Positions 1 to 64,000 of a stretch of 64,000 nucleotides of DNA are shown here, in pieces. Position 1 is the first letter of the stretch; each line of letters begins with the position of its first letter. Origin of the DNA: an uncultured Chitinophagales bacterium (GTDB taxonomy: Bacteria; Bacteroidota; Rhodothermia; Balneolales; CAYWCV01); NCBI GenBank assembly GCA_964456845.1, contig CAYWCV010000002.1, forward strand, positions 15,314 to 79,313, in the 5' to 3' direction. The notes beneath the pieces were generated by a model that was given only the letters and a program-made list of their open reading frames with translations, did no database searches and had not been told where the DNA came from. The position numbers and the translations under genes are program-made.

Positions 1-2
1 AA

Positions 3-137
3 GCCGACATAAGGCTAACCAAGCGCCTGATAGATGCAGGGCGAACTCTTGGCATACCACTCGAAGACCATCTACTTGTGGCCGGACACGATTATGTCAG
101 CTTTCGGGCACGAAATATCGTCCCCTTTTCGGCCTGA
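3..137 (+). CDS. RadC-like JAB-domain protein, C-terminal fragment (N-terminus lies outside the window)
   Basis: Frame 3 reads ADIRLTKRLIDAGRTLGIPLEDHLLVAGHDYVSFRARNIVPFSA*, with TGA at 135-137. This matches the conserved RadC C-terminal pattern (D..T.RL..AG..LGI.L.DH..V....Y.SF). The fragment is not in the supplied ORF track because it has no start. Confidence 0.55.
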   Translation, partial: ADIRLTKRLIDAGRTLGIPLEDHLLVAGHDYVSFRARNIVPFSA

Positions 138-191
138 GCCCATCCTTCGGCTCAATATCCGTATATTTCGGGTCTAACACATTTATCGTCT

Positions 192-1829
192 ATGAAAGAA
201 TATCTCAAGAAAATCGTAACCGACGCCCTCGTAAAAGTGGCAGGATCCACCGATAATTTACCCGACGTGATTATCGAGAAACCGCGCATCCCTGAGCATG
301 GCGATGCAGCCACCAACGTGGCCCTCGCCGCCGCTAAGTCACTTGGCAAGCCACCCCGCCAGATCGCGGAGGCATTGGTGGCCGCCATGCATGTCGACCC
401 TGCTGCACTCTCGGCCGTTGAGATAGCAGGACCAGGATTCATCAACTTTCGCTTCGCACAAGGTTGGACCCAAAGGCAACTTGGTCGCATTTTGGAAGAG
501 CCGCATGCTTACGGCAAAACAGCTGCCAACGCTGGCAGGCGCATCCAAGTCGAATTTGTGAGCGCCAACCCTACGGGCCCTCTTACCGTCGGCCACGGAC
601 GTAATGCCGTTTTGGGCGACACCATCGCACGCATGTTCGAATGGACAGGGGCGATCGTGGAACGTGAGTACTATTTCAACGACGCCGGACGCCAAATGCG
701 AGTCCTAGGTGAATCGGTCCAGATTCGTTACAAACAACTTCTTGGCGAGGCTATCGAGCTCCCCGAAGGACACTACGAGGGCGAATATATTCGCGACATC
801 GCACAGGTGTTGTATAACCGTGTTGGCGACAGTCTGAAGTCAACCGACGACGTAGCCGAGTTTACAGCCGCCGCCCGCGATGCCATGTTCGACGACATCA
901 AGACAACGCTCGACCGGATGAAGATCCATATGGACACCTTCTTCAACGAGCACAACCTGTACACCGATGGGTCCATCGAGCGCGTCGTTCAACGCCTGCG
1001 CGACAAGGGGCTGGCATACGATGCCGAAGGCGCAACCTGGTTCAAGACTACAGCGTTCGGCAAAGAGAAGGACACCGTTTTGATCAAATCGACGGGCGAG
1101 CCAACCTACCGCCTACCCGACATTGCCTACCACATCCAAAAGCTGGATCGTGGATTTGACCTTTGTGTCGACATCTTCGGCGCTGACCATATTGCCACCT
1201 ATCCCGACGTGCTTTCGGCACTTGAGGCGCTCGATTACGACAGCAAGCGCGTAAATGTGATGGTGTACCAGTTCGTGACCATCGTACAGGACGGTCAGCC
1301 GTTCAAAATGAGCACGCGTAAGGCAAATTTCATCACGCTCGACGAGCTGATGAACGAAGTTGGAGCCGACGTGACCCGCTTCTTCTTCCTGATGCGCGCC
1401 CCTGGCACCCATCTTGAGTTCGACATCGCACAAGCGAAAGACGCCAGCGACAAGAACCCCGTGTATTACCTGCAGTATGCTAATGCGCGGGTTCAAAGCA
1501 TTCTGCGTAAGGCCGATGAGGTGATAACCGACCTGCCCGTCAGCCCCGACCTTGCCCTGCTGGAGCATGAGGCTGAAATGGCCCTGATCAAGATCCTGCT
1601 CGATTTCCCTGACGTGGTGCAACGCAGCGCCGAGGCGATGGAACCGCACCGAATCATAACCTACTTAAACGATGTGGCCGCCACCTTCACCCACTTCTAT
1701 CACCATTGTCGCATCATTGGTGAGAGCAACGAAATGGCAGCGGCTCGTATCGGTCTTCTGAGGGCCACAACTTCCGTGCTTGTAAACGGCCTTACGATCC
1801 TTGGGATATCGGCACCTGATCGGATGTAG
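192..1829 (+). CDS. argS: Arginine--tRNA ligase
   Basis: 545-aa ORF. It has the class I signature region 'SANPTGPLTVGHGRNAVLGD', the 'FKMSTRK' (KMSK-type) motif and an ArgRS-type C-terminal anticodon-binding end '...GISAPDRM'. Confidence 0.95.
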   Translation: MKEYLKKIVTDALVKVAGSTDNLPDVIIEKPRIPEHGDAATNVALAAAKSLGKPPRQIAEALVAAMHVDPAALSAVEIAGPGFINFRFAQGWTQRQLGRILEEPHAYGKTAANAGRRIQVEFVSANPTGPLTVGHGRNAVLGDTIARMFEWTGAIVEREYYFNDAGRQMRVLGESVQIRYKQLLGEAIELPEGHYEGEYIRDIAQVLYNRVGDSLKSTDDVAEFTAAARDAMFDDIKTTLDRMKIHMDTFFNEHNLYTDGSIERVVQRLRDKGLAYDAEGATWFKTTAFGKEKDTVLIKSTGEPTYRLPDIAYHIQKLDRGFDLCVDIFGADHIATYPDVLSALEALDYDSKRVNVMVYQFVTIVQDGQPFKMSTRKANFITLDELMNEVGADVTRFFFLMRAPGTHLEFDIAQAKDASDKNPVYYLQYANARVQSILRKADEVITDLPVSPDLALLEHEAEMALIKILLDFPDVVQRSAEAMEPHRIITYLNDVAATFTHFYHHCRIIGESNEMAAARIGLLRATTSVLVNGLTILGISAPDRM

Positions 1830-1832
1830 AAT

Positions 1833-2645
1833 TTACACCGCATGCATCAAGCTGAAGCACACGATTCCACGCACGATCTGCTCATCGACGCGGAATCCGC
1901 ACTGCTCGAAAAGCTGATTGCTCTCGGCTCGCGTCCAGAACTGGAGCCCACCAAGACTGGCCGACTGCTGCAACATGCGGCCATACCATGAGCCTGCTGT
2001 GAGCAGATGCATGTTGAAAAGCCGTCCACCTGGCTTCAACACCCTGCGGCATTCGTAAAGCACCTTCCGCGGATCGGCAAACTCATTGAGGCTACCGCCG
2101 ATCACGATGGCGTCGAAGGTGCCCGCAAAGAACGGCATATCCCCCGCGTCGGCACGCACCAAGCACGCCCGCAACCCCTCCGTCTTCAGGCGCCGACGGG
2201 CCTCCTCCAACATGGGGACGGCAAAGTCGAGTCCGACCACATGGCTGTCAGGCTCCGCCTTTGCCAATGCCCGTGCATACAAGGCCGTCGAGCAGCCCAC
2301 ATCCAGTATCAGCTCCCCAGGTTTTGGCTTCACCCACTGAACCAGCAGGCGTTGCTCCTCCTCAATGGGGAAATTTTCGCCCGTGAGAACCCCAAGGCTG
2401 TTTACCCGCCATGTATCTTCGTACACCGTGGCTGTCAATGACCAATGATTGCTCCTCTGGGCCATCGTAATGCCATCAGGAATGTCGCCGATCATGTCGA
2501 CGATGCTATCGTTCACCGGATATTCGTCGCCGTACTTGGAGCACACGGAACCATTCACGGCCTTTTGGGGGTCGAATATCTCGTTGGGCACCTGAATGGC
2601 CGCCCGGTCGTGTTGTGGTGACCGCAATGTGAGGTGAGATGTCAT
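1833..2645 (-). CDS. Class I SAM-dependent methyltransferase
   Basis: 270 aa with SAM-binding motif I 'ILDVGCSTALYARALA' and post-I 'VVGLDFAVPML'. Substrate unknown. Confidence 0.75.
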   Translation of the reverse strand: MTSHLTLRSPQHDRAAIQVPNEIFDPQKAVNGSVCSKYGDEYPVNDSIVDMIGDIPDGITMAQRSNHWSLTATVYEDTWRVNSLGVLTGENFPIEEEQRLLVQWVKPKPGELILDVGCSTALYARALAKAEPDSHVVGLDFAVPMLEEARRRLKTEGLRACLVRADAGDMPFFAGTFDAIVIGGSLNEFADPRKVLYECRRVLKPGGRLFNMHLLTAGSWYGRMLQQSASLGGLQFWTRAESNQLFEQCGFRVDEQIVRGIVCFSLMHAV

Positions 2646-2676
2646 TCTTATGTCCTACGAGTATGCTTGAAGCAAG

Positions 2677-3486
2677 TTACAGCGCCTTGTCGCGTATCAC
2701 CGAAATAGCGGCACCCTGATAAACACCCAACAGCTGTGCAGCGTTGCCTTTGTTGATGGCTATTTCAAGCGTGTCTGAACTGCCGATGAGAGCCGCCGCC
2801 TCACCCTCGGGCACGGACCCGTACGTCGGTACCAACCCACGCAAGATCTGCGTGCCCACATAGATGCGCAATTCCTCGTTGGGGCCAAAGTTACGGACCA
2901 GATCTGCCGGGATGTTCGTCATTAAATTCCCAAATCGGTCAATGTGAACGATCCATCCCTGTATGCCGTGCCTGTCGCTGGCCGGTATTGCCCAATGCGA
3001 AACCTGAAGTGCAGCGACTGATGGACCTAAATCTTTCAGATCAACTCCAATTGCCAGATGCGCCGCCACCGGTGCAAAGATGTCCCTTCCATGAAACGTG
3101 GACGAAGGACTCGAGGTAAGCCAGTAATCCTGGTTTCTCAATTCCACACATTCAACCGGCTCGTTGTCGGTCACCAACGAGAACATGCCGTTGTCGGGGC
3201 CAACAAAATATTGACCTCGATGTTTGAATGCCACCGGTCTGCGGTTGGTGCCGACACCGGGATCCACTACCGCCAAGTGAACGGTACCCTCGGGAAACAG
3301 ATAGGCGGAGTGTTTGAGTATCCAAGCTCCACCCAGCAGATCCTGTGCTTTTACCTCGTGGGTGATGTCTACCAGTTGCACACGGTCGCTCACGCTCAAC
3401 ATCACCGCCTTCATGGCCGCCACATAGTAGTCGGACGTCCCAAAGTCGGTCGTCAGTGTGACAAGGGACCGCGGCATGGCGATCAA
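2677..3486 (-). CDS. SAM hydrolase / SAM-dependent halogenase family protein (DUF62, S-adenosyl-L-methionine hydroxide adenosyltransferase-like)
   Basis: 269 aa. N-terminus 'LVTLTTDFGTSDYYVAAMKAVM' and 'HLAVVDPGVGT.RR' are hallmarks of the family. The start overlaps the dnaN stop by 4 nt. Confidence 0.75.
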   Translation of the reverse strand: MIAMPRSLVTLTTDFGTSDYYVAAMKAVMLSVSDRVQLVDITHEVKAQDLLGGAWILKHSAYLFPEGTVHLAVVDPGVGTNRRPVAFKHRGQYFVGPDNGMFSLVTDNEPVECVELRNQDYWLTSSPSSTFHGRDIFAPVAAHLAIGVDLKDLGPSVAALQVSHWAIPASDRHGIQGWIVHIDRFGNLMTNIPADLVRNFGPNEELRIYVGTQILRGLVPTYGSVPEGEAAALIGSSDTLEIAINKGNAAQLLGVYQGAAISVIRDKAL

Positions 3487-4598
3487 CCCTGGGTGTTCAG
3501 CATCACTGGCATGATGAGCATGAGCAAGTCCTCGTCCGCAGCCTGCTCGAGGGGCTGAACGATACCGGCACGGTTTGGCGTCGAGAACGCGAAGGTCACT
3601 TCTTCGCTTGGAATATTGTTGAGTACGTCGGCTAGATATCGGGCGTTGAAGCCTATGACCATGTCTTCTGCGTCATACTGACACTTAATCGACTCGCGCG
3701 CCTCGCTGCTCATCTCGTAGTCTTCGGCAAAGATGCTCACCTCGTCCTGAGTCAAATTTAGACGGATTTGGCGGGTTGTCGTGCTCGAAAAAATGGACAC
3801 ACGGCGCACCGTTGCAAGCATGTCGCTTTTCGCGACGGTCATGATCTTCTCGTTCTCCTTCGGAATCACGTTCTCGTAGTTCGGATACGACTCGTTGATC
3901 AGGCGGGCAATCACCTCCGCTACACCATTTGTAAAACGCACATGGTGTTTCGTGATTTGCATTTTTGTCTCGCCACCATTTAAGGTTCGGGTTACCTGTG
4001 CGAGAGCTTTATCAGGTACGATGAAGTTGACGGGCACGTCACCCTTCATGTCGTATTTCACAAGGCGCACCAAGCGGTGACCGTCAGTTGCTACCAGTCG
4101 TGTCTTCTCCTCGTCCACCTGAAAGTAAACACCCATCATATTCGGACGCAGATCGTCGGTCGATACTGCAAAACGGGACTTCTCGATAGCGGAAGTGAGC
4201 GACTCTGTGTCGACGATGATCGTGGTACCCTCGTTCACCGACGGCAACATCGGGAAATCCTCGGCCTTGGCTCCGACAAGCTTGTAGGCCCCACGGTCGG
4301 TGCGGAACTTTACGATGCATCGGTCATCAATGTCGAACGACAGCGGGATGTCGGGAAGCTGACGCATCGTGTCGAGCAGGCGACGGGCCGGTATAGCCAC
4401 TGAGCCGTCTTGCACGATCTCGGCAGGTAACTGCTCGACGATGTAAATCTCATTGTCAGTGGCGGTGAGCCTGAGGGCTCCGTCTACACTTTCGAACAAT
4501 ACGTTTTCAAGGATGGGAAGCGTCGCTTTGCTGGGAACAACGCCGGCAACGGCCGATAATGCTTTAACAAGTTCTCCGCTGGTGATGTTAAATTTCAT
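3483..4598 (-). CDS. dnaN: DNA polymerase III beta subunit (sliding clamp)
   Basis: The ORF track runs 3483..4631. The likely start is the internal ATG at 4598, giving 'MKFNITSGELVKALSAVAGVVPSKATLPILENVLFE', the canonical DnaN N-terminus. Three-domain length (~371 aa). Confidence 0.95.
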   Translation of the reverse strand: MKFNITSGELVKALSAVAGVVPSKATLPILENVLFESVDGALRLTATDNEIYIVEQLPAEIVQDGSVAIPARRLLDTMRQLPDIPLSFDIDDRCIVKFRTDRGAYKLVGAKAEDFPMLPSVNEGTTIIVDTESLTSAIEKSRFAVSTDDLRPNMMGVYFQVDEEKTRLVATDGHRLVRLVKYDMKGDVPVNFIVPDKALAQVTRTLNGGETKMQITKHHVRFTNGVAEVIARLINESYPNYENVIPKENEKIMTVAKSDMLATVRRVSIFSSTTTRQIRLNLTQDEVSIFAEDYEMSSEARESIKCQYDAEDMVIGFNARYLADVLNNIPSEEVTFAFSTPNRAGIVQPLEQAADEDLLMLIMPVMLNTQG

Positions 4599-4794
4599 AA
4601 ACGGAATGTGGTTACCGGCATGCGCTTGCACACCGCTTGATGATGATTTTCAAAAAGATTGTACAGATGCCCAATAATACAAGAAAAATCGCTCGAATGG
4701 TACAGCTATCCCTCCCAAATGGCATCGCGGCAAGAATTGATTCCGGCAAAGGCAACAGATGAATAAAGTAAGCGTTATTTTGGCGAGACGCGGG

Positions 4795-4824
4795 AGCAAG
4801 AGCAAGAGTAAGAGTAAGATAAAG
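4795..4824. repeat. Hexanucleotide array (AGYAAG)x5
   Basis: Read directly: agcaag agcaag agtaag agtaag ataaag. This is the reverse complement of the CTTGCT array at 4939-4980. Confidence 0.9.
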
Positions 4825-4851
4825 TCACAGTTTGGAAACATAGATTGTAGC

Positions 4852-6015
4852 ATGAAAACAGAAGACATCTTTCAATTCAATTTAGACAAGCTCAATCGAG
4901 CATCAGCACGAGGGCACTCACCTGCAGTTGCTCCTGCCGTTGCTCTTGTTCTTGCTCTTGCTCTTGCTCTTGTTCTTGTTCTCGCCCCCACCGCATCGGC
5001 TCAATTCGTGAACGCCAAATACGGCGGCGACTTTCTGAGCATCGGTGCAGGCGCACGCGCCCTCGGCATGGGTTCGGCCTATGTGGCTGTTGCCGACGAG
5101 GTGACGGCGGCATACTGGAATCCTGCGGGGCTTAACGGCATCACAACTTATCAGGGCTCCTACATGCACTCCGAGCGATTTAGCGGTGTAGTCAGCTATG
5201 ATTACGCCGGTTTCGTGCTTCCCGCAAACAATCGCGGTGTCCTGGCACTCAGTGTCTTCCGGCAGGGGGTCGATAACATCAAGAACACCCTCAACGTCTA
5301 CAACGACGCCAATGGCATCCCAGATCCTTCGCAGATAACGACCTTCAGTGCAACCGACATGGCCGTGTTCCTGACATACGCGAATGTATTTCGTGAAAAG
5401 CTGAACTGGGGGGTATCGGCTAAGGTGATCAACTCACGACTTGGACCGTTTGCCGACGCTTGGGGATACAGCTTAGATCTTGGCCTGCAAAAACGCACCG
5501 GCGACTTAAGCTGGGGTGTGAACCTTATGGACGCCACAACGCTGATGAAGTTCTGGTCGGTCGACCGTCAGGCTCTTGCGAATATCGGCGATATCAATGG
5601 CGACGAAATTCCTGAAGGGCAAAATGAGCGCGTCCTGCCAACCCTGAAAGCGGGTGTGGCCAAACGTTTTTACCTCCCCGACCTGGTGGTCACAACCGCG
5701 GCGGATGTCGACGTCCGCTTCGAAGGCCGAAAAGCATTCTATTTGAACACGGGCGACATCAGCTACGAGCCCAACATCGGGGCCGAATTTAGCTATAAGG
5801 AGCTTGTACACATACGTGCCGGACTCACCCAGTTCAGCACAGACACACTATCGTCCAAGCTGTACGTAAACCCCACAGTTGGAGCTGGCATCACCATTGG
5901 CATGGTACAGGTCGATTATGGCTTCAGCCGCAGCCCCTTCGATCTGGGCAACACACACAGGGTTTCTCTGATGGTAAATCTCCAACGTCGCGAAGAACCG
6001 GCAACACGTCAGTAA
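4852..6015 (+). CDS. PorV/PorQ-like (FadL-fold) outer-membrane beta-barrel protein
   Basis: The motif 'FLSIGAGARALGMGSAYVAVADEVTAAYWNPAGL' is typical of the T9SS PorV/PorQ barrel family. Signal peptide '...ALVLALALALVLVLAPTASAQ'. The start is ambiguous: the track gives 4759, and I prefer ATG 4852 because the upstream 'SKSKSKSKIK' is just the hexamer repeat. Confidence 0.55.
   Translation: MKTEDIFQFNLDKLNRASARGHSPAVAPAVALVLALALALVLVLAPTASAQFVNAKYGGDFLSIGAGARALGMGSAYVAVADEVTAAYWNPAGLNGITTYQGSYMHSERFSGVVSYDYAGFVLPANNRGVLALSVFRQGVDNIKNTLNVYNDANGIPDPSQITTFSATDMAVFLTYANVFREKLNWGVSAKVINSRLGPFADAWGYSLDLGLQKRTGDLSWGVNLMDATTLMKFWSVDRQALANIGDINGDEIPEGQNERVLPTLKAGVAKRFYLPDLVVTTAADVDVRFEGRKAFYLNTGDISYEPNIGAEFSYKELVHIRAGLTQFSTDTLSSKLYVNPTVGAGITIGMVQVDYGFSRSPFDLGNTHRVSLMVNLQRREEPATRQ
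4939..4980. repeat. Hexanucleotide array (CTTGYT)n inside the signal-peptide coding region
   Basis: Read directly: gttgct cttgtt cttgct cttgct cttgct cttgtt cttgtt. It encodes 'VALVLALALALVLVL'. The 22-mer at 4951-4972 is identical to 33355-33376. Confidence 0.9.
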
Positions 6016-6032
6016 CCTGCGTATCTTCACGC

Positions 6033-6956
6033 ATGGATCTCTTCATTGTTGGACCAACTGCTTCAGGTAAGACTGCACTTTCCATCGAGCTTGCTGAGCG
6101 TATAGGGTCTCCGATCATATCGGCCGACTCGAGGCAGTGCTACAAGGGAATGGACATCGGAACCGCCAAACCATCGGCCAGTGAGCTTGCACGTGCTGCA
6201 CATTACAACGTCTCGATTTTCGATCCTGACCAGAAGGATGACGCTGCTGCATTTGTCAATCGCGTCAATGGCTGGAAAATTGACCATCCCCATCCAAATT
6301 GGATCATTGTCGGTGGAAGTACCTTGTATCTCCAGTCGTTGCTTTTTCCGCTCGACGACATCCCCAAAAGCGACCCCCTCTTACAATCGGAAATTGAAGA
6401 CGATATTCTGAAGCACGGCCTGCAATTGGCATGGGATCGCCTGAATCATCTCGACCCAGTATATGCCAGACAGATGGACGGTCTGAACCACCAACGTATC
6501 GTGCGTGCCCTGTGCGTGTGCATTCAGACGGGCAAACCATTCAGCTCTTTCCACCGAAGGGATGGGTTTCAAGCACCCGAGAATGCGCGTGTCTTTGGGA
6601 TGCAACTCGACCGCCACAACCTTGTCGAGAGGATCGAGACCCGTGTGGATTCCATGATACGTGAGGGCTTGGTCGACGAGGTGCGTCAATTATTGAAGCT
6701 TGGTTATGACAGGAATTGCATAGCACTTAAGACGGTCGGTTACTCCGAGGTGTTCGACTATCTCGATGGAACAATCGGTCATGACCAGATGGTGAGCCAA
6801 ATCAAGGCTCATACACGTCAATACGCACGACGCCAGATGACCTGGTTCAGACGGTGGCCGTTCATAGAATGGATCGACACCGATGGCATATCCACTTCCG
6901 TTGCAGCGGCAATCATAACAGAAAGGCTCGATTCGGTGGAAACACAACGAAAATAG
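6033..6956 (+). CDS. miaA: tRNA dimethylallyltransferase
   Basis: 307 aa with P-loop 'GPTASGKTALSIELA' followed by 'ISADSRQCYKGMDIGTAKPS'. Confidence 0.92.
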   Translation: MDLFIVGPTASGKTALSIELAERIGSPIISADSRQCYKGMDIGTAKPSASELARAAHYNVSIFDPDQKDDAAAFVNRVNGWKIDHPHPNWIIVGGSTLYLQSLLFPLDDIPKSDPLLQSEIEDDILKHGLQLAWDRLNHLDPVYARQMDGLNHQRIVRALCVCIQTGKPFSSFHRRDGFQAPENARVFGMQLDRHNLVERIETRVDSMIREGLVDEVRQLLKLGYDRNCIALKTVGYSEVFDYLDGTIGHDQMVSQIKAHTRQYARRQMTWFRRWPFIEWIDTDGISTSVAAAIITERLDSVETQRK

Positions 6957-6992
6957 CCGTAATTTTAGCTTTTTGATCTTTTTACAAAGCAC

Positions 6993-7241
6993 ATGTACAA
7001 GGCCACCATATTCGTAACATTGCGCCCATCCATTCTCGATCCAAAGGGAAAGGCCAGTCTCCACGCCCTTCAAAGCCTTGGAATGAGCTCCGTACAGGGC
7101 GTCAGGATGGGAAAATTGATCGAGATGGACATCGATGCCGGCTCAGAAGAGGATGCCCGGTCGATTGCGGTCGATTCTTGCGAAAAGCTCCTCGCCAACG
7201 TGGTAATGGAAAACTACCACATCGACATCAAGAAGGCATAA
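6993..7241 (+). CDS. purS: Phosphoribosylformylglycinamidine synthase subunit PurS
   Basis: 82 aa. 'MYKATIFVTLRPSILDPKGKA...ALQSLG' is the typical PurS fold signature. It lies upstream of purQ. Confidence 0.85.
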   Translation: MYKATIFVTLRPSILDPKGKASLHALQSLGMSSVQGVRMGKLIEMDIDAGSEEDARSIAVDSCEKLLANVVMENYHIDIKKA

Positions 7242-7252
7242 CCCCTTCTTAC

Positions 7253-7549
7253 ATGCCAATCCGCCAAACCGAACATAGCAATCCAAAGCTTCAGCCGTCT
7301 CTGTTTACCGAAACGGAGGTTGAGACGCCATGGACGCTTATCCTGTACGACGACGACATCCATACGATCGAAGAGGTGGTCTTCCAGCTCATAAAGGCCT
7401 TGGGATGCGATCAAAGCACAGCAGAGGAAATCACCATTACGGTTCACAACACGGGTAGTGCCATTGTGTACGAAGGGCTCTTTGAGGAGTGCTTCCGTAT
7501 CAACAGCGTCCTCGCAGAAATTCAGCTCATCACCGAAATTAGGGGTTAA
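7253..7549 (+). CDS. clpS: ATP-dependent Clp protease adaptor ClpS
   Basis: The core 'WTLILYDDDIHTIEEVVFQLIKALGCDQSTAEEITITVHNTGSAIV' matches the ClpS pattern. Start taken at ATG 7253; track ORF 7178 overlaps purS. Confidence 0.8.
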   Translation: MPIRQTEHSNPKLQPSLFTETEVETPWTLILYDDDIHTIEEVVFQLIKALGCDQSTAEEITITVHNTGSAIVYEGLFEECFRINSVLAEIQLITEIRG

Positions 7550-7552
7550 TCC

Positions 7553-8248
7553 ATGAAATTCACCGTTGTCGTTTTCCCTGGCTCCAACTGCGACCACGAC
7601 GCTTATCACGCTATTAAGCATGTAATGGGTCAAGAGGTACATTTTGTTTGGCACAAAGACACCGATCTTGGCAACCCAGACGTCGTGCTGCTCCCCGGAG
7701 GGTTTTCGTACGGCGACTATCTTCGCTCGGGTGCGATAGCACGGTTCTCCCCTGTAATGGAGGAGGTCATCCGCTTCGCAAACAAGGGTGGCTTGGTGAT
7801 CGGTATCTGCAACGGGTTCCAGATCCTTCTTGAAAGCGGTCTTCTGCCGGGTGCCATGTTGCATAACGAGCATCTCAAGTTCAGCTGCAAGCAGGTTCAT
7901 ATTCGCTGTGAACAAACTGATACTCCATATACGCGTGCGATGACTACGGGTCAGGTCCTTCAAATTCCAATCGCACATGGAGAGGGTAACTACATCTGCG
8001 ACGACGAAACCTTGCGTATGCTAGAGGCGGAGGGTCGTGTCGTTTTCCGCTATTGCGACGAAACTGGCAACGTGACTGCCGAATCCAACCCGAACGGCGC
8101 CATATCCAACATTGCCGGCATCTGCAGCCCAAATCGGAACGTACTCGGCATGATGCCACACCCAGAGAGGGCGGTCGAAAAGCTGCTTGGTAGCGCTGAC
8201 GGAATTTTTGTATTCGAATCCCTCATCGGCGAGGTAGTAACGCGTTAA
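7553..8248 (+). CDS. purQ: Phosphoribosylformylglycinamidine synthase I (glutaminase subunit)
   Basis: 231 aa. '[12 protein letters not shown]', '[12 protein letters not shown]', catalytic-Cys motif 'GICNGFQIL' and 'MMPHPER'. Confidence 0.93.
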
Positions 8249-8256
8249 CCACGGCC

Positions 8257-9024
8257 ATGACCAACGATATCAACACCGATCTTCTCGGATGCAAATCGCT
8301 GGTCAAGTCGTATAAGAAGCGCGTGGTTGTCGATGACGTCAGCATCCATGTAAACCGCGGAGAGATTGTTGGATTGCTGGGTCCAAATGGTGCCGGAAAA
8401 ACCACCACGTTCTATTCCATCGTCGGGCTGATTCGTCCTGATAGGGGTACCATTTACGTAAACGACAACGACATCAGTCGGATACCTATGTTTCGGAGAG
8501 CTCGCCTTGGCATAGGCTACCTGCCACAAGAGGCAAGCGTGTTCAGGAACTTGACCGTACGTGAAAATATTCACACGATACTGGAGTTCCAGCCATTAAC
8601 ACGTGCCGAACGCAACGAGCACACCGACTATCTCATTGATGAGTTCAGCCTCAACACCGTGGCGAACAACAAAGGATACGCCCTCTCTGGAGGGGAGCGC
8701 CGACGCACCGAAATCGCCCGCGCACTGGCAACCGATCCACGATTCCTGTTACTCGACGAACCCTTTGCGGGTGTGGACCCAATTGCGGTCGAGGATATTC
8801 AACGCATTGTGTACGCCCTCAAAAAGAGGAACATCGGCATATTGATAACCGACCACAACGTTCACGAAACACTGGCCATTACCGACCGTGCGTATTTAAT
8901 GTATGAAGGTCGTATCTTGAAGGAGGGTACCGCAGACAGCCTCGCAAACGACGAAGAGGCACGCGAAAGATACCTGGGTAGCCAATTTCGTCTTGACCGC
9001 TATAATCCAACTCAGAATCAGTAG
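8257..9024 (+). CDS. lptB: LPS export ABC transporter ATP-binding protein
   Basis: Walker A 'GPNGAGKTT', signature 'LSGGERRR', Walker B '[10 protein letters not shown]', and the LptB-typical '[18 protein letters not shown]'. Confidence 0.9.
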
Positions 9025-9036
9025 CAATTATTATTT

Positions 9037-9363
9037 ATGAACTCTGGCAACATAACCGTTCAGGAATTGAACGAGCGTATCAAAAACAATGAAACACTTA
9101 ACATTGTAGATGTCCGTGAACCATTTGAGCACGACATGGCCAATATTGGTGGCGCTCTTATTCCACTTGGCGATCTTCCCTACCAACTAGAGCAGTTAGA
9201 GGATCTCAAGGAACAAGAAGTGATCGTTTATTGCCGCAGTGGTAACAGAAGCGGGAGTGCGTGTCAGTTCTTGCAAAAGCAGGGTTTCAAGAATGTACGC
9301 AACCTCGAGGGTGGCATGGCTCGCTGGGTCAAGGAAATCGACCCGTCGTTACCTTTCTTTTAA
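9037..9363 (+). CDS. Rhodanese-like domain protein
   Basis: 108 aa with active-site loop 'YCRSGNRSG' and 'NLEGGM..W'. Confidence 0.85.
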   Translation: MNSGNITVQELNERIKNNETLNIVDVREPFEHDMANIGGALIPLGDLPYQLEQLEDLKEQEVIVYCRSGNRSGSACQFLQKQGFKNVRNLEGGMARWVKEIDPSLPFF

Positions 9364-9377
9364 GAGACGGCAACCCG

Positions 9378-10622
9378 TCAGGCAAGGGCTGCTATTTGGT
9401 TGAGCAGCTCCTCATTGCTGCGTGTGCGACTGAGGACTTGAAGTAAGCTGGTCATCGACTCTTTCGGCGACTTCTTCAGGAGGTAGCGTCGCACCATGTT
9501 GCGCTCGTCGAGGGTTCCGTCGATAAAACGTTCTTCATTGCGCGTACCTGATGCTGCGATATTGATGGCAGGAAACACCCTGTCGTTGGCAAGTTCGCGA
9601 TCGAGCACCAGTTCCATGTTGCCCGTTCCTTTGAACTCCTCAAAGATGAGGTCGTCCATTCTGGAATTCGTCTCGATAAGGCAGGTAGCTATGATCGTTA
9701 GCGATCCTCCACCTTCAATTTTGCGAGCAGCCCCAAATATTTTCTTTGGGATTTCTAACGCTCGGATGTCCATCCCTCCCGACATCGTTCGCCCACTGTT
9801 GGCAGCGGCAGCATTATATGCCCTGCCCAATCGTGTAAGTGAATCGATCAGCAGAACGGCATCTTCGCCGGCCTCTGCGCGCCGCTTCACATAGCTGAGC
9901 GCCATCTCAGATATGCGGACGTGGCTTTCGGTAGGCCTGTCGTTCGATGAGGCAAATACCTTTCCCTTGGTGGTTCGCATAAAATCGGTGACCTCTTCAG
10001 GGCGCTCGTCGACCAACAAAACGGCCAAATGGATATCAGGATGATATTCGTCGATGGCATGGGCGATCCGTTTTAGCAGCACGGTTTTACCCGTGCGCGG
10101 TGGCGCAACGATGATGGCTCGCTGCCCCTTGCCGATTGGCGCAATCAAGTCGACGACGCGGAGGTCGATTTCGTCGGGACGCTTGGAAAGCTTGATCTGC
10201 TCGACGGGCATGATCGGTGTCTGGTGCTCGTATCTGGGCAACTGTGTCCAAAGGTCGGGATGACGGTCGTTCACTTTCTCAATAGTGCCCACCCTGAGGT
10301 TGCCTTTGATGTCTTGATCTAATTCACCCTCCAGAACGAGCCCTTGACGAAGATCATAAAAGCTGATCATGTCTGGGCTTAAAAATGGATCCTTAAGTGA
10401 TTTTGTGAATTCGTGATCCAATTTCCTGATGAAGCCGAATCCGCCGTAAGCTGGGGGAATTTCGAGGACACCTTTATAACGACCGCCAAAAATAATCTGG
10501 TTGTTAAGAATAAATTCAGGTGCCTTGGCTCCGCCCTTGGGACGTGGCTTTCCTCCCTGTCTCTTATTCTTACTTTTACCTTTATTCTTGTTTTTTTTGT
10601 TATAACCTTTGTAGTAATTCAT
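9378..10622 (-). CDS. rho: Transcription termination factor Rho
   Basis: 414 aa. Walker A 'VAPPRTGKTVLL', 'LLVDERPEEV' and 'LIDSLTRLGRAYN'. It carries a Lys/Asn-rich basic N-terminal extension 'NKKNKNKGKSKNKRQGGKPRPKGG'. Confidence 0.95.
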   Translation of the reverse strand: MNYYKGYNKKNKNKGKSKNKRQGGKPRPKGGAKAPEFILNNQIIFGGRYKGVLEIPPAYGGFGFIRKLDHEFTKSLKDPFLSPDMISFYDLRQGLVLEGELDQDIKGNLRVGTIEKVNDRHPDLWTQLPRYEHQTPIMPVEQIKLSKRPDEIDLRVVDLIAPIGKGQRAIIVAPPRTGKTVLLKRIAHAIDEYHPDIHLAVLLVDERPEEVTDFMRTTKGKVFASSNDRPTESHVRISEMALSYVKRRAEAGEDAVLLIDSLTRLGRAYNAAAANSGRTMSGGMDIRALEIPKKIFGAARKIEGGGSLTIIATCLIETNSRMDDLIFEEFKGTGNMELVLDRELANDRVFPAINIAASGTRNEERFIDGTLDERNMVRRYLLKKSPKESMTSLLQVLSRTRSNEELLNQIAALA

Positions 10623-10840
10623 ACCTCTTTTGGGTCTGAACGGTAATAGAGCATGATTTTTATTGAATTCGGAGTGATCCGAAAGAACGGCGGCGCAAAG
10701 AGTCCCGAGGGATAATCACAGACGGCAGTCTTCTCCGTTCACTGCCTTATGTTGAGAATCTTGGTCTAGTACCGGTTTTATTATTCGTACCGGTTCCCCA
10801 CGGAATGGATCAGGCGTCGATAATCGATTGGGGAGAGAAA

Positions 10841-10868
10841 CCGGAAGAGGCTTAATCTTCTCTTCCGG
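10841..10868. terminator. Hairpin downstream of the TPR-like gene (possible bidirectional intrinsic terminator)
   Basis: ccggaagag-gcttaatctt-ctcttccgg: a 9-bp perfect stem followed by tttt on the + strand and tttctct on the - strand. It sits 70 nt after the stop of the 10939..12243 gene. Confidence 0.4.
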
Positions 10869-10938
10869 TTTTATCAAAATACACAATACACTCGGATTTT
10901 GAAAGGAATCCGCAAACCTGGTCAAAAAACGGGATATA

Positions 10939-12243
10939 TCAGCGAACCGTTGTCGATTCGTTAATCCAGCTGTAGCAGTCGCGCAGCGATGCGTCAACGC
11001 GGATAGAATCTCCGTTATTCCAATTCCTGTAGAACTTGTCTTCTGCGTTCGGGGCGACTTGTGCGTAGGTGCTGGCCTGACGGTTTACTGAGTTCGCCAG
11101 TGACGGGTCGGCACGCTTTGCACGGTCGAGATAGTCGAGCACGAGCCAGTACACCACTTTGTCCTCACGCCCCATGTTAGCACCCGCACAGGCTGATACG
11201 GCGTTTGCGTATGCTTCGGCCACCTTAAAGTAGGCGTTACCGTTGTTTGGATTGAACTGGATCGACTGCTTGGCGGCATCACGTGAACCACGAAGATCGT
11301 TGATATTCATGCGGTTGTCGGCAATCAGAAGCCAAATGGTTGATTTCTCTTCGTTTGTCTCGGAGAGCTTTAGTGCAACCTCGAGGTACCCGTTGGCACC
11401 ACGGTAGTCCCCATTCTTGCGAGCCATGTCGGCCATGCGCATCGTGTTGCGCATGTCTGGAGCTTTTTCGTAGAGAATCTTGCCGAACTCATTGATTTTC
11501 TCACGGTCGTCTACCCGAACGTAAAGGTCGAAGAGTTCTCCGATCAACTCCAGGTTGTCTTGATCTTCGGCCAATTTGCCTTCAAGGAATGTGATGCGCT
11601 CGGTGGGGTTGCTGAAGAGCGAATTCAGTATTCGATCGAAGTATTCGGTAGTGGTTGAATCTACTTTGCCCTTCGATTTTTCAATTAATGCCACGGCCTC
11701 ATCGCGCATTCCATTGGTAACCAAGTTTTGGACAATCAAGCTGATGTAGTAACCGTCGCCCAGCTCGATGGTGCGATTTTCGTCCAATTCGAGCAATTTT
11801 TTGTAATTCGTGATCGCATCGTCCATACCGCCCTCGATATAGTCGGCGTTGTTCTGGTAAAACTTGCCGCGCTCGAGCGTCCAATCGTACATGTCGATCT
11901 CCTCGGGCGTAAAGATTTCAAACACTTGTGTGAACAATGTGGATGCCGAATCCAGATATGCCGTCTTGATCGCAGGGTCCATCGCCTCTTCCGACATGGC
12001 GGAATAAATGCGGATCATTCGCAGAAACACGATGTGACCCCGATACGCTGGATGTTCAGGCAGCTCTTTAGGATAATTCTTGATGAGGTGCTTGCCATAT
12101 GGCAGAGCAAAAGCATAATCCTTCATCTGGAAATTGGTGCTGAACAGCGAAAACGTCTCCAAAGGACGAGACGGAATCTCCTGCGCTTTAGCAGCACTGC
12201 CCAGAACAAGGGCCATTACAAGGATGAAGAGTGATTTTTTCAT
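10939..12243 (-). CDS. Secreted TPR-like helical-repeat protein (hypothetical)
   Basis: 434 aa with signal peptide 'MKKSLFILVMALVLGSAAKAQ'. Helical repeat-like composition with A/Y/L spacing typical of TPR. No catalytic motif recognised. Confidence 0.5.
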   Translation of the reverse strand: MKKSLFILVMALVLGSAAKAQEIPSRPLETFSLFSTNFQMKDYAFALPYGKHLIKNYPKELPEHPAYRGHIVFLRMIRIYSAMSEEAMDPAIKTAYLDSASTLFTQVFEIFTPEEIDMYDWTLERGKFYQNNADYIEGGMDDAITNYKKLLELDENRTIELGDGYYISLIVQNLVTNGMRDEAVALIEKSKGKVDSTTTEYFDRILNSLFSNPTERITFLEGKLAEDQDNLELIGELFDLYVRVDDREKINEFGKILYEKAPDMRNTMRMADMARKNGDYRGANGYLEVALKLSETNEEKSTIWLLIADNRMNINDLRGSRDAAKQSIQFNPNNGNAYFKVAEAYANAVSACAGANMGREDKVVYWLVLDYLDRAKRADPSLANSVNRQASTYAQVAPNAEDKFYRNWNNGDSIRVDASLRDCYSWINESTTVR

Positions 12244-12285
12244 GACAATACTGCGTGAGGTTGAAGGGACAAATAGGGTTTCAAA

Positions 12286-13578
12286 CTATTGGATCTTCCT
12301 GCGTAGGAACATCGGCTCTGATAGGTTGAACGAAACTCGTGTGAAGAATATTTTCTCCTTTACGAAATCGCTAGTTCCAGAGCCCCGAACTCCATAACTG
12401 AAGTTAAGGTCGATAGATGAACTTGTAAACCGTGAGGGGATGCCAAAGCCGGCATGAATTTGTGTGGTTGAAACGGCCTGGCCTTCGAATTTAAGATATC
12501 CTGAGTCATGGGACAAGCCACCGCGATAAATTAAATTGCGAAAAAAACTGCTTGACCTCCTGTTTTTAAAACTGGCCTCGGTACCAATGCCAATCATGAA
12601 CTGGTCTGCAAATTCGACGTCCTCTACAGTGCCTACATCTTTATAGCTTCCCCAACTCTGTTGGGCTGCCTCTAATGCAACCATGAAATAAGGGCTGGGG
12701 CGATAGGTTATGCCTCCCGTTATTTTTTGAGGAATCACGGAGGTGTCGTCACTTCGTGCCGGAAGTTCAACTTCATCGTTTGTATACCGCGTGAAAAGTC
12801 TCTCTTTGACGTCCATCTCCGCTTCCAATTCCCAAGTTAAGCCAATGCTGAGGTTGTCGTCGGTGCGTAAAAGGTTCGATTTATTTGCAAACAGACCGGT
12901 CCGCAATCCGAAACCATTCATCGACTCACGATTCCGAAATTCCACACCCTGGAACAACAACGTGTCGAATGCGATCTCAGAAACACGTTCGATCAAGCCA
13001 AACGTGACCGAGGGGGCAATTCCAATGGCGATGTTTTCGGTGATGCCAAACCCAAGCCCCGCCTCAAGTCGGTTCAACCCACCAGTACCAACTTGTTGGG
13101 TTGCATAGGTTACTGGACGATCTTCGATCAGCACACCTGCTGGCAACGTATTCTGAGACTGAAAGGAATATCTGACCGTCGAATATGGTTTAAGCGATAC
13201 GTTCAGGCCTAGGCGGCTACGCTCAATTGGGAACAACACTTGTACCGAGCCGACACCGGCCTGCGTATAGTTCCCGGATTGATCGCCGTCGTCGCCGTTG
13301 AAGGTGCTCATGTAGAAGCTTCCTACGCCGGTTGTGAATATCGGATAGCCCCAAAGTGCCGGATTTGCACTGTTATTGGCATACGCGTTATAGATCGACA
13401 CACCCTGAAGTCCCATTCCTGCTGCTTGGGACGAATAGAAGAAATTGGGCACGCCCACACCATAGTAGGAATAGATGGAACCACCACCCCACTTGTTCTG
13501 GCTGGCATCGAAATTAAACTGGGCTGTGCTGGTACCGGCAACACCCAACAGGAGCAAAACCATCAATACATATTTCAT
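12286..13578 (-). CDS. Outer-membrane beta-barrel protein (FadL/PorV-like fold, hypothetical)
   Basis: 430 aa with signal peptide 'MKYVLMVLLLLGVAGTSTAQ'. Alternating beta-strand pattern, 'AAGMGLQGVS...NPALWGY' near the N-terminus, and an aromatic-rich C-terminus. Its start overlaps the upstream gene by 4 nt. Confidence 0.5.
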   Translation of the reverse strand: MKYVLMVLLLLGVAGTSTAQFNFDASQNKWGGGSIYSYYGVGVPNFFYSSQAAGMGLQGVSIYNAYANNSANPALWGYPIFTTGVGSFYMSTFNGDDGDQSGNYTQAGVGSVQVLFPIERSRLGLNVSLKPYSTVRYSFQSQNTLPAGVLIEDRPVTYATQQVGTGGLNRLEAGLGFGITENIAIGIAPSVTFGLIERVSEIAFDTLLFQGVEFRNRESMNGFGLRTGLFANKSNLLRTDDNLSIGLTWELEAEMDVKERLFTRYTNDEVELPARSDDTSVIPQKITGGITYRPSPYFMVALEAAQQSWGSYKDVGTVEDVEFADQFMIGIGTEASFKNRRSSSFFRNLIYRGGLSHDSGYLKFEGQAVSTTQIHAGFGIPSRFTSSSIDLNFSYGVRGSGTSDFVKEKIFFTRVSFNLSEPMFLRRKIQ

Positions 13579-14741
13579 AGACCCTCCCGCTTCACAAGTG
13601 TTAACAGCAACCGTGGTTGGCGTAGCAGGCTCTTGTCTAACATCGTGTTATGGAATATGCCCGATCTTGGTTGTATTGCTAGGTAATACGTCCTTTCCGA
13701 CTCGCCAGAAAGAAGCATGGTTCTGACCAGATTGGTGACGACCGCTTGGTAGGAGTTGTCGGTTTGGCGTATAAACGTGATAGATGGCGCCAAAACAATA
13801 ATGTCATCCGGGGTAAGAAGCCCGTTCGGGTTGTAGGCGTTCAATGTAAGGCTCTGTGGGCGCATATGGCCTTCTGGTAAGGCGGAAGACAGGAATGTCT
13901 CGTCTTCCTGGATCTGCAGTACGGCCCTTGAGATGTTGCTGCCGCTCAGCTTGGCCAAATCCAATTTGACCGTAATACTTGGCAGGTTCTCGAGGTTAGA
14001 CGAAATGTGGACACCGGAAGCAAAGGATGCCGGCCTTGTTCTCGTAAAGTTGTGCGCAGATGCACGCACGTAGACAATGTTCGTGTCCCTGGGGTTGTAA
14101 AATGTCATTTGCACCGAGTCGGTGAGCATGGAGACAATCTTGCCCACTCCCATTGGCTTGATGGCCAAACCAAAGTAGTTTCGCACGTAAGCAGAGTCGA
14201 CATTTGAAGCAGTGCCGTAAACAAACGCTTTGTACTCCTCCAGCCACGTCTTAGGCATCTCAACCTGAATCAACGAGTCTCGGGTTACCTCAAATGTTGT
14301 AAGTGGCTGGCTGTCGGTGGTTGGTTTGGTTGATGCCCTGAACGTTGATGGGCGCCAAGGGCTTCTCACACCATAGATGCCAAACTGTGCCGCATTAACT
14401 GTATCACCGTAAAAACTGCTGGTTCTCAGATTGAGAATCACTCGTGTACTGTCGCTCAGCGTATCAACCAAGCCGCTCAAGAGCAGGGACGGGAGGAAAT
14501 ATGTTTCGGCGGTGATTGGCCCAAACCAAGGGTCGTTGTAGGATCCCGCCGACAGATGCGTCAGATCTCCCGTGTAGGCATCTAGAGCCAGACGTTCGGT
14601 GGTTGGCACAGTGAACGTGTCGGTCGTAACGACGTTTCGGTCGGGAATTAACCCGCCGCCCACATTGCTGGAGTCGTCGCATGAAGTCCATACAACGGCT
14701 ACAACTGCAACCGCAAGGAGATTCCAGAGGTTGCGTTTCAT
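13575..14741 (-). CDS. DUF4270-like lipoprotein
   Basis: Lipobox 'VVWTSC' followed by 'DDSSNVGGGLIP'. N-terminal pattern and position directly downstream of the short glycogen synthase are as in Bacteroidota DUF4270 genes (from memory, no search run). Start taken at 'MKRNLWNLL'; the track start is 14762. Confidence 0.5.
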   Translation of the reverse strand: MKRNLWNLLAVAVVAVVWTSCDDSSNVGGGLIPDRNVVTTDTFTVPTTERLALDAYTGDLTHLSAGSYNDPWFGPITAETYFLPSLLLSGLVDTLSDSTRVILNLRTSSFYGDTVNAAQFGIYGVRSPWRPSTFRASTKPTTDSQPLTTFEVTRDSLIQVEMPKTWLEEYKAFVYGTASNVDSAYVRNYFGLAIKPMGVGKIVSMLTDSVQMTFYNPRDTNIVYVRASAHNFTRTRPASFASGVHISSNLENLPSITVKLDLAKLSGSNISRAVLQIQEDETFLSSALPEGHMRPQSLTLNAYNPNGLLTPDDIIVLAPSITFIRQTDNSYQAVVTNLVRTMLLSGESERTYYLAIQPRSGIFHNTMLDKSLLRQPRLLLTLVKREGL

Positions 14742-14784
14742 CGAAAGGTTCTGTTCGGGCACAATAAAGGGTAAATCAGTGGAA

Positions 14785-15579
14785 TCAGGGCACTAGCTCA
14801 CGGTAATAGTCGGCAAATTTCTGCGATACGTCCTGTGGTGCACCTTGTATCTTGTGAGGCTTGATGCCAAGCTCGTCAAAAATGGGGTCGAGCTGGCTGC
14901 CAAGTTCGTTTCCGGTCACCACGTAGTCGGCATACTTGAGTCCGGCTCGCAAAAAATCTACTTTACCGTCGCTCATAACGGTCGACTTGTCGAAATCGTC
15001 TGGCAAATCAAGGTATTTAAAAATTTCTTCGTCGAAAACACCTTCATTTGCTGGACTGTGGATGTTGTACACCACCTTGGCGTCTTTAAACATCGGGTGA
15101 TCGCGATAGAGCGTCTTAAGGAAGACCGGCACAAAGCCGGACGCCCAATCATGGCAATGGATGAGGTCGGGCTTCCAGTTAAGCTTGATCACCGTCTCCA
15201 TGATCCCACGGTTGTAGAATGCCGTGCGGCGGCCATTGTCTGGATATGCCTGTTCCGTCTTGGGGTCCATGAACATGCCCTTTCTTCCGAAATGGGTGTC
15301 GTTGTCGAGAAAATAGACCTGAAGCTTCGCATTAGGGATGCTGGCGACCTTGATTTTCATGTTCTCGGTTGTGTCGCCATCGGGGACGGTGATGTTCGAC
15401 AGACGAATGACCTCGTGGAGCCGGTTACGACGGTCGTTGATGCTTCCATACTTCGGAAGCAGAATGCGAATCTGAAACCCTTTGTCCTGCAGTGATGCCG
15501 GCAAAAACCTCAGGAGGTCTGCCGTGTTGGTCATTTTGGCAAATGGGGAGATTTCGGCGGCCGCGTATAGAACGTTCAT
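14785..15579 (-). CDS. Short glycogen/starch synthase-like protein (GT5 N-terminal domain only)
   Basis: 264 aa. 'MNVLYAAAEISPFAKMTNTADLLRFLPASLQDKGFQIRILLPKYG' is the starch synthase catalytic-domain N-terminus. There is no C-terminal GT1 half. Confidence 0.75.
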   Translation of the reverse strand: MNVLYAAAEISPFAKMTNTADLLRFLPASLQDKGFQIRILLPKYGSINDRRNRLHEVIRLSNITVPDGDTTENMKIKVASIPNAKLQVYFLDNDTHFGRKGMFMDPKTEQAYPDNGRRTAFYNRGIMETVIKLNWKPDLIHCHDWASGFVPVFLKTLYRDHPMFKDAKVVYNIHSPANEGVFDEEIFKYLDLPDDFDKSTVMSDGKVDFLRAGLKYADYVVTGNELGSQLDPIFDELGIKPHKIQGAPQDVSQKFADYYRELVP

Positions 15580-15593
15580 TCAGCTTTACTGCT

Positions 15594-16454
15594 TTATGAT
15601 TCGTTGGATTCAATCTGCCCGGTCGATCCGTGCAGGAAGTTGCTTGTCTCGTCGTCGAGAGTGTAAAAATCAAACAGCGTGTCGCTGCGCAGTCCAAGCC
15701 GTAACGTTTCGAGGGGGATGACCTCGTGAGGTGCAATGTTGCCCAGGTTGACATTGCTGCCAAACTTGCGGATGAACCATACTTGCTGCTCTTTCTGTGG
15801 TGCTTCGAACAAGAGCAGATCCACGTCGATCTGGTCGGCGATCTCGTCGATCAAGCCTGACCGTACTTCCCCGTTTGGACGGAATACCCCGACGGTTCCC
15901 GACTCCCTGGCTTCGCAGATGATTTTCCATGCACCGGCATCGATTTCGGCCTGTATGGACTTCACCCACTTATAGGGAGGGATAATTTCGTTGGGATTTT
16001 TGCTTCCAACTTCCGAGAGCACCGTGAAATTCTTCTTGAGGTCTCGGATAATGTTGATCTTCTTCTCCTCACTCAGCCAAATTGTGCCATTCGACACCTC
16101 AACATACTCAAGACCAAATTTGTCGAGCACTCGGAGGTAATTGTCGAGCTCGTTACGGAGTACGTAGGCCTCGAAGAGCGTGCCACCAAAATACACGGGG
16201 ATGCCCGCATTTTTGTAGATGGCCAACTTATCCTGAAGTTTGGGTGTAACACATGCGGTGCCCCACCCCAATTTCACGATGTCGGTGTAATCTGATGATG
16301 ATTCAAGGAAATCTTCCGTCTCGCGTAAGCTGAAGCCTTTGTCAAGGACTAGGCTGATGCCATTGTGGCGTGGCTTTGCAGATCGCTTCGGAAGATGCGA
16401 AATTTCAAACGGCATACGATTGATTTTTGGACTGCCCAAGGAATCAATATACAA
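15594..16454 (-). CDS. comA: (2R)-phospho-3-sulfolactate synthase family protein
   Basis: 286 aa. 'KPRHNGISLVLDKG', 'YTDIVKLGWGT' and 'GIPVYFGGTLFE' match the ComA/PSL synthase family pattern. Confidence 0.8.
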   Translation of the reverse strand: MYIDSLGSPKINRMPFEISHLPKRSAKPRHNGISLVLDKGFSLRETEDFLESSSDYTDIVKLGWGTACVTPKLQDKLAIYKNAGIPVYFGGTLFEAYVLRNELDNYLRVLDKFGLEYVEVSNGTIWLSEEKKINIIRDLKKNFTVLSEVGSKNPNEIIPPYKWVKSIQAEIDAGAWKIICEARESGTVGVFRPNGEVRSGLIDEIADQIDVDLLLFEAPQKEQQVWFIRKFGSNVNLGNIAPHEVIPLETLRLGLRSDTLFDFYTLDDETSNFLHGSTGQIESNES

Positions 16455-16481
16455 AAATCATATGTGAACCGAAAATGAGGC

Positions 16482-18023
16482 CTATTCTGCCATGATGTTC
16501 ATGAGAATGGTGTCGTCGTTCGATACCCGTGTGTTCCTGTTCGATAGATTCACAAGGTACTTTATGTAGCCCCTGTCTACGGCTTTGAACATCTCATGGG
16601 TGTATCTCCACTCCCACCAACCTGATGAGAACCCCGGAAAATTCATGCGGTGCGTCGTGTCCAAATTCATATAGTCCTGCATTGGAACGATGCATTGATC
16701 GGCCACCGACAACATGCCAAGGCGAATAAGTTCCCAATTGATGCGCATGCCGTCTGTGCGCGTGTACTCACGTGCTCTGTGCCTCTCCAAATCAGTGCCT
16801 TGGTCGAACCATCCAATGCTGGTGTCGTTATCGTGCGTGCCGGTATATACAACACAGTTCGCTGTGGTGTAGTTGTGGGGAAGAAACCCGTTGGCAGCGT
16901 TGTCGCTGAAGGCGAACTGAAGTATTTTCATGCCCGGAAAGTTGAAACTGTCGCGCAGATCAACCACTTCTTTGGTGAGCACGCCCAAATCTTCGGCAAT
17001 AATGGGCAGCTCCCCAAGGTCGGATTTAATGGCTTTGAAGAGTTTTTTGCCGGGGCCCTTCACCCAGCGTCCGTTGATGGCCGTCTTTTCGGAGGCTTTA
17101 ATCTCCCAATAGGCATCAAACCCTCGAAAGTGATCCACACGGATGGCGTCGTACAGCGTGAGTGTCTGCCGGAAGCGGTTGATCCACCAGGCATATCCAT
17201 CTTTTTCCATCACCGACCACTTGTAGAGCGGATTTCCCCAGAGTTGGCCCGTTTCGCTGAAGTAGTCGGGAGGGACACCTGCAACCAGCACACGGTTACC
17301 CAATGCGTCGATTTCGAACAGGTGCGGGTTTGACCAGACATCGGCGCTGTTGTGATCCACAAAGATGGGTATGTCTCCAATAATTTGAACACCCCGCTCA
17401 TTGGAATAGGCACGAAGCGATTTCCACTGGGAATAAAACTCATACTGCAGCCATTCGTGATAGGCGATGACGTCGGCAAGTTCCTTCGTCCATTTTTTGA
17501 CGGCAGCTGGCACACGTTTGCTGAGTTCGGGGTCCCACTGATTCCAGACCTTTTTCCCGTGGTGCTCAAATGCTGCCATAAAAAGGGCATAGTCTTGCAG
17601 CCAGACGGCATTATCCTTCTTGAATGCTTGGAAGGCTTTTTTGTCGGTCGGTTTTGCCCTTTTGGCAAAACGCTCGAAAGCCGTTTTGAACATGGCATCT
17701 TTAGCCGAGAACGCTGCGTCGTAGGGTACTTTCGTACTTTCGTCAATGTGAAACAGGGCCGTCTCGTCGGCACCCAACAGTCCCTTTTCAACTAGCGTGT
17801 CAGGGTCGATAAGGTAATGATTGCCGGCAAATGCGGAGTAGCTGGCATATGGGCTGTTCCCGTACCCCGTGGGACATAGCGGAAGCACCTGCCAGGAGCT
17901 TTGGTCGGTTTCTACCAAAAAATCGATGAATTCACGTGCTGAATTACCGAGGTCGCCGATACCGTACCTTGTAGGAAAAGAGGTGGGGTGAAGAAGCGTA
18001 CCTGCCGATCGTTTAAACTTCAT
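16482..18023 (-). CDS. malQ: 4-alpha-glucanotransferase (amylomaltase, GH77)
   Basis: 513 aa. 'GIGDLG', 'QVLPL.PTG.GNSPY', 'IGDIPIFVDHNSADVW', 'TGTHDNDT'. Confidence 0.92.
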   Translation of the reverse strand: MKFKRSAGTLLHPTSFPTRYGIGDLGNSAREFIDFLVETDQSSWQVLPLCPTGYGNSPYASYSAFAGNHYLIDPDTLVEKGLLGADETALFHIDESTKVPYDAAFSAKDAMFKTAFERFAKRAKPTDKKAFQAFKKDNAVWLQDYALFMAAFEHHGKKVWNQWDPELSKRVPAAVKKWTKELADVIAYHEWLQYEFYSQWKSLRAYSNERGVQIIGDIPIFVDHNSADVWSNPHLFEIDALGNRVLVAGVPPDYFSETGQLWGNPLYKWSVMEKDGYAWWINRFRQTLTLYDAIRVDHFRGFDAYWEIKASEKTAINGRWVKGPGKKLFKAIKSDLGELPIIAEDLGVLTKEVVDLRDSFNFPGMKILQFAFSDNAANGFLPHNYTTANCVVYTGTHDNDTSIGWFDQGTDLERHRAREYTRTDGMRINWELIRLGMLSVADQCIVPMQDYMNLDTTHRMNFPGFSSGWWEWRYTHEMFKAVDRGYIKYLVNLSNRNTRVSNDDTILMNIMAE

Positions 18024-18076
18024 GCTATTGAACGTCTGAGTTATTCACTCGTTATGTAGATGTTGGTGGGTTTTTA

Positions 18077-20269
18077 CTAATCTTGATGCTCAAACTCTAA
18101 ATAAATGCCTGCCAGCGGTGGCAACGTGATGACGATGTGTGAGGGTTGCCCATGCATTTCTCCGTCATAGCTTTGGTATGAAGCTGAAGTTACGCCACTT
18201 CCACCAAACCTTCCATCATCCGTGTTGAGAATTGTTCGGTAGACACCGGTTTCGAGGACGCCAAGTTTATAGTTTTCATGGACAACCGGTGTGAAGTTGA
18301 ACATGCAGATGGTGTAGGAGCTGCGATCCTTAGCATATCTGGCAAACGATAGAATACTGTTATCGGCATCGTGAAGGTCAATCCACTGGAAGCCCGTCCA
18401 GTCAAAGTCCACTTCGTGCAGGCTAGGCCGGGATTTATACAGATGGTTCAGCTCCCTCAACAGATCGCTGATCTGTGCATGGGGCTTGTGCCCCTGTAGC
18501 GCCCAGTCAAGGCTCGACTCTGCGTTCCATTCCGACCACTGGCCAAACTCAGCTCCCATGAACAACAGTTTTTTCCCGGGGTGGGCATATTTGTATGCGT
18601 AGAGAAGGCGTAAATTCGCAAATCGCTGCCAATCGTCGCCTGGCATTTTGGTCAGCATCGCCTTTTTGAGATGCACCACCTCATCGTGCGAAAACGGGAG
18701 CACAAAGTTTTCGCTGAAGGCATACATCATCGAGAACGTGAGTTTGTTGTGATGATATTTCCGATACACTGGATCCTTTTGGATGTATTCGAGCGTGTCG
18801 TTCATCCACCCCATGTTCCATTTGTAGTCGAATCCGAGTCCGCCGATATAGGTTGGCTTCGAAACCATTGGCCACGATGTCGACTCCTCGGCCATCGTCA
18901 CAACTCCAGGGTATTCTTCATGCACTACTTCGTTAAAACGCTTCAAAAATTGGATGGCCTCAAGGTTTTCGCGTCCGCCATATCTGTTGGGGATCCACTC
19001 ACCCTCCTTGCGGGAGTAGTCGAGGTACAGCATTGACGCCACGGCATCTACACGCAGCCCATCGATGTGGAACTCCTCGCACCAGTAGTTCGCATTCGAG
19101 ATCAGGAAGTTAACGACTTCGTTACGGCCGAAATTGAAGATCATCGTGCCCCAGTCGCGATGTTCGCCCTGCCTAGGGTCAGCATGTTCATAAAAATGGG
19201 TGCCATCGAACATACGAAGACCATGGGCATCTTTGGCGAAGTGGGCAGGGACCCAGTCGAGCAATACACCTATGCCCGCATTGTGGCATCGGTCCACGAA
19301 GAAGCGGAAGTCGTCGGCACTTCCAAAGCGGCTTGTGGGTGCAAAGTATCCAGTGGTCTGGTAGCCCCAAGAAGGGTCGTATGGATGCTCGGCAACGGGC
19401 AACAGCTCGATGTGGGTGTATCCCAAGTCGGCAATATACGGTATGAGCTGCTCAGCGAGCTCCCGATAGCTCAGGTATGGTGGGTCGTTAGGATTTCTTC
19501 GCCAAGATCCTAGGTGGACCTCGTAGACAGAAATGGGTGCATCCAGAGCCTGCCGTGCAGCCCGGCTCTCCATCCACTGCTGGTCAGACCAATGATGTGT
19601 AGATGTCGTTACAATTGATGCCGTTTGTGGCCTGAGCTCGGATCGTGTGGCAAACGGGTCGGCCTTTACGAATGGAGAACCCGTAAATGGTGAGGCAATT
19701 TCATACTTATAGACGTCGCCCTCTACGATGCCCGGAATAAAGATCTCCCATATCCCTTGGTCGAAGTAACGTCGCATGCAATGAACCCTGCCGTCCCAAT
19801 TGTTGAAAGATCCGACAACGCTTACTCGTGATGCACTTGGTGCCGAGACGACGAAATGGGTGCCATGTACGCCGTCGACCGTCTTTTGGTGGGCTCCCAT
19901 GAACTTCCATGCCTTGTAGTGGCGTCCCTCACCCCAAAGATGCAGGTCGAACTCAGAAACCAGGAGCCCGAACGCATACGGGTCGCGGCTCTGATGAACC
20001 GATCCATCGGCATAGGTTATTGCCAACTCGTAACCGGCGGTTCTTTCGCCTTTTAGTTTGAGTTCATAAAGGCCTTGATCACCGACCGGCAGCATCGAGT
20101 GCGATGTTCCGTCTACAATAATGTCTGCTTTCGCCGCGCCAGGCTTAAACGCACGGTACACTACCTCGCCTGTGCGGACAGGCTGACAACCCAATACAGA
20201 GAACGGGTCGGGATGACTTCCGCGCTCAAGCGCCTCAATGTCCCATTTGCCCAACAGTGGTGTTTTCAC
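18077..20269 (-). CDS. glgB: 1,4-alpha-glucan branching enzyme (GH13)
   Basis: 730 aa. 'GVLLDWVPAHF', 'DGLRVDAVASMLY', 'MAEESTSWP' and 'SHDEVVH' are the conserved GH13 regions. Confidence 0.95.
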   Translation of the reverse strand: MKTPLLGKWDIEALERGSHPDPFSVLGCQPVRTGEVVYRAFKPGAAKADIIVDGTSHSMLPVGDQGLYELKLKGERTAGYELAITYADGSVHQSRDPYAFGLLVSEFDLHLWGEGRHYKAWKFMGAHQKTVDGVHGTHFVVSAPSASRVSVVGSFNNWDGRVHCMRRYFDQGIWEIFIPGIVEGDVYKYEIASPFTGSPFVKADPFATRSELRPQTASIVTTSTHHWSDQQWMESRAARQALDAPISVYEVHLGSWRRNPNDPPYLSYRELAEQLIPYIADLGYTHIELLPVAEHPYDPSWGYQTTGYFAPTSRFGSADDFRFFVDRCHNAGIGVLLDWVPAHFAKDAHGLRMFDGTHFYEHADPRQGEHRDWGTMIFNFGRNEVVNFLISNANYWCEEFHIDGLRVDAVASMLYLDYSRKEGEWIPNRYGGRENLEAIQFLKRFNEVVHEEYPGVVTMAEESTSWPMVSKPTYIGGLGFDYKWNMGWMNDTLEYIQKDPVYRKYHHNKLTFSMMYAFSENFVLPFSHDEVVHLKKAMLTKMPGDDWQRFANLRLLYAYKYAHPGKKLLFMGAEFGQWSEWNAESSLDWALQGHKPHAQISDLLRELNHLYKSRPSLHEVDFDWTGFQWIDLHDADNSILSFARYAKDRSSYTICMFNFTPVVHENYKLGVLETGVYRTILNTDDGRFGGSGVTSASYQSYDGEMHGQPSHIVITLPPLAGIYLEFEHQD

Positions 20270-20356
20270 AGAATCCGTATGGTTAAATTTTATTAGCAGC
20301 TGCGATGTGAGACCTTCGGGCAGACGATCGTCAAATCACGTTGTCAATGTGTATCT

Positions 20357-21595
20357 TTGAATGTGGACGTAACTAGAAACATAGCCAAACGGTACCTTTT
20401 TTCAAAAAAACGGGTGTCCCTGATATCTGTGCTGACACTCATCAGTATCGCAGGTGTGACCGTTGGAACCGCTTTGTTGATCATTATTCTATCGGTTTTC
20501 AACGGTTTTTTTGATGTGATTCAATCTTTGTTGCGGACCTACGATCCCGACATTCGAATCCAATCGAGCACATCTCCATCGTTTTTTGCCGACAGCACCT
20601 GGCTATCTGGCTTCGGCGACATTCCGGAAGTGCAGGGTGTGACCCGTTACGTGGAGGGAAAAGGGTTGGTTGCCTATGAGGGAACCCGCGATAAGGTGGT
20701 CATCGTAAAGGGCATCGAGACTTCGTCGTATTTTCCACTGGTCGAACAAGAAAAGGCCGGAAACTTGATTGTTCCCCGATTGTCGGTTGTTGACCGGCAA
20801 CCTGGTATACTCATAGGAAACGACCTTCGTTCCCAGCTGAATGTTGTTCCCGGCGACCGAATCGCCCTGCTGAGCCCAGAGGGTATGCGCAGGTCGTTGA
20901 CACAGTTCTCGGGACCCCGTTTCTACAGCTTCCAGGTCAGGGGCACCTACCAACTTGCTTCCGTTTACGACGGATCCATCGTTTTTGTGGAATTGGAGGC
21001 CGCACAACGGTTATTCAACTTACGGTCATCGATTAGCGGGGTCGATATACGGCTCGAATCGCCCGAGCAGGCAAATTCCGTGAAAGCCGTTTTGGAGCAG
21101 CGACTGGGGACTGATTTTGTGGTAAAGACGTGGTATGACCTGCAGAAACCGCTCTACGACATCATGTATCTGGAAAAATGGGCCGCATATTTCATCTTGA
21201 GCCTTATCATCGCGGTTGCAGTGCTGAACATTGTCGGCTCGCTCACAATGATTGTCATCCAAAAGCAGCGAGATATCGGCATCCTCATGAGCATGGGATT
21301 CACGCCCAGGCATATTCGGTCGATTTTCTTATATCAAGGACTTTACATAGGCCTTATCGGAAGTTTGGTTGGCGGCGCCTTGGGATTTGCGATCTGTTAT
21401 CTACAAGATACTTTCGGCCTTGTGAAGCTTTCGGGGTCGGCAGCTTTTCTTATAGACGCTTACCCAGTTTTAATGAGCTGGACAGATATCGTAGCCGTAC
21501 TGACCGTGACGATGTCGCTGTGCCTTGTGGCTTCAGTGTATCCTGCTCGTCGTGCAGCCATGGTCGAGCCATCGGCTGCCGTGAGATACGAGTAG
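20357..21595 (+). CDS. Lipoprotein-releasing system permease (LolC/LolE family, FtsX-type)
   Basis: 412 aa. N-terminus 'IAKRYLFSKKR.SLISVLTLISIAGVTVG' and C-terminal FtsX domain ending 'YPARRAAMVEPSAAVRYE'. The start codon is uncertain (TTG 20357 or GTG 20363). Confidence 0.85.
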   Translation: MNVDVTRNIAKRYLFSKKRVSLISVLTLISIAGVTVGTALLIIILSVFNGFFDVIQSLLRTYDPDIRIQSSTSPSFFADSTWLSGFGDIPEVQGVTRYVEGKGLVAYEGTRDKVVIVKGIETSSYFPLVEQEKAGNLIVPRLSVVDRQPGILIGNDLRSQLNVVPGDRIALLSPEGMRRSLTQFSGPRFYSFQVRGTYQLASVYDGSIVFVELEAAQRLFNLRSSISGVDIRLESPEQANSVKAVLEQRLGTDFVVKTWYDLQKPLYDIMYLEKWAAYFILSLIIAVAVLNIVGSLTMIVIQKQRDIGILMSMGFTPRHIRSIFLYQGLYIGLIGSLVGGALGFAICYLQDTFGLVKLSGSAAFLIDAYPVLMSWTDIVAVLTVTMSLCLVASVYPARRAAMVEPSAAVRYE

Positions 21596-21596
21596 C

Positions 21597-23240
21597 CTAT
21601 TCGTTGTAGGTATCGGGCAGATCATTTTCGTACAGGACGATATCGCCTGGCTGCAACCAATCCTTAAGGTCGTTATTCGCCTCAAAAAGAGTACGCACCG
21701 TGAAGATGCCTGCCTCATCAGCGCCCGTGCTGAGGATGCCGTCCTTTATCGGGCGGCTTCTTTCGGGTCCGACCAAATAGACACGGTCCAGGTTGGCCTT
21801 TCCGATTGCCACTCCAAAGTCGTAGTTGGCCTTCTCCTCAAGGTCGCCCAGCTCCACCATCCCGGGTGTGATGATGATCCGGCGACCACCGGTGAACTGC
21901 GACAAAATATCGACCGCATTGGCTGCACCTACCGGGTTGGAGTTGAAGGCGTCGTCGATCACAATGATGGATCCCTGCCTCTTAAGTTCCAAGCGATGTT
22001 CGACCGGTTCCATTTCGCTAATGGCCAACAACATGGTCGGCAACCGCATGCCGAGGTGTTGGCCGACAGCGATTCCCTGCAGGATGTTGGAAACGTTATG
22101 AGCACCCAAAAGGCGTGTTTGAGCCGCTCCGGTTGATCCGTCGGGCATGATCACTGTGAACGAACAACCGTTTTCATCGTAGCGTATATCTTCGGCGCGA
22201 ATCTCTCCTGACTTGAGGCCAGTAGTTGTGTACACTACGTCCGTGCGCTGCTTCATACGCATGACGTTCTCGTCGTCTGCGTTGAGAACCACGAGCCCAC
22301 TTGGCCTCACACGACGCACCAACGCCCCCTTGGTGTCCCGAATCACGTCGACAGATCCGAATGTCTCGAGGTGGGCGACGCCGACGTTGGTGACAACACT
22401 GATGTCGGGCGTTGCAATGTCGCAGAGCTCATCGATATTGCCCGGATAGCGGGCACCCATCTCTAGAATCAGGAGTTCGTGTGAGGCATCAAGGTCCTCA
22501 TTAATCACCTTCGTGATCCCCATTGGCGTGTTGTAGCTACCCGGAGTGAAACAGACGTTGAAACGCTGTTTCAGGATGTCTCGCAGAATGAATTTGGTGC
22601 TGGTTTTGCCATAGCTGCCCGTTATGGCGATAATCTTGACGTGCTGCAGTCTGCCCAGCTTCTCCTTTGCAGACCTGATGAAACCCTTTTGGATGCGGTC
22701 TTCGACAGGCTGCAATAAAAACGAGGCTGGAAACAACCAGTAGGGCACCAACATGTCGGCAAAGACCCAAACGAGAGCGACATAATATATGTCAAAGAGG
22801 AACTCCGCAGGCATGAAGGTTATCCAGGTGCCAAAGGCCGGGGGCAGCATGATAAGCACTAGCGATACGACGCTGAGCCTGACCATCCTAGGAGTAAATG
22901 TGAGTGGCTTTTTCGACTGTGACCGCCGGTATCGGTTGTCGAATGCGTACCAAAACAACACCAGCAGAAACAAGATGATCGTGGCTGCCGTGGGCGTGAT
23001 CGCCTCGCGCTGCCAGATCATGACGAGAACGACAAAATTCATCAAGGCTTTTGTCGTCGAATGCACGTAGGTGCTATAGTTGTGCTTTATCCAATTGAGA
23101 TACTCATTCCTTTTGTATCCCTTCTGCTGAAAAATTTGCAAAAAGAAAAGTCCCCGCGACACCATATGCCGTGCCATGATGTATATGAAAAGAACCGACA
23201 GCAGGTCTATAGTGAAATAATACCAGTTGAGGGGGATCAA
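21597..23240 (-). CDS. MurF-like Mur ligase with an N-terminal polytopic membrane domain
   Basis: 547 aa. The first ~190 aa are hydrophobic, with about 5 predicted TM segments. MurF-type motifs follow: P-loop 'ITGSYGKTSTK', 'LILEMGA', 'VTNVGVAHLE', 'DDAFNSNP', 'ITPGMVELG'. Confidence 0.7.
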   Translation of the reverse strand: MIPLNWYYFTIDLLSVLFIYIMARHMVSRGLFFLQIFQQKGYKRNEYLNWIKHNYSTYVHSTTKALMNFVVLVMIWQREAITPTAATIILFLLVLFWYAFDNRYRRSQSKKPLTFTPRMVRLSVVSLVLIMLPPAFGTWITFMPAEFLFDIYYVALVWVFADMLVPYWLFPASFLLQPVEDRIQKGFIRSAKEKLGRLQHVKIIAITGSYGKTSTKFILRDILKQRFNVCFTPGSYNTPMGITKVINEDLDASHELLILEMGARYPGNIDELCDIATPDISVVTNVGVAHLETFGSVDVIRDTKGALVRRVRPSGLVVLNADDENVMRMKQRTDVVYTTTGLKSGEIRAEDIRYDENGCSFTVIMPDGSTGAAQTRLLGAHNVSNILQGIAVGQHLGMRLPTMLLAISEMEPVEHRLELKRQGSIIVIDDAFNSNPVGAANAVDILSQFTGGRRIIITPGMVELGDLEEKANYDFGVAIGKANLDRVYLVGPERSRPIKDGILSTGADEAGIFTVRTLFEANNDLKDWLQPGDIVLYENDLPDTYNE

Positions 23241-23299
23241 GAGCGGGGTAGATTACATGAAATAAGTCGAAATGTGTCGCAAAATATAAGAAGATTCTG

Positions 23300-23480
23300 C
23301 TAGAGAGCATCCGTAGACAGGGGCATCAATAACTAAGGCATCCGGGGTATCAGGGGCATCGAGGATATCAAAGATATGTTCCGATACCTCTGTTGCCCTC
23401 GATGCCCCTGATACCCCGGATGCCCTGATTGTCTTGGTTATCGATACCCCTTATGCCATTAGTACCTGTGATGCCCTAGA
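23300..23480. repeat. Composite palindromic element with a 28-bp perfect inverted-repeat core
   Basis: The arms 23337-23364 (ggcatccggggtatcaggggcatcgagg) and 23397-23424 are exact reverse complements, separated by a 32-nt spacer. Outer imperfect arms also pair: aggggcatcaataac with gttatcgatacccct, and ctagagagcatc with gatgccctag. GGGGYATC/GATRCCCC octamers recur 7 times. Confidence 0.85.
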
Positions 23481-23481
23481 T

Positions 23482-25884
23482 CTATTTGGCTTCGAAATTA
23501 AACCTGTATCCAGCTTGCAGCCGGTTAAACTTAAACAGGTTCATGTTCATGTATTCCACGAAGACGGCGTTGGTCTCGCCAACAGGTTTTTCGGCACCAA
23601 CCAGTAGGTTAAGGGTGCCTTGTACACCTTTAACGCCATCTGGCGGCTCGTTAAATCCCAAAATGCCCAAGCCAAATCCTGCATAAGGACGCCATGGAGC
23701 AAGATCGTCAACCCTTACATCGGCAAGCAGGTTCACATTCACATTGTACGACATCGTGTTGATGAAACCAATGTTAGCATCCGGTGCGAGGCGGAAGCGT
23801 CCACCTAGAACATCACCGTAGTCAGCTCGTAGACCAAGCACAAATTGAAACGGCTTGCCGGCCAAGTTAAATCCAGCGGTGGCGCTTAGACCTTCGAGGT
23901 TCAGCTTTTCGATGGTGTTCGGGTCTCTCGAGGATGTTACGTCATCGGTGCTCGATTCAGAAACAACTACTGTCTGCGTACGTGTGGAAGATGCCTCCTG
24001 GTTGTCGAGCCGCTCTTGCAGCTGGGCAATCTGTCGTTGTAGCGAGGCAACCAGCGTGTCGTTTCGCTGGCTTTCAATCCTGCTCAAAATCCTTTCCTCT
24101 ATGGCCTTTTCATCTACTTTCTGCGATTCAGGACCCTCAACTTTGATCTTGAGTTCGGACCGTTCGACGTCTTGTGTCCCTTGTGTCGCCTGTTGACGCT
24201 GCACATTGGTGCCAGATTCTTGGCGGCTCGACGCGCTGCGTTCGACTTCTCTGACAACGATAACGGTGTCTACGCGCGTTGCCCGAGAGTTGGACGAAAT
24301 GATACCGTTTTCCCTGAGCGTTTCACGCAATATCGACTGGATCATTGATCGGAGTTGCTCAATATCCATGGCGTTCAGGCCCGATTTGCCCACTACCACT
24401 GTTTCGTGAACAACCTCGTCTGGAACCACTTTCATGGAACCGGTCTTCCCGAAGCGGATGTAGATCTCACCGTCTTCAATAACAGGGATCGTGATAAACT
24501 TTGGCTCAGGCTTTGATGCCATAGTGGTTTTCATATGATCCATCGTTTCTTTATCGCGCACAACCAAGGTGTCACCATTGCGTGCAAAGGCAGCTTCATT
24601 CACACGAGCATCGAAATCGCTAGATCTTGTAACGTCTGTCTTACGCTTCGAACCAAGGGCAAATGAGATGCCACCGTTAAACATCCAGCTATTGGTCACA
24701 TTCTCGGTTGAATTGACATCGTTTAGGTCGTCGCTGCTCACGAGTACCGCCTTAGCGGAGCCGAAAAGTTTAAAATTGTCGTTTAGCTTGAGCTCGACAC
24801 CACCGCCACCTAATGCGAACGGCTTATCGTTTGCCACTCTGCGGCCTTCATATTCGTTATTCACGTCGATGTACCCTGCACCTATGCTCAAGTAAGGCAC
24901 CAAGCCCGTTGGCGCGTCGTTCAGACGAAATTTCATCTCGCCGCCGTACATGGCGAACTTGTCAAATTTTGTCCACTCATCTTCTTCGAGGCCCCTGAAA
25001 TAGAATCCGCGCAATCCGACATATGGACCAAAATCAAACCCTGCGCTTCCACCAGCAAACCTTTGGTCGGCCCTGTATGGCAGCTTGTCGTTAAACTGAA
25101 CGACTCCAACCGTTGGCTCGACAATGATGCTGATTCCTTTGAAACCACCACTGAACTGTCGTTGCAGATCTTGGTCAAGATCAGACATATGCATGGGGTC
25201 TCTTCCTCCCAGATAACCCGTCACACCGGCGGTTAAGGCCCAGTTTCCAATTTCCTTGTCTCGTACGGTTGACCTGATCACACCCAGTTCTCCGAGTTCA
25301 GCATCGTTGAGAAAGGTATTGACTGGATTGTATCGATACCACAAGTTATCGACCCCTACATTGAGTGTGAATCTACTGTCTATACTGTATTTGACTCCGG
25401 CACCGCCCGATAAGTAGATATGTTCACTTTTGGGACGGTTTTCTGGGTCAATTTCGATGATGCCTGTTCCGGCAGCGATGTACGGTATGAGCAACCCTGA
25501 CCCGATATTAAAGGTCAAATTCCCACCATAGCGGGTAATGTCGACGTCGCGACGCTGAAATATCTCCGCATATTCATTTGCTCGAGCAGAGCTGATGTCG
25601 TTTAGAAAATCGATTTTGCCGATGTTGGTTTCAACACCCGAGCTGATCATGTACAAACCGCTCAATTCAACATAACGCCCAAATCCAAAGCCTAGTTGGC
25701 CGCCGTACATATAGCCACCGTCCAATCCCGATTGTTTGTTCCACGACATTGCGCTTCCAGTCGGACTCAAACTGTAACTTACCCCTCTTACTTGCGCCGT
25801 CACAAATGCCGGAAGGGCGATTATGGCTGCAAGTATAGCGGCCACTAACATTTTAGCGCCATAGTAGCTCTTTGATAATTTCAT
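23482..25884 (-). CDS. Large composite outer-membrane protein (beta-barrel-type segments split by a hydrophilic coiled-coil insert)
   Basis: 800 aa with signal peptide '...IIALPAFVTAQ'. Porin-like alternating segments span ~30-410 and ~690-800. The central ~280 aa are charged/Ser-Thr rich and include 'LQRQIAQLQERLDNQEASS'. Confidence 0.5.
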   Translation of the reverse strand: MKLSKSYYGAKMLVAAILAAIIALPAFVTAQVRGVSYSLSPTGSAMSWNKQSGLDGGYMYGGQLGFGFGRYVELSGLYMISSGVETNIGKIDFLNDISSARANEYAEIFQRRDVDITRYGGNLTFNIGSGLLIPYIAAGTGIIEIDPENRPKSEHIYLSGGAGVKYSIDSRFTLNVGVDNLWYRYNPVNTFLNDAELGELGVIRSTVRDKEIGNWALTAGVTGYLGGRDPMHMSDLDQDLQRQFSGGFKGISIIVEPTVGVVQFNDKLPYRADQRFAGGSAGFDFGPYVGLRGFYFRGLEEDEWTKFDKFAMYGGEMKFRLNDAPTGLVPYLSIGAGYIDVNNEYEGRRVANDKPFALGGGGVELKLNDNFKLFGSAKAVLVSSDDLNDVNSTENVTNSWMFNGGISFALGSKRKTDVTRSSDFDARVNEAAFARNGDTLVVRDKETMDHMKTTMASKPEPKFITIPVIEDGEIYIRFGKTGSMKVVPDEVVHETVVVGKSGLNAMDIEQLRSMIQSILRETLRENGIISSNSRATRVDTVIVVREVERSASSRQESGTNVQRQQATQGTQDVERSELKIKVEGPESQKVDEKAIEERILSRIESQRNDTLVASLQRQIAQLQERLDNQEASSTRTQTVVVSESSTDDVTSSRDPNTIEKLNLEGLSATAGFNLAGKPFQFVLGLRADYGDVLGGRFRLAPDANIGFINTMSYNVNVNLLADVRVDDLAPWRPYAGFGLGILGFNEPPDGVKGVQGTLNLLVGAEKPVGETNAVFVEYMNMNLFKFNRLQAGYRFNFEAK

Positions 25885-26096
25885 AATATTCCTCTTGTTC
25901 AGTTAACCATCCTGCATAATTGTAAAAAATACGACCAATTAGTGTCATCATATCACAATGCAATACTCGATTCAACTCCGTTTTGTATGTTTAGTTCCAA
26001 TTTTATGGCCCTTGCGGTATATTTGATCCATATCGCCATGCTGGGGATACTCGATTGTAATCTAAAATACCCCATTTTTAAATCCAATTCCGAATC

Positions 26097-27530
26097 ATGT
26101 TCGGCGATCTAAACCCCTCATATAAACACCTGTTCGACACCATTTCTGATGCAGGAGACCAACTTGGCTACAAGGTGTATGTTGTTGGAGGCTTCGTAAG
26201 AGACTACTACCTGAACCGTCTTGGCCACGAGGGTGAAGCTGATATCGACGTCATGGCGATTGGTTCAGGGTTGAAGCTGGCCAACGAGGTAGCTAAGCGG
26301 CTCAAAGTGAGGGGAGTGAACGAATTTAAGCAGTTCGGAACGGCTCATTTCCACTACAAGAACATGTCGGTCGAGTTTGTGGGCGCACGAAAGGAAAGTT
26401 ACCGCCGCGAATCACGAAAGCCAATCGTCGAGGACGGAACCCTCGAGGATGACCAACAACGCCGCGATTTCACCATTAATGCCCTCTCTTGGTCGTTGAA
26501 CAAGGACGAATATGGCCTTCTTCTCGACCCATATGGCGGCATCCAAGATTTGCAGAATGGGATTATCCGCACACCCATCGACCCCGTAGTCACATTCACC
26601 GACGACCCGCTTCGCATGCTCAGGGCAATCCGTTTTGCGGGTCAACTTGATTTTTATATCGAGGAGACCACGTTTAAGGGTATTGTATCGTGCGCCGACC
26701 GCATATCCATCATATCGCAGGAGCGCATTACCGAGGAGCTGAACAAAATGCTCGCCTGCAACAAGCCGTCGGTTCCATTCTCGCTTCTCTTCAAGACTGG
26801 TCTGCTGAAGTACATCTTCCCGGAACTGTTGGCGCTTCACGGTGTCGAAGAGGTTAATGGTCACCGTCATAAGGATAACTTCTGGCACACGCTCGAGGTT
26901 GTCGACAATATCGCTCCAAACACCGAAAACCTTTGGCTACGTTGGGCGGCATTACTGCACGACATTGCCAAGCCGCCTACAAAGAAGTTCGACCCAAGGG
27001 AGGGTTGGACCTTTCACGGTCACGATGCCCTCGGAGCCAGGTGGGTGAAGAATATTTTCCGGCGATTTGGCCTTCCGATGGACGAACGGATGAAGTATGT
27101 GGCAAAGCTTGTGCGCCTCCACCTTCGTCCGATTGCATTGGCCAGTGAAATTGTGACAGACAGTGCTGTTCGCAGACTTATCTTCGATGCCGGAGACGAC
27201 ATAGACGACTTGATGACCCTATGCCGTGCCGACATCACCAGCAAGAACCATGAGAAGGTGAACCGATATCTTCGCAATTTTGACCGTGTGGCCGAGAAGA
27301 TCGTCGAAGTCGAAGAGAAAGACCGCCTACGAAACTGGCAGCCTCCCGTCGATGGGAATGAAATCATGGAAACGCTTGGTTTAGAGCCCGGAAAGAAAGT
27401 CGGTCTCATTAAAAAGGCTATAGAAGAGGCCATCCTAAATGGCGATATTCCGAACGAGCACGACGCCGCTTTCGAATTCATGATGATTCACAAAGACCAA
27501 ATCCTCGAGGGGAACCATGGAGCAGGCTGA
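26097..27530 (+). CDS. cca: CCA-adding enzyme / tRNA nucleotidyltransferase with HD domain
   Basis: 477 aa. Pol-beta NTase motif 'VYVVGGFVRDYYL...DIDV', 'RRDFTINA' and HD motif 'LLHDIAKP'. Confidence 0.85.
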   Translation: MFGDLNPSYKHLFDTISDAGDQLGYKVYVVGGFVRDYYLNRLGHEGEADIDVMAIGSGLKLANEVAKRLKVRGVNEFKQFGTAHFHYKNMSVEFVGARKESYRRESRKPIVEDGTLEDDQQRRDFTINALSWSLNKDEYGLLLDPYGGIQDLQNGIIRTPIDPVVTFTDDPLRMLRAIRFAGQLDFYIEETTFKGIVSCADRISIISQERITEELNKMLACNKPSVPFSLLFKTGLLKYIFPELLALHGVEEVNGHRHKDNFWHTLEVVDNIAPNTENLWLRWAALLHDIAKPPTKKFDPREGWTFHGHDALGARWVKNIFRRFGLPMDERMKYVAKLVRLHLRPIALASEIVTDSAVRRLIFDAGDDIDDLMTLCRADITSKNHEKVNRYLRNFDRVAEKIVEVEEKDRLRNWQPPVDGNEIMETLGLEPGKKVGLIKKAIEEAILNGDIPNEHDAAFEFMMIHKDQILEGNHGAG

Positions 27531-28398
27531 CCGTTGGGTGTCGCGATCGTATGCTAAGATCAACCTTGGCCTATTTGTGCATGGCCGTCTTCCCGATGGC
27601 TATCATAACATCGAAACCGGTTTCGCCTACATCGATTGGAGCGACACCTTTCGGGTGAAGGTGACTCCGCAGTCTCGAATTAGATTCTCAGACCCCGATA
27701 TCCGTGCCGACGAGAACAACACCGTCGTAAAGGCCTTCCGGCTTTTCAAGCACGAATACGGTATGTCGCGTAATTATGACATACTTGTCGAGAAGTCCAT
27801 CCCAATGGGAGCTGGGCTGGGAGGAGGCAGCAGCAATGCGGCCACCATGTTGCGCATCTTGAACAAGCTGGAGAACAAGAACATCCCCCTAGACCGCCTG
27901 GCCGACACCGGGGCACTCGTAGGGTCCGATGTCCCCTTCTTCATCAGCGGGCAAACGGCAATAGGATCTGGACGAGGAATAGACCTCAGACCTGCATCCA
28001 TTCAGCCCGATGCCTGGATTTTGACGGTATATCCAAATTTTGAAAGCAGCACAGCTGAAGCATACCGATACTGCGAACCTAATGACGACCATGAATTGTC
28101 GCTAGAATCCATTCTGCTCGACGTCGATGTTGAAGAGTGGCCCTACCTGCTGGTCAACGACCTCGAGCCATCCGTCATGGTGCAGCACCCCATGATCGGC
28201 GACATAAAAGATCAAATGATGGATTTTGGAGCCGTTTATGCCTCCATGTCGGGCAGTGGATCGTCGGTGTATGGATTGTTTGACCAAGATTTTGTTGCGT
28301 TAAACGCATGGCACGGATTTACAGATTTGGGTTTCCGCGGTAATCTTACCAGGCCCTCGTTCAAGCCCGATCCAGGTATCTATGTCGACGAGTCCTGA
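27517..28398 (+). CDS. ispE: 4-diphosphocytidyl-2-C-methyl-D-erythritol kinase
   Basis: 293 aa. 'YAKINLGLFV.GR..DGYH' and the GHMP kinase motif 'PMGAGLGGGSSNAA'. It overlaps cca by 14 nt. Confidence 0.9.
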   Translation: MEQADRWVSRSYAKINLGLFVHGRLPDGYHNIETGFAYIDWSDTFRVKVTPQSRIRFSDPDIRADENNTVVKAFRLFKHEYGMSRNYDILVEKSIPMGAGLGGGSSNAATMLRILNKLENKNIPLDRLADTGALVGSDVPFFISGQTAIGSGRGIDLRPASIQPDAWILTVYPNFESSTAEAYRYCEPNDDHELSLESILLDVDVEEWPYLLVNDLEPSVMVQHPMIGDIKDQMMDFGAVYASMSGSGSSVYGLFDQDFVALNAWHGFTDLGFRGNLTRPSFKPDPGIYVDES

Positions 28399-28506
28399 AA
28401 TCGCTTCCAGCGATTTAACAGGCGTTTTGTATAGAAATCAGTATTTTACCCGCTATATGTCGCCTTTTTCGGCGCACTGATTACATCATCTGCACTTCAC
28501 CCATTT

Positions 28507-30963
28507 ATGGAAACCAATTCGATCTCCCCAAGAACCGGCATGGATGTTGACAGTCTAGCCATGGATATCCGCAATCATATGCGGTACACGTTGGCTAAAG
28601 ACAGCTTTTCTGCCAATGATTGGGATCGTTACAGAAGCCTCGTACTCACCGTTCTCGACAGGCTTCATGATAAATGGATCCAAACACAGCAAAAGTATTA
28701 CGCGAACGACGTTAAGCGGGTGTATTACATTTCGATGGAGTTTTTGATCGGGCGACAGCTCGACAACGCACTGCTTAATCTTGGCATTAAAGACGAGGTG
28801 CAAAAAGCCCTCGAAGAGCTTGGCTTCGACTACAATGAGCTGCGCGACGCCGAATGGGATGCCGGTCTTGGAAACGGAGGTCTCGGCAGGCTCGCAGCCT
28901 GTTTTCTCGACTCCATGGCCACGATGGGACTGCCGGGGTATGGCTATGGCATCCGTTATGACTACGGGATCTTCTATCAGAAAATTATAGACGGGTTTCA
29001 GGTTGAATCACCCGACATGTGGCTCCGATATGGCAACCCTTGGGACATCGTGCGCCCCAAACTGACCTATGCCGTCGATTTTTACGGCGACGTCGTATCT
29101 AGGACCGATGCCGACGGCAAGATTCACTTCGAATGGCGCAACACAGAAAAGGTGATCGCCGTGGCCTACGACACCCCTGTTCCAGGCTACAACAACGATG
29201 TGGTCAACAATCTGCGTTTATGGAAAGCCAGTGCATCCAAATCGATTGACCTTCACGTGTTCAATCAGGGCGATTACGTGAATGCCATTCGCGACATTGA
29301 GCTCCAGGAGAACATCTCGCGTGTGCTGTATCCCAACGACAAGGTGTTTGTGGGCATGGAGCTTCGTCTGAAGCAAGAATACTTCTTGGTTTCGGCAACA
29401 CTTCAAGACATTATCAGACGATTTAAGAAGCAATACGGCGATTTTCGACAGCTTCCCGACAAGGTGGCCATTCAGTGCAACGATACGCACCCGAACCTTG
29501 CCATTCCTGAACTGATGCGCATCTTGGTCGACCTTGAGGGGCTCGATTGGGACACCAGTTGGGACATCACCACCCGTACCATCGCATACACGAACCACAC
29601 CATCCTGCCCGAGGCATTAGAAAAGTGGCCCGTCACCCTCTTACGTTCGCTGCTGCCACGGCATTTGCAGATCATTTTTGAAATCAACAACCGCTTTTTG
29701 GGCAATGTTAGATCCCATTTTGGTGAGGATGTAAACCGTATACGCCGTATGAGCATTATCGGTGAAGGCGAGCAGCCCATGGTGCAGATGGCGAGCCTTG
29801 GCATTGTTGGCTCCCACAAAGTAAACGGTGTTTCAGCATTACATACCGATCTGCTCAAGAAGACCATCTTCAAGGACTTTCACGAAATGTGGCCCGACAA
29901 GTTCGTGAACATGACCAACGGCATCACACAGCGTCGTTGGCTGAATCAATGCAATCCCAAACTTTCGGCGCTTATAAATGAGGCCATAGGCAAAGATTGG
30001 CAATATGATCTCAGCGCATTGCGTGCACTTGAGTCACACGCCAACAAGGCTGCCTACCGCAAGAAGTTTGCATCGGTGAAACGGGCTAACAAGAAAGTGC
30101 TTGCACAGTACATAAAGAGCCATTACAACATTGACCTGAACTTGGATTCGATCTTCGACATCCAAATCAAGCGGATCCATGAATATAAACGCCAACTTAT
30201 GGCGATTTTCCATGCCATTACGCTGTATAACCGCATCAAGGCAGATCCGAATGCGCCCTTTCAACCACGAACCATCATTTTCGGAGGAAAAGCGGCTCCG
30301 GGCTATGCCATGGCCAAACTGCATATCAAGCTCATCAACGACGTGGCCAATGTAATCAACAACGACCCCGTAGTTGGCGACAAATTGAAGGTGGTGTTCA
30401 TGGCCAACTACAGCGTCACGCTGGCTGAGAAAATGATTCCTGCAGCCGAGCTGAGCGAACAAATTTCAACCGCCGGCATGGAAGCTTCGGGCACAGGTAA
30501 CATGAAGTTTGCACTCAATGGCTCACTAACTATCGGCACAATGGATGGTGCCAATGTCGAGATGAGCGAGGAAATCGGCGAAGAAAATATGTTCATCTTC
30601 GGACTGACGGTCGACAAAGTTGCCGAACTCCGTCGCAGTGGATACAACCCTTACGATGTGTACCACTCCAACCCCGAGCTCAAGCTTGTTATCGACCAAA
30701 TCCAAAATGGTTATTTTAATCCCGAGAAGGCAGACTTGTACCACGCCATCATTCACGCACTTATGAACGAGGGCGATTATTTCCTTGTTCTCGCCGACTT
30801 TGCGGACTATCTCCGGGCACAGGCCGATGTTGAAAAAGTGTACGCCGAAACCGAAAAGTGGAACAAGATGGCCATACTGAATGTGGCACGTGTTGGCAAG
30901 TTCAGCTCAGATCGAACGATTGCCGACTATGCCCGCGAAATCTGGAACACAAAGCCAGTATAA
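28507..30963 (+). CDS. glgP: Glycogen/maltodextrin phosphorylase (GT35)
   Basis: 818 aa. 'GLGNGGLGRLAACFLDS' and the PLP-lysine motif 'EASGTGNMKFALNG'. Confidence 0.95.
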   Translation: METNSISPRTGMDVDSLAMDIRNHMRYTLAKDSFSANDWDRYRSLVLTVLDRLHDKWIQTQQKYYANDVKRVYYISMEFLIGRQLDNALLNLGIKDEVQKALEELGFDYNELRDAEWDAGLGNGGLGRLAACFLDSMATMGLPGYGYGIRYDYGIFYQKIIDGFQVESPDMWLRYGNPWDIVRPKLTYAVDFYGDVVSRTDADGKIHFEWRNTEKVIAVAYDTPVPGYNNDVVNNLRLWKASASKSIDLHVFNQGDYVNAIRDIELQENISRVLYPNDKVFVGMELRLKQEYFLVSATLQDIIRRFKKQYGDFRQLPDKVAIQCNDTHPNLAIPELMRILVDLEGLDWDTSWDITTRTIAYTNHTILPEALEKWPVTLLRSLLPRHLQIIFEINNRFLGNVRSHFGEDVNRIRRMSIIGEGEQPMVQMASLGIVGSHKVNGVSALHTDLLKKTIFKDFHEMWPDKFVNMTNGITQRRWLNQCNPKLSALINEAIGKDWQYDLSALRALESHANKAAYRKKFASVKRANKKVLAQYIKSHYNIDLNLDSIFDIQIKRIHEYKRQLMAIFHAITLYNRIKADPNAPFQPRTIIFGGKAAPGYAMAKLHIKLINDVANVINNDPVVGDKLKVVFMANYSVTLAEKMIPAAELSEQISTAGMEASGTGNMKFALNGSLTIGTMDGANVEMSEEIGEENMFIFGLTVDKVAELRRSGYNPYDVYHSNPELKLVIDQIQNGYFNPEKADLYHAIIHALMNEGDYFLVLADFADYLRAQADVEKVYAETEKWNKMAILNVARVGKFSSDRTIADYAREIWNTKPV

Positions 30964-30988
30964 TAAGGCTAACGATAGGCAGAGATCT

Positions 30989-31798
30989 TTAACGCAGCAC
31001 GAAACGGAACGTAATGGTGCCCCACTGGGGCTCTTGCGGCACACCGCTTGGTAGGCGTGCAAAACGCCAGCTACGGATCGTAGAAAGTACCTCTTTCTCT
31101 AGCGACGGACTCATCTTGCGAAGTGGAACGATCTGGTTCACGCGACCATCGGGCATCACTTGAAACCGCACCGATATCACCGCTTCGACCTCTTCGTTGT
31201 AGTTCGGCAACGGTTGCTGTAACGGTGCCCTTACGATGTCGCCCTCCCACTCGAGCGAGAAAGGAGCCGATTTTGTCGGGTCGTTTGCCGAGCCCTGATC
31301 GGCCGCCTGACCTGTGGTTCCACGTATGTCGCCGCTTCGCTGGGCGCCCTCCTGCTGGGTCTGGGCTTGTTGGGTGCGTGGAGGCACCGTGACCTCCTGA
31401 CGCTGTCGGTCGGTTGTGCGCTCAGGATTCACGCGAGGGGTTTCTGGCGTGCGAATGATGTCGTTTTCGACTTGCTGTGTTTGTTTTGGTGCTTCTACCG
31501 GTTTACTGACCTCGTTGTTACGAGTCTCAGGAACCGGTTTTACTTCTTCAACGGGCTTTGGGTCGATGGGATCGACAGGCGAAGGATTCGGATTCGTGGC
31601 CACTTGTTCGGGTCTGTCGACGGAGAACTGGCTTTGTGTGCCATCCATGAACTCGCCAATGGTTACCTCAAGGTAGGCATAGCGCTGCGGCTCGGTTCCC
31701 ACTATAATGAATAAAGCGAGCAGGAACACCACTCCGTGGATCGCCAACGAATAGATGACGCCCTCACGCTCTTCCTTGCTCAACTTTATGCGGCTCAT
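30989..31798 (-). CDS. tonB: Energy transducer TonB
   Basis: 269 aa. N-terminal TM 'LAIHGVVFLLALFIIV', a Pro/Gln-rich spacer, and a C-terminal TonB domain 'VISVRFQVMPDGRV...'. It lies directly downstream of exbB-exbD. Confidence 0.8.
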   Translation of the reverse strand: MSRIKLSKEEREGVIYSLAIHGVVFLLALFIIVGTEPQRYAYLEVTIGEFMDGTQSQFSVDRPEQVATNPNPSPVDPIDPKPVEEVKPVPETRNNEVSKPVEAPKQTQQVENDIIRTPETPRVNPERTTDRQRQEVTVPPRTQQAQTQQEGAQRSGDIRGTTGQAADQGSANDPTKSAPFSLEWEGDIVRAPLQQPLPNYNEEVEAVISVRFQVMPDGRVNQIVPLRKMSPSLEKEVLSTIRSWRFARLPSGVPQEPQWGTITFRFVLR

Positions 31799-31801
31799 GT
31801 G

Positions 31802-32209
31802 TTACTCCTGTTCTGTGGCAATCAAAGACTTCATCTGCAAGCTTTGACCCATGGTCAATACGTCGACCAGTTTCTGAATGTCGGCCTCCTTGTCGGCCCT
31901 CACTACTAACGTAGCCGTAGGGTTTTTCGTGTGCTCTTCGCGGATACGGTCCCTCATAGTTTGCACATCGCGGGTCTCGCGGCCCATCACATAAAACTTC
32001 CCGTCTTTGGTGATGGCAACTTCCACCAATTTGGATTCTGGCGGAGCCCCTGCCTCAGAATTCGGGATTTCTACCTTGATTCCGAAGTTGGTCACAAAGG
32101 ACGATGTGAGCAGGAAGAAGATGAGCAGGAGCATCACAATATCGGTCAACGACGAATGTGAGAACATCGCCAGGACCTTCGGGCGGGTGCTGTCGTCGCG
32201 GAAATTCAT
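31802..32209 (-). CDS. exbD: Biopolymer transport protein ExbD/TolR
   Basis: 135 aa. 'LTDIVMLLLIFFLLTSSF' TM with the conserved Asp, then a periplasmic domain ending 'ADKEADIQKLVDVL'. Confidence 0.88.
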   Translation of the reverse strand: MNFRDDSTRPKVLAMFSHSSLTDIVMLLLIFFLLTSSFVTNFGIKVEIPNSEAGAPPESKLVEVAITKDGKFYVMGRETRDVQTMRDRIREEHTKNPTATLVVRADKEADIQKLVDVLTMGQSLQMKSLIATEQE

Positions 32210-32949
32210 CGTGCGGGTGGTGCTGTGGTCGTTTTCTTTGGGGTCGGTGTCTGCAGAAGGTCGATGAAATCGGTCGATGCAGACTCTAATTCAAAGATTT
32301 TACGGTTAATCTTGGTGAGCAAAAAGTTGTAGAATCCGTAGGCGATGATACCCACCAACAATCCGAATGCCGTGGTAATAAGAGCCTCCCAGATGCCGCC
32401 TGCGAGCAAGCTGGCATTCACTTGTCCTTCCATGGTCTGAATCTGCTGAAAAGCCTCAATCATACCGGTAACAGTACCCAAGAATCCCAATAAAGGGGCA
32501 ACGCCGGCAATAGTGGCCAGCCAGTCCATCTTGCTTTCGAGGCGGTAGGCTTCCGCCTTGCCCGACGACATGATGGCGTCTTCGATTTCCTTGATTGGAC
32601 GACCAAGGCGCTGCAAGCCCTTGACTAAAATCCGCGCTAGCGGCTTGTCGGTCTGTTCGCAATACCGGATAGCTTGACGCACGTTGCCTTCGGTAAGCAT
32701 GTCGTGGACATCGGCTAAAAAACCGTCCATTTTCATGGATGATTTTGATATCACCCTCCAACGCTCCACGATCACGATGATAGCTATGACCGACAACACA
32801 GCGATTGGGATCATCAGAAGCCCACCCTGCACGAGCATATCGAGCAACGTCATGCGTTCCGGTTCAGCGGTTGCCAAACTGAGCGTGTCCATCATGGCTG
32901 GATCGATCTGAAAGGCCATAAGCAGGGTGTACATGATGTAAGCAGTCAT
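32206..32949 (-). CDS. exbB: MotA/TolQ/ExbB proton channel protein
   Basis: 247 aa. C-terminal 'IAGVAPLLGFLGTVTGMI.AF' and 'GIWEALITTAFGL' are family signatures. Confidence 0.88.
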   Translation of the reverse strand: MTAYIMYTLLMAFQIDPAMMDTLSLATAEPERMTLLDMLVQGGLLMIPIAVLSVIAIIVIVERWRVISKSSMKMDGFLADVHDMLTEGNVRQAIRYCEQTDKPLARILVKGLQRLGRPIKEIEDAIMSSGKAEAYRLESKMDWLATIAGVAPLLGFLGTVTGMIEAFQQIQTMEGQVNASLLAGGIWEALITTAFGLLVGIIAYGFYNFLLTKINRKIFELESASTDFIDLLQTPTPKKTTTAPPAR

Positions 32950-32998
32950 AAATGGGAAGGTACTATTTTGTGAATATAACGTTTTTTAATTGCTCAAA

Positions 32999-34120
32999 TT
33001 ATTGCTGTCCATACTGTCGGACCACATCGGATTGAAATTTTCTATCTAAGGTGGAGTTAGCTTCTCGGGCGGCTTCGCGTGTTTCAAACTGACCGAGATG
33101 GAGCTCCCAGGCAATTTCTCCTTGCACGCGCACCCGGAACAACCGTGCACGTGTATTTGCCGCCGTTACTTCGTCGAATATCTCGTTGGCAACACGCTCG
33201 GTGAACATGGTGGCAGACACAATGGTGAAATAACGTGGTGTATCCTGTTGCCATGAACCAGCAAGACCGAAGGAACCAACCTCGGCAGGTATAACCACGG
33301 GATCTTGTACCTCAGGTTCTTGCTCTTGTTCCTGCACCTGCCCTAACCCTTGCCCTTGCTCTTGCTCTTGCTCTTGCATCCCCATGGCCGCATCCTGATT
33401 TTGGACAATGGTTGGCGATTCGAGGGTAATGCTTCCGGGGTCATTGCGAGTAACATAGTCGGGAAAGACTTCATGGAACGATGGCATTCCGGTACCTGCG
33501 AGCCAGCCCTTGTACCAAGAGACGCCGGCACCTGCAAGAAGAGTGATTGAAAAAGCAGCGATACCCACCAATTTGCGCCAGCGCTCGCCCTTGTGCACAT
33601 AGTTGTCGTCAATGCGTATCTCAAGAGGGAGGGTGTGGGGATCCCGCCATTTGAGCGGCGGGGTTTTCAGGTCAACTACCTTAGGGACGTCTGAGCTTGC
33701 GGTTGTAACTGGTGTTTCCTCCAACTCAACGACATCTTGGGCGATAGGTGACTCGGAGTCCAGTAATTGATCGTCGACATCTGCCACTTCAGGTTCGTTG
33801 ATGACGAATACGGCCGTTTCGGGGATTTCGGTGTCTTCATGATCAGAATGCGTGCCATCATGTCGGGCTACTTCCACGACGATTGGCTGTAGACCATGGT
33901 AGCGAAAGTTGATGTCCATCTCCAGTGTCGGATCCGTCTCAAAAGTCATCTGGTCGCCGTTGAGGCGGAAGGTACCCAGCCCGGGCAGCTCTGCTGCACC
34001 ATGCTCCTTCAAACTGCGATGCAACTGCTCCAATACCTCATGCAAACCATGACCCGCCGTCTTGATTTCAATCTTCAGCCTCTCAGAGAGAATGTCGATA
34101 AGTTTGTAGTGGTCGATCAT
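32999..34120 (-). CDS. HU-CCDC81(bac_2)-like / TM / SPOR domain protein
   Basis: Likely start at ATG 34120 ('MIDHYKLIDILSERL...LPGLGTFRL'), not at track start 34180. TM 'LVGIAAFSITLLAGAGVSWY', low-complexity 'QEQEQEQGQGLGQVQEQEQE', and a C-terminal SPOR-like 'YFTIVSATMFTERVANE...LHLGQFETREAAREA'. Confidence 0.7.
   Translation of the reverse strand: MIDHYKLIDILSERLKIEIKTAGHGLHEVLEQLHRSLKEHGAAELPGLGTFRLNGDQMTFETDPTLEMDINFRYHGLQPIVVEVARHDGTHSDHEDTEIPETAVFVINEPEVADVDDQLLDSESPIAQDVVELEETPVTTASSDVPKVVDLKTPPLKWRDPHTLPLEIRIDDNYVHKGERWRKLVGIAAFSITLLAGAGVSWYKGWLAGTGMPSFHEVFPDYVTRNDPGSITLESPTIVQNQDAAMGMQEQEQEQGQGLGQVQEQEQEPEVQDPVVIPAEVGSFGLAGSWQQDTPRYFTIVSATMFTERVANEIFDEVTAANTRARLFRVRVQGEIAWELHLGQFETREAAREANSTLDRKFQSDVVRQYGQQ
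33317..33377. repeat. Hexanucleotide array (CTTGCT/CTTGCC)n
   Basis: Read directly. 33355-33376 'cttgctcttgctcttgctcttg' is identical to 4951-4972. It encodes the QEQEQE tract of the SPOR protein on the minus strand. Confidence 0.9.
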
Positions 34121-34121
34121 C

Positions 34122-34313
34122 TCACGAGTCCGGGTTGAAATGCAACCGGTCGGATGGCGGCGCCATACTAACGGTACCATCGCTCATCAACTGCCGCTGC
34201 TGGCTATGGTGTTCGACTTTGAACGTACCCAAGGAGGGGATCGAGACTACCCCCCGTTTCATCAGCTCCTCACGAATAATCTTGACCAGTTCTGACTTTA
34301 ATTCCTCGTTCAT
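34122..34313 (-). CDS. Small HU-CCDC81(bac_1)-like protein
   Basis: 63 aa. 'ELVKIIREELMKRGVVSIPSLGTFKVEHH...APPSDRLHF' resembles the first HU-like domain that is normally fused N-terminally to HU/SPOR proteins. Its TGA stop sits 1 nt before the ATG of the next gene (TGAgATG). Confidence 0.6.
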   Translation of the reverse strand: MNEELKSELVKIIREELMKRGVVSIPSLGTFKVEHHSQQRQLMSDGTVSMAPPSDRLHFNPDS

Positions 34314-34314
34314 C

Positions 34315-35967
34315 TTACAACTTGATTACCACCCCCCCATAAACTTGAATCGGACGTTCGTTGTATCCTTTCCAAAGTTGATAGTCGCTTCCAAGCAAAT
34401 TCAAGCCTTTGACATAAAAACCGACTTGTTCGGCAATCATGAATTCAGCCTGTGCATTGAGAAGCATGTAACTGTCAAGAAGCTCACCCTCTACACCCGT
34501 TTCGCGGTCGCCTACGTAATGCAACCAACTTTTGATGGCAATTCTGCGGAACGGAGTAATTTGAGTTTCAGCAATCAGGCCTGTGTTCTCGACAAAGGGC
34601 ACTTTAGAGCCGTCGTCAAGTTTGTGGATCTGATTATAGATGGTGCCATGAAGCGTCAAAATGGATGGGATAATCGTGACTTGGGCACCAGCCTGGATGC
34701 GGAATTGCCTCATGTTATCGTCGTAGACCATGTCGTACAACGACCCAGGAACTAACAGCGGGCTCTTCTGAAAGTATCCATATTTGGGTGAAATACGGTA
34801 CTGAACACCACCCGACACCGTGATTGCGTTTAACAGATTAAGGTCAAGTCGCCCGTCGGCAACCCACTTGCTCTCGTTTTCGGAGCTCAAATCGAGATTG
34901 GCGAACCGGTTTGAATTGTGAGCACCCTCCAAACCGGCATTAGTGGCTTCACCGTACAAGTGGCCCGTGACAATGATGTTTTGCAGACCAAAATACTCCA
35001 CCTTGGCATCTGGATAGACGTATGGTCTGCTGCCAGAAACATCAGAACCATAATACAGGCGTCCACCAAGTGTAAACCTGCTAGAATAATTCTGACGCGT
35101 CTGATAGGACGGCATCACACCCACCAAAGCCCATGATTGCGTCGTTTGGTCCGTTCGTTGATATTGCGCAGCATCTATGCGTCCATGGACCAGAAAAATG
35201 TCGTTGATGCGGCTGCCGGCCCACTGCGTGGTGGAGCGTGCGGAGAATCGGTGTTCGTCGTTGGTGAAGTCCGATACATTGGCACCCACCGAGAAGTAGT
35301 CGTAACCGGCGTACACATCGGTGTGTGTCAGCGTATTTGTAACGTGCCGGTACTGCGCTTTGAATCCAACCCCCATGTAGTTCTTTTGCACATCTGGGTT
35401 ATTGGTGTCGTTAAAATCGTCGTGCAGCGTCCCCAATAACCTTAAGTTGCCCTTTTCCCCCATTTTCGTCGAGATTCCGCCCTGAATATTCATCAGCCTG
35501 AATGCACTGTTCTCATCGAGGTGGCCTCCGCTGCCGTCGTAGGTAAATCCACCAATGAACGATGTCCTGGCGTTTAACGGCGCTTCAATCGATGCGCTTG
35601 CCTCAGGACTGCTAAAGCGGCCATAGCCGCCACGGGCATAAAGGCTTGTGCGCTGGGGATAAATGATTCTGCGACGTGTGGGGGCAACCGGTCTTTCAAG
35701 ATCGTCGATCGGCATGCTGGCCCGGATTTGCTCTTCAGTCTCCATAAAAGGCAGCCTGTTCGGATCAAGCGCGTAAAGACGTTGGTTGTTTGTGAAACCC
35801 AAGATCGGCTGCCGTATCAAATTGGCGAACCTCACCCGAAAGTCTCCCCTGATCTCAATATCCTGAGGATCTATTTCTGGAAGAAGCGTGCCGGTTTGCG
35901 TCTGGGCAAACGAAACAGCCCCGCCCATCAGCGAAAACAATAGTGTAAAGAGGGTTTTCTTCATCAT
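34315..35967 (-). CDS. Outer-membrane beta-barrel protein (TonB-dependent-receptor-like barrel, no recognisable plug)
   Basis: 550 aa with signal peptide 'MMKKTLFTLLFSLMGGAVSFAQ'. Long alternating beta pattern, and a TBDR-like C-terminal 'GLNLLGSDYQLWKGYNERPIQVYGGVVIKL'. It is the first gene of the run ending in exbB-exbD-tonB. Confidence 0.45.
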   Translation of the reverse strand: MMKKTLFTLLFSLMGGAVSFAQTQTGTLLPEIDPQDIEIRGDFRVRFANLIRQPILGFTNNQRLYALDPNRLPFMETEEQIRASMPIDDLERPVAPTRRRIIYPQRTSLYARGGYGRFSSPEASASIEAPLNARTSFIGGFTYDGSGGHLDENSAFRLMNIQGGISTKMGEKGNLRLLGTLHDDFNDTNNPDVQKNYMGVGFKAQYRHVTNTLTHTDVYAGYDYFSVGANVSDFTNDEHRFSARSTTQWAGSRINDIFLVHGRIDAAQYQRTDQTTQSWALVGVMPSYQTRQNYSSRFTLGGRLYYGSDVSGSRPYVYPDAKVEYFGLQNIIVTGHLYGEATNAGLEGAHNSNRFANLDLSSENESKWVADGRLDLNLLNAITVSGGVQYRISPKYGYFQKSPLLVPGSLYDMVYDDNMRQFRIQAGAQVTIIPSILTLHGTIYNQIHKLDDGSKVPFVENTGLIAETQITPFRRIAIKSWLHYVGDRETGVEGELLDSYMLLNAQAEFMIAEQVGFYVKGLNLLGSDYQLWKGYNERPIQVYGGVVIKL

Positions 35968-36106
35968 AAAGCAAATGTACCGGCCGTCAATGTAAAGGAT
36001 CCCAAATCTTGGATGAATATACCAAAATGAGGCATGAGCACCTAAATGAACCGTGCCATTACGAAGCCCAATTCTTCTGATAAACCCGTTTCAAGGGCAT
36101 TTATTG

Positions 36107-39100
36107 TTACTTGACTAGGGCAACTTTGCTTGTTGCCCTGAACGAACCCGCATGCATTTCAACGATGTACACACCACTGGCCAAATGGGATGCATCCCAC
36201 ACAATGTTGTGGTAACCAGCACCCAAGATTCGATCGGCCAAGACGGCAACTTTTCGACCCGTTACGTCATAAACGTGGATGCGAACGGCCGAAGGACTCG
36301 GCAGCGCGAAGCTGATATTGGTGGTTGGATTGAACGGGTTTGGATAGGCATTATTTAAATGATACTCCTGCGGCAGTTGTGCGTCTGCATAAAGATCGAC
36401 TTGACCGGGATTTCCGATTACCCAGTCAAATAGGTGCTTCCCTTCAAGAAGGTAGAGCTCCAGTGTTCCGTCTTGTTCGAACATCAACTTTCTGCCCGTC
36501 TTCGAATCAAAGAGGTAGGAATGTAATCCATCCACCAAAAGAACTTTCAAGGTATAGTAACCCGATTCCGATACCTCAATGGATGTTTCCTCCGTAATGA
36601 CCTGGCTTGTGTTCGGGTGCGAGAGGGTGGACCAAAAACGAATTCGATCATGTATATCATCCTTATATAGGGTAATGCTTGCACTACTGAAGGTCCCTGG
36701 TGGTGCTACGTGATCATGCTTGTCGTAGCCTTCGGTTGCGTCGTCTGCTAATAGGATAACCGTCGATCCAAGTAGTGATTCTTGGTCGTAGAGTTCCAGT
36801 GAAACCTGGCGTAGTTTTCCGGATCGGTCGTTACCATCCGTCTCAATGCCAGCAGCAGCAGCCATTTGAGCTTGTGCTGGGTAGGGGATTTCCAGCTCGG
36901 TACGGTTAGAACGGTTAAAGAAGTAATACCCAATGTTTACTTGCATCGTCGTCGACGGAACCCATAACCCTTCGAAGGCAAATATCGGATCGGTGATCGC
37001 ATTCATCTGTTGCACCGCAGACCATGACACCGCCCTCTCAAAAGGGTTGCCAATGATGTTCCATCCGGGATTAAGCGGAATGCGATAGCTGTCTTGGTTT
37101 GTAAGGGTTACAGCAGGGATTGTCTGATTTACAACCCAATCTCGTTTTGCCAGAATCCAGAAGCCGCGGCCGGGGCGCAGATTGAATCCAGAGCTGTTGC
37201 GCGACACTTCAACAGTGTTGCTCAGGCCGTTGGCATTGCTGCCCGTTTCTGCATAGGCATTCCAATCGGATCTCTGCTTGCCGTAATCTTCGAAGGTGAA
37301 AACAATAGGAAGGTTGGCGTCGCCTGCAATTGCCGCCAAGCGGTAGGACGACTGCCGTGTATTCGCAAAAGGAATCGATTTTTGGACGTTTACTTGGCCT
37401 GCATATGCGAATGTCCTGAGTTGGCCTGTTTCAGACCACTGACTTGGTCCGCTCACATTGAAGGCGCGGACCCTCCAGAAATAATTCTGGTCAAAGTTTT
37501 GAAGGAATACTGTAAAAGTCGTATCGGCACGCTCTTCGGTTGTAAGCAGTACGGTGCTAAAATCGGGTTGTGTGGAAAGTTGCAGTTGATACCTGTCGGC
37601 ATCTGGACGGGATTTCCATACAAAGGTTTGCGTACGTTTTGCGTTGGTCAACCCATCAGCGGGCGATGCCGAAACGGGTGGGTCGGGTACTTTTGGAGCC
37701 GTCGTAAATTGGGTGGTATCCGACCAAGCACTGAGCCCGCTCACGTTGCGTGACGCAACCCGTACCCAATATGTCTGTTCGGGTTTCAGGTTGTTCAGAA
37801 TCAGCGTAACATCGTTGTAGTTCTGGGCATCCACAACAAGCTCACTTTCAAAAATATCGGACTCTGATACCTGAATGTCATATCCTTGAGCCCGTGCTGC
37901 TGGCTCCCACTGTAGTGCTAACGGCATGAATATCATCTGGGCACCATCCAGCGGATTCAGGATGCTTGTTGGAGCGGGAAGTTCGGGAAGCGTGCGAAAC
38001 ATTCGCACTTCCGACCATGCACTCTCTCCAGAGCTGTTGAACGCCTTGACCCTCCAGTAATGGATCGTGTTGAACGGAAGCGGTGCGGTTGCCGTCAAGT
38101 CAAGCTTGGTGGCCGTGATGTTTGAATCATCAATAACAAGCTGTGTCTCAAAATCTACGCTGAGCGATAGCTGCAATTGATAGCGCTCCACAAACGAGTT
38201 AGATTGCCATTCCATAATGATCGGCTGTGGAATGAAGTCCAAGTTGTTTGCAGGGGTTAACAGCGACGGCGCAAGCGGTGGCTCGGGAATTGTCGTGAAC
38301 GATCTCACCTGCGACCACGCACCTTGTCCACCCGAATTAAATGCCGCAACGCGCCAATAATACGTTTGGCCCTTATTCAGATTTGTAAGACTGAAAAATG
38401 TGTTTGTCACGTTTACATCTGCCAATACGGCGACATTTAAGTCGGGAATGTTCGACAGCTGGACGCGATAACCATCACTGCGCGTGGATGGATTCCAACG
38501 TAGCAGGACGGGTATCGGAGTATTAATCGTCTGCGTAGGAGGGGTGATCAATACCACTTGGTCTGGTATCTGAACAACCGTTGTGAACGATCGTACTTCT
38601 GACCAGTCTCCAAAGCCGGCTGTGTTTCTGGCTCTGACCCTCCAGTAGTATGTTGTTTGGGGCAATAATGCGCTTAGAAGAAATTCTGTGGCTGCCTGGC
38701 CATCGGATGCAAACACGCTTGTTTGAAATGTGGAGTCGACCGAGACTTCCATGCTGTATGAAGTAGCTCCCTGAACAGTCGACCAGTCGATAAGTAAAGG
38801 CGTCTTTGCATTTGAAAAATTATTGTCCGGTGCAACTAGTGCCGGCACACCCGGAGTGACAACAACCGTTCTGAAGGTCCTTGTCTCCGACCATGAGCTT
38901 TCGCCAGCCTGATTTATCGCAGAGATCCTCCAATAGTACCTTTCTGACGTGAGAAGATCCGACAAAATGAAAAATGTGGATTGAACACCAGTTGTGTCGA
39001 CAAGCCTTGCCGAAAAATTGGCGTCCAGCGAAAGTTGTACCCTATAAGACGAAGCACCACTGGTTGGTTGCCACACAAGCTGAATTGTGGATGGAATGTC

Positions 39101-41380
39101 AATGGCATCATTCCCGGGCAAGCTTAGCACGGGTGTTGCAGTGGTACTTGCATTGATTGTAACAAACAAGAACGTACTCGACCAGTCGCCATCACCACCC
39201 GGGTTGGATGCCCGCACTCTCCAATAGTAGGTCCTGTTTGGAATAAGGTCGCGAGCTTGGTACTGTCTTTCGCTGGTCTCGGCATTTACTACCAACGTTG
39301 CAAACGACTGTGTTGTCGAGACCTGTATGCGATACCTGTCGGCTCGTGCCGCCTCGTGCCAGCTCAAATTTGGTGCTAACAGCACACCATTCTGGTTGTT
39401 CGAAGGATTAGCCAAATTCACTTGCGATGGTGGCGAAATTATTGTCTTGAGGCTTCTAACAGCAGACCATTCGGATTCGCCTCCAATATTGACAGCTCTT
39501 ACACGCCAATAGTACGTAGTGTTAGCGTTGAGTTTGGTGATAATGATCTCGGTCGAACTTGTTACCTCATCAAAAAAAGTCTCCGCAAAAGCATCGGTGG
39601 TGGAAATTTGAATCTGGAACTCACTGGCACTAAGTACGGGTCCCCATTGGAACTTCACGGAAAGGGTGTCGCTACCCACCAGTCCGTTCTCGGGTGCAAC
39701 CGGAAGTGGCGCAGCTGGCGGCAGGTTAACAGTGAACTGGCGTACAGGTGACCAGTCGCTTTCCGATCCCACCCGCTCCGCTTTAAGTCTCCAATAGTAG
39801 GTGTTGTTATCCGACAATCCTGAAACGGCAAAAGTGGTTTGGCTAAGTCCACTTTCGTCCGCTATGAGCGTGTTTTCAAAATTGCTCGAGTTTGCAATCT
39901 GGAGCCAATAGGATTGTGCCTGTGGAACCGAATTCCAGGCAAAATCTACGTTGGAACCCAACCCGCTCTGCGACACTTGAGGGCTTATTGCCAAAGGGTA
40001 TGCAAGTCGCGTTCGAAAAGTAGCGACATCCGACCAAGCGCTTTCGCCTAAATTGTTGACGGCCTTGATACGGTAATAATAATCAGACAATCCATTACCT
40101 AGATCCAGCTGTAGCTGATTGGCGTCTGATAGGATGACATCGTGCTCAACTGCCGTAAATTCGTTGCTGTTCGAAACCTGCAATTGAAACGAAAATGCGT
40201 TATTGACGGGCAACCATCTAAAAATCGGACTTGTTGTAACTTCGCTGGAGCTGTTTACTGGAAAAACTGCGATTGGTGCATCCGGAAGGTCTAGCGCAGA
40301 TCTTCCAAAGTAATCGTGGTTTTGGCTGCCAATTTTGGAAAAAGAGCCTCCTAAATGAATTACACCATTCAAGATGGAGACGGCATTCACCCGTTCATTT
40401 GTCTCTCCCGGATTCTTCCACGAACCCCCTTCAATGTTGGCTAGGTTCAGAATTGACGGATCGGTGCTGGATGTAAATTCGCCGCCGATGACCATATCCG
40501 TATTATCGCTCGAAATATCGTAAACCGTGCCGTTGACACCCGTTCCAAGTGTCGACCAAGCCGTTCCATTCCAGGTAGATACTGCTCCGCTAAACTCTCC
40601 GCCCACTACAAGCTGCCCACCGTGCAGCGAGATGGCATACACTACCCCATCTAAACCTGAGCCGATGGCACCCCAAGCCGTTCCGTTCCATCGTGCAATT
40701 CGTTCGGTCGCCACACCACCTGCCAATGTAAATTCCCCACCGGCGATGAGGTCATCTCCGTTCGAATAAAGTGCGTAAACAGGGGCATCTGCCCCAGACC
40801 CCAACGGCTCCCATTGTGTTCCGGTCCAACGCGCTATGTGGTTGAGCGTAATGCCCCCCGATGAAGTGAATTCCCCGGCTATGTAAATGCTTCCCTTGTG
40901 GTTAACTATCGCCCGAACAGTCCCATTTACACCGGCGCCCAAGGCCTGCCAGGCAACCCCGTCCCATCGCACGATATGGTTCACCGTCTGGCTTCCTACC
41001 TCGGTGAAGTCGCCTCCAACGATTAAAAAGTTGTCTGCCGTTTCAAGTGCATATACGGGCCCATTTAACCCGGATTGAAGCGATTTCCACTCATTGCCCG
41101 ACCAACGGGCAATATGGTTCACCAATTTACCGCCAGCAGTCTGGAAATCACCGCCAACATACCATGTATCATTTTTATATATAATTGTATGAACGGGTCC
41201 GTCTAGGCCTTGGCCGAAGTCGAGCATTGAGTGTGCCTGGTCCATATCTTGACCCTGTCGGGCATGGACGACTCCCACAACCACAAAAAGAATTGCGATA
41301 GAGATCCAGATAAGGCGCCACCGTGACGGTGAAACTACCTTGTCATCTGAGTACTTGCTATGTTGGAAAATCCTTTGCAA
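36107..41380 (-). CDS. Giant T9SS-secreted surface protein: 7-blade beta-propeller, 10 Fn3-like repeats, unknown domain, and Por/T9SS C-terminal sorting domain
   Basis: 1757 aa with N-terminal TM/signal 'WRLIWISIAILFVVVGVVHA'. Seven ~46-aa repeats follow the pattern 'GG.F...GG...N.IARW.G..W..LG.G.NG.VYA'. Ten ~96-aa repeats end in 'YYWRVRA.N..G.S.WS..R.F.T'. The C-terminus 'YPNPFNPTTNISF...IHVYDVTGRKV...ASGVYIVEM...KVALVK' is a classic type A T9SS CTD. Confidence 0.85.
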   Translation of the reverse strand: MQRIFQHSKYSDDKVVSPSRWRLIWISIAILFVVVGVVHARQGQDMDQAHSMLDFGQGLDGPVHTIIYKNDTWYVGGDFQTAGGKLVNHIARWSGNEWKSLQSGLNGPVYALETADNFLIVGGDFTEVGSQTVNHIVRWDGVAWQALGAGVNGTVRAIVNHKGSIYIAGEFTSSGGITLNHIARWTGTQWEPLGSGADAPVYALYSNGDDLIAGGEFTLAGGVATERIARWNGTAWGAIGSGLDGVVYAISLHGGQLVVGGEFSGAVSTWNGTAWSTLGTGVNGTVYDISSDNTDMVIGGEFTSSTDPSILNLANIEGGSWKNPGETNERVNAVSILNGVIHLGGSFSKIGSQNHDYFGRSALDLPDAPIAVFPVNSSSEVTTSPIFRWLPVNNAFSFQLQVSNSNEFTAVEHDVILSDANQLQLDLGNGLSDYYYRIKAVNNLGESAWSDVATFRTRLAYPLAISPQVSQSGLGSNVDFAWNSVPQAQSYWLQIANSSNFENTLIADESGLSQTTFAVSGLSDNNTYYWRLKAERVGSESDWSPVRQFTVNLPPAAPLPVAPENGLVGSDTLSVKFQWGPVLSASEFQIQISTTDAFAETFFDEVTSSTEIIITKLNANTTYYWRVRAVNIGGESEWSAVRSLKTIISPPSQVNLANPSNNQNGVLLAPNLSWHEAARADRYRIQVSTTQSFATLVVNAETSERQYQARDLIPNRTYYWRVRASNPGGDGDWSSTFLFVTINASTTATPVLSLPGNDAIDIPSTIQLVWQPTSGASSYRVQLSLDANFSARLVDTTGVQSTFFILSDLLTSERYYWRISAINQAGESSWSETRTFRTVVVTPGVPALVAPDNNFSNAKTPLLIDWSTVQGATSYSMEVSVDSTFQTSVFASDGQAATEFLLSALLPQTTYYWRVRARNTAGFGDWSEVRSFTTVVQIPDQVVLITPPTQTINTPIPVLLRWNPSTRSDGYRVQLSNIPDLNVAVLADVNVTNTFFSLTNLNKGQTYYWRVAAFNSGGQGAWSQVRSFTTIPEPPLAPSLLTPANNLDFIPQPIIMEWQSNSFVERYQLQLSLSVDFETQLVIDDSNITATKLDLTATAPLPFNTIHYWRVKAFNSSGESAWSEVRMFRTLPELPAPTSILNPLDGAQMIFMPLALQWEPAARAQGYDIQVSESDIFESELVVDAQNYNDVTLILNNLKPEQTYWVRVASRNVSGLSAWSDTTQFTTAPKVPDPPVSASPADGLTNAKRTQTFVWKSRPDADRYQLQLSTQPDFSTVLLTTEERADTTFTVFLQNFDQNYFWRVRAFNVSGPSQWSETGQLRTFAYAGQVNVQKSIPFANTRQSSYRLAAIAGDANLPIVFTFEDYGKQRSDWNAYAETGSNANGLSNTVEVSRNSSGFNLRPGRGFWILAKRDWVVNQTIPAVTLTNQDSYRIPLNPGWNIIGNPFERAVSWSAVQQMNAITDPIFAFEGLWVPSTTMQVNIGYYFFNRSNRTELEIPYPAQAQMAAAAGIETDGNDRSGKLRQVSLELYDQESLLGSTVILLADDATEGYDKHDHVAPPGTFSSASITLYKDDIHDRIRFWSTLSHPNTSQVITEETSIEVSESGYYTLKVLLVDGLHSYLFDSKTGRKLMFEQDGTLELYLLEGKHLFDWVIGNPGQVDLYADAQLPQEYHLNNAYPNPFNPTTNISFALPSPSAVRIHVYDVTGRKVAVLADRILGAGYHNIVWDASHLASGVYIVEMHAGSFRATSKVALVK
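36110..36352 (-). other. T9SS type A C-terminal sorting domain (sub-feature of the giant protein)
   Basis: The last ~81 aa match the Por_Secre_tail pattern (NPF..TT.I.F.L......I.VYDV.GR.V......G.H...WD.....ASGVY). Confidence 0.85.
37409..40285 (-). repeat. Tandem array of 10 Fn3-like coding repeats (~96 aa each)
   Basis: Ten occurrences of the terminal motif (Y/H/T)(Y/F)W(R/V)(V/L/I)... .N..G.(S/G).WS. The array boundaries (aa ~366-1324) were placed by hand and are approximate. Confidence 0.75.
40295..41200 (-). repeat. Seven beta-propeller blade repeats (~46 aa each)
   Basis: aa ~61-362. Seven copies of V(Y/H/R)A(I/L)....(D/G)..(Y/L)(V/I)(G/A)G(D/E)F...G......(I/V)ARW.G..W..LG.G. Boundaries approximate. 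Confidence 0.7.
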
Positions 41381-41387
41381 GCCTTGA

Positions 41388-42368
41388 CTAATTAGATGGT
41401 GGGGTCGGGGGTCCGGGTAATTGTGCGTCTGGCCTCAACAGAAACCATGCCGTAGTGGAAGTACCGGCAATGCCGACCAACGTCCACAGCCACCAGCGCG
41501 TGCGTCTGGCCGGCACAATACGTGGAATGGCCGCAACTTGAACGGGCTGAAACGTGATGGGAAACGTATACAGGGAATCCGCCTTGACTTCTTGGTTCAG
41601 GATAATTTCTTGATAACCCTCTTTGTTTACCGAAATGATATACATCCCCGGTGCAAAGCTAATGGTGTCCCTGATGCCGATAACCGGATGTCGACGCACC
41701 AGGTTGTTCATGTCTAGAAACTCGACAGTAAAACCAGGGTGGTTAGCTTCAAAGGTTAGCCTGCCCGTTCGTGGTACGTCATAAACAGGTTCTTCCACCA
41801 CCTTCAGACGGTAGGTCGCCATCTTTTGCTGGTGCAATTCATGCACTTGGTAGTAAATGTCGAAATCCTTTACGTTCCGGATTTGAATGTGCCGGTCAAT
41901 CCGCGTGATGTTGGGTATGAAAAGGAATACAAATCGAAAACTGATGCTGCCATCGGGACGTATATTGACGTTACGCGATTCGAAACGGATGTTCTGAATT
42001 CTCAGCTGTTCATTCCGAAACCAGTTGAGCACGTCTTCGGCAGAGAAGTATCGCTGAACGCTGGGATCTAGCACGAGTCTGACAATGCCCTCGTCTTGGG
42101 TCACCTGCGGTATGATGTTGTCCACATTCTGAATTTCGACAAGCTCTAGTGCAAACTTGCCGGGCTTGAGCAGGCGCTGGCCGCCGTTGACCTGTGCGGC
42201 AGCGAATTGCACGTTGACGAATGCACACAACATGACCGTCCATATCAATACGGTATAAGGACCAAAGCGTTGTGGTGCTCTGCGATTCACGTATAAATGA
42301 CCCCTGAAAATGTTGACAAACCCCTCAGTTCCAAGCAATGGATTCCTATAGATAAATAAAGATACCAA
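41388..42368 (-). CDS. PEGA-like domain membrane protein (hypothetical)
   Basis: 326 aa. N-terminal hydrophobic 'YTVLIWTVMLCAFVNVQFAAAQ'. PEGA-like 'HPGFTVEF...APGMYIISVNKEGYQEIIL'. C-terminal TM 'WWLWTLVGIAGTSTTAWFLL', then a Pro-rich tail. Confidence 0.45.
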   Translation of the reverse strand: MVSLFIYRNPLLGTEGFVNIFRGHLYVNRRAPQRFGPYTVLIWTVMLCAFVNVQFAAAQVNGGQRLLKPGKFALELVEIQNVDNIIPQVTQDEGIVRLVLDPSVQRYFSAEDVLNWFRNEQLRIQNIRFESRNVNIRPDGSISFRFVFLFIPNITRIDRHIQIRNVKDFDIYYQVHELHQQKMATYRLKVVEEPVYDVPRTGRLTFEANHPGFTVEFLDMNNLVRRHPVIGIRDTISFAPGMYIISVNKEGYQEIILNQEVKADSLYTFPITFQPVQVAAIPRIVPARRTRWWLWTLVGIAGTSTTAWFLLRPDAQLPGPPTPPSN

Positions 42369-42408
42369 TAATTGTTCCCGAGCATGAACTATAATTGATG
42401 TATTGTGG

Positions 42409-43704
42409 TCAGCGGTTTACCTGAACGCGAAAGATGGGGGGTTGACCGGTGGGTGCCGGAAACGGTGCCTTCAGCTGCTGTATATGGTCCATTCGTACGG
42501 CAAGAACGGCACGAATGTCCGACTTTTTCCACGCATACCGGCCTTGGGGATTAATGACGAATGTGTCAGTAATTCGTAGTATATGCTCATAAGCAAGCTC
42601 GGGGTGCCGCACCATCCATATACCTCGCACGACAACCTCATCGCCCTCGACTTTCCGGGCGCTTATCGTGTTGTAGTAGGCCGGCAAGCCCTGACCGACC
42701 ACCGACCCAAGTCGGTCAATACCATCCCCGCCAGTGAGTGTAAACCTTTCCACTTCTTTTCCTTCGACCGCCAATTCCACGCTGAAATCAGGGTCTGACA
42801 GTAGGTCGCGATATCTCAAGTCGGGTGGAAGCGATACGGTTGCCCACCGATGCGCCACCAACGAAGCGATCCTTCCTTCTGGAATCGCCAACTGTTCACG
42901 GTTTGTCGGAACCCAGTGACTCGATTGATTTTTTCGAGCGAATGAACGCTCGTTGGTGTAATAGTCAATTACCGGCAATTGGAAGGAATAGGCATTCGCT
43001 CGCATAGTAAGTCCGTAAAAAACACTCGGCTCATACTCAACAGATACGTTACCCCCATGGTTCGTAGTAAGCATGGTCACAAGATAGTCGCGGTAGAGTA
43101 CACTTTGACCTTGCAAGAGCAGATCGAGTGTGGGTGTGATTCTGACACGAAGATTGCCTGAGCCCGAGTCTGATGCCAGTACAGGTCCATTTTCGTCGAT
43201 TGTGAGGTAAAAGCTGCTGGGATTTAGTTCCGGGTTCTGCCTCACAAATTGCAGTAGCTGAGCTTCCTTGCTGCCAAGAAAGGGCGTTTCCACCACGATA
43301 TAATTCGAGGCGACCACACTTCTCAGATAGGCTTCGTCTCTTGTAAGTGCAGACCAAATGATTCTGGCTGCGATGATCTGTGCTGGCTTAGAGATATACG
43401 TGTCGGCGATAGGACCCAAATCGAGAAACTCACCTACGTCGTAAATCTGTCCGTCAACGGTGAGATGAAATTCCAGTTTACGCTCTCCCTCAGACGTGTC
43501 GAGCGTTCTGACGATGCTGGTACCTAAAAACGATGGGCCGCGCACCTCGTCTTCAGCTGTAACCGTTGCGTTGACACGTTTGGCCCAAGCATCGTAGACC
43601 ACCCTGGGAAAAGAGGGAACAAACTGATCGTTTGCAACCAGACTAGCCGGAAGGCAAAGATAGATGACCGTGGCAATGATGATCAAGCTTCGTGTCATCA
43701 TCAA
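42409..43704 (-). CDS. Secreted hypothetical protein (no family recognised)
   Basis: 431 aa with signal peptide 'MMMTRSLIIIATVIYLCLPASLVAN'. Track start 43704 is TTG, and ATG codons follow at 43701 and 43698. Coding status is supported by length and tight operon packing only. Confidence 0.5.
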   Translation of the reverse strand: MMMTRSLIIIATVIYLCLPASLVANDQFVPSFPRVVYDAWAKRVNATVTAEDEVRGPSFLGTSIVRTLDTSEGERKLEFHLTVDGQIYDVGEFLDLGPIADTYISKPAQIIAARIIWSALTRDEAYLRSVVASNYIVVETPFLGSKEAQLLQFVRQNPELNPSSFYLTIDENGPVLASDSGSGNLRVRITPTLDLLLQGQSVLYRDYLVTMLTTNHGGNVSVEYEPSVFYGLTMRANAYSFQLPVIDYYTNERSFARKNQSSHWVPTNREQLAIPEGRIASLVAHRWATVSLPPDLRYRDLLSDPDFSVELAVEGKEVERFTLTGGDGIDRLGSVVGQGLPAYYNTISARKVEGDEVVVRGIWMVRHPELAYEHILRITDTFVINPQGRYAWKKSDIRAVLAVRMDHIQQLKAPFPAPTGQPPIFRVQVNR

Positions 43705-43706
43705 GC

Positions 43707-44732
43707 CTATCTGATGATTTCGAACATGTTCAGATCAATCAGGGTGCCATCCTCAAACGGTTCGGGCTGCCAGGCCCTCACATAGATCAAAGGCTGGTCT
43801 TCGTTGCTGAAATCGATCATGAAGGAAAGGTATCCTTCGTCGGAATAGGTAGATGACGACCATTTTTGAAAAACCTGCACCCAGTAGATCTCATCATACT
43901 CCGGGTGTTTTAGGATATTGACACCACTGAAGTCGATATTGACGAAAGCGTTGTTGCGGAAGATGACGTTGCGCAGGCGGTCGATGTACTCTGCCTTCGT
44001 CTGGCGGTTGAGTCGAAACCGTTCGCGCACCACCTCGTTGTCTCGAGTACGAACCATGCTTCCACTGTCGCCATATTCAGAAATACGTGTTCCAGTAATG
44101 ATGAGCGCCTTGTCGCTGAACTGGAGGTCGATATAATCGGCATCCTTTCGATTATAGGCTGTCTTGAACTGCTCGAGGAAGTTTATGATTACACGCCGTC
44201 TGTAGTCATCCTCCAGGCTTACGGCGTTTTGGATGATCATGTTGAACTGATGTTCCTCGATGGCAAACCGGGCATCTGTCAACCTGCCGTCAGCATCAAA
44301 GTTCAAGATCAACTCGAGCGACCTGCCGCCGGAACTCGAATCGGAAGTGACGTACATCCTCCTGATTTCGTAGGTGTTCTGGTTCAGCATGATCACCTGC
44401 GACCGTAGTTCTCCGGCGTTCGTGCGAATACCCGTTTCTTTTATGAGTTCATTGAGACGCTCAACACCGTAGGCACCATCACCTGCAGCTATGTTTGGCG
44501 GCAGCAGTATACTGCCTACCGATGGGTTGTAACGGTTGATGGCCGTCATTACGGCACCCGAGTTTCGCTCCAGCATGGAGACGATGTCTCTTCCCGGACC
44601 GTCTGTGAGGATGACCTTTACTTCCTGAGATAACTGAGCGTGAGCATGCACCTGCGGCAATGCCGTCAGCAGCAGTGCGAGAACGAGTAGGCGAAGCATG
44701 GCGAGGGGCTGAATAAATCGTGTGGACATCAT
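43707..44732 (-). CDS. Secreted hypothetical protein (C-terminal half possibly NTF2/SnoaL-like)
   Basis: ATG 44732 overlaps the cyclase TGA (ATGA). Signal peptide 'LAMLRLLVLALLLTALPQVHAHAQ'. 'RRRVIINFLEQFKTAYNRKDADYIDLQFSDKALIITG' loosely resembles NTF2-like domain openings; this is a weak visual call. Confidence 0.5.
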   Translation of the reverse strand: MMSTRFIQPLAMLRLLVLALLLTALPQVHAHAQLSQEVKVILTDGPGRDIVSMLERNSGAVMTAINRYNPSVGSILLPPNIAAGDGAYGVERLNELIKETGIRTNAGELRSQVIMLNQNTYEIRRMYVTSDSSSGGRSLELILNFDADGRLTDARFAIEEHQFNMIIQNAVSLEDDYRRRVIINFLEQFKTAYNRKDADYIDLQFSDKALIITGTRISEYGDSGSMVRTRDNEVVRERFRLNRQTKAEYIDRLRNVIFRNNAFVNIDFSGVNILKHPEYDEIYWVQVFQKWSSSTYSDEGYLSFMIDFSNEDQPLIYVRAWQPEPFEDGTLIDLNMFEIIR

Positions 44733-45856
44733 TGTAGAGCTCTTACCCAAATGACTCTCTTTCCGGAATAACGTTGAGAGAGTGTGCTTATTTCCTCATT
44801 CGTCTTAAGGTCGACATATCGAGAATTTGTGTAAACAAGGTATGCATCGATCGGCGATGAGCCGGTTGCAGCGGGATCTAGAACAGCAACCAGAACCCCT
44901 TCAAGGCTGGAAAGGCTATCGCGCGACGTATAGAAGGACAGTGCCCCCATGTCGTTGCCTCTCAGTAGCGCACGCTGCAAATCGTACCAGTTACTCGATG
45001 AGGTCAATGTGGCGTATTGCGACTTAAACCGGTACAGAGGATCCGTCGGATTCGTGCTCTCGGTCGGGGTTTGCCGTGGTGGAGTAGTGTTAGTAGTGTT
45101 TTGACTGGCGGAACCGCTGGTGTCTGGAATAACCGGTACCGTTGTGCTCGTGTCGCGTTTTGATACGGTGGTATCTGGAGCTTCGATTGCCAAACTGTCG
45201 GACGGGGTGATGGTATTCGACGTATCAAACATACGTCCTCCCCAAATGAGGTACGCCGCAATCAAGACGGCTATTACCCCCAACGTTGACAGACCAGCTG
45301 CTGACGTGGGGCTGAAGTGATACTTTTGATTCCCATCTAACTCGATGCTAAACAGCTCAACGGGTTTTTGGATGCTTTTCAGCCGCTGTGGACCTATCCG
45401 TCTTATGGTTATGTCGATCTTGTTGTAGATCTGGTCATAAACGGAGCGTGTAATAACGATGCCGCCGGGCTGTGCCTGAGTGTAGATGCGCGAAGCAAGG
45501 TTCACACCGTCGCCGTAGACGTCGTTTGACTCAAACACGACATCTCCGATATGAAGGCCGATTCTCAGATTAATTTTTCGCTCCTCGGCCACTGATCCGT
45601 TATATCTGCGCATCTCGCGCTGAATGGCAATGGCGCATCGAGCCGCCTGCAGGGCACTTTGGAACTCAATTAAAAAGGCATCGCCCATGGTCTTGATTTC
45701 GTTGCCACCGAGCGACCTGAAGATCGGGCGCAGCATCTCGCGATGCAGCTGCAAGAGTTCGAGAGCCAACTCCTCGTTCCGCTGTGTCATGGCACCGTAC
45801 CCGACAACGTCGGTAAACATGATGGCAGTAAGTCTACGCTCAGCCGAAGACAGCAT
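44729..45856 (-). CDS. Membrane-anchored class III adenylate/guanylate cyclase with extracytoplasmic C-terminal domain
   Basis: 375 aa. CHD motifs 'AIMFTDVVGYG', 'IKTMGDAFLIEF', 'RIGLHIGDV' and 'YGDGVNLASRI'. Single TM 'LSTLGVIAVLIAAYLIWGG', an S/T/P-rich linker, then a ~110-aa unknown domain. Confidence 0.85.
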   Translation of the reverse strand: MLSSAERRLTAIMFTDVVGYGAMTQRNEELALELLQLHREMLRPIFRSLGGNEIKTMGDAFLIEFQSALQAARCAIAIQREMRRYNGSVAEERKINLRIGLHIGDVVFESNDVYGDGVNLASRIYTQAQPGGIVITRSVYDQIYNKIDITIRRIGPQRLKSIQKPVELFSIELDGNQKYHFSPTSAAGLSTLGVIAVLIAAYLIWGGRMFDTSNTITPSDSLAIEAPDTTVSKRDTSTTVPVIPDTSGSASQNTTNTTPPRQTPTESTNPTDPLYRFKSQYATLTSSSNWYDLQRALLRGNDMGALSFYTSRDSLSSLEGVLVAVLDPAATGSSPIDAYLVYTNSRYVDLKTNEEISTLSQRYSGKRVIWVRALQ

Positions 45857-45922
45857 GGCCCTTACAGTTTGAATGAAACTTTCCTAACCAATAAAGATAC
45901 ACATTCCGAGGCTCACTTGCCT

Positions 45923-46933
45923 TTAAGCGCGCCGAAGACTTCGGCTGACATATACCAGCACGAGTGGGGTTGTGACAATAACAACCACAAAAACGAGGGC
46001 ATGGGATGCTAATGCGTAGGTGAATCCTGCTGTCTCTGGAATGCCATAGAGGATATAAAGGCTTTTTTGAACTAACAGGTGATACGTGCCAATACCACCA
46101 GGCGACGGTATCACCACACCAACCGACGACACCACCGTTACTACTAATGCCTCGGCAAGACCCAAGTTTTCCATCCCACTGCCGGGAAGCATCGAAAACG
46201 GAAGGCCCGCCATCAGAATGTAGCAGCACCACAGACCTGTTGTGAACAACAAAAATCGAAATGGGTGCTGGATGCTTCGTATTGAAAGCAAGCCTGCCTT
46301 GAAGTGAGCGCCAAACGTGATCAGCCGCTCCCTAAAGGAGCGAACGTAAACGTACCTTCGTGCCATGTATCCGATTGTCCACCATACTGTTATTATAGAC
46401 AGCACACCTGCAATCATCACTAACAGCAGTTTGACATAAAGACCACCCAGCTCTTCGGTGTTATCGAGTCCCAATAGGCCAATAATCAACCTCGAATCAG
46501 TGAAAACACAGAAAAAGACAATCATCATCAGAACAAAAAGCACAACCAAATCGATGATTCTTTCGAGCACCACCGTACCCATCACAGCAGCGACGGGCTT
46601 GTCTTCTTTTTTGGCCACGTAATAACAGCGTGTGATCTCCCCGAGGCGTGGCACGGCGTAATTAACGGCATACCCGTTCATCACCCCGGCAAGCAGGATA
46701 CGCCGCCTGGAAGGTATGCGGTCGTGTTCGGCGAGGAGCTTCCATCGCTCCATTCGAAGCCAGAAGCTTGCAAGGGTGGCCCCTACAAAGTATACAACCC
46801 AACCCGTCTGTATGCGCGACCACATGTCGCCAACCTCGCGTATATCGACGCTGCGAAGTGCCAACCATAGAAAACCACCCCCAATGAGGATGCTGACCGA
46901 AATTTTTATGACGTTCTTTGAGGTGGTGTTCAA
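45923..46933 (-). CDS. Flippase-like / lysylphosphatidylglycerol-synthase-TM-region family membrane protein (UPF0104)
   Basis: 336 aa, polytopic. N-terminus 'KISVSILIGGGFLWLALRSVD' and 'PRLGEITRCYYVAK' are typical of the family (from memory). Confidence 0.65.
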   Translation of the reverse strand: MNTTSKNVIKISVSILIGGGFLWLALRSVDIREVGDMWSRIQTGWVVYFVGATLASFWLRMERWKLLAEHDRIPSRRRILLAGVMNGYAVNYAVPRLGEITRCYYVAKKEDKPVAAVMGTVVLERIIDLVVLFVLMMIVFFCVFTDSRLIIGLLGLDNTEELGGLYVKLLLVMIAGVLSIITVWWTIGYMARRYVYVRSFRERLITFGAHFKAGLLSIRSIQHPFRFLLFTTGLWCCYILMAGLPFSMLPGSGMENLGLAEALVVTVVSSVGVVIPSPGGIGTYHLLVQKSLYILYGIPETAGFTYALASHALVFVVVIVTTPLVLVYVSRSLRRA

Positions 46934-46954
46934 CGGATTGAAACTGGTGAGGAC

Positions 46955-47584
46955 CTAATTCCTAAGGTCGATAATTTCTGCGGATTTAGGGTAATTCAAG
47001 GTGAATACTTGTGCATCCTGCTTTAGAAATTCGCCAAATGAAAACCTGGAGATGATCGTGTTGCCACTTTGGTCGACTGCGGTGATTCGGATGGGGAGTG
47101 CCTTGTCGTCCAACTCAATCTCGATGGCAGTGAAAAGAGCAAACGGGTCGCCGGACGTCAACACCACGGAGCTGTTCTTTCCGTTGCTTGGACCATTTTT
47201 TATCGTGTATTCACTCAACGAGCCATGAAGAAATCGCGACGGCGCATAATCGTCCTCGTCGGCATTATACGGACTAATGATAACCTGGTTCTTCTCTGAG
47301 TTATACACATGCGAGGTGTTGCCGTCGACTATCACTAGCCCCGACCGCATGGAGAGCTTATAACGGCCCTTGTCGATCCAGACCTCGCCCAGCGTGGTGA
47401 GGGTGTCGCCCGTGTACGAGTCTATGAATGAGTGGTTCAGCTGTGAATGGAATAATTCTCCACTAGAGAATCGTGCCCGCAGCGTGTCGAACATCTTGTT
47501 GCCCGTTGACCCAGCCTGGGCAGCGAGCTGCAGAGGTGTAAACGCGGTAAGTACCAGCAATAATGCAAGCAACTTACAGCTCAT
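46955..47584 (-). CDS. lolA: LolA-like outer-membrane lipoprotein carrier protein
   Basis: Start taken at ATG 47584 ('MSCKLLALLLVLTAFTPLQLAAQ'), overlapping the ftsK end by 11 nt. 'F.Q......G......G.VWIDKGRYKL' is a LolA-like pattern, and the ftsK-lolA order is conserved. Confidence 0.7.
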   Translation of the reverse strand: MSCKLLALLLVLTAFTPLQLAAQAGSTGNKMFDTLRARFSSGELFHSQLNHSFIDSYTGDTLTTLGEVWIDKGRYKLSMRSGLVIVDGNTSHVYNSEKNQVIISPYNADEDDYAPSRFLHGSLSEYTIKNGPSNGKNSSVVLTSGDPFALFTAIEIELDDKALPIRITAVDQSGNTIISRFSFGEFLKQDAQVFTLNYPKSAEIIDLRN

Positions 47585-50114
47585 CGAGGTCGCGAAGGTG
47601 TTGTTCGAGTTCCTCTTCGTCGGCAATGAGCACTTGACGGGCAGAACTGCCCTGGTATTTGCCGACGATGCCGGCGTTGAAAAGTTGATCGATAATGCGG
47701 CCTGCACGTCCATAGCCTACCTTTAGCTTTCGTTGAAGTAAGGAAACTGATCCCTGCTGATGTAGCACCACTACTTTGGCCGCATCTTCAAAAAGCGCAT
47801 CTCGTTCCTCAAGGGCAGCCTGATTGCCAGATTCACCGTTTGGATCTTCGATCACTGGCAACATATACCTGCGGTCGTAACCGCGTTGGTTGCCGATGAA
47901 CGAGGTGATACGGTCTACCTCCTCGGTCGAAACGAATGCGTTCTGGATACGAATCATGGGCCCACCCGCCGAGAACAGCATGTCTCCACGTCCAACGAGC
48001 TGATCGGCACCCATAGTATCTAATATGGTGCGCGAGTCAACCTTAGACGCAACCTTGTACGCAATACGTGCCGGGAAGTTGGCTTTGATGGTTCCGGTGA
48101 TCACATTCACCGATGGGCGCTGCGTTGCAACAACCAAGTGGATGCCAACCGCCCTTGCCAGCTGTGCGATACGTGCGATGGGCTCTTCAATTTGCTTGCC
48201 GGCTGTTATCATCAGGTCGGCCAATTCGTCGATGATGACCACGATGTATGGAAGGAGCTTGTGTCCTAAGTCGGGTTCGAGCTGGCCTGCTTTGTACTTG
48301 GTGTTGTATGCCTTGAGATCGCGCACCATCGCCATTTTAAGCAAGTCGTACCGCTCGTCCATCTCCTTACATACGCTGTTCAGTATTTCGAGAACCTGGG
48401 ACGTGTCTGTAATGATGGCCTCCTCAAAGTGAGGCAGGGTGGCTAAAAAGTGGTTTTGTATGTTTTGGTACAGCGACAGCTCAATCTTTTTCGGGTCAAC
48501 GAGGACGAATTTGAGCATCTCGGGGTGGCATTTGAACAGCAGGCACGCCAAAATGGTATTGATGCCAACCGATTTTCCGGATCCAGTGGCACCGGCAATG
48601 AGCAGGTGCGGCATTTTCGTGAGGTCGATCATGAAGACCTCGTTTTCGATGGTCTTCCCGAAAGCGACTGGCAAATCCATGTCGGTCTCGACAAACTTAC
48701 GCGTGTTGATCACCGACCGTGCGAAGACAATTTCGCGTCGGTGATTTGGCACTTCGATACCTACCATGGCTTTACCCGGAATCGGGGCGATGATCCTGAG
48801 CCCATGCACCGCCATGGCCATCTTCAGGTCGTCGGCATAGCTCTCAATTCGGCTGATCTTCACATCGGGAGCCGGGGTGAGCTCGTAAAGGGTCACTGTT
48901 GGGCCGACAATCGCATCGATGCTGATGATGTCGATGCCGTGCCTGCCGAGCTTGTCGAGGATTATCTGCTTCTTCTCGTCAATTTCTGCGTAATCAATCG
49001 GTTTTCCCTCGTTGGGTGGCGTATCGAGGAGATCGATGGTTGGAAAGCTGTACTTAATGTCGGGTACGGTGCGTTCGAGGTCCTTCTGTCGGCGCTTTAG
49101 CTCGTCGTCCGATGCCTCCTCGTCACCTTCGCCGATAAATACCTTCACCTCTACACCATCGGTCTTCGTGGCGACTTCACGCTCCGGTTTTTCGAGTATG
49201 GCTCTTGGTGGCTGTACTTCCACCTCCGCTTGTTCCGAAAGTTCTGCCTGACGCCGTTCTTCGGCCCTTCGCTTTGATTCGGCTATTCGGGCCTGAATGG
49301 CGGCCTCGCGTTCTTCTTCAAGACTTGCTTTTTTGCCGGCAACACCGTTTTTCTCTTCGTTATCGGGTGTGTCTGGGCTTACTTGTCGTCGTACCGGCTT
49401 GGGAGCCGGCTCTTCTTCGTAAGCGACAGGTCGAGTCGGTTCGTTTTTGTTGAGCGCCGCCAACTCGGCTTTAGCCTTTGCTTTCTCCCTGCGGTTAATA
49501 TTCCAGGCCTTGATACGGTCGATCATACCTTGCACATCCTTGTCAATAACGAACAGGCCCGTAACAAGAACCAGCAAGCCGAGAATGATCGGTGTGCCAA
49601 CGTCACCGGTGAATTGCTGGAGCAATTTCGATATCGACGCGCCTACGGCACCGGCCCATTTCAAGCTTAATGCCTCGCCTGCCTCAAACCAATTGATTAA
49701 ATACCCAGCAATTGTGGAGAATAAGAACAACAGGTAGGTACCAAGCATTGTTATACCGTTCAAGCGCAGTAAAGGCTTGCTTCTGAATACATACCATCCG
49801 TACAGCAGACCCAGCATGGGGATAATAAGACTGAAGTAGCCGAAACCATTCCTGACGAATCCATGCGAAATCCATGCGCCTAAGACACCCAGCCCATTTT
49901 TGACTCGCTGCGACTCTTCCGCTCCCGATGTAATACCACCGAAGCCCAAGGCATCGATATGTGCCTGGTCTGCGTCGCTGTAGGTAATGATGCTGACGCC
50001 GATGAGCACCGATATGCCGATGATGACAATACCTAGTATTTCCAGCTTCCGGTGATGCGACAATCCGGAAGCTGCCTGCTCTTTGGCCGATTTTCTGTTC
50101 TTGCGTTTCTCCAT
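47574..50114 (-). CDS. ftsK: DNA translocase FtsK
   Basis: 846 aa. N-terminal TM domain, charged linker, motor with Walker A 'GATGSGKS' and 'VVIIDELADL', and a C-terminal gamma wHTH 'SVSLLQRKLKVGYGRAGRIIDQL'. Confidence 0.95.
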   Translation of the reverse strand: MEKRKNRKSAKEQAASGLSHHRKLEILGIVIIGISVLIGVSIITYSDADQAHIDALGFGGITSGAEESQRVKNGLGVLGAWISHGFVRNGFGYFSLIIPMLGLLYGWYVFRSKPLLRLNGITMLGTYLLFLFSTIAGYLINWFEAGEALSLKWAGAVGASISKLLQQFTGDVGTPIILGLLVLVTGLFVIDKDVQGMIDRIKAWNINRREKAKAKAELAALNKNEPTRPVAYEEEPAPKPVRRQVSPDTPDNEEKNGVAGKKASLEEEREAAIQARIAESKRRAEERRQAELSEQAEVEVQPPRAILEKPEREVATKTDGVEVKVFIGEGDEEASDDELKRRQKDLERTVPDIKYSFPTIDLLDTPPNEGKPIDYAEIDEKKQIILDKLGRHGIDIISIDAIVGPTVTLYELTPAPDVKISRIESYADDLKMAMAVHGLRIIAPIPGKAMVGIEVPNHRREIVFARSVINTRKFVETDMDLPVAFGKTIENEVFMIDLTKMPHLLIAGATGSGKSVGINTILACLLFKCHPEMLKFVLVDPKKIELSLYQNIQNHFLATLPHFEEAIITDTSQVLEILNSVCKEMDERYDLLKMAMVRDLKAYNTKYKAGQLEPDLGHKLLPYIVVIIDELADLMITAGKQIEEPIARIAQLARAVGIHLVVATQRPSVNVITGTIKANFPARIAYKVASKVDSRTILDTMGADQLVGRGDMLFSAGGPMIRIQNAFVSTEEVDRITSFIGNQRGYDRRYMLPVIEDPNGESGNQAALEERDALFEDAAKVVVLHQQGSVSLLQRKLKVGYGRAGRIIDQLFNAGIVGKYQGSSARQVLIADEEELEQHLRDLDEL

Positions 50115-50121
50115 AGCAAGA

Positions 50122-50847
50122 TTAAGGTACGATAATACCGTCTTTCATGTATGGCACTATCGAAATACGGTCGAGTTGGCTACAGTATGAGATATCGTTG
50201 GGGTGTGCGATGTCCTTCAGACGAATCGCATGGTTGCTTTGGGAAACAGCACCCTCAATGTCGGCTGCATATTTTTGATACAGTACATGGGCTAGTTTTG
50301 CCCCGTCAGTTGCGTCGTCGGGCAAGTGTCCTTCGCAGAGTCGGTCAATAATCAGGCCTGCACAAAGCATGTCTTCTAGCGAGAGGCGTGATTTCCAACC
50401 GGCGCAGATGATAATGATGTCGCCCTCGGCATGCTGCAACTCATCTACCACAGAGGCGGCGTTGAGAAAGCACCCAATCAAAATCTTGCGAGCCAACGAA
50501 GCCCTTGTCACAGCTTTTGTGCCGTTGGTCGTGTTCATGATCATGGTCTTACCGTCGACCACACCCTTCGAGTATTCCATCGGCGAATTGCCAAGCTGGT
50601 AGCCGTCAATTTTTTTCCCGTCCTTCTCACCGCAAAGCAAGGTGCTCTTCGTGTCGAGATTTGCCGAAATCTTGCTGGCCATGGCCATGTCTTCGACTGG
50701 GATGATACCCTTGGCACCATTGACGAGTGCAGTGACCATGCTAGAACAGGCCCTCAAAACGTCGATAACAACGACTGTCTTATTCCTGACCTCTTCTTCT
50801 AGAAACGACTGGGCCGTCGAGAACACATCAATCTGAGCATCTCTCAT
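50122..50847 (-). CDS. comB: 2-phosphosulfolactate phosphatase family protein
   Basis: 241 aa. 'VVVIDVLRACSSMVTALVNGAKGIIPV' and 'GEKDGKKIDGYQLGNSP' match the ComB family pattern. Confidence 0.8.
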   Translation of the reverse strand: MRDAQIDVFSTAQSFLEEEVRNKTVVVIDVLRACSSMVTALVNGAKGIIPVEDMAMASKISANLDTKSTLLCGEKDGKKIDGYQLGNSPMEYSKGVVDGKTMIMNTTNGTKAVTRASLARKILIGCFLNAASVVDELQHAEGDIIIICAGWKSRLSLEDMLCAGLIIDRLCEGHLPDDATDGAKLAHVLYQKYAADIEGAVSQSNHAIRLKDIAHPNDISYCSQLDRISIVPYMKDGIIVP

Positions 50848-51944
50848 GATTTCTTGACAAATGGTGGTTTTTGAGTCGTGGCCGGCATGAGCTTGCCACG
50901 AATATCAATTACGATGGGTTGTGCCGGCTTCGACCAAGGGAGATTCACATAGGCCATGCCGACACCTTTCGACAGGGTTACCGATTGGGTGCCGCTGGTC
51001 ACTTCTCCGATTTGTTCGCCTTCCGGGTTTCTGACAATATAATGCGATCTTGGGATGGCTTTCTCATCTTCCATCGCGAATCCGGTCAATTTTCGCGTTA
51101 TTCCCGCTTCCTTCTGTGATAAAAGGGCTTCCCGTCCAATAAAATCACCTTTGTCAAGTTTCGTGATCCACGCCAAGCCTGCCTCAAGAGGCGACGTGCT
51201 GTCGGAAATGTCATTTCCGTAAAGTGCATATCCCATTTCGAGACGCAGGGTATCTCGAGCTCCGAGCCCACACGGTTTAATTCCCAATGAGGCACCGGAT
51301 TCCATAATGGCATCCCATATCGCTTCAGGGTCAGACATTTTGATGTCAAAGTAGATTTCAAAGCCGGGTTCGCCTGTATAGCCGGTGGCCGATACGATCA
51401 CATCCTCGAAACCAGCCACCTTGCCGACGGCAAAATGGTAGTATGCGATGGACCCAAGATCAAGATCGGTGATCTTCGAAAGGATCTGTGCTGATTTTGG
51501 TCCCTGTAGCGCCAATAGGGCATAATCGTCAGATCTGTCGTCGATGGTGACATCGTTCGTTTTGTGATCTTTCATCCAAGCAACATCTTTGTCACGGTTG
51601 GAGGCGTTGACCACCACCATGTAGCTGTTTTCTCCCATCATGTAGACGATCAGATCGTCGACTATGCCCCCGTTCGGATAACACATGGCCGAATATTGCG
51701 CTTTGCCTGGCACAAGCTTAGACACATCGTTGATGGTGATACGCTGCAAGAAGCCAAGAGAACCCGGCCCGCTTACAAAGACTTCCCCCATGTGGCTCAC
51801 ATCGAAAAGCCCGGCGTCGTTACGGACTGCGGCATGCTCAATCTTGATTCCATCGTATTGAACGGGCATTTCGAAACCGCCGAAGTCGATCAGTTTCGCT
51901 CCGGCTTTTTTGTGTGTTTCGTAGAAGGGAGTTCTTTTCAACAT
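50844..51944 (-). CDS. gcvT: Glycine cleavage system aminomethyltransferase T
   Basis: 366 aa. 'MLKRTPFYE.H...GAK...F.G.EMPVQY', 'DVSHMGE', 'GARDTLRLE'. Confidence 0.95.
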   Translation of the reverse strand: MLKRTPFYETHKKAGAKLIDFGGFEMPVQYDGIKIEHAAVRNDAGLFDVSHMGEVFVSGPGSLGFLQRITINDVSKLVPGKAQYSAMCYPNGGIVDDLIVYMMGENSYMVVVNASNRDKDVAWMKDHKTNDVTIDDRSDDYALLALQGPKSAQILSKITDLDLGSIAYYHFAVGKVAGFEDVIVSATGYTGEPGFEIYFDIKMSDPEAIWDAIMESGASLGIKPCGLGARDTLRLEMGYALYGNDISDSTSPLEAGLAWITKLDKGDFIGREALLSQKEAGITRKLTGFAMEDEKAIPRSHYIVRNPEGEQIGEVTSGTQSVTLSKGVGMAYVNLPWSKPAQPIVIDIRGKLMPATTQKPPFVKKS

Positions 51945-51961
51945 GATATCAAATGTGGTTG

Positions 51962-52330
51962 TTAGTTCGATTCGTCGCGGCCCGCATCACTTACCGAAAA
52001 TGCAGGCGTGCATATGGCCCAATACTCACATTCTTCATTGAATGGGTTTCCGTACTGAACGTTCACGCCTTTATTGACATAGACGGATTGCCCAGCCCCA
52101 ATGTCGACTGATTCCGCAGTGTCGATAATGACCCTCATGCGCCCCCGAACCACAATGGTGACCTCGTCGAATAATGGCGTTTGGGGAGGTTCGTTCCACT
52201 GTGGCGGCGCTATCATGTGTGCGACAGATACGTGAGCGTGACCCGTAGAGGCAAGGCCAACATGTTCTTCGATGATCTTGTTGCCGGGCACCGGTATGAC
52301 CACTGGCTTTTCGCGGACTGCGTATTTCAT
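51962..52330 (-). CDS. Cupin domain protein
   Basis: 122 aa with size and beta-rich pattern 'HAHVSVAHM...EVTIVVRGRMRV...G..VYV.KG' typical of a small cupin. Function unknown. Confidence 0.6.
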   Translation of the reverse strand: MKYAVREKPVVIPVPGNKIIEEHVGLASTGHAHVSVAHMIAPPQWNEPPQTPLFDEVTIVVRGRMRVIIDTAESVDIGAGQSVYVNKGVNVQYGNPFNEECEYWAICTPAFSVSDAGRDESN

Positions 52331-52458
52331 TATCTCGGTTAGAAGTGGCGATGAATGAGCTCAAATTTACGACCTATCGGGCGATTCTCTATGAGTATAT
52401 TCACATCGGGCGTTATAGTTTCCGACGATTTGAATGAATATGGGGGCGTAAAGGTTTG

Positions 52459-52466
52459 TATCTTTG
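52459..52466 (+). promoter_or_regulatory. Candidate Bacteroidota-type -7 promoter element (TAnnTTTG)
   Basis: 'TATCTTTG' lies 30 nt upstream of the apbC ATG, and a TTTG at 52429-52432 could serve as the -33 element, though the spacing is not ideal. The same octamer occurs at 20352-20359 before lolC/E. Consensus is known for Bacteroides sigma-A promoters; its application here is speculative. Confidence 0.25.
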
Positions 52467-52495
52467 GCAGTAAATCTTAATGCAGGATACCAACT

Positions 52496-53587
52496 ATGTC
52501 TTTATCAGTAGAAAGCGTCCGCGATGCCTTGAGCAACGTGATTGAACCGGATTTGGGTCAGGATCTGATCACACTCAACATGGTTTTCGACATCGAGGTG
52601 AGTGGCAAGGATGTCTCCTTCACCGTAAATCTCACCACCCCGGCCTGCCCGCTCAAGGCCGAGATCGAGCGCGCGTGCATAAACGCAGTTAAGCACTTGG
52701 TTGATATCGACGCCAATGTTACCGTGAACATGACGGCGAATGTCCAAAAAGCCCGCATTGACGGACAGGGCGACCAGACTTTGGTGAGCGAGGTTGCGAA
52801 CATAATTGCCGTGGCATCGGGTAAGGGCGGTGTTGGTAAGTCGACGGTTGCCGTAAATTTGGCTATTGCATTGGCCCAGGCCGGCGCAAAAGTCGGCCTT
52901 GTCGATACCGACATCTATGGACCCAGCATCCCCATGATGTTCGGCGTGAATGAGCGTCCCGACATCAGTGTCCGCCGCAAGATCGTGCCCCTCGAAAAAT
53001 ACGGGGTAAAAATTCTGTCGATGGGTTTCATGGTCGACCCTGACCAGGCCGTAATCTGGCGTGGACCGATGGTTTCGAGTGCCGTCCGCCAATTCCTGAG
53101 CGATGCCGAGTGGGGCGATTTGGACTATCTGCTGTTAGACCTGCCTCCAGGCACGGGTGATATCCAATTGACGATTGTCCAAAACGTGCCTTTGACGGGC
53201 GCCATCGTGGTCTCGACGCCTCAAGATGTGGCACTGGAAGACGCCCGAAAAGGTGTCGCTATGTTCAAGAAGGTGAATGTGCCGATTCTGGGCATCGTCG
53301 AGAACATGGCATGGTTCATGGACCCAGCCGGCAACAAGCACCATATTTTCGGGAAGGATGGAGCCAGAAGGCTTGCCGAGTCCCTCGAAATCCCATTCTT
53401 GGGAGAAGTCCCCTTGGAGCAGAGTGTGCGTGAGGGGGGCGACGAGGGAGTCCCAGTTGTGTTACGCAACCCTGAGTCGGCTGGTGCCAAGGCCCTCGTC
53501 GAAATATCGGAGCGCGCCGCACAGTCGATTTCCGTTCGAAACGCCTCGTTGCCGGCTACGAAAAAGATCGAGATTCTTTTCCGATAA
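52496..53587 (+). CDS. apbC: Fe-S cluster carrier ATPase Mrp/ApbC (NBP35 family)
   Basis: 363 aa. N-terminal DUF59/MIP18-like 'V.EPDLGQDLITLNMV', deviant Walker A 'ASGKGGVGKST', and 'DLPPGTGD'. Confidence 0.92.
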   Translation: MSLSVESVRDALSNVIEPDLGQDLITLNMVFDIEVSGKDVSFTVNLTTPACPLKAEIERACINAVKHLVDIDANVTVNMTANVQKARIDGQGDQTLVSEVANIIAVASGKGGVGKSTVAVNLAIALAQAGAKVGLVDTDIYGPSIPMMFGVNERPDISVRRKIVPLEKYGVKILSMGFMVDPDQAVIWRGPMVSSAVRQFLSDAEWGDLDYLLLDLPPGTGDIQLTIVQNVPLTGAIVVSTPQDVALEDARKGVAMFKKVNVPILGIVENMAWFMDPAGNKHHIFGKDGARRLAESLEIPFLGEVPLEQSVREGGDEGVPVVLRNPESAGAKALVEISERAAQSISVRNASLPATKKIEILFR

Positions 53588-53601
53588 CCGTAAACAGAAA
53601 G

Positions 53602-53645
53602 AGGGGACAGACGATACCAACAGGCATCTTCTGTCCCCTTTTTTA
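53602..53645 (+). terminator. Rho-independent terminator (between convergent apbC and rplS)
   Basis: aggggacaga-(18 nt)-tctgtcccct: a 10-bp perfect stem followed by a T6 run at 53640-53645. The complementary strand gives stem+ctttct, so the hairpin may also serve rplS. Confidence 0.6.
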
Positions 53646-53674
53646 TGTTCTGCCCTGAGGTCTTGAGCGCGTTC

Positions 53675-54022
53675 TTAGCGGCTTTGACCCTTTTCGCGGA
53701 TACGGGCTGCTTTACCTTTGAGATTACGCAGGTAGAAAAGCTTGGCACGACGTACGCGTCCACGCTTCTTTATGTCGATCTGCGCAATGTAGGGCGAAAC
53801 TATCGGGAAGATACGCTCAACACCCACGTTGTTGGAGATCTTGCGAACTGTGAACGTGCGGCTTGCGCCTGCGCCACGGATTGCGATCACAACACCTTCG
53901 TACTGCTGAATACGCTCTTTTTCGCCTTCACGCACACGGTAGTGGATATTTACGGTATCGCCAGGATTGAATTCAGGCAATTCGCGTGCCTGGGTATTGT
54001 CGATAAGTTTGATGATGTTCAT
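53675..54022 (-). CDS. rplS: 50S ribosomal protein L19
   Basis: 115 aa. '[30 protein letters not shown]' and '[18 protein letters not shown]'. Confidence 0.95.
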
Positions 54023-54049
54023 CGTTTCTTCCTTAACTGGCTGGGCTGT

Positions 54050-54745
54050 TTAGTGTTCATTCAAAAATTTGTCGTAGAGATCAGGGCGAAGACGCTTCGT
54101 CCGTTCAAGGGCGTTGTCGTGCCTCCATGCTTCGATTTTGGAGTGGTCGCCGCTCAACAGGGTGTCAGGAACCTTCCACCCGTTGAATTCTGCCGGCCTT
54201 GTGTACGCTTCGCAGTCGAGAAGTCCATCCTGAAAGGAGTCGTTCAATGCGCTGACCGCATCTCCGAGCACCCCCGGGAGCAACCTCGCCACGGCGTCGA
54301 CGATGACCAATGCGGGAAGCTCGCCTCCCGAAAGGACAAAGTCGCCAAGGCTGTACTCTTTGGTAACCACATGGTCGCGTATCCGCTGATCGACACCCTT
54401 GTAATGCCCACACAAGATGATGACCTTCTTCAAACCCGACAGCTTGTTGGCTTCGGTCTGTGTGAAGGGGATTCCATCTGGTGCCATGAAGAGGATCTCG
54501 TCATAATTTCCGTCCGCTTTCAACGACTCAATGCACGAGTAGATGGGTTGCGGAGTGAGAACCATGCCGGGTCCACCTCCATAGGGGGTGTCGTCGACCT
54601 TTCGGTGCTTGTCTTCCGAGTAGTCGCGAAGATCATGGATGTGTACATCCAACAGGCCCTTGTCGCGGGCCTTCTTCACGATGCTGTGCTCAAGGGGTGA
54701 GCGCAGCAAGTCGGGCACGGCACTGATGAGGTCGAAACGCATCAC
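54050..54745 (-). CDS. trmD: tRNA (guanine37-N1)-methyltransferase
   Basis: 231 aa. 'MMRFDLISAVPDLL', 'DDTPYGGGPGMVL', 'ILCGHYKGVDQR', 'GDFVLSGGELPA'. Confidence 0.95.
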   Translation of the reverse strand: MMRFDLISAVPDLLRSPLEHSIVKKARDKGLLDVHIHDLRDYSEDKHRKVDDTPYGGGPGMVLTPQPIYSCIESLKADGNYDEILFMAPDGIPFTQTEANKLSGLKKVIILCGHYKGVDQRIRDHVVTKEYSLGDFVLSGGELPALVIVDAVARLLPGVLGDAVSALNDSFQDGLLDCEAYTRPAEFNGWKVPDTLLSGDHSKIEAWRHDNALERTKRLRPDLYDKFLNEH

Positions 54746-55293
54746 AGCTCCAATAGTTCGTCGATGTCGACCACCGTAACCGTGCGTTCATCATCGTCCA
54801 CCTCGTCGACATAAGCGTCGACGAACGGAATCAGAACCTCACCTTTTCCCTTGATATGCATTCGAAGGATGGGGTGTGCAGGGTTGTCGAGTGTTTCGAT
54901 CACGTCGCCAATGTTGTTCCCGTCGGTGTCGAGCACCGAGTAACCGGACAGGTCGTCGGCATCCTCTTCGAAGAAGTCGACATTTCCGGGTTCGACAAGT
55001 ACGTGACGACCAACGAGGGCTGTTGCAGCGTTGCGGTCAGCTACCATTTCCAAAATCACAAAGAACATTTGCCGTTCGCCCTGAACCGACAGCCTTGAAG
55101 ACTGTATGCGCCAGGGCTGCAGCATCCCGAAATCGCCCGCCATGTAGACGGTTTCGACATCCAGGAGCTGGTTTGGCATTGGCAGGTCGATGCGGATGCC
55201 GATTTCACCCTTCAATCCGTGAACTTTGGTCACCGTGCCAATGGCATCGAATGATGGATCAGGATTGGATTGAGGTTTCATGTCGGTACCCAT
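54742..55293 (-). CDS. rimM: 16S rRNA processing protein RimM
   Basis: 183 aa. 'IGTVTKVHGLKGEI' and a C-terminal PRC barrel. It sits in the canonical rpsP-rimM-trmD-rplS order. Confidence 0.88.
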   Translation of the reverse strand: MGTDMKPQSNPDPSFDAIGTVTKVHGLKGEIGIRIDLPMPNQLLDVETVYMAGDFGMLQPWRIQSSRLSVQGERQMFFVILEMVADRNAATALVGRHVLVEPGNVDFFEEDADDLSGYSVLDTDGNNIGDVIETLDNPAHPILRMHIKGKGEVLIPFVDAYVDEVDDDERTVTVVDIDELLEL

Positions 55294-55310
55294 CCCCTCT
55301 GCCTGGAGGA

Positions 55311-55988
55311 TTAGGCTTCCTTGTTCTCTTCGCCTTCGGCGCTTTCAGCTGCGGGGGCCTCTTCGGCAGGAGCTTCGTTTGCTGTTGCCTCTTCGGCAGG
55401 AGCCTCGGTTGCTTCTTCCTCTGTGGCTTCCGTTACCTCGGCAGCGGCTTCTTCGGCAGGTGCTTCTTCGGTAACTTCCGTGGCGGCGGCTGTTTCAGCG
55501 GCTTCAGCTTGGGCAGCGGCAGCGGCGGCAGCGGCTTTGGCTTCTTCGGCAGCGGCAATGGCGGCGGCTTCAGCGGCTTTGGCTTTCTCTACCTGCGACT
55601 TCTTGTAGGCTTCTTCTTCAGCTTTCAGGCGGGCACGCATTTCTTCGGTACCCGTCTTGACGGTCTTGTCGCCTTTAGAAGCTTTCCAGGCATCGATGGT
55701 TGAGTTGATCTCTTCTTCCGACTTGCCCCAGCCAAGAAGGTGGACGCGGTACAGGATACCTTCCTTCTTGAGGATGGAACGCACCGTGTCGGTAGGCTGA
55801 GCACCGGTCTTGAGCCAGTGAATGACTCGGTCGGTCTTTATGGTCACTTTCGTTGTGGCATTTACAGGGTCGTAGCGACCCAGGTCTTCAATGATTCGAC
55901 CATCACGCTTGGCACGCACGTCGGCTACCACGATATGATAGTACGGCTTCTTCTTGCGACCGTGCCGTTGGAGGCGGATTTTAACCAA
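55311..55988 (-). CDS. rpsP: 30S ribosomal protein S16 with a long Ala/Glu-rich C-terminal extension
   Basis: The N-terminal ~85 aa '[36 protein letters not shown]' form the S16 core. The remaining ~140 aa are low-complexity (A/E/K/T). Confidence 0.9.
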
Positions 55989-56031
55989 TGTTAGCTCCTC
56001 TGGTTAAGTGTTGTTTCTGGTTGTTAATGGA

Positions 56032-57378
56032 TTATCGTCTTGGACTTGGCAGGCCCATACCGGCGAGGCCCTGCATCGCCTTGCCCATCTTTCCCATCCC
56101 TGACATCTGCTTCATCATCTTGCGCATCTGCTCGAACTGCTTGATGAGGTCGTTCACGTCGCGGACCGTTGTTCCGGATCCGGATGCGATGCGCTTGCGG
56201 CGACTTGCATTGATCTTGTCGGGATTACGACGCTCGTCGAGCGTCATCGATCTGATGATGGCTTCGATGGGCTTGAAGGCGTCGTCGTCGATGGGCAGGT
56301 CCTTCATGGCATTTCCCATGCCGGGAATCATGGCCAACAGGTCCTTCATCGATCCCATGCGCTTAATCTGCTGCAGTTGATCGAGGAAGTCTTCGAGGTT
56401 GAAGGTGTTGGACCGGATTTTCGTGTTGAGCTTCTTTGCCTGCTCCTCGTCGATCTGCTGCTGCGCGCGCTCAACCAGGGAGATGACGTCGCCCATGCCC
56501 AGGATGCGCTGGGCCATGCGGTCGGGGTAGAACACGGAGATGGCGTCGAGCTTTTCGCCGGTGCTCATGAATTTGATCGGCTTCTCGACCACGTAGGTCA
56601 CCGAAAGAGCCGCGCCGCCACGGGTGTCGCCGTCGAGCTTTGACAACACCACGCCGTCGAAGTCGATGCGCTTGTTGAATTCGCGTGCGGTGTTGACGGC
56701 ATCCTGGCCGGTCATGGCGTCGACCACAAAGAGAGTCTCGTGCGGCTTGAGGATGCCCTTGATTTTGGCCACCTCTGACATCATTTCGTCGTCAACGTGG
56801 AGTCGACCTGCAGTATCGACAATCAGCACGTCGCACATGGCTTTCTTGCACGCATCGAGTGCCTCGGTGGCCACCCGCACGGCGTTCTTCTCCTCTATGG
56901 AGTAAACGGGCACGTTAATCTGGCCGGCAAGGGTCTTCAGCTGCTCGATGGCTGCCGGACGATACACGTCGGCGGCGGCCAGCATGGGCTTGTGCCCCTT
57001 GCTTTTGAGGTGGTTCGCTAGTTTGGCGGTAAACGTCGTCTTACCGGAACCTTGAAGACCCGCAATAAGGATGACCGTTGGCGGATTGGCCGCCATCCGG
57101 ATGTCTTCCTTCTCCTTGCCGAGGATGCGAACCAGCTCGTCATAGACGATCTTGGTGAACATCTGACCCGGCGACACATTGGAGATTACGCCTTCTCCCT
57201 CGGCCGCATCCTTGATGCGGCGGGTGAATTCGCGGGCAACGTCGTAATTGACGTCGGCGTCGAGCAGCGCCCTTCTGATCTCCCGCACCGTTTCGGCGAC
57301 GTTGACCTCGCTGATCCGGTTTTTGCCCGACAGGGACTTAAAAGCGTCAGTAAACTTTGATGAGAGATCGTCAAACAT
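56032..57378 (-). CDS. ffh: Signal recognition particle protein Ffh
   Basis: 448 aa. 'GLQGSGKTTF', 'DTAGRL', 'KLDGD.RGGAALS' and a Met-rich M domain. Confidence 0.96.
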   Translation of the reverse strand: MFDDLSSKFTDAFKSLSGKNRISEVNVAETVREIRRALLDADVNYDVAREFTRRIKDAAEGEGVISNVSPGQMFTKIVYDELVRILGKEKEDIRMAANPPTVILIAGLQGSGKTTFTAKLANHLKSKGHKPMLAAADVYRPAAIEQLKTLAGQINVPVYSIEEKNAVRVATEALDACKKAMCDVLIVDTAGRLHVDDEMMSEVAKIKGILKPHETLFVVDAMTGQDAVNTAREFNKRIDFDGVVLSKLDGDTRGGAALSVTYVVEKPIKFMSTGEKLDAISVFYPDRMAQRILGMGDVISLVERAQQQIDEEQAKKLNTKIRSNTFNLEDFLDQLQQIKRMGSMKDLLAMIPGMGNAMKDLPIDDDAFKPIEAIIRSMTLDERRNPDKINASRRKRIASGSGTTVRDVNDLIKQFEQMRKMMKQMSGMGKMGKAMQGLAGMGLPSPRR

Positions 57379-57473
57379 GGCAAAATGCCTTAGGTTATGC
57401 GGTGTAGCACGAATGCTTCGGTGCAGAGAACAGGAAGATAGGAGAATTTTATGAAGAATAAAAATATCCTGTT

Positions 57474-57559
57474 CTTATGCCACCACCCCCTTCCCCAGAA
57501 TTTATCTCGAGCTTGCGAGAGACCTACCGCGGTGGAGGGGAAGGGGGTGGTGGCATAAG
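57474..57559. repeat. 23-bp perfect GC-rich inverted repeat (hairpin) in the ffh/fabI divergent intergenic region
   Basis: 57474-57496 'cttatgccaccacccccttcccc' and 57537-57559 'ggggaagggggtggtggcataag' are exact reverse complements. The 40-nt spacer contains its own small hairpin (tctcg-agcttg-cgaga). Confidence 0.85.
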
Positions 57560-57631
57560 TTCGATGCTCAATGTTCTTTTTTGGCTTATATTCTCACAGT
57601 ACGTTTCCAGAAAACCCTCTCACACATCAGA

Positions 57632-58477
57632 ATGTCGACATCAAAAGGTTACGGATTACTCAAAGGCAAGAAAGGCATCATCTTTGGCGCTCTCGACGAG
57701 CGCAGCATCGCATGGCGCGTGGCACTGGCATGCCATCGCGAAGGAGCCGAATTCGTTCTTTCGAACGCACCGATCGCACTTCGCCTGGGTCAGTTAAATG
57801 CACTCTCCGAATCAACGGGAGCACCCGTCATCGGCTGCGACGTCAGCAAGGACGAAGAGGTCGAGTCGCTCATGCAGCAAGTGAAGGAACGCTTTGGCAG
57901 CATCGACTTCATCCTGCACGCGATCGGCATGTCACCCAACATCCGGAAGACAAAAGAGTACACCGACCTAAACTACGACTGGATGCACCAGACCCTGGAT
58001 ATCTCTGCCATCTCGCTGCATCGCATCCTTCACCACGCCACCGTTGGTGTCGACGTTCTAAGCGACGGCGGCAGTGTGGTAGCCCTGAGCTATATCGGCG
58101 CACAGCGCATCTTTTCGAAATATAGCGACATGAACGACGCGAAAGCCCTGCTCGAAAGCATCGCACGTAATTACGGCAGCCGTCTCGGCAAGCGCGGCAT
58201 CCGCGTGAACACCGTATCGCAGGCGCCTACCATCACGTCGGCAGGCTCGGGCATCAAGGGCTTCGACGGGATGTTCACGTTCGCCGAGAAACTAGCCCCC
58301 ATGGGTAACCCTACGGCTGACGAGTGTGCCGATTACTGCGTCACCCTCTTCTCGGATCTCACCCGCAAAGTCACCATGCAGAACCTCTTCCATGACGGTG
58401 GATTCTCGTCGAATGGCGTCAGCGAGGAAATGCTCAACGACTTGGCTGCCGTTTATGCAGCAAAGCAGGGTGAATAA
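57632..58477 (+). CDS. fabI: Enoyl-[acyl-carrier-protein] reductase (NADH), FabI
   Basis: Start at ATG 57632 gives 'MSTSKGYGLLKGKKGIIFGALDERSIAW', the FabI N-terminus. The catalytic Tyr/Lys region is 'SYIGAQRIFSKYSDMNDAKALLE'. Confidence 0.92.
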   Translation: MSTSKGYGLLKGKKGIIFGALDERSIAWRVALACHREGAEFVLSNAPIALRLGQLNALSESTGAPVIGCDVSKDEEVESLMQQVKERFGSIDFILHAIGMSPNIRKTKEYTDLNYDWMHQTLDISAISLHRILHHATVGVDVLSDGGSVVALSYIGAQRIFSKYSDMNDAKALLESIARNYGSRLGKRGIRVNTVSQAPTITSAGSGIKGFDGMFTFAEKLAPMGNPTADECADYCVTLFSDLTRKVTMQNLFHDGGFSSNGVSEEMLNDLAAVYAAKQGE

Positions 58478-58485
58478 ATGACAGC

Positions 58486-59079
58486 ATGAGCGAACTCCCA
58501 TCATCGTACAATGTGCTCGGGCTGGACCCTGGATCCAGGGTGATGGGATACGCAATTCTGCGCTGTGAAGGCAAAACGATGAACGCGGTCGACATCGGCG
58601 TGCTTCGCCTGCACGATACACCCGCACACCCCGACCGTCTAGAGCGCATCTTCGACCTAGTAACTTCCCTGATTGCAGAGTATGCCCCCGTTGCCGTGGC
58701 CGTCGAGACACCCGTCTATGGCAAAGACCCATTGGCCATGCTGAAGCTTGGCCGGGCACAGGCGGCCTGCATCCTGGCGGCAAGACTCAGATCGGTCGAA
58801 GTGTGCGAATACTATCCAAAAATGGTGAAGAAAAGCGTGACCGGAAACGGCAATGCGAGCAAGTCGCAGGTGGCCTTCATGCTGAACAAGACCGTGCACC
58901 TCACGGACGAAAAATTTCCAGCCGATGCAACCGATGCACTGGCCGTAGCGTGGTGCCATGTTCATCAAAGCCAGTCGGCCGCTTCTCCCATACCTGTGGT
59001 GAGGCGACGCGGACAGGACAAAAAAAGCGCCTGGGCCGACTTTGTCGACAGCAATCCAGCAAGGGTAAAAAAGCATTGA
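58486..59079 (+). CDS. ruvC: Crossover junction endodeoxyribonuclease RuvC
   Basis: 197 aa. 'VLGLDPGSRVMGYAIL', 'VAVETPVYGKDP', 'GNGNASKSQV', 'DATDALAVAWCH'. Confidence 0.92.
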   Translation: MSELPSSYNVLGLDPGSRVMGYAILRCEGKTMNAVDIGVLRLHDTPAHPDRLERIFDLVTSLIAEYAPVAVAVETPVYGKDPLAMLKLGRAQAACILAARLRSVEVCEYYPKMVKKSVTGNGNASKSQVAFMLNKTVHLTDEKFPADATDALAVAWCHVHQSQSAASPIPVVRRRGQDKKSAWADFVDSNPARVKKH

Positions 59080-59083
59080 TCCT

Positions 59084-59680
59084 ATGATAGCATTTCTGCG
59101 TGGAACACTATACGAGCGAAATCCAGACAAGGTCATCGTCGACGTAAACGGCGTAGGATACGTGGTGGGTGTGTCGCGCATCACAAGCCAATCGCTGCCC
59201 GATGGCGACGAACCGGTCATGTTGTTCATCCACCACCATATCACCGAAGCTGGTCAGGCGCTCTACGGGTTCATACGCCGCGAGGACATGGCCCTTTTCG
59301 AAGAACTTATCACGGTTAAGAGCGTCGGACCTAAACTGGCGCTGGGTATTTTGTCGGGCATGAGCACCTCCGATCTCATGGAGGCCATCGTCCGTCAGGA
59401 CGTTGTCGGCTTGTCGCGCATCCCAGGGATCGGGAAAAAAACTGCCGAACGGATCATCCTTGAACTTCGCGACCGCGTCGACAAAAAAAGAAACGATATT
59501 TCGGTTCCATCAGGCACACCAGATGTTGATATTGCGCGTGAAGCCATTGCGGCCCTTGAGGCTCTTGGATACCGACGCGGCTCGATGGATCAGATCGTTT
59601 CAACGATATTACGTTCTCCCGATGCGCCTCCGACAGCATCGGATGTCATTCGAATGGCGTTGAAATCAATCCAGACGTAA
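59084..59680 (+). CDS. ruvA: Holliday junction DNA helicase RuvA
   Basis: 198 aa. 'MIAFLRGTL....PD.VIVDVNGVGY' and HhH motifs 'VKSVGPKLAL' and 'IPGIGKKTAERI'. Confidence 0.92.
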   Translation: MIAFLRGTLYERNPDKVIVDVNGVGYVVGVSRITSQSLPDGDEPVMLFIHHHITEAGQALYGFIRREDMALFEELITVKSVGPKLALGILSGMSTSDLMEAIVRQDVVGLSRIPGIGKKTAERIILELRDRVDKKRNDISVPSGTPDVDIAREAIAALEALGYRRGSMDQIVSTILRSPDAPPTASDVIRMALKSIQT

Positions 59681-59740
59681 TGATTTCATAATCCGGAATT
59701 AACGATTCGTTGATGTTGAACCCTTAATTTGGGAGGATAT

Positions 59741-60466
59741 ATGACAGATCTATCAAGTACTCAGAACGTTAATAAGGATTCTGATACCGTGTCGAAAAGC
59801 ACCATCCTTATCGTCGACGACGAGAGAGACATCCTCGACCTGATCGAGTACAATCTTAAAAAAGAAGGCTTCGTGGTGGTCACGGCTGAAGACGGCGAGG
59901 AGGGGATTCAACGTGCACGCCAGATCAAGCCCGACCTTGTGCTGCTCGACATCATGATGCCCAAGATGGACGGCTTGGAAGTGATCGACTTGATGCGGCA
60001 GGATTCGAATTTGAAGGACATCCCCGTAATTTTTCTTACCGCACGCAGTGACGAAAAGACTGAGGTCAAAGGTCTCGACCGTGGTGCAGACGACTTTCTG
60101 ACAAAGCCCATTTCGACGACAAAACTGGTTTCGAGGATCAAGGCGGTCCTGCGCCGGTATGCGGAAGAGGCTGTCGAAGAGAGGGTGATAACTCGTCACG
60201 ACCTCACCATCGACCGAGACCGCTATATAGTGATCCGGAATGGCGTCGAACATCATTTGCCAAAGAAGGAGTTTGAATTGCTCTACTTTTTGGCCTCCCG
60301 CAAGGGCAAAGTGCTCGACCGGCAAACCTTGCTGAACGAGGTCTGGGGAAATAACATCTATGTGATCGACCGGACGATAGACGTTCACGTCCGCAAAATC
60401 AGGGAGAAGTTGGGCGACAATTATATTGAGACCGTAAAGGGTGTCGGCTATCGATTCAAGGAATAG
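59741..60466 (+). CDS. OmpR/PhoB-family response regulator
   Basis: ATG 59741 is preceded by GGAGG. Receiver 'ILIVDDERDI...LVLLDIMMPKMDG' and winged helix 'IETVKGVGYRFKE'. Confidence 0.9.
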   Translation: MTDLSSTQNVNKDSDTVSKSTILIVDDERDILDLIEYNLKKEGFVVVTAEDGEEGIQRARQIKPDLVLLDIMMPKMDGLEVIDLMRQDSNLKDIPVIFLTARSDEKTEVKGLDRGADDFLTKPISTTKLVSRIKAVLRRYAEEAVEERVITRHDLTIDRDRYIVIRNGVEHHLPKKEFELLYFLASRKGKVLDRQTLLNEVWGNNIYVIDRTIDVHVRKIREKLGDNYIETVKGVGYRFKE

Positions 60467-60471
60467 GCATC

Positions 60472-61533
60472 GTGCAGAATCCTGTTTTTTTGGTGCTCGC
60501 CTTGCGCATCGCCGTGGTGGTTGGTGTGGCTGTTTTTATGATATCAAGCGCCTGGGGTTTTGCCAACTACCCATGGAAGGTCTTTTTCCCCTACACGGCT
60601 GCCGGTAGCCTGTTGACCTTTATCATCACCTATTTCGTAGGTCACCTGTTTCTGCGGCGAAGGATACACTTGGTGATCAGTGAGCTCGACAACCTCGCCA
60701 ACAAGCGTTTCTTTGACCACGAGCATCTGGAGGTGAAGAAGCGCGACGAACTCGATTTTATCCTCAACAGGCTCAACGACACATCCGACACCATCGAGCG
60801 CGAGATACAGCGCCTCAAACGGATGGAAAATTACCGCAAGGAGTTCATCGGAGACCTGTCGCATGAGCTGAAGACCCCCATATTTGCCATACAGGGATTC
60901 ATTGAAACCTTATTGAACGGAGCCCTTGAGGATCCCGAGGTGAACAGGGAGTTTTTGCAAAAGGCGATGCGAAATGTGAACCGCCTCATCACACTCACCA
61001 ACGACTTGATGGAGATCGCCAAATTGGAAACCGGCGAACTCAAGGTGAACCCCGTGGTCGTTCCGCTTCGGGCAATGATCACGGAAATCGTGGAAACACT
61101 TTACTATAAAGCCGAGCGCGAGCAAATCTCGATCACCGTGCAAGAAGTCGACCCCAACCTGGCCGTCTTCGCCGACCGAAACCAAATACGACAGGTGATG
61201 CTGAACTTGGTCGAGAATGCCATCAAGTACAACCGCCCGGGCGGCAGTGTGGTCATCGGCATCAAGCCCACGCCACAGAGCGGTAAGAAAATCGCGGTTT
61301 TTGTGCAGGATTCGGGTATCGGGATAGAGGCCAAGCATTTGCCGAGGGTGACGGAGCGGTTTTACCGCATCGACAAATCGCGATCGCGCGACAAGGGGGG
61401 CACGGGCTTGGGACTTTCGATCGTGAAGCACATCATCGAGGCCCACCACGAGCAGCTCACTGTCGAAAGCACCCCAAACATCGGATCCACGTTCTCGTTT
61501 ACTCTGCAAAACGCCGCTTCCATTTCGGGATGA
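60472..61533 (+). CDS. Sensor histidine kinase (PhoR-like, two TM segments and a short sensor)
   Basis: 353 aa. H-box 'FIGDLSHELKTP', N-box 'LVENAIKYN', G-boxes 'VQDSGIGI' and 'GGTGLGLSIVK'. Confidence 0.88.
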   Translation: MQNPVFLVLALRIAVVVGVAVFMISSAWGFANYPWKVFFPYTAAGSLLTFIITYFVGHLFLRRRIHLVISELDNLANKRFFDHEHLEVKKRDELDFILNRLNDTSDTIEREIQRLKRMENYRKEFIGDLSHELKTPIFAIQGFIETLLNGALEDPEVNREFLQKAMRNVNRLITLTNDLMEIAKLETGELKVNPVVVPLRAMITEIVETLYYKAEREQISITVQEVDPNLAVFADRNQIRQVMLNLVENAIKYNRPGGSVVIGIKPTPQSGKKIAVFVQDSGIGIEAKHLPRVTERFYRIDKSRSRDKGGTGLGLSIVKHIIEAHHEQLTVESTPNIGSTFSFTLQNAASISG

Positions 61534-61581
61534 CGTGCTTGTTGGTTACCTTAAGGTCTACGACACGAACTTTCCTGTACT

Positions 61582-62655
61582 ATGAACTACGCCATCATCA
61601 TGGCCGGTGGATCCGGCACCCGCTTTTGGCCACTGAGCCGCAAAGCACTTCCGAAGCAGTTTTTGAGCCTATTTGGAGGAACCAGCCTCCTAAGGCAAAC
61701 CTACGAACGCATACGTCCTCTGTTCCCCGACGAAAGGATTTTCGTCGTAACGAATTCCAGATATGTCAACTTGGTGCAAGCACAGCTGCCAGAACTCCAA
61801 CTTGACAATATCATCGGAGAAGTCGCCGCCAAAAACACGGCCCCCTGCGTCGCCATGGCTGCCTCGCTTATTCTCACTGCCGATTCCGACGCCGTGATGG
61901 CGGTGCTTCCGTCCGACCATTCCATCGCCGATGACGACAGTTTCCTCGAAATACTGCAGCTTTCAATGAACCAGGCTTCGAACACCGGGGCGCTCTTCAC
62001 CATAGGCATTCGTCCTGATAGACCCGAAACTGGGTACGGGTACATTCAATATGACAAGGCCTCAACGGCATCTTCTCCCGTTTTCCCAGTAAAAACATTT
62101 GCCGAAAAACCAGACTTCGACACTGCACTGTCCTTCTTGAAGTCTGGCGACTTCCTTTGGAACAGCGGCATGTTCGTTTGGCGTGCCGATTCCATCATGA
62201 GGGAGTTCGACGCACATCTTCCAAACGTGTCACTGCTGTGTGCGAACTTGGTGGCTTCGATGCCGACCGTTGCACGACAGGACGCCATTGATGCGTTTTA
62301 CCAGTCTGTCGTATCGATCTCCATTGACTACGGCATTATGGAAAAAGCCGGTGATGTACGTGTAATCCCGGCCAATATCGGATGGTCGGACGTTGGGAGC
62401 TGGCATGCGGCATGGGAATTGGCCGAAAAAGACGCGTCAGGCAACAGCATCAATGGCAGTCTCATCGAGATGGTTGACACGAAAAACAGCTACGTGCGCA
62501 ACACGGGCGACAAACTTATTGCCCTTGTTGGAATGGAGGATGTGGTCGTAGTTGACACAGACGACGCCATATTGATCATGCCGCGTGCAAAGAGCCAAGA
62601 AATTCGCACCTTGATGGACAAACATCTGCCCGAACACGGCGACAAATACCTCTAA
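61582..62655 (+). CDS. Mannose-1-phosphate guanylyltransferase (NTP-transferase family)
   Basis: 357 aa. 'AIIMAGGSGTRFWPLSR...PKQF', 'PETGYGYIQ', 'FVEKP'-like 'FAEKPD', 'WNSGMFVW'. Confidence 0.85.
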   Translation: MNYAIIMAGGSGTRFWPLSRKALPKQFLSLFGGTSLLRQTYERIRPLFPDERIFVVTNSRYVNLVQAQLPELQLDNIIGEVAAKNTAPCVAMAASLILTADSDAVMAVLPSDHSIADDDSFLEILQLSMNQASNTGALFTIGIRPDRPETGYGYIQYDKASTASSPVFPVKTFAEKPDFDTALSFLKSGDFLWNSGMFVWRADSIMREFDAHLPNVSLLCANLVASMPTVARQDAIDAFYQSVVSISIDYGIMEKAGDVRVIPANIGWSDVGSWHAAWELAEKDASGNSINGSLIEMVDTKNSYVRNTGDKLIALVGMEDVVVVDTDDAILIMPRAKSQEIRTLMDKHLPEHGDKYL

Positions 62656-63408
62656 TCAGACCGATATCGTCAGTTCGTCGTATGCGAGGTTGATGCCTTT
62701 CGGCAACCGGTCCTCCGTTTCCTGATGCACAACATACGACGACATGTGCACGAAGTACGTTTGCGGGGCTCCTATCTGCTTGGCAACCTCAACCGACTCG
62801 GGTATGGTCATGTGTGTCGGGTGCAACGGCCCCCAACGCAGTGCACTGAGTACGACGACTTTCGCTCCCTTCATGAGAGCACGCGTTTCTGCCGGCACAT
62901 CGCTCACATCCGTGAGATAACAGAAATCGTTGATTCGAAATCCAAGTATGTCGAGTTCTCCATGTTTTGCCGGCAATGGCGTGATGCGCACGTCTGCCAC
63001 CGTGAGGGGCCTCTCCATCAGTTGCAGATCGATATCAACAGAACCGGGCACTTTTCCTGGTTCAAACATATAATGAAATCGGTGGAGGATGCTGTCGATG
63101 CAGGTCTGGGTTGCATAGGCGGGAATAACCTGATTCTGATGGTAGTTGAACGGCCTCAGGTCGTCCAACCCGGCTACATGGTCATTATGCTCGTGGGTGA
63201 TAAGCAACAGGTCGATCTGTTTGATGCCGGCTCGCAGAGTCTGCAGCCGAAACTCAGGTCCGATATCAATAAGGATGGAAATGTTGTCCGTCCTCACCCA
63301 GACCGAGCAACGATACCTGAAATCCCTTGGATCGTCGCTGCTGTGTCCAAATCCACCCGCTACCGGAACCCCCATGGACGTGCCCGTTCCTAGGAAGGTC
63401 ACCTTCAT
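62656..63408 (-). CDS. MBL-fold metallo-hydrolase
   Basis: 250 aa. 'MKVTFLGTGTSMGVP' and the metal motif 'ITHEHNDHVAGLDDL'. Confidence 0.8.
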   Translation of the reverse strand: MKVTFLGTGTSMGVPVAGGFGHSSDDPRDFRYRCSVWVRTDNISILIDIGPEFRLQTLRAGIKQIDLLLITHEHNDHVAGLDDLRPFNYHQNQVIPAYATQTCIDSILHRFHYMFEPGKVPGSVDIDLQLMERPLTVADVRITPLPAKHGELDILGFRINDFCYLTDVSDVPAETRALMKGAKVVVLSALRWGPLHPTHMTIPESVEVAKQIGAPQTYFVHMSSYVVHQETEDRLPKGINLAYDELTISV

Positions 63409-63716
63409 GCTTGGTCCTCATCCACGGGGTTGTCCCATAAGTCTGGGGTCTTCAGTCGGTTCAGACGGTCCCAATATTTGTCCAACTCCTTGCGGACGGC
63501 AGGTTTGACGAACTGATCTTCGAAATCGGACTCACGGAATAGCGCACAAATGCTGGCGATCTGCGACTCGGGGGGAAGCAGCCTGTTGAGCATGATTAGC
63601 TTTTCTCCTTCAAGCAGGCAGTTTCCGTTGCGAAAGTTACCCCGCTCACGCCTGATGCGGTAGCCCTTTGCAACGAGCAGGTCCTCCAATTCCAAAAGTA
63701 ATTTATCCGCTTTCAT
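63405..63716 (-). CDS. Small hypothetical protein
   Basis: 103 aa. It has 4-nt start/stop overlaps with both neighbours, suggesting real coupled translation. No motif recognised. Confidence 0.4.
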   Translation of the reverse strand: MKADKLLLELEDLLVAKGYRIRRERGNFRNGNCLLEGEKLIMLNRLLPPESQIASICALFRESDFEDQFVKPAVRKELDKYWDRLNRLKTPDLWDNPVDEDQA

Positions 63717-64000
63717 CAGAAACGTATGCCAACAAAAAAGCTGTGTCCACTTAGCCTGTAGTCAAACTGGTCTCCCCCAATATAATACTCCTGAAAGCTA
63801 TAATCGTAACCGAAACTCAGACCAATGGAGTTTGTGAGGTTGTTGACAATATAACGGGCTTTGCCTTCGAGCAGAAATGTCTGCCCGCCGTCGGCGCCGA
63901 ACGACCGCACGGCATATCCGTAGTTTCCGTTGGCCGAAATGTCCAGCGCCGATTTGCTGCCTGTGCGGATAATCGTTCCGAATCCGGTTCCTACCATCAC
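63716..64000 (-). CDS. Outer-membrane beta-barrel protein, C-terminal fragment (N-terminus lies outside the window)
   Basis: Alternating aromatic/Gly beta pattern with terminal '...SGHSFFVGIRF' (C-terminal Phe, typical OMP signature). Confidence 0.45.
   Translation of the reverse strand: MMVGTGFGTIIRTGSKSALDISANGNYGYAVRSFGADGGQTFLLEGKARYIVNNLTNSIGLSFGYDYSFQEYYIGGDQFDYRLSGHSFFVGIRF

What the first reader, a model, noticed from the sequence alone, without database searches (positions are those of the whole stretch)
23300..23480. ~180-bp composite palindrome with a 28-bp perfect core filling the gap between the 800-aa OMP gene and the MurF-like gene
The arms 23337-23364 (ggcatccggggtatcaggggcatcgagg) and 23397-23424 are exact reverse complements around a 32-nt spacer. 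Further out, aggggcatcaataac (23319-23333) pairs imperfectly with gttatcgatacccct on the right. The termini ctagagagcatc and gatgccctag are also inverted, with indels between them. The octamer GGGGYATC, or its complement, occurs seven times. The element begins 1-2 nt after the OMP stop codon and ends 60 nt before the start of the MurF-like gene. A 28-bp stem with a 32-nt loop is far larger than a normal intrinsic terminator. Possible explanations: a REP/MITE-like element, a very strong terminator/insulator, a structured RNA, or an array of operator half-sites for a dimeric regulator.
Basis: seen in the sequence. Interest (0 to 1): 0.6.

Follow-up and report, generated by a model that had tools for sequence, protein, structure and literature searches.

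The report
Conserved repeat-built hairpin after OMP gene
A very long hairpin-forming palindrome, built from mirrored 9-base repeats, sits right after an outer-membrane protein gene where more distant relatives carry an ordinary transcription terminator; it is probably an unusual, lineage-specific end-of-gene signal, not a mobile repeat.

Summary
The palindrome is real. There are perfect 28-nt arms that extend to 41 nt at 88% around a 6-nt loop, and the whole 23300-23480 stretch pairs. It is the most stable hairpin in the 64-kb window on both strands. Both flanking genes are on the minus strand. The element starts 2 nt after the OMP stop and ends about 10 nt before a Bacteroidota-type -7 box (TATATTTT) that serves the Mur-ligase-like gene (TTG start at 23240). 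The arms are mirrored arrays of 9-nt units (GGYATCNNG / GATRCCCCN). Orthologous loci from eight relatives show the same slot filled by related palindromes, although synonymous sites are saturated. Most carry this "type A". Two carry a "type B" with 8-nt units and a conserved centre, including the nearest relative (97% OMP identity), so the element behaves as a swapped cassette. One relative keeps only the last unit. Two outgroups have a canonical hairpin plus T-run terminator there. There is no second copy in the window or in the relatives' flanks, no Rfam family, and no conserved reading frame. Best reading: a lineage-specific terminator, 3'-end protector or insulator hairpin, shaped by slippage and template switching. 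Whole-genome copy number could not be tested.

The parts
23482..25884 (-). 800-aa outer-membrane beta-barrel protein gene. Its stop codon TAG is at 23484-23482.
   Evidence: ORF list. Pfam OMP_b-brl, E = 2e-14. 78 homologues in Bacteroidota/Rhodothermota-type genomes.
23300..23480 (-). The whole composite palindrome. On the sense (minus) strand the 5' arm is 23480-23384, the apical loop is 23383-23378, and the 3' arm is 23377-23300.
   Evidence: About 70 base pairs, -107 kcal/mol for the element alone (z = -13), the most stable hairpin in the window.
23397..23424 (-). Perfect 28-nt core, sense-strand 5' arm: GGCATCCGG GGTATCAGG GGCATCGAG G.
   Evidence: 0 mismatches.
23337..23364 (-). Perfect 28-nt core, sense-strand 3' arm: CCTC GATGCCCCT GATACCCCG GATGCC.
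   Evidence: The non-motif triplets are also mirrored exactly (CGG/CCG, AGG/CCT, GAG/CTC).
23365..23396 (-). Inner extension of the stem, giving arms of 41 nt at 88% in total, plus a 6-nt apical loop at 23378-23383. It contains a TATCTTTG (-7-box-like) match at 23376-23369 that is not conserved in relatives.
   Evidence: (I1).
23436..23480 (-). Outer, degenerate 9-nt units of the sense 5' arm: GGCATCACA GGTACTAAT GGCATAAGG GGTATCGAT. They start 2 nt after the OMP stop.
   Evidence: (D1, D2).
23300..23333 (-). Outer part of the sense 3' arm. It includes the last unit GATGC (23311-23307), which is invariant in all six aligned relatives. The G of its ATG lies 19 nt upstream of the -7-like box.
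   Evidence: Alignment A2 (invariant G250-C254, with no gaps between it and the box).
23281..23288 (-). TATATTTT, a Bacteroidota-type -7 promoter box (consensus TAnnTTTG) inside the conserved block TCTTCTTATATTT. It is inferred to be the promoter of the Mur-ligase-like gene.
   Evidence: Invariant block, and a perfect TATATTTG in L128. Consensus from PMC9723704. Similar boxes lie upstream of other genes in the window.
21597..23240 (-). 547-aa Mur-ligase-family gene with a TTG start and an N-terminal hydrophobic segment. It resembles MurF but scores below the MurF family cut-off.
   Evidence: TIGR01143: 245.6 bits against a cut-off of 288.6. The TTG start and N-terminal codons are conserved with mostly third-position changes.

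Best explanation
The element is a lineage-conserved, single-locus hairpin at the 3' end of the OMP transcription unit. RNA polymerase transcribing the OMP gene on the minus strand copies first a G-rich array of 9-nt units (GGYAUCNNG) and then its mirror image (GAURCCCCN). Together they zip into a stem of about 70 bp directly after the stop codon.

Inferred function: this stem marks the end of the OMP message. It may stop or stall transcription, block 3'-to-5' exonucleases, or both. It thereby shields the promoter of the Mur-ligase-like gene, which begins about 10 nt further on, from read-through.

Inferred origin of the repeat architecture: it reflects how the hairpin is made and renewed, not a separate function. 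Replication slippage expands and contracts the arrays. Intrastrand template switching copies one arm onto the other, which gives the perfect 28-bp core. The whole intergenic cassette can be replaced by homologous recombination through the conserved flanks.

Shown here: the structure, its position, its conservation, its two forms, and the canonical terminator in outgroups. Inferred: termination or stabilisation activity, and the mutational mechanism.
For: 1. Position. The element starts 2 nt after the OMP stop and ends just before the conserved TCTTCTTATATTT box, 40-50 nt upstream of the next gene's TTG.
2. Functional slot. The two outgroup orthologous loci (OMP 50-52% identical, same gene order) have a textbook hairpin plus T7-T8 terminator 15-20 nt after the OMP stop (L132/L133 and L136).
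3. Hairpin potential is kept in seven orthologous loci with different sequences. Energies are -107 (window), -108 (L138), -83 (L120), -67 (L122), -57 (L121), -43 (L131) and -42 (L126b) kcal/mol; z runs from -4.7 to -13 in all but L131 (z = -2.2).
4. In type B both arms changed together to an 8-nt period. This keeps pairing but would disturb a phased protein array.
5. The element is not neutral. Four-fold degenerate sites in the OMP gene are saturated between these lineages (29-40% identity). Against that background, the type A inner arm is 81-83% identical ungapped, and the type B centre matches at 38 of 44 positions (P about 1e-11).
6. Some mirrored changes keep pairs. For example, GAG/CTC in the window corresponds to AAG/CTT in L138, and 3 of 24 consensus pairs show double changes.
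7. There is a single copy in 64 kb and none elsewhere in the relatives' flanks.
8. Template switching is documented to create and maintain perfect hairpin stems (PMC8794818).
9. A canonical short terminator exists elsewhere in this genome (53598-53643, followed by TTTTT). The element is therefore an exception, not the local norm.
Against: - In type A no uninterrupted U-tract follows the stem directly. The window reads ...GGAUGCUCUCUAGCAGAAUCUUCUUAUAUUUU. The consensus terminator scan did not call it, though that scan's loop and stem limits exclude it by design.
- One clade member (L128/L130) lacks the hairpin and keeps only the last unit, so the hairpin is dispensable there.
- There is no consistent strand bias in stability. 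The sense strand is more stable in 3 loci and the antisense strand in 4. An RNA-level role on the sense strand is therefore not specifically supported over a DNA-level one.
- Sequence conservation is higher than a plain terminator stem usually shows, which hints at sequence-specific recognition.
- A perfect 28-bp RNA duplex would be an RNase III substrate (established knowledge). It may be a processing site and not a protective end.
- No transcript data are available.
Confidence: 0.45

Rival explanations
1. Intercistronic RNase III processing site. The OMP and Mur-ligase-like genes are co-transcribed at least in part. The long perfect duplex is cut by RNase III, which uncouples the stability and translation of the two messages, as with T7 R1.1-type or lambda sib-type signals.
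For: The perfect stem is 28 bp and the total about 70 bp. That exceeds the roughly 20-22 bp needed by RNase III (established knowledge) and is far longer than terminator stems. Both genes are on the same strand, 241 nt apart. Type A has no adjacent U-tract.
Against: A conserved -7-type promoter box lies between the hairpin and the downstream gene. Outgroups separate the genes with a true terminator. Several relatives have much less perfect stems; L121, L126b and L131 fold at -42 to -57 kcal/mol with bulges.
Confidence: 0.15
2. Double-stranded DNA operator or iteron array. An oligomerising DNA-binding protein (for example a ribbon-helix-helix type that binds contiguous 7-11 bp units) recognises the GCATC/GATGC units. 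These are arranged head-to-head next to the promoter of the Mur-ligase-like gene, and the protein regulates that promoter.
For: The GCATC core is kept in every unit type and every lineage. The unit nearest the promoter is invariant and at a fixed distance from the -7 box. Sequence conservation exceeds what pairing alone needs. There is no strand asymmetry. The array abuts the promoter.
Against: The period changes from 9 to 8 bp in type B, in both arms together, which would break phased cooperative binding. Non-motif spacer triplets are mirrored exactly, which points to pairing or arm copying. Unit numbers differ widely, from 2 to at least 8. L128 has a single unit. No regulator gene lies among the neighbours.
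Confidence: 0.15
3. Functionless by-product. A palindromic minisatellite keeps regenerating from a constrained seed (the GATGC unit that belongs to the downstream promoter) by slippage and template switching, and is tolerated in a permissive intergenic spot.
For: Unit number and arm symmetry vary strongly between relatives. One relative has only the seed unit, and another has a one-sided expansion of at least 8 units. Three metagenome contigs break at or inside the array. Template switching can make perfect stems without selection (PMC8794818).
Against: The element has persisted since a divergence at which synonymous sites are saturated. It keeps a shared unit order, including the odd GGCAAC unit, and type B has a non-repetitive centre matching at 38 of 44 positions. 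Strong hairpins of about -108 kcal/mol are kept in two lineages whose OMPs are 70% identical. Long palindromes are normally deletion-prone.
Confidence: 0.15
4. A copy of a dispersed REP/REPIN-like or MITE-like repeat family of this genome.
For: It has a hairpin-forming inverted pair in an intergenic region after a gene, like REPINs (PMC3116915). There are two interchangeable 'types' at one site, and type B appears in non-sister lineages. Assemblies break at the element.
Against: There is one copy in the 64-kb window and none in the roughly 75 kb of non-redundant clade relatives' loci read (60 kb of it flanking sequence). There are no flanking direct repeats. The element is inherited at one orthologous site with a shared internal unit order. 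The locus that lacks the hairpin (L128) retains the last unit, so it is not a clean empty site. There were no hits in plasmids, and only collagen-like or peptide-repeat coding hits in viral contigs.
Confidence: 0.07
5. Invertible promoter (inverton). The 28-bp inverted repeats flank a short segment carrying a -7 box that a site-specific recombinase flips.
For: A perfect TAnnTTTG match (TATCTTTG, 23376-23369) lies at the apex, pointing toward the Mur-ligase-like gene. Invertons are common in Bacteroidota (PMC4747536, listed).
Against: The apex box is absent from L121, L122, L126b, L120 and L131. The spacer itself is mostly paired, with a 6-nt loop. A separate conserved promoter box lies downstream. 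No recombinase gene was seen among the neighbours examined.
Confidence: 0.03

Closest known systems
Intrinsic (Rho-independent) transcription terminators
   Same: A G+C-rich hairpin immediately after a stop codon, between two separately promoted genes. The orthologous slot in outgroup relatives holds a canonical terminator.
   Different: The stem has about 70 pairs (28 of them perfect) instead of 5-15. The arms are tandem 9-nt repeats. In type A no uninterrupted U-tract follows the stem. The sequence is conserved at distances where terminator stems normally are not alignable.
REP/BIME elements acting as mRNA 3'-end stabilisers, and REPIN doublets (PMC3116915; REP stabilisers reviewed in PMC2777011)
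   Same: An extragenic palindrome between genes on the same strand. It is expected to block 3' exonucleases and give differential expression of the upstream and downstream genes. It is an inverted pair forming one long hairpin.
   Different: It is not dispersed, with a single copy in 64 kb. It is much longer and is made of short tandem units. No associated RAYT transposase was looked for.
RNase III processing stems (phage T7 R1.1, lambda sib, rRNA spacer stems)
   Same: A long, nearly perfect RNA duplex of more than 20 bp in an intercistronic or 3' position.
   Different: No internal-loop features of known sites were examined, and no cleavage data exist. The stem is repeat-built.
Template-switch (quasipalindrome correction) generated hairpins (PMC8794818)
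   Same: A perfect core inside an imperfect palindrome. The arms change together, including a joint change of repeat period.
   Different: That process explains origin and maintenance, not function. Here it acts on tandem arrays, so slippage and arm copying combine.
Contiguous short-repeat operator arrays of ribbon-helix-helix proteins (MetJ metboxes, omega heptads, ParR/parC iterons)
   Same: Contiguous units of 7-11 bp in direct and inverted orientation next to a promoter.
   Different: The period is not fixed (9 or 8 bp). Spacer bases are mirrored. No cognate regulator lies nearby. The resemblance is recalled from general knowledge and was not tested.

Membership tests
Intrinsic terminator | Stable G+C-rich hairpin just downstream of a stop codon, on the transcribed strand | tested here: met
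   The hairpin starts 2 nt after the TAG and folds at -107 kcal/mol.
Intrinsic terminator | Short stem (about 5-15 bp) with a 3-8 nt loop | tested here: not met
   About 70 pairs. The consensus scan does not call it.
Intrinsic terminator | U-tract directly 3' of the stem | tested here: inconclusive
   In the window the tail is CUCUAGCAGAAUCUUCUUAUAUUUU, which is U-rich but interrupted and offset. In type B (L120, L131) UUGGUUCUUUUUCUUCUU follows the stem directly.
Intrinsic terminator | Transcripts end there | not testable with these tools
   No RNA data. The only indirect support is canonical terminators at the orthologous position in L132/L133 and L136.
REP / REPIN / BIME | Tens to hundreds of dispersed copies per genome | tested here: not met
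   One copy in 64 kb, and none elsewhere in the clade relatives' loci L120-L138 (about 75 kb non-redundant). The whole genome was not available, and the genome-contig scan hit only unrelated coding repeats.
REP / REPIN / BIME | Association with a RAYT (IS200/IS605-like) transposase gene | not tested
   The ORFs of the window were not all scanned. None of the examined neighbours is one.
MITE | Terminal inverted repeats plus a target-site duplication, and clean empty sites in relatives | tested here: not met
   No flanking direct repeat; the CTAG at both ends is part of the palindrome. L128 lacks the hairpin but keeps the last unit at the same distance from the promoter.
Rfam structured RNA families | Match to a curated covariance model at the gathering score | tested here: not met
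   No hit in the whole window. With permissive thresholds there are only far sub-threshold matches to eukaryotic miRNA precursor hairpins.
Collagen-like (Gly-X-Y) or other tripeptide-repeat coding sequence | An open reading frame kept across the repeats in relatives | tested here: not met
   In the window the GXY frame continues the OMP frame after TAG-ATC-TAG and is open for 35 codons. Relatives have in-frame stops, 8-nt units and frame shifts, and no frame is shared. Exact-pattern hits in other genomes and phages are genuine coding repeats without an inverted partner.
Integron attC site | R''/R' core sites (RYYYAAC ... GTTRRRY) at the ends of an imperfect palindrome after a mobile cassette | tested here: not met
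   The candidate heptamers CGATAAC and GTTATTG do not fit the cores. Gene order is fixed in all relatives.
Inverton (invertible promoter) | Inverted repeats flanking a promoter-bearing segment, conserved among relatives, with a recombinase | tested here: not met
   The apex TATCTTTG is found only in the window, and the spacer is nearly all paired. Orientation polymorphism is not testable.
RNase III substrate | RNA duplex of at least about 20-22 bp | tested here: met
   28 perfect pairs. Cleavage itself is not testable here.

The most novel reading that the evidence does not exclude
The mirrored GCATC-unit arrays are a sequence-specifically recognised cis-element, either RNA or cruciform-prone DNA, of a previously undescribed kind. 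It has been conserved for a long time in an uncultivated Bacteroidota-type clade. It exists as two exchangeable cassette alleles (9-nt type A, and 8-nt type B with a structured centre). It couples expression of an abundant outer-membrane protein to the adjacent membrane-anchored Mur-ligase paralogue through an unknown binding factor.
Probability: 0.15. Interest if true: 0.6.

Novelty: new variant of a known kind. Interest (0 to 1): 0.38.

Why it matters
If the reading is right, a canonical intrinsic terminator can be replaced in evolution by a much larger hairpin built from repeats. That hairpin is then kept for a very long time and is swapped between lineages as a cassette.

It would be a natural example of slippage and template switching together building and renewing a functional hairpin. 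It would also be a test case for how Bacteroidota-type RNA polymerase and RNases handle very long stems.

In practical terms, the element breaks metagenome assemblies at this locus, and gene callers place spurious ORFs in it.

It does not open a long-standing question, and nothing here requires new biology.

Tried and rejected
1. Genome-contig scan with GGYATCNGGGGYATCNGGGGYATC. All hits are one-directional tripeptide-repeat coding arrays (PDTPDT, ASGASG, GIRGIR) with no inverted partner. The source genome was not recovered, so genome-wide copy number stays untested.
2. Metagenome-contig scan with the OMP alignment. It returned only 3 loci, none informative for the intergenic region.
3. Coding hypothesis (collagen-like read-through extension of the OMP, or a small ORF). 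Rejected because no frame is conserved.
4. Viral-contig scans with the type A arm, the type A 3' array and the type B centre. They found only phage collagen-like fibre genes, PDAP-type repeats and chance 18-mers.
5. Plasmid BLAST of the element: no match.
6. Rfam at gathering and permissive thresholds: nothing meaningful.
7. Strand test (sense against antisense folding energy in seven loci): split 3 to 4, uninformative.
8. Gapped pairwise identity of the elements. Shuffled controls reach 0.66-0.86 with that aligner, so I relied on ungapped register scans instead.
9. Other repeat palindromes in the window (4794-4975, 33319-33377) as possible family members. These are coding low-complexity repeats, not the same thing.
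10. oriC/DnaA-box, dif and attC readings. The unit does not resemble a DnaA box. There is no skew switch. The attC cores are absent.
11. Taxon names via cluster look-up: none on record.

Full report
**1. The observation**

The sequence is as described. The arms 23337-23364 and 23397-23424 are exact reverse complements, and no shuffle gave any match. The outer imperfect pairings are also present.

Three details need correcting:
- GGGGYATC or its complement occurs six times in the region, not seven.
- The '32-nt loop' is mostly paired. The repeat extends to 41-nt arms at 88% around a 6-nt loop.
- Both flanking genes lie on the minus strand. The element follows the OMP stop (TAG, 23484-23482) by 2 nt at its right end. 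Its left end lies 59-60 nt upstream of the TTG start (23240) of the Mur-ligase-like gene.

The minus-strand RNA of 23241-23485 folds at -113.4 kcal/mol (z = -10.2), and the plus strand at -102.2 (z = -7.2). In a sliding 120-nt fold of all 64 kb, this is the most stable segment on both strands (-77 and -70 kcal/mol, against a mean of -31 and sd 6.7).

On the sense strand these read GGYATCNNG and then GATRCCCCN.

**2. Surroundings**

The upstream gene encodes an 800-aa outer-membrane beta-barrel protein. The downstream gene encodes a 547-aa Mur-ligase-family protein that resembles MurF but scores below the MurF cut-off. Its TTG start and N-terminal hydrophobic segment are conserved in relatives, with mostly third-position changes.

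Between the palindrome and that start lies the invariant block TCTTCTTATATTT. Its TATATTT[T/G/A/C] fits the Bacteroidota sigma-A -7 box TAnnTTTG (PMC9723704; PMC7641319) and is a perfect match in L128. Similar boxes lie 5-70 nt upstream of several other genes in the window. A T9SS sorting-domain protein is also present, which fits a Bacteroidota-type organism.

I therefore infer that this block is the promoter of the Mur-ligase-like gene. The palindrome then fills exactly the space between one gene's stop and the next gene's promoter.

**3. Relatives**

The OMP has close homologues only in metagenome assemblies. I read the orthologous intergenic region in these.

| Form at the site | Loci | Notes |
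|---|---|---|
| Type A: 9-nt units like the window | L121, L122, L126b/L127, L135, L138/L137, probably L134 | OMP identity 66-75%. In L126b/L127 the element follows the second of two tandem OMP paralogues. |
| Type B: 8-nt units (GCATCGGA / CCGATGCC) around a non-repetitive centre of about 45 nt with two small hairpins | L120 and L131 | OMP identity 97% and 67% respectively. |
| No hairpin | L128/L130 | OMP identity 69%. Only GCTGATGCCTCTGATCAGAATC remains. It aligns with the window's last 3' unit and tail. |
| Canonical terminator: hairpin plus T7-T8, 15-20 nt after the stop | L132/L133 and L136 | OMP identity 50-52%, same gene order. |

The first OMP paralogue in L126 is followed only by decayed 3'-type units.

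Folding energies are -108 (L138, z = -10), -83 (L120), -67 (L122), -57 (L121), -43 (L131) and -42 (L126b) kcal/mol. Three assemblies end at or inside the element (L122, L134, L135). This is expected for palindromic or tandem sequence, or for strain polymorphism.

**4. Conservation and history**

Four-fold degenerate sites of the OMP gene are saturated between the window and L121, L138 and L131 (29-40% identity). Against that background:
- The type A inner 5' arm is 81-83% identical to L121 and L138 in the homologous register. It is 69-72% identical when shifted by one unit.
- The odd unit GGCAAC recurs next to the apex in the window, L121 and L138. L126b and L122 carry a different variant there (GGCACC, GGACATC).
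- The type B centre matches at 38 of 44 positions between L120 and L131 (P about 1e-11).
- The last 3' unit GATGC is invariant in all six aligned loci. It sits at a fixed distance from the -7 box, with the G of ATG followed by 19 nt and then the box. It may be part of the promoter's upstream element; this is my inference.

On an OMP tree, types A and B each occur in both subclades. The window and L120 are 94% identical in OMP DNA and 96% in the promoter/5'UTR, yet carry different types. The type-linked sequence runs from the stop codon to the T-rich block. This pattern indicates replacement of the whole cassette by recombination through the conserved flanks. The element is therefore old and constrained, but its unit number and arm symmetry vary, from 2 to at least 8 units.

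**5. What it is not**

- **Not coding.** In the window the Gly-X-Y frame continues the OMP frame after TAG-ATC-TAG, but relatives have stops, frame shifts and 8-nt units. Exact-pattern hits in 119 genomes and in phages are true peptide-repeat genes without an inverted partner.
- **Not in Rfam**.
- **Not detectably dispersed.** There is no second copy, and no significant shared k-mers, in the window or in the roughly 75 kb of non-redundant clade relatives' loci read (60 kb of it flanking sequence). There is no plasmid match.
- **Not a MITE, attC site or inverton.** There is no target-site duplication and there are no attC cores. The apex -7-like box (23376-23369) is not conserved.

**6. Mechanism**

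The best-supported reading is an end-of-transcript hairpin for the OMP gene. It would act as a terminator, a 3'-exonuclease barrier, or both, and would insulate the adjacent promoter. The main supports are:
- the canonical terminator at the same slot in outgroups;
- the position between stop codon and promoter;
- hairpin potential retained in two sequence-distinct forms;
- the joint switch of both arms to an 8-nt period in type B, which preserves pairing but would upset a phased protein array;
- a few mirrored compensatory changes.

The repeat-built arms and the perfect 28-bp core are best explained by slippage plus intrastrand template switching (PMC8794818).

The weak points are:
- the lack of an adjacent U-tract in type A;
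- loss of the hairpin in L128;
- no strand bias in stability;
- sequence conservation beyond what pairing needs;
- the fact that a 28-bp duplex should attract RNase III.

Rivals kept open are an RNase III processing site, a double-stranded operator array, a regenerating neutral minisatellite, a dispersed REP-like family, and an inverton.

**7. Verdict**

The finding is real, locally unique and evolutionarily conserved. It is most likely an unusual variant of a known kind, namely a terminator or stabiliser hairpin. The features of moderate interest are its repeat architecture, its long persistence and its two exchangeable forms.

Noticed in passing
window 57474-57559: A second long palindrome with perfect 23-nt arms (CTTATGCCACCACCCCCTTCCCC / GGGGAAGGGGGTGGTGGCATAAG) and a 40-nt partly paired spacer. 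It folds at -70 kcal/mol (z = -6.8) and is the second most stable hairpin in the window. It lies between the divergent ffh (SRP54, minus strand) and fabI-like (plus strand) genes, and is followed by GATGC, a T-run and a CTTATATTC box. There is no Rfam match. Its function is unknown.
   Followed up: partly
L126 2425-6967 (also L127): In one relative the OMP gene is tandemly duplicated (789 aa and 640 aa). The first copy is followed only by decayed 3'-type units, and the second by a full type A palindrome.
   Followed up: partly
L120 2529-2680 compared with window 23300-23480: The nearest relative (OMP 97% aa, promoter/5'UTR 96% nt) carries a completely different cassette. It is type B, with 8-nt units and a centre matching L131 at 38 of 44 positions. 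This is intergenic allele replacement between near-identical flanks.
   Followed up: yes
L122 end (6494), L134 end (4886), L135 end (4972): Three independent metagenome or MAG contigs stop at or inside the element. JGI's gene caller also placed a 64-aa ORF on the opposite strand inside it (L137 4027-4221, L138 2584-2778), which is probably spurious.
   Followed up: partly
window 23369-23376 (minus strand): A perfect TAnnTTTG match (TATCTTTG) sits at the apex of the palindrome, pointing toward the Mur-ligase-like gene. It is not conserved in relatives.
   Followed up: yes
window 21597-23240 (minus strand): The 'MurF-like' protein scores below the MurF family cut-off (245.6 against 288.6 bits). 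It has a conserved N-terminal hydrophobic extension and a TTG start, so it is probably a membrane-anchored Mur-ligase paralogue and not the housekeeping MurF.
   Followed up: partly
window 4794-4975: (GAGCAA)n and (TTGCTC)n hexamer arrays in inverted orientation, 120 nt apart. They appear to be coding low-complexity sequence (an SKSKSK stretch and an LALALV-type hydrophobic stretch) at the 5' end of ORF 4759-6015, which has no Pfam match.
   Followed up: partly
window 33319-33377 and 55357-55585: Tandem 6/12-nt and 30/21/15-nt repeats. The first is inside the ORF of an HU-like domain protein (32999-34180, minus strand). For the second, the ORF list shows overlapping ORFs at 54876-55703 (+) and 55311-55988 (-), and its coding status was not checked.
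   Followed up: no
window 53598-53643: A canonical short terminator-like hairpin (21-nt arms, 4-nt loop, then TTTTT) about 10 nt after the stop of gene 52496-53587. This shows that ordinary intrinsic terminators also occur in this genome.
   Followed up: partly
window 16569-16582: A 14-mer, GCCCCTGTCTACGG, is shared with the outer 3' arm of the element and lies inside the ORF 16482-18023 (minus strand), whose ortholog in L132 carries Glyco_hydro_77. Rough chance expectation is about 0.07, so it is probably coincidence.
   Followed up: no
L131 5600-5625 and L132 12541-12560: The type B centre shares the 11-mer AGCTGTAAGCA with the sequence directly after the OMP stop in the outgroup L132. This may be a trace of the ancestral post-stop sequence around which the arms grew.
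   Followed up: no

What the first reader, a model, noticed from the sequence alone, without database searches (positions are those of the whole stretch)
42409..44732. Two consecutive signal-peptide proteins with no recognisable family, translationally coupled to the cyclase
The ~341-aa protein starts inside an ATGA overlap with the cyclase stop, and the 431-aa protein starts 5 nt after the 341-aa stop. Both have clear N-terminal signal peptides and no lipobox Cys directly at the cleavage region. I see no repeats and no catalytic motifs. The C-terminal half of the 341-aa protein ('VIINFLEQFKTAYNRKDADYIDLQFSDKALII...') faintly resembles an NTF2/SnoaL-like domain. Such tight coupling suggests stoichiometric partners.
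Basis: inference. Interest (0 to 1): 0.55.

Follow-up and report, generated by a model that had tools for sequence, protein, structure and literature searches.

The report
Conserved periplasmic NTF2-fold pair beside cyclase
The two secreted proteins are real, conserved genes with NTF2-like folds. They belong to two uncharacterised families that sit together in gene clusters across the Bacteroidota-related phyla, and in this lineage the cluster is joined to a membrane adenylate cyclase through the cyclase's outward-facing tail domain.

Summary
On the minus strand, a 341-aa ORF (43707-44732) starts in an ATGA overlap with the cyclase stop. A 430-aa ORF follows 5 nt later (ATG 43701; 431 aa only from TTG 43704). 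Both start with signal-peptide-like segments.

The NTF2 guess was right, and it extends to the second protein:
- ProtA models as two alpha+beta domains, and its C-terminal domain matches NTF2 folds.
- ProtB also gives NTF2/ketosteroid-isomerase-type fold matches.
- Neither passes a curated family threshold.

ProtA's family is wide: 585 loci in species-representative genomes, all from FCB phyla among the 80 kept. ProtB looks narrow (about 20 clusters) but is a remote homologue of family "c1" (hhalign 97-98%). A c1 or ProtB-like gene lies beside ProtA homologues in 66 of 82 loci.

The conserved link is not the cyclase catalytic domain. It is an unannotated domain of about 85 aa at the cyclase's C-terminus ("CTD-X"). 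Elsewhere this domain is fused to Ser/Thr kinases or to weakly LPP20-like secreted proteins, usually encoded immediately upstream of ProtA.

In this subgroup the gene order is X-CTD-X, A, B, a PEGA-type protein, then a giant T9SS surface protein.

Best reading (inferred): ProtA and ProtB are periplasmic partners of CTD-X that modulate cAMP synthesis. Function is untested. Interest is moderate.

The parts
44729..45856 (-). Receptor-type class III adenylate cyclase, 375 aa. It consists of an N-terminal catalytic domain, one transmembrane helix, a Ser/Thr/Pro-rich linker and the C-terminal CTD-X domain.
   Evidence: PF00211 matches at E 2e-20, above its cutoff. The best solved relatives are 3mr7 at E 4.5e-33, Ma1120 and LipJ. 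There is a single hydrophobic segment at aa 181-210.
45332..45856 (-). Cyclase catalytic domain (aa 1-175), predicted cytoplasmic. All six canonical residues are present: D16 and D59 (metal), K55 and D112 (adenine-specifying pair), N119 and R123 (transition state).
   Evidence: The residues were read from the alignment to solved cyclases and the translation. Assigning roles to them rests on established knowledge of class III cyclases.
44732..45049 (-). CTD-X, an unannotated C-terminal domain of about 85-105 aa in the cyclase (aa ~270-375), predicted periplasmic.
   Evidence: Iterative HMM searches find it at the C-terminus of proteins in 33 of 82 related loci. In 26 of those 33 the protein is encoded immediately upstream of the ProtA homologue. 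The alignment is A4. It has no Pfam or PDB sequence match. Its predicted topology is extracytoplasmic in all three architectures.
43707..44732 (-). ProtA, 341 aa. Signal peptide at aa 1-32, an N-terminal alpha+beta domain at aa ~39-156, and a C-terminal NTF2-like domain at aa ~173-322.
   Evidence: ORF and junction. It has 336 homologues. The AlphaFold2 model has pLDDT 86.4. Foldseek matches NTF2 folds, including Bd1075, Pgp2 and TcpC. PF24125 is below threshold here and matches 75 of 78 relatives.
43767..44216 (-). The NTF2-like domain of ProtA. It contains the family's most conserved stretch, E-x-F-x-T-A-Y-N-R-K-D ... F-S-D-K-A-L-I-I-T-G.
   Evidence: Invariant columns are listed, secondary structure and fold matches.
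42409..43701 (-). ProtB, 430 aa from ATG 43701 (431 aa from TTG 43704). Signal peptide at aa 1-23. A multi-domain alpha+beta protein whose clearest NTF2-type cone is at aa ~274-403. It is a remote member of the c1 family.
   Evidence: ORF. Homologues. The AlphaFold2 model has pLDDT 85.9. Foldseek matches ketosteroid isomerase, LDB and iota-carbonic anhydrase NTF2 folds. hhalign against c1 gives 97.3-97.7% with controls below 3%.
41388..42368 (-). Protein C, 326 aa as the longest ORF; the true start is probably later. It has a signal-like segment, a weakly PEGA-like domain and a C-terminal hydrophobic tail.
   Evidence: PEGA matches below threshold at E 0.057. Homologues occupy the same position in L083, L085-L089 and L003, and the family overlaps PEGA-repeat proteins.
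36107..41380 (-). Protein D, 1757 aa. A giant surface protein with beta-propeller repeats, many FN3 domains and a type A T9SS sorting domain at the C-terminus.
   Evidence: fn3 matches at E 7e-50. Por_Secre_tail (E 6e-10) and TIGR04183 both pass their cutoffs. Large proteins sit in the same place in L083, L085, L086, L091, L090, L089, L003 and L087, all but L087 with a T9SS sorting-domain match.

Best explanation
ProtA and ProtB are Sec-exported periplasmic proteins built from NTF2-type domains. They represent two uncharacterised families, A and B/c1, that form the core of a gene module spread across the FCB phyla. The other recurrent parts are a protein ending in the small extracytoplasmic domain CTD-X and a membrane-anchored PEGA-type protein. 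In this Balneolales-like lineage CTD-X is fused, through one transmembrane helix, to a catalytically intact class III adenylate cyclase.

Most likely mechanism: ProtA, probably together with ProtB, binds the periplasmic CTD-X of the cyclase. By binding a ligand or an envelope component in its NTF2 pocket, it changes the dimerisation or activity of the cytoplasmic catalytic domains. An envelope or surface cue, possibly connected with the co-encoded giant T9SS surface protein, would thereby be converted into cAMP.

Shown here: the ORFs, their conservation, the predicted folds, the domain swaps and the gene neighbourhoods.
Inferred: periplasmic location, physical contact between ProtA and CTD-X, and control of cyclase activity.
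For: 1. Same compartment. Both proteins have signal-peptide-like N-termini, kept in 73 of 78 and 35 of 39 relatives. The cyclase has no signal peptide and a single TM at aa 181-210 between the catalytic domain and CTD-X, which places CTD-X outside.
2. CTD-X behaves like a receptor input domain. It is fused behind a single TM to the cyclase (window, L083-L085, L091) and to Ser/Thr kinases (L008, L081). In secreted form it is fused to weakly LPP20-like or PKD-containing proteins.
3. CTD-X and ProtA are adjacent. In 26 of the 33 loci that have CTD-X, it is encoded by the gene immediately upstream of the ProtA homologue, whatever its N-terminal module. The same holds in L087-L089.
4. B/c1 co-occurs with A. 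It is present in 66 of 82 loci, and 79 of 82 have c1/B or CTD-X. ProtB matches c1 at hhalign 97.7% (E 1.5e-12, 355 columns), with controls below 3%.
5. The cyclase looks active. D16, D59, K55, D112, N119 and R123 are all present.
6. The folds suit binding or scaffolding. ProtA's best Pfam and Foldseek matches are the accessory NTF2 domains of Csd6, Pgp2 and Bd1075. In Pgp2 that domain binds peptidoglycan in a pocket (PMC8038945).
7. Other signalling genes recur nearby. CHASE2 proteins, Ser/Thr kinases or cyclases occur in 15 of 82 loci. In L087 a CHASE2-cyclase gene lies divergently next to the operon.
Against: - No interaction or activity was tested, and no complex prediction was possible.
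- Most A-family loci have no signalling enzyme fused to CTD-X, and 49 of 82 loci show no detectable CTD-X at all, including the Bacteroidaceae type. The ancestral job of A and B/c1 therefore cannot be cyclase regulation as such; the cyclase is a lineage-specific add-on.
- CTD-X has no known fold or family.
- The many invariant polar residues in ProtA could equally indicate an enzyme.
- Gene overlap and adjacency are ordinary operon features.
Confidence: 0.4

Rival explanations
1. ProtA and ProtB are a structural or assembly scaffold. Like the tandem NTF2-like VirB8 and TcpC proteins of type IV secretion, they would be periplasmic scaffold subunits of an envelope complex, together with the PEGA-type protein and the CTD-X protein. 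That complex would assemble, anchor or position the co-encoded giant T9SS surface protein. The cyclase would be only one of several interchangeable membrane anchors or outputs.
For: - ProtA matches TcpC (3ub1) over about 297 columns at E about 3e-4, and 6 of 78 relatives hit Pfam TcpC weakly.
- In the loci that share the A-then-B order and are long enough to read, a very large protein follows. This holds for the window, L083, L085, L086, L091, L090, L089, L003 and L087; all but L087 show a T9SS sorting-domain match.
- The partner proteins are of membrane or envelope type: PEGA, TPR, weakly LPP20-like and FGE-sulfatase-like proteins.
Against: - Many A plus c1 loci, including the Bacteroides and Phocaeicola types, show no giant T9SS cargo gene within the 10-kb flanks read.
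- The giant proteins are not homologous to each other across lineages. Some are FN3-based, others FG-GAP or beta-helix.
- The TcpC similarity is at fold level only, with TM-scores of 0.2-0.3, and there are no T4SS genes nearby.
- This model does not explain why CTD-X is repeatedly fused to signalling enzymes.
Confidence: 0.25
2. They are stand-alone ligand-binding or enzymatic NTF2 proteins. ProtA and/or ProtB would bind or chemically modify a periplasmic small molecule or cell-wall component, such as peptidoglycan stems (as in the Pgp2/Csd6 NTF2 domain), lipids (as in MlaC), or a SnoaL/ketosteroid-isomerase-type substrate. The link to the cyclase would be merely regulatory or incidental.
For: - The closest family is the accessory NTF2 domain of Csd6, Pgp2 and Bd1075 (PMC8038945, PMC8938487, PMC4599014).
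- ProtB's best single-domain matches are ketosteroid isomerases.
- ProtA has about 28 invariant positions, many of them polar: E187, Y193, N194, D197, H276, Y283, Q289, W291, D298, D307 and R319.
- The upstream synteny includes LolA-like and LPG_synthase_TM genes.
Against: - There is no catalytic partner domain; no YkuD L,D-carboxypeptidase domain is present.
- Sequence identity to any enzyme is only 8-20%.
- Part of the conserved ProtA motif (F..AYN..D......F.D.A) is, from my own knowledge of the fold, the generic N-terminal helix signature of NTF2-like proteins and not a catalytic motif.
- The LolA and LPG-synthase synteny is seen only within the close clade, so it may simply reflect shared ancestry.
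Confidence: 0.2
3. There is no functional link. The three genes would simply be co-transcribed neighbours, and the overlaps would reflect compact genome organisation.
For: ATGA overlaps and short spacers are common in bacterial operons. The promoter and terminator scans were no better than chance.
Against: The CTD-X to A adjacency and the co-occurrence of A with B/c1 persist across several phyla, despite replacement of the N-terminal module and changes in gene order.
Confidence: 0.05

Closest known systems
Accessory NTF2-like domain of the L,D-carboxypeptidases Csd6 (H. pylori), Pgp2 (C. jejuni) and Bd1075 (Bdellovibrio); Pfam PF24125
   Same: It is the best Pfam match (E 1e-4 in the window protein; 75 of 78 relatives match) and gives the best Foldseek matches (7o21 at E 4e-6, 6xj7 at E 2e-4). 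It is periplasmic, and it is a pocket-bearing NTF2 cone. In Pgp2 the pocket binds peptidoglycan (PMC8038945).
   Different: ProtA has no YkuD catalytic domain. Its score of 23 bits is below the 27-bit gathering cutoff. Identity is about 10-13%. ProtA carries a different N-terminal domain and sits in a completely different gene context.
TcpC / VirB8-like tandem NTF2-like scaffold proteins of type IV secretion (PDB 3ub1; Pfam PF12642)
   Same: Both have two consecutive NTF2-type domains outside the cytoplasm. Foldseek aligns about 297 columns at E about 3e-4, and 6 of 78 relatives give weak PF12642 hits.
   Different: ProtA has a cleavable signal peptide where TcpC has a TM anchor. There are no T4SS genes. 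The window protein itself does not hit PF12642. Global TM-scores are only 0.22-0.30.
Receptor systems that use a separate periplasmic partner protein, such as LuxP-LuxQ or TorT-TorS, and receptor-type class III cyclases with CHASE2 or other extracytoplasmic domains (from my own knowledge)
   Same: The logic is the same. A single-pass or few-pass transducer has a periplasmic input domain and a cytoplasmic enzyme, and a secreted binding protein is encoded next to it.
   Different: The folds are unrelated: NTF2 and CTD-X here, against periplasmic-binding-protein folds, PAS or CHASE there. No interaction has been shown here.
LapD-LapG-LapA control of a giant adhesin by a second messenger in Pseudomonas (from my own knowledge)
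   Same: A giant surface protein is co-encoded with periplasmic proteins and a transmembrane nucleotide-second-messenger protein.
   Different: There is no homology. The messenger there is c-di-GMP, cAMP here. Export there is T1SS, T9SS here. No protease is found here. The resemblance is an analogy only.
FtsZl1 (Tubulin_2, PF13809) neighbourhoods described by Makarova and Koonin 2010 (PMC2875224)
   Same: Seven of the 82 related loci carry a Tubulin_2 protein of about 1035 aa two genes upstream of c1. That paper also notes Ser/Thr kinases and membrane-associated unknowns around FtsZl1.
   Different: The families listed there (vWA, OmpA-like, GTPase, B1-B9) take their representatives from Actinobacteria, Firmicutes and cyanobacteria. 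Its Bacteroides example has a different neighbourhood. The window has no Tubulin_2 gene in the operon.

Membership tests
NTF2-like superfamily (ProtA C-terminal domain) | A cone-shaped alpha+beta fold: N-terminal helices packed against a curved antiparallel sheet | tested here: met
   In the AlphaFold2 model, aa 173-322 have mostly pLDDT above 90. Foldseek finds 19 PDB matches at E <= 1e-3, nearly all of them NTF2-fold proteins.
Pfam PF24125 (Csd6 C-terminal NTF2-like domain) | A score at or above the curated gathering cutoff of 27 bits | tested here: not met
   The score is 23.0 bits at E 1e-4. Of 78 relatives, 75 match at E <= 0.01, the best at 4.3e-6.
Csd6/Pgp2-type L,D-carboxypeptidases | A YkuD-type catalytic domain preceding the NTF2 domain | tested here: not met
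   No YkuD or other catalytic family is found in ProtA at E <= 1. The N-terminal domain has no family match.
TcpC / VirB8-like T4SS scaffold | A PF12642 match, an N-terminal TM anchor and neighbouring T4SS genes | tested here: not met
   The window protein has no PF12642 hit, and only 6 of 78 relatives hit it weakly. The neighbours are the cyclase, the PEGA-type protein and T9SS cargo.
NTF2-like superfamily (ProtB) | At least one NTF2-type cone | tested here: met
   The model has pLDDT 85.9. Foldseek finds 33 matches at E <= 1e-3, to ketosteroid isomerases, LDB self-association domains and the tandem-NTF2 iota-carbonic anhydrase, with TM-scores (normalised to the target) of 0.5-0.65.
c1 family (unnamed; the ~375-aa neighbour of ProtA homologues) | End-to-end profile similarity | tested here: met
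   hhalign gives 97.7% (E 1.5e-12, 355 columns) and 97.3% (E 1.7e-11). Five control families give below 3%. The ProtB HMM hits the c1 member L046 at E 1.7e-5.
Class III adenylate cyclase (upstream gene) | PF00211 above its cutoff; two metal-binding Asp; a Lys/Asp adenine-specifying pair; transition-state Asn and Arg | tested here: met
   PF00211 scores 73.5 bits against a cutoff of 21.9. D16, D59, K55, D112, N119 and R123 were read from the alignment to 3mr7 and Ma1120. Enzyme activity was not tested.
Sec/signal peptidase I secreted proteins (ProtA, ProtB) | A tripartite signal peptide with a small-x-small cleavage site and no lipobox | tested here: inconclusive
   The sequences fit by inspection and by a hydrophobicity scan. 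No SignalP-type predictor and no experiment was available.
T9SS type A cargo (downstream 1757-aa protein) | A C-terminal sorting domain, TIGR04183 / PF18962, above its cutoff | tested here: met
   TIGR04183 scores 36.9 bits against a cutoff of 23. PF18962 scores 39.7 bits against a cutoff of 27.
SnoaL / ketosteroid-isomerase-type NTF2 enzymes | Family-specific catalytic residues in the pocket | not testable with these tools
   Only whole-model Foldseek scores are returned. No residue-level superposition or coordinates were available, and identity is 8-20%.
Anti-phage defence cyclase systems (Pycsar) | A PycC cyclase with an adjacent effector that matches PADLOC models | tested here: not met
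   ProtA, ProtB and protein C have no PADLOC hit. The cyclase shows only generic weak PycC similarity at E 1.4e-7.

The most novel reading that the evidence does not exclude
A, B/c1, the CTD-X protein and the PEGA-type protein would together form a previously undescribed envelope-spanning apparatus shared across the FCB superphylum. It would couple large cell-surface proteins (T9SS-exported adhesins in environmental lineages) to cytoplasmic signalling. The output module would be interchangeable: an adenylate cyclase here, a Ser/Thr kinase elsewhere, and possibly CHASE2 or FtsZl1-tubulin-like partners in others. That would make it a surface or adhesion sensing device, analogous in logic to LapD/LapG/LapA or Wsp but unrelated in parts.
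Probability: 0.15. Interest if true: 0.8.

Novelty: new variant of a known kind. Interest (0 to 1): 0.5.

Why it matters
If the model is right, three unannotated families would become a definable module found in hundreds of FCB genomes, including gut Bacteroides, Prevotella and Phocaeicola. The three families are A, B/c1 and the CTD-X domain. The model would also give a concrete, testable example of how a single-pass receptor-type adenylate cyclase or Ser/Thr kinase in these phyla receives a periplasmic signal.

Practical gains:
- It justifies new family definitions for A, B/c1 and CTD-X.
- It corrects the impression that ProtB is an orphan.
- It points to tractable organisms in which the module could be deleted.

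If the proteins turn out to be simple structural or binding proteins, the result is still a useful annotation but an ordinary one.

Tried and rejected
- A third word-indexed protein search, run with the ProtB alignment, returned no new sequences.
- A direct profile comparison of ProtA against ProtB showed no relationship (1.6%). Domain-by-domain hhalign of the ProtA and ProtB segments likewise found none, and no internal sequence repeats.
- Tandem ProtA paralogues: I first read proteins of 540-810 aa in the Bacteroidaceae and Prevotella loci this way. That was a single-linkage clustering artefact caused by one over-long ORF (L015). The ProtA HMM does not hit them and hhalign gives 4%, so the idea is rejected.
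- A hidden CTD-X was looked for in those long proteins, in c6 and in c1. None was found.
- Profile searches of A2, A3 and A4 against PDB sequences gave only noise.
- NCBIfam and PADLOC gave nothing for ProtA, ProtB or protein C.
- Promoter and terminator scans were at chance level, so operon boundaries are not defined by them.
- Rfam and tRNA scans of the window were empty.
- Literature searches found no prior description. Terms tried: PEGA+NTF2+LPP20, and NTF2-like+T9SS.
- The Pfam name 'Cds6' appears to be Csd6 of H. pylori; this is my inference, resting on the Csd6 literature (one search returned only unrelated 'CDS6' uses).
- The FtsZl1 paper's associated families do not appear to correspond to these; no sequence comparison was made.
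The closest named relatives are Balneolaceae MAGs.
Full report
**1. What is in the window**

All the relevant genes lie on the minus strand. In order of transcription they are:
- an LPG_synthase_TM protein (45923-46933);
- a 375-aa cyclase (44729-45856);
- ProtA (43707-44732, 341 aa);
- ProtB (42409-43701, 430 aa from ATG; 431 aa from TTG 43704);
- a 326-aa ORF (41388-42368), called protein C here;
- a 1757-aa protein (36107-41380), called protein D here.

The sequence shows the cyclase stop and the ProtA start sharing ATGA. The ProtB ATG follows the ProtA stop after 5 nt. Public gene calls use exactly the 341-aa and 430-aa forms. Both proteins begin with a basic n-region, a hydrophobic core and a plausible signal peptidase I site (AHA|Q and LVA|N). 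Such N-termini are kept in 73 of 78 ProtA relatives and 35 of 39 ProtB relatives. The only discrepancy is the trivial 430 versus 431 aa.

**2. Folds**

Neither protein reaches the cutoff of any Pfam, NCBIfam or PADLOC model.

ProtA scores 23 bits against PF24125, below the 27-bit cutoff. PF24125 is the NTF2-like C-terminal domain of the cell-shape L,D-carboxypeptidase Csd6. The same model matches 75 of 78 family members at E <= 0.01. The AlphaFold2 model built on a 78-sequence alignment has mean pLDDT 86.4. It shows an N-terminal domain of helices followed by four strands (aa ~39-156) and a C-terminal NTF2 cone (aa ~173-322). Foldseek against the PDB returns NTF2 folds almost exclusively. The top matches are Bd1075 and Pgp2, and TcpC, which has two NTF2-like domains, aligns over about 297 columns.

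ProtB was modelled on 39 sequences with pLDDT 85.9. It also returns NTF2-type folds: ketosteroid isomerases, LDB self-association domains and the tandem-NTF2 iota-carbonic anhydrase.

The two proteins show no detectable sequence relationship to each other.

**3. Distribution**

ProtA has 336 relatives in the word-indexed search. Every one of the 80 loci kept that carries a taxonomic label comes from FCB phyla: Bacteroides, Prevotella, Phocaeicola, Tannerella, Butyricimonas, Melioribacteraceae, Ignavibacteriaceae, Caldithrix, Cloacimonadota, Balneolales and Rhodothermales. The few source names are 'hypothetical protein' and, once, 'nuclear transport factor 2 family protein'.

ProtB looked narrow at first. 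It has 26 word-indexed hits, no more when searched with a profile, and only 20 clusters among 1.84 billion representative proteins. Profile-profile comparison changes that picture. ProtB is an end-to-end remote homologue of 'c1', a family of about 375 aa without annotation. A c1 or ProtB-like gene lies next to ProtA homologues in 66 of 82 loci. The hhalign results are 97.7% (E 1.5e-12, 355 columns) and 97.3% on an independent alignment. Five other neighbour families give below 3% as controls.

**4. The conserved link to the cyclase is its tail, not its catalytic domain**

The last ~100 residues of the cyclase seed an iterative search that finds a domain of about 85 aa, called CTD-X here. It lies at the C-terminus of proteins in 33 of 82 loci. 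In 26 of those it belongs to the gene immediately upstream of the ProtA homologue. CTD-X has no Pfam or PDB sequence match.

Its N-terminal partner varies:
- a weakly LPP20-like secreted protein, in most loci;
- a Ser/Thr kinase followed by a single TM (L008, L081);
- a PKD-containing secreted protein (L003, L087, L088; the 673-aa upstream protein of L089 has no Pfam match);
- the class III cyclase followed by a single TM, in the window's clade.

In every architecture the predicted topology places CTD-X outside the cytoplasm.

Within the window's clade the block is kept. L083, L084 and L091 retain FtsK, LolA-like, LPG-synthase, cyclase, A and B; L085 starts within the LPG-synthase gene, so only its part of the block from there onwards can be read. 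L083, L085 and L091 extend through C and D as well. This spans ProtB identities down to 43%. At 42-44% ProtA identity the cyclase is replaced by PKD-CTD-X. In L087 a separate CHASE2-cyclase gene sits divergently next to the operon.

**5. The wider module**

Three arrangements recur (corrected):
- c1, LPP20-like-CTD-X, A, then a PEGA- or TPR-type protein. This is the pattern in environmental Bacteroidota, Ignavibacteriota, Calditrichota and Cloacimonadota.
- c6, a long protein, c1, A, then a TPR protein. This is the Bacteroidaceae pattern. The family c6 is homologous to the N-terminal part of the LPP20-like protein (96.8%).
- X-CTD-X, A, B, a PEGA-type protein C, then a giant surface protein. 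This pattern occurs in the window and in L083, L085, L086, L091, L090, L089, L003 and L087.

FGE-sulfatase-domain proteins occur in 12 of 82 loci, and Ser/Thr kinases, CHASE2 proteins or cyclases in 15 of 82. Seven loci carry a Tubulin_2 (FtsZl1) protein two genes upstream of c1. The 2010 description of FtsZl1 neighbourhoods does not list these families.

**6. The cyclase**

PF00211 is well above its cutoff. The closest solved relatives are 3mr7, Ma1120 and LipJ. The alignment shows both metal-binding aspartates (D16, D59), the adenine-specifying Lys/Asp pair (K55, D112) and the transition-state Asn/Arg (N119, R123). By the established rules for class III cyclases this predicts an active homodimeric adenylate cyclase. 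Activity was not measured.

**7. Interpretation**

The evidence establishes five things:
- two secreted-type NTF2-fold proteins;
- their membership of two co-occurring families;
- an extracytoplasmic domain, CTD-X, that is nearly always encoded next to ProtA;
- repeated fusion of CTD-X to receptor-type signalling enzymes;
- an apparently competent cyclase in this lineage.

The most economical mechanism is that ProtA, with ProtB, docks on CTD-X in the periplasm and controls cyclase activity in response to something bound by the NTF2 pocket. The peptidoglycan-binding pocket of the related Pgp2 NTF2 domain (PMC8038945) makes a cell-wall ligand one candidate. I give this 0.4.

The main weakness is that most loci have no signalling enzyme, so the families' core role must be more general. 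A scaffold or assembly role tied to the giant T9SS surface protein (0.25) and a stand-alone binding or enzymatic role (0.2) both remain open. Mere co-transcription is unlikely, given the cross-phylum conservation.

**8. Comparison with known systems, and novelty**

At fold level both proteins belong to the NTF2-like superfamily. ProtA is nearest to the Csd6/Pgp2/Bd1075 accessory domain and to TcpC/VirB8-like tandem NTF2 proteins. It fails the membership tests for both: it scores below cutoff, has no YkuD domain, and has neither a TM anchor nor T4SS neighbours.

As a system, the logic resembles receptor enzymes that use a separately encoded periplasmic partner, such as LuxPQ. More loosely, it resembles the LapD/LapG/LapA control of a giant adhesin. 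Both are analogies drawn from my own knowledge, not homologies. I found no publication describing the A, B/c1 or CTD-X families or their association.

I therefore rate it a new variant of a known kind, of moderate interest. It is a well-conserved, widespread and unannotated envelope module with a plausible signalling role, but its function is untested and nothing in it contradicts current understanding.

Noticed in passing
L018, L029, L055, L059, L071, L072, L073 (for example L072:3815-6922): A protein of about 1035 aa with a strong Tubulin_2 (PF13809, FtsZl1) match at E 2e-61. In six of the seven loci it lies two genes upstream of c1 in the same-strand run containing the ProtA homologue. The published FtsZl1 neighbourhoods do not mention these partner families.
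   Followed up: partly
L087:3926-6016 (minus strand in the locus): A 696-aa CHASE2 plus Guanylate_cyc protein is encoded divergently, right next to a PKD-CTD-X, A, B, C and giant-protein operon. A cyclase is thus associated with the module a second time, but as a separate gene.
   Followed up: no
window 34315-35967 (minus strand): A 550-aa ORF with no Pfam match lies 139 nt downstream of the giant T9SS protein. ORFs of matching size (535-549 aa) occupy the same position in L083, L086 and L091, but I did not test whether they are homologous. It may belong to the same unit.
   Followed up: partly
window 41388-42368 and 46955-47713 (minus strand): The longest-ORF starts look over-extended. Protein C is 326 aa here, against 254-304 aa in the called genes of relatives. 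The LolA-like ORF (252 aa) overlaps the end of FtsK by about 140 nt, whereas its homologues are called at 209-211 aa.
   Followed up: no
L088:8990-12115: In this locus the homologue of protein C is fused to a large WD40 beta-propeller (1041 aa), and no B-like gene follows ProtA.
   Followed up: no
L001 and L090 (L001:148-2361; L090:2263-4344): The PEGA-repeat proteins of the module also carry DUF5683. Large FGE-sulfatase-domain proteins (828 and 1230 aa) sit in the same operon in the Ca. Hatepunaea locus.
   Followed up: no
L015:8978-10924: An over-long ORF joins the ProtA homologue to upstream sequence. In my single-linkage clustering it falsely merged the ProtA family with an unrelated family of 540-810 aa.
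   Followed up: yes
L018, L027, L073: A few Bacteroidales loci appear to carry true extra ProtA-family copies in tandem; the phmmer search gave 86 hits in 82 loci.
   Followed up: no

What the first reader, a model, noticed from the sequence alone, without database searches (positions are those of the whole stretch)
44729..45856. Class III cyclase with inverted topology: catalytic domain first, then a TM segment, an S/T/P linker and an unknown ~110-aa outer domain
The catalytic core looks intact. The metal-binding Asp residues are in 'FTDVVGYG' and 'KTMGDAF', the adenine-type Lys is in 'IKTMGD', and the Asn/Arg pair is in 'GVNLASR'. After a single TM (LSTLGVIAVLIAAYLIWGG) comes a Ser/Thr/Pro-rich tract ('TSTTVPVIPDTSGSASQNTTNTTPPRQTPTESTNPTDP'). 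A compact C-terminal domain follows ('YRFKSQYATL...RVIWVRALQ') with no motif I recognise. This could be a ligand- or partner-binding sensor domain facing the periplasm. It might contact the co-encoded secreted proteins.
Basis: partly seen in the sequence, partly recalled or inferred. Interest (0 to 1): 0.55.

Follow-up and report, generated by a model that had tools for sequence, protein, structure and literature searches.

The report
Membrane adenylate cyclase with novel periplasmic docking domain
This gene encodes a single-pass membrane enzyme that makes cAMP inside the cell and carries, on the outside of the membrane, a small uncatalogued domain that in all seven gene contexts examined is encoded directly before one particular secreted protein, which points to a new way for Bacteroidota to link a cell-envelope apparatus to second-messenger signalling.

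Summary
ORF 44729-45856 (-) encodes a 375-aa protein. It has an N-terminal class III adenylate cyclase domain with all six catalytic residues invariant in 27 homologues. This is followed by one TM helix, a 64-aa hypervariable Ser/Thr/Pro linker, and a conserved 104-aa C-terminal domain.

"Catalytic domain first, then TM" is not unusual. 40 of the 88 nearest relatives have it, usually with a TolB-like (COG5616) module outside.

The C-terminal domain is what is new. Its AlphaFold model is very confident (pLDDT 94). It has no Pfam, NCBIfam, PDB-sequence or Foldseek match, and it is unrelated to the TolB-like module.

A profile search of 1.84 billion proteins finds the domain only at the extreme C-terminus of other proteins. 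These are Ser/Thr kinases, other cyclases, a zinc-ribbon protein, multi-TM proteins and secreted LPP20/PKD proteins. In all seven gene contexts examined, the next gene is a homologue of the window's downstream gene d1, a secreted protein with an NTF2-like C-terminal half. A PEGA membrane protein and a giant surface protein (with a T9SS sorting tail where its C-terminus was seen) usually follow.

Best reading: the domain is a periplasmic docking module for d1 that couples an envelope cassette to cAMP synthesis. Binding and regulation are inferred, not shown.

The parts
45341..45847 (-). Class III adenylate cyclase catalytic domain (residues ~4-172), cytoplasmic. Catalytic residues are D16 and D59 (metal), K55 and D112 (adenine specificity), and N119 and R123 (transition state).
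   Evidence: Pfam PF00211 E=2e-20. PDB 3mr7 E=8e-33 and Ma1120 E=1.5e-19. All six residues are invariant in 27 homologues. AF2 pLDDT is 84-92.
45239..45307 (-). Single transmembrane helix (residues ~184-206). It follows the catalytic domain after an ~11-residue poorly conserved segment, with no signalling helix between them.
   Evidence: Best KD window is 2.24 at res 186-204. AF2 predicts a helix at 183-206. Hydrophobicity is conserved in all 27 homologues although sequence is not. K+R bias is 54 (N side) against 22 (C side).
45044..45238 (-). Hypervariable Ser/Thr/Pro-rich linker (residues 207-271), predicted disordered and periplasmic.
   Evidence: 52% S+T+P. Mean column conservation is 0.36. 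Length is 62-79 aa in the family. AF2 pLDDT is 29-37.
44732..45043 (-). Conserved C-terminal periplasmic domain (residues 272-375). The secondary-structure order is three helices, four strands, a short helix and a final strand. It ends in the motif R-Y-S-G-K-R-x-I-W-V. It belongs to an uncatalogued domain family and is proposed to dock onto d1.
   Evidence: The AF2 domain-only model has pLDDT 94 and pTM 0.85. There is no Pfam, NCBIfam or PDB-sequence match. Foldseek finds nothing with E<0.1 in PDB or E<0.01 in BFVD. A profile search found 43 hits, always C-terminal, in kinases, cyclases, a zinc-ribbon protein, multi-TM proteins and LPP20/PKD proteins.
43707..44732 (-). d1: a secreted protein of 341 aa from the ATG at 44732 (347 aa from the TTG at 44750). 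It has a signal peptide and an NTF2-like C-terminal half. It is the invariant genomic partner of the C-terminal domain. Its start overlaps the cyclase stop codon (ATGA).
   Evidence: ATGA overlap. Homologues lie immediately downstream of every domain carrier examined, with E=1e-63 to 1e-115. Cds6_C (NTF2-like) matches 15 of 16 family members below threshold, DUF4440 matches 6 of 16. 103 clusters were found, and UniRef names one of them 'Nuclear transport factor 2 family protein'.
42409..43704 (-). [quoted passage not shown] It is conserved in the close family and in L039.
   Evidence: No Pfam or NCBIfam hit. Orthologues are present in L001, L002 and L005-L007. The homologue L039_468 scores E=6.5e-41.
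41388..42368 (-). d3: a protein of ~300 aa with an N-terminal signal sequence and a C-terminal TM anchor. It is homologous to the N-terminal part of the PEGA/DUF5683 proteins of related cassettes. The true start is probably downstream of the listed TTG.
   Evidence: The d3 profile hits L039_706 (PEGA+DUF5683) with E=1e-45 and L040_243 (PEGA) with E=1.5e-8. The C-terminal hydrophobic stretch WWLWTLVGIAGTSTTAWFLL is visible in the translation.
36107..41380 (-). d4: a 1757-aa giant surface protein, predicted to be type IX secretion cargo. It has propeller-like repeats, many Fn3/Ig-like repeats and a C-terminal Por_Secre_tail sorting domain. It is the last gene of the cassette.
   Evidence: Pfam fn3 E=7e-50 (6 stretches), Por_Secre_tail E=6e-10, DUF5122. 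Equivalent giant proteins end the cassettes in L001, L002, L038, L039, L045 and L049.

Best explanation
The gene encodes a receptor-type, single-pass membrane class III adenylate cyclase.

Shown:
- The N-terminal catalytic domain has a complete, adenine-specific active-site set.
- One TM helix follows it after about 11 residues.
- A disordered Ser/Thr/Pro tether of about 64 aa comes next.
- A compact 104-aa domain ends the protein. It belongs to a domain family absent from Pfam, NCBIfam and the PDB.
- That family occurs only at the extreme C-terminus of proteins whose N-terminal parts vary: cyclase, Hanks-type kinase, zinc ribbon, multi-TM, and secreted LPP20/PKD modules.
- In all seven gene contexts examined, the gene carrying the domain is immediately followed by a homologue of d1, a secreted protein with an NTF2-like C-terminal half.
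- A PEGA/DUF5683-type membrane protein and a giant surface protein usually follow d1. The giant protein carries a T9SS sorting tail where its C-terminus was seen.

Inferred:
- The cyclase domain is cytoplasmic and the C-terminal domain is periplasmic.
- The C-terminal domain is a docking module that binds d1, or the d1-containing envelope complex.
- Class III cyclases are active only as dimers, and a floppy tether cannot transmit a conformational signal. So binding most likely controls cAMP synthesis by clustering or dimerising the membrane-anchored catalytic domains, or by holding them apart.
- In this way the assembly or occupancy state of the surface apparatus is reported to the cytoplasm as cAMP. 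In sister systems the same report is made by protein phosphorylation.
For: **Cyclase identity.** Pfam E=2e-20. PDB 3mr7 E=8e-33. D16, K55, D59, D112, N119 and R123 are invariant in 27 sequences. They align with the Ma1120 substrate and transition-state positions K101, D157, A164 and R168 (PMC4215837).

**Topology.** There is a single hydrophobic helix. The positive-inside bias is 54 against 22 in the family and 38 against 15 in other carriers. The domain follows signal peptides in the LPP20/PKD proteins and follows the TM of kinases.

**Domain reality and novelty.** It is conserved. The AF2 model has pLDDT 94. No library matches it.

**Mobility.** There are 43 profile hits, of which the 40 credible ones all end within about 12 residues of the protein C-terminus.

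**Link to d1.**
- A d1 homologue is the next gene after the window-family cyclases, a divergent cyclase (L038), an LPP20/PKD protein (L039), two kinases (L040, L042), a zinc-ribbon protein (L044) and an LPP20-like protein (L045). E-values range from 1e-63 to 1e-115.
- The cyclase stop codon and the d1 start codon overlap as ATGA.
- The proteins P0253, P0256 and P0260 fuse an LPP20-like carrier directly to d1 and lack the domain. This is what would be expected if the domain's job is to join the two.
- Even in Flavobacterium and Prevotella, the protein upstream of d1 has a weak domain-like C-terminus.
- The distance from TM to domain ranges from about 3 to 90 aa among carriers. The partner must therefore be reachable close to the inner membrane, which fits a soluble periplasmic protein.
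Against: - No physical interaction was tested.
- Gene adjacency proves a functional link, not binding. The partner could be d2, d3 or the assembled complex rather than d1.
- The reverse implication fails. In L050 a d1 homologue has no detectable domain in its upstream neighbour. The L047 and L048 matches are weak (E about 1e-5 in a small search space) and lack the terminal I-W-V motif.
- Nothing shows that the domain regulates cyclase activity. The cyclase could be constitutive and the domain only a tether.
- Much of the window's neighbourhood, including housekeeping genes, is syntenic among the close relatives. Within that family, adjacency alone is therefore uninformative. The argument rests on the distant carriers.
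- Topology was inferred without a dedicated predictor.
Confidence: 0.6

Rival explanations
1. The C-terminal domain is an autonomous periplasmic sensor for a small molecule or an envelope polymer. d1 and the rest of the cassette are co-transcribed targets or co-workers, not binding partners. Ligand binding alone would control cyclase dimerisation.
For: The domain sits where sensor domains sit in receptor kinases and cyclases. It has conserved polar residues, with D327 nearly invariant and R362, Y363 and R367 invariant in the close family. A d1 homologue can exist without a detectable domain upstream.
Against: An autonomous sensor would be expected in many genomic contexts. Here all seven contexts examined place it directly before d1. 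It also occurs on fully secreted LPP20/PKD proteins that have no signalling output. Carrier-d1 fusions drop the domain. It shows no similarity to any known ligand-binding fold.
Confidence: 0.15
2. The domain is a passive anchor. It binds d1 or the cassette only to place a constitutively active cyclase (or a kinase, or an LPP20/PKD module) next to the apparatus. This would give local cAMP production, or would scaffold assembly, with no information flowing from periplasm to cytoplasm.
For: Many carriers have no cytoplasmic signalling domain at all: the LPP20/PKD and LPP20-like secreted proteins. The ancestral role of the domain is therefore structural. The 62-79-aa disordered linker cannot transmit conformational changes. 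There is no signalling helix between the cyclase and the TM.
Against: Two unrelated signalling enzymes (a class III cyclase in two divergent lineages, and Hanks-type kinases) have been recruited repeatedly to the same module. This is the pattern of a sensory input being wired to different outputs. Because class III cyclases must dimerise, partner-driven clustering is itself a regulatory mechanism.
Confidence: 0.2
3. The hydrophobic segment is not membrane-spanning, or it inserts with the opposite orientation. The C-terminal domain would then be cytoplasmic and would regulate the cyclase intramolecularly.
For: No dedicated topology predictor could be run. In the query itself the flanking charges are nearly balanced, with one Lys on the N side and one Arg on the C side.
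Against: A KD score of 2.24 over 19 residues is conserved in all homologues. The family-wide positive-inside bias is 54 against 22. The same domain follows cleavable signal peptides and PKD domains in other proteins. Its genomic partners all carry signal peptides. The linker composition is typical of an extracytoplasmic tether.
Confidence: 0.03

Closest known systems
Class III adenylate cyclases with an N-terminal catalytic domain, one TM, and a periplasmic TolB-like (COG5616) module with or without TPR repeats (for example P0042 from Fidelibacterota, and P0067, which JGI names 'TolB-like protein/class 3 adenylate cyclase')
   Same: These have the closest catalytic domains outside the family, at 44-59% identity. 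They share the domain order of cyclase first, a TM within ~30 residues, then an extracytoplasmic C-terminal part. 40 of the 88 nearest relatives have this layout.
   Different: The extracytoplasmic module is unrelated. hhalign gives probability 0.3% between the two domains, and there are no TPR repeats. The query has a long disordered tether, a 104-aa uncatalogued domain and the d1 cassette as its neighbourhood.
Characterised soluble class III cyclase catalytic domains: Ma1120 (M. avium; PDB 4wp9), Rv1900c/LipJ (PDB 1ybt), and 3mr7
   Same: They share the compact catalytic core. The Lys/Asp adenine-specifying pair and the transition-state Arg align (PMC4215837).
   Different: The query keeps the canonical Asn (N119) where Ma1120 has Ala164. 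The query is membrane-anchored through its C-terminus and carries a periplasmic domain. The comparators are soluble or have cytoplasmic partner domains.
Receptor-type Hanks Ser/Thr kinases such as PknB (kinase, TM, extracytoplasmic PASTA repeats); own knowledge
   Same: Same logic and same topology: a cytoplasmic N-terminal enzyme that needs dimerisation, one TM, and a C-terminal extracytoplasmic binding module. The very domain studied here is found in that position on Hanks-type kinases (P0134, P0138, P0140, P0147, P0157).
   Different: The output enzyme in the window is a cyclase. The domain is not PASTA, with no Pfam hit. The putative ligand is a co-encoded protein rather than a peptidoglycan fragment.
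SPOR-domain proteins (FtsN, DamX): TM, long disordered linker, small C-terminal alpha/beta domain; own knowledge
   Same: The overall layout of the extracytoplasmic part is the same: a single TM, a low-complexity tether and a ~100-aa C-terminal globular domain.
   Different: There is no SPOR (PF05036) match even at E<=10. The predicted secondary-structure order (three helices, four strands, helix, strand) is not the beta-alpha-beta-beta-alpha-beta SPOR fold. In other carriers the tether can be as short as ~3 residues.

Membership tests
Class III nucleotidyl cyclase (Pfam PF00211) | Catalytic domain matching the family model above the curated threshold | tested here: met
   73.5 bits against a 21.9-bit cut-off, E=2e-20, res 11-169. 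PDB 3mr7 E=8e-33.
Class III nucleotidyl cyclase (Pfam PF00211) | Two metal-binding Asp residues plus the transition-state Asn/Arg pair | tested here: met
   D16, D59, N119 and R123 are present and invariant in 27 homologues. The spacings K-x3-D, D-x6-N and N-x3-R match the Ma1120 alignment (PMC4215837).
Class III nucleotidyl cyclase, adenylate-specific | Lys/Asp substrate-specifying pair (guanylate cyclases have Glu plus Cys/Ser/Thr and similar) | tested here: met
   K55 and D112 align with Ma1120 K101 and D157 (PMC4215837) and are invariant.
Class III nucleotidyl cyclase | Head-to-tail dimer and measurable cyclase activity | not testable with these tools
   This needs enzyme assays with ATP and GTP, or a multimer model. 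No such tool was available.
Cyclase-TM-TolB-like(COG5616)/TPR cyclases | TolB-like module after the catalytic domain or TM | tested here: not met
   hhalign of the domain profile against the TolB-like region of 9 sister cyclases gives probability 0.3% and E=0.22.
Cyclase-TM-TolB-like(COG5616)/TPR cyclases | C-terminal TPR repeats | tested here: not met
   No TPR family appears in the Pfam scan of the query. The protein ends at residue 375.
SPOR domain (PF05036) | Match to the SPOR model, and the beta-alpha-beta-beta-alpha-beta fold | tested here: not met
   There is no SPOR hit at E<=10 or E<=1 for 19 and 37 domain sequences respectively. The AF2 secondary-structure order differs.
NTF2-like fold (for the C-terminal domain itself) | Structural similarity to NTF2-like, SnoaL or DUF4440 structures | tested here: not met
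   Foldseek against PDB gives a best E of 0.18 and TM<=0.35, and no NTF2-like entry appears among the 50 best-ranked (listed) hits. hhalign against d1, which has an NTF2-like half, gives probability 3.9%.
New 'C-terminal docking domain' family defined here (alignment A3) | A ~100-aa domain at the extreme C-terminus with the motifs G-x-I-x-F-G, E-G-x-x-V-x-V-x-D and Y/F-x-G-K-x-x-I-W-V/I, encoded immediately upstream of a d1 homologue | tested here: met
   The query is the seed. W370 is invariant and D327, L359 and G365 are nearly invariant across 37 diverse members. d1 follows with an ATGA overlap.

The most novel reading that the evidence does not exclude
The C-terminal domain and d1 form a dedicated periplasmic docking pair. 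Through it, a conserved Bacteroidota (FCB-group) envelope cassette plugs into interchangeable cytoplasmic signalling heads. The cassette comprises the NTF2-like protein d1, a PEGA/DUF5683 membrane protein, a cohesin-like protein in most versions, and a giant secreted adhesin-like protein. The heads are a cAMP cyclase here and Hanks-type kinases or a zinc-ribbon protein elsewhere. This would be an undescribed trans-envelope surface-sensing pathway, and a rare defined input for cAMP signalling in Bacteroidota.
Probability: 0.35. Interest if true: 0.8.

Novelty: new variant of a known kind. Interest (0 to 1): 0.62.

Why it matters
Most bacterial class III cyclases have no known input signal. Here comparative genomics points to a specific, testable protein partner (d1) and to a specific envelope apparatus as the input.

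The same uncatalogued domain has been fused to cyclases in two divergent lineages, to Ser/Thr kinases, to a zinc-ribbon protein and to secreted modules. That marks it as a general adaptor, and makes it worth a family definition and a structure.

The associated cassette ends in a giant type IX secretion cargo protein. The finding may therefore connect surface-adhesin or secretion status to second-messenger signalling in Bacteroidota, where cAMP biology is largely unexplored.

Homologues of d1 exist in cultured Flavobacterium, so experiments are feasible.

Tried and rejected
1. **TolB-N-like identity of the C-terminal domain.** Rejected by profile-profile comparison (probability 0.3%).
2. **Homology of the domain to d1, d2 or d3, or of the LPP20/PKD carriers to d1-d3.** Rejected (probabilities <=3.9%; phmmer found nothing).
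3. **A known fold.**
   - Foldseek against PDB and BFVD gave nothing significant.
   - A faint recurrence of CHAP, NlpC/P60 and USP (papain-like) hits was considered. It was dismissed because TM<=0.45 and the family has no conserved Cys or His.
   - The de novo TIM-barrel PDB 'hits' are a repeated 18-residue helix artefact.
4. **Word-index search with the broad domain profile.** It returned only 2 proteins from 402 candidates, a prefilter limitation, so that search was wasted.
5. **The search for related loci with the domain alignment.** It failed because no stretch was conserved enough. The single-protein scan found full-length relatives only in three MAGs labelled 'uncultured Chitinophagales'.
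6. **Literature searches.** Searches for the architecture, for PEGA/DUF5683 cassettes and for cyclase-TolB-TPR proteins gave nothing specific.
7. **P0266 (His_kinase fragment plus d1-like part).** Not used as evidence. The kinase is cut at the N-box, so it looks like an assembly chimera.
8. **Universality of 'd1 implies domain'.** Tested and not upheld (L050).
9. **Rfam scan of the whole window.** No RNA family reached threshold.
10. **Promoter assignment in the 66-bp upstream gap.** Not attempted beyond reading the sequence, because Bacteroidota promoters are not covered by the scanner.
Full report
**Observation**

All quoted sequence strings are present.

- Pfam places a Guanylate_cyc (class III cyclase) domain at residues 11-169, with E=2e-20 and 73.5 bits against a cut-off of 21.9.
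- The best solved-structure relative is 3mr7 (E=8e-33, residues 3-178). Ma1120 and Rv1900c/LipJ follow.
- Nothing in Pfam or NCBIfam matches residues 170-375.

**Family and conservation**

A search of 5.8 billion proteins found about 32 clusters that cover the whole protein. They are 44-100% identical and all are 363-386 aa long. In a 27-sequence alignment (A1), mean column conservation differs by region:

| Region | Mean column conservation |
|---|---|
| Cyclase domain | 0.86 |
| TM segment | 0.45 |
| Linker | 0.36 |
| C-terminal ~104 residues | 0.65 |

So the C-terminal part is a selected domain. The linker, 62-79 aa and 52% Ser+Thr+Pro in the query, is a spacer.

D16, K55, D59, D112, N119 and R123 are invariant. 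In the HMMER alignment, K55, D112, N119 and R123 pair with Ma1120 K101, D157, A164 and R168. The mutational study PMC4215837 identifies those positions as the two substrate-specifying residues and the two transition-state positions. The query therefore has the canonical adenine-type Lys/Asp pair, and it has the canonical Asn that Ma1120 lacks. I conclude that it is an active adenylate cyclase. The residue set is shown; the activity is inferred.

**Topology**

Several lines point to a cytoplasmic cyclase and a periplasmic C-terminus:
- The only strongly hydrophobic stretch is residues 184-206 (Kyte-Doolittle 2.24).
- AlphaFold models it as a helix at 183-206.
- Every homologue keeps a window of at least 1.77 at the same place although the sequence drifts.
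- There is no N-terminal signal peptide, and the first 180 residues are an ATP-using enzyme.
- Summed over the family, K+R within 15 residues is 54 on the cyclase side against 22 on the linker side. Ten other single-TM carriers of the same domain give 38 against 15.
- The same domain occurs after cleavable signal peptides and PKD domains, and after the TM helix of Hanks-type kinases.

DeepTMHMM could not be run.

**Is the 'inverted' order unusual?**

No. Among the 88 best non-family hits, 40 have an N-terminal cyclase, a TM within 70 residues, and a C-terminal extension. Another 34 are cyclase-first without a TM. In those proteins the C-terminal part is the COG5616 'TolB-like' module, often followed by TPR repeats. 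The topology is the norm for this cyclase subfamily.

**What is the C-terminal domain?**

Modelled alone from a 19-sequence alignment (A2), it gives pLDDT 94 and pTM 0.85. The secondary-structure order is three helices, four strands, a short helix and a final strand. Despite that confidence, nothing known matches it:
- Foldseek finds nothing in the PDB (best E=0.18, TM<=0.35).
- Foldseek finds nothing significant in BFVD (best E=0.01, TM<0.5).
- Profile searches of PDB sequences return only a repeat artefact, or nothing at all.
- Pfam and NCBIfam scans of 19 close and 37 diverse members return only scattered single-member noise.
- It is not the TolB-like module (hhalign probability 0.3%), and it is not related to d1, d2 or d3.

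**The domain is a mobile C-terminal module**

An exhaustive HMMER profile search of 1.84 billion representative proteins gave 43 hits at E<=1e-3. Apart from three low-complexity false positives, the match ends within about 12 residues of the protein's C-terminus in every case. The N-terminal parts differ:
- a second, divergent set of class III cyclases (P0156, P0145, P0132)
- Hanks-type Ser/Thr kinases (P0134, P0138, P0140, P0147, P0157)
- a zinc-ribbon protein (P0130)
- proteins with 4-5 TM segments (P0131, P0139)
- secreted proteins with an LPP20-like region, with or without a PKD domain (P0123, P0125-P0127, P0129, P0137, P0142, P0146, P0150, P0152, P0154, P0158)

A 37-sequence alignment (A3) shows an invariant Trp (W370 in the query) and nearly invariant D327, L359 and G365. 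The recurring motifs are G-x-I-x-F-G, E-G-x-x-V-x-V-x-D and Y/F-x-G-K-x-x-I-W-V/I. The distance from TM to domain ranges from about 3 to about 90 residues. The long tether in the window's protein is therefore not essential to the domain's function.

**Genomic partner**

In the window the cyclase stop codon overlaps an ATG of the next gene, d1, as ATGA. d1 is followed by d2, d3 and a 1757-aa type IX secretion cargo protein, d4. This order is kept in five related loci. In those loci much of the surrounding housekeeping neighbourhood is also syntenic, so they add little.

The informative cases are the distant carriers. The gene immediately downstream of each one is a d1 homologue, with E between 1e-63 and 1e-115:
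- the divergent cyclase (L038)
- an LPP20/PKD protein (L039)
- two kinases (L040/L041 and L042)
- the zinc-ribbon protein (L044)
- an LPP20-like protein (L045/L046)

Further along the cassette:
- A PEGA/DUF5683 protein related to d3 recurs in L038, L039, L040, L044, L045 and L049.
- A cohesin-like protein recurs in L038, L039, L045 and L049.
- A giant protein with FG-GAP, Fn3 or BNR-type repeats closes the cassette in L038, L039, L045 and L049. A Por_Secre_tail was recorded for the L045/L046 and L049 proteins. The L038 and L039 genes run off the locus.

d1 itself has a signal peptide. Its C-terminal half is NTF2-like: Cds6_C matches 15 of 16 members, DUF4440 6 of 16 and SnoaL_3 3 of 16, all below the curated cut-offs. 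UniRef names one member an NTF2 family protein.

**Fusions and the reciprocal test**

Three d1-family hits (P0253, P0256, P0260; about 605 aa) join an LPP20-like carrier directly to a d1-like region and lack the C-terminal domain. That is the pattern expected if the domain's role is to connect carrier and d1.

Starting from distant d1 homologues gave mixed results:
- In Flavobacterium cheonanense (L047) and a Prevotella MAG (L048), the upstream secreted proteins have weak domain-like C-termini (E about 1e-5). The setting there is a different operon, containing a Tubulin_2-family giant protein.
- In L050, which has a CHASE2 plus caspase-like context, the upstream protein has no detectable domain.

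So the domain implies d1, but d1 does not imply the domain.

**Mechanism**

Three things are shown: the anatomy, the catalytic residue set, and the exclusive genomic pairing of the domain with d1. The rest is inferred:
- The periplasmic domain docks onto d1, or onto the envelope complex built from d1, the PEGA membrane protein and the giant surface protein.
- The tether is disordered and no signalling helix links the cyclase to the TM. A conformational relay is therefore unlikely.
- Class III cyclases form their active sites across a dimer interface (established knowledge). Partner-driven clustering or separation of the membrane-anchored monomers is therefore the most plausible control. This is analogous to receptor kinases such as PknB and to receptor-type cyclases.
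- The same module has been recruited to cyclases twice and to Hanks-type kinases. This favours information flowing inward.
- Purely secreted carriers also exist, which keeps a passive-scaffold role in play.

I put 0.6 on the docking-and-coupling model overall. The architecture and topology deserve about 0.9, a functional link to d1 about 0.8, direct binding to d1 about 0.5, and regulation of activity about 0.4.

**Novelty**

The cyclase class and its topology are known. The extracytoplasmic domain family is not in the libraries searched (Pfam-A with models to 2025, NCBIfam of June 2026, and the PDB to 2026). The same holds for its strict pairing with an NTF2-like secreted protein and for the surrounding cassette. 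Neither the pairing nor the cassette turned up in the literature searches. I classify it as a new variant of a known kind. Full-length relatives occur in only three MAGs labelled uncultured Chitinophagales, plus metagenomes. The domain and d1 are much more widespread in Bacteroidota.

Noticed in passing
L047 8250-9990 (Flavobacterium cheonanense GCA_039539185.1); L048 8258-10041 (Prevotella MAG): Distant d1 homologues, each preceded by a secreted LPP20-like protein with a weak domain-like C-terminus, lie inside operons that hold a ~1040-aa Tubulin_2-family (PF13809) protein and several unknown proteins. In L048 a CHAT/TPR protein lies nearby. The Tubulin_2 protein may correspond to the FtsZ-like families of PMC2875224, whose operon partners are largely uncharacterised; I did not check this.
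   Followed up: partly
L050 3327-10456: A d1 homologue (33% identical) sits in a cluster of CHASE2, Peptidase_C14 (caspase-like)/Sel1, a 311-aa protein, a 222-aa protein, d1 and a TPR protein. No copy of the C-terminal domain is detectable. The d1 family is therefore used in at least three different operon types.
   Followed up: partly
P0253, P0256, P0260 (about 605 aa; metagenomic): Single-chain fusions of an LPP20-like carrier region with a d1-like region, lacking the C-terminal docking domain. They are Rosetta-stone-like evidence, and they suggest that d1 has two tandem NTF2-like halves.
   Followed up: partly
window 36107-41380 (-): A 1757-aa predicted type IX secretion cargo protein. It has N-terminal propeller-like DUF5122 repeats, at least six Fn3/Ig-like repeats and a Por_Secre_tail. 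Giant proteins at the equivalent position in other cassettes use different repeat types (FG-GAP, Kelch, BNR, Big_5), so this component is variable.
   Followed up: partly
L038 5647-6504; L039 14781-15704; L045 8044-8877; L049 4355-5203: A cohesin-like protein of ~280-307 aa lies between the PEGA/DUF5683 protein and the giant protein in most cassettes. It is absent from the window's cluster, where d3 is followed directly by d4.
   Followed up: no
window 45923-50114 (-): FtsK, a LolA-like protein and an LPG_synthase_TM (flippase-like) protein lie just upstream on the same strand with short gaps. This order, and further genes upstream of it (GcvT, ribosomal protein genes, among others), are conserved down to 46% cyclase identity (L001, L002). 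Adjacency of these genes to the cyclase therefore cannot be read as a functional link.
   Followed up: partly
window 41388-42368 (-) and 46955-47713 (-): The mechanically listed starts are probably too far upstream. d3 has ~35 residues before its signal-peptide-like segment. The LolA-like ORF overlaps the end of FtsK by ~140 nt.
   Followed up: no
L042 198-5775: The kinase that carries the C-terminal domain (P0140) is divergently transcribed from a GAF-domain class III cyclase and a kinase-TPR protein, a local concentration of signalling genes.
   Followed up: no
P0266 (489 aa, 3.4-kb metagenomic contig): A His_kinase (PF06580) region runs straight into a d1-like region at the position of the ATPase N-box. 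This is probably an assembly chimera rather than a genuine sensor kinase.
   Followed up: no
window 1-64000: No Rfam family reaches its gathering score anywhere in the 64-kb window, so there is no tRNA, rRNA or riboswitch.
   Followed up: yes
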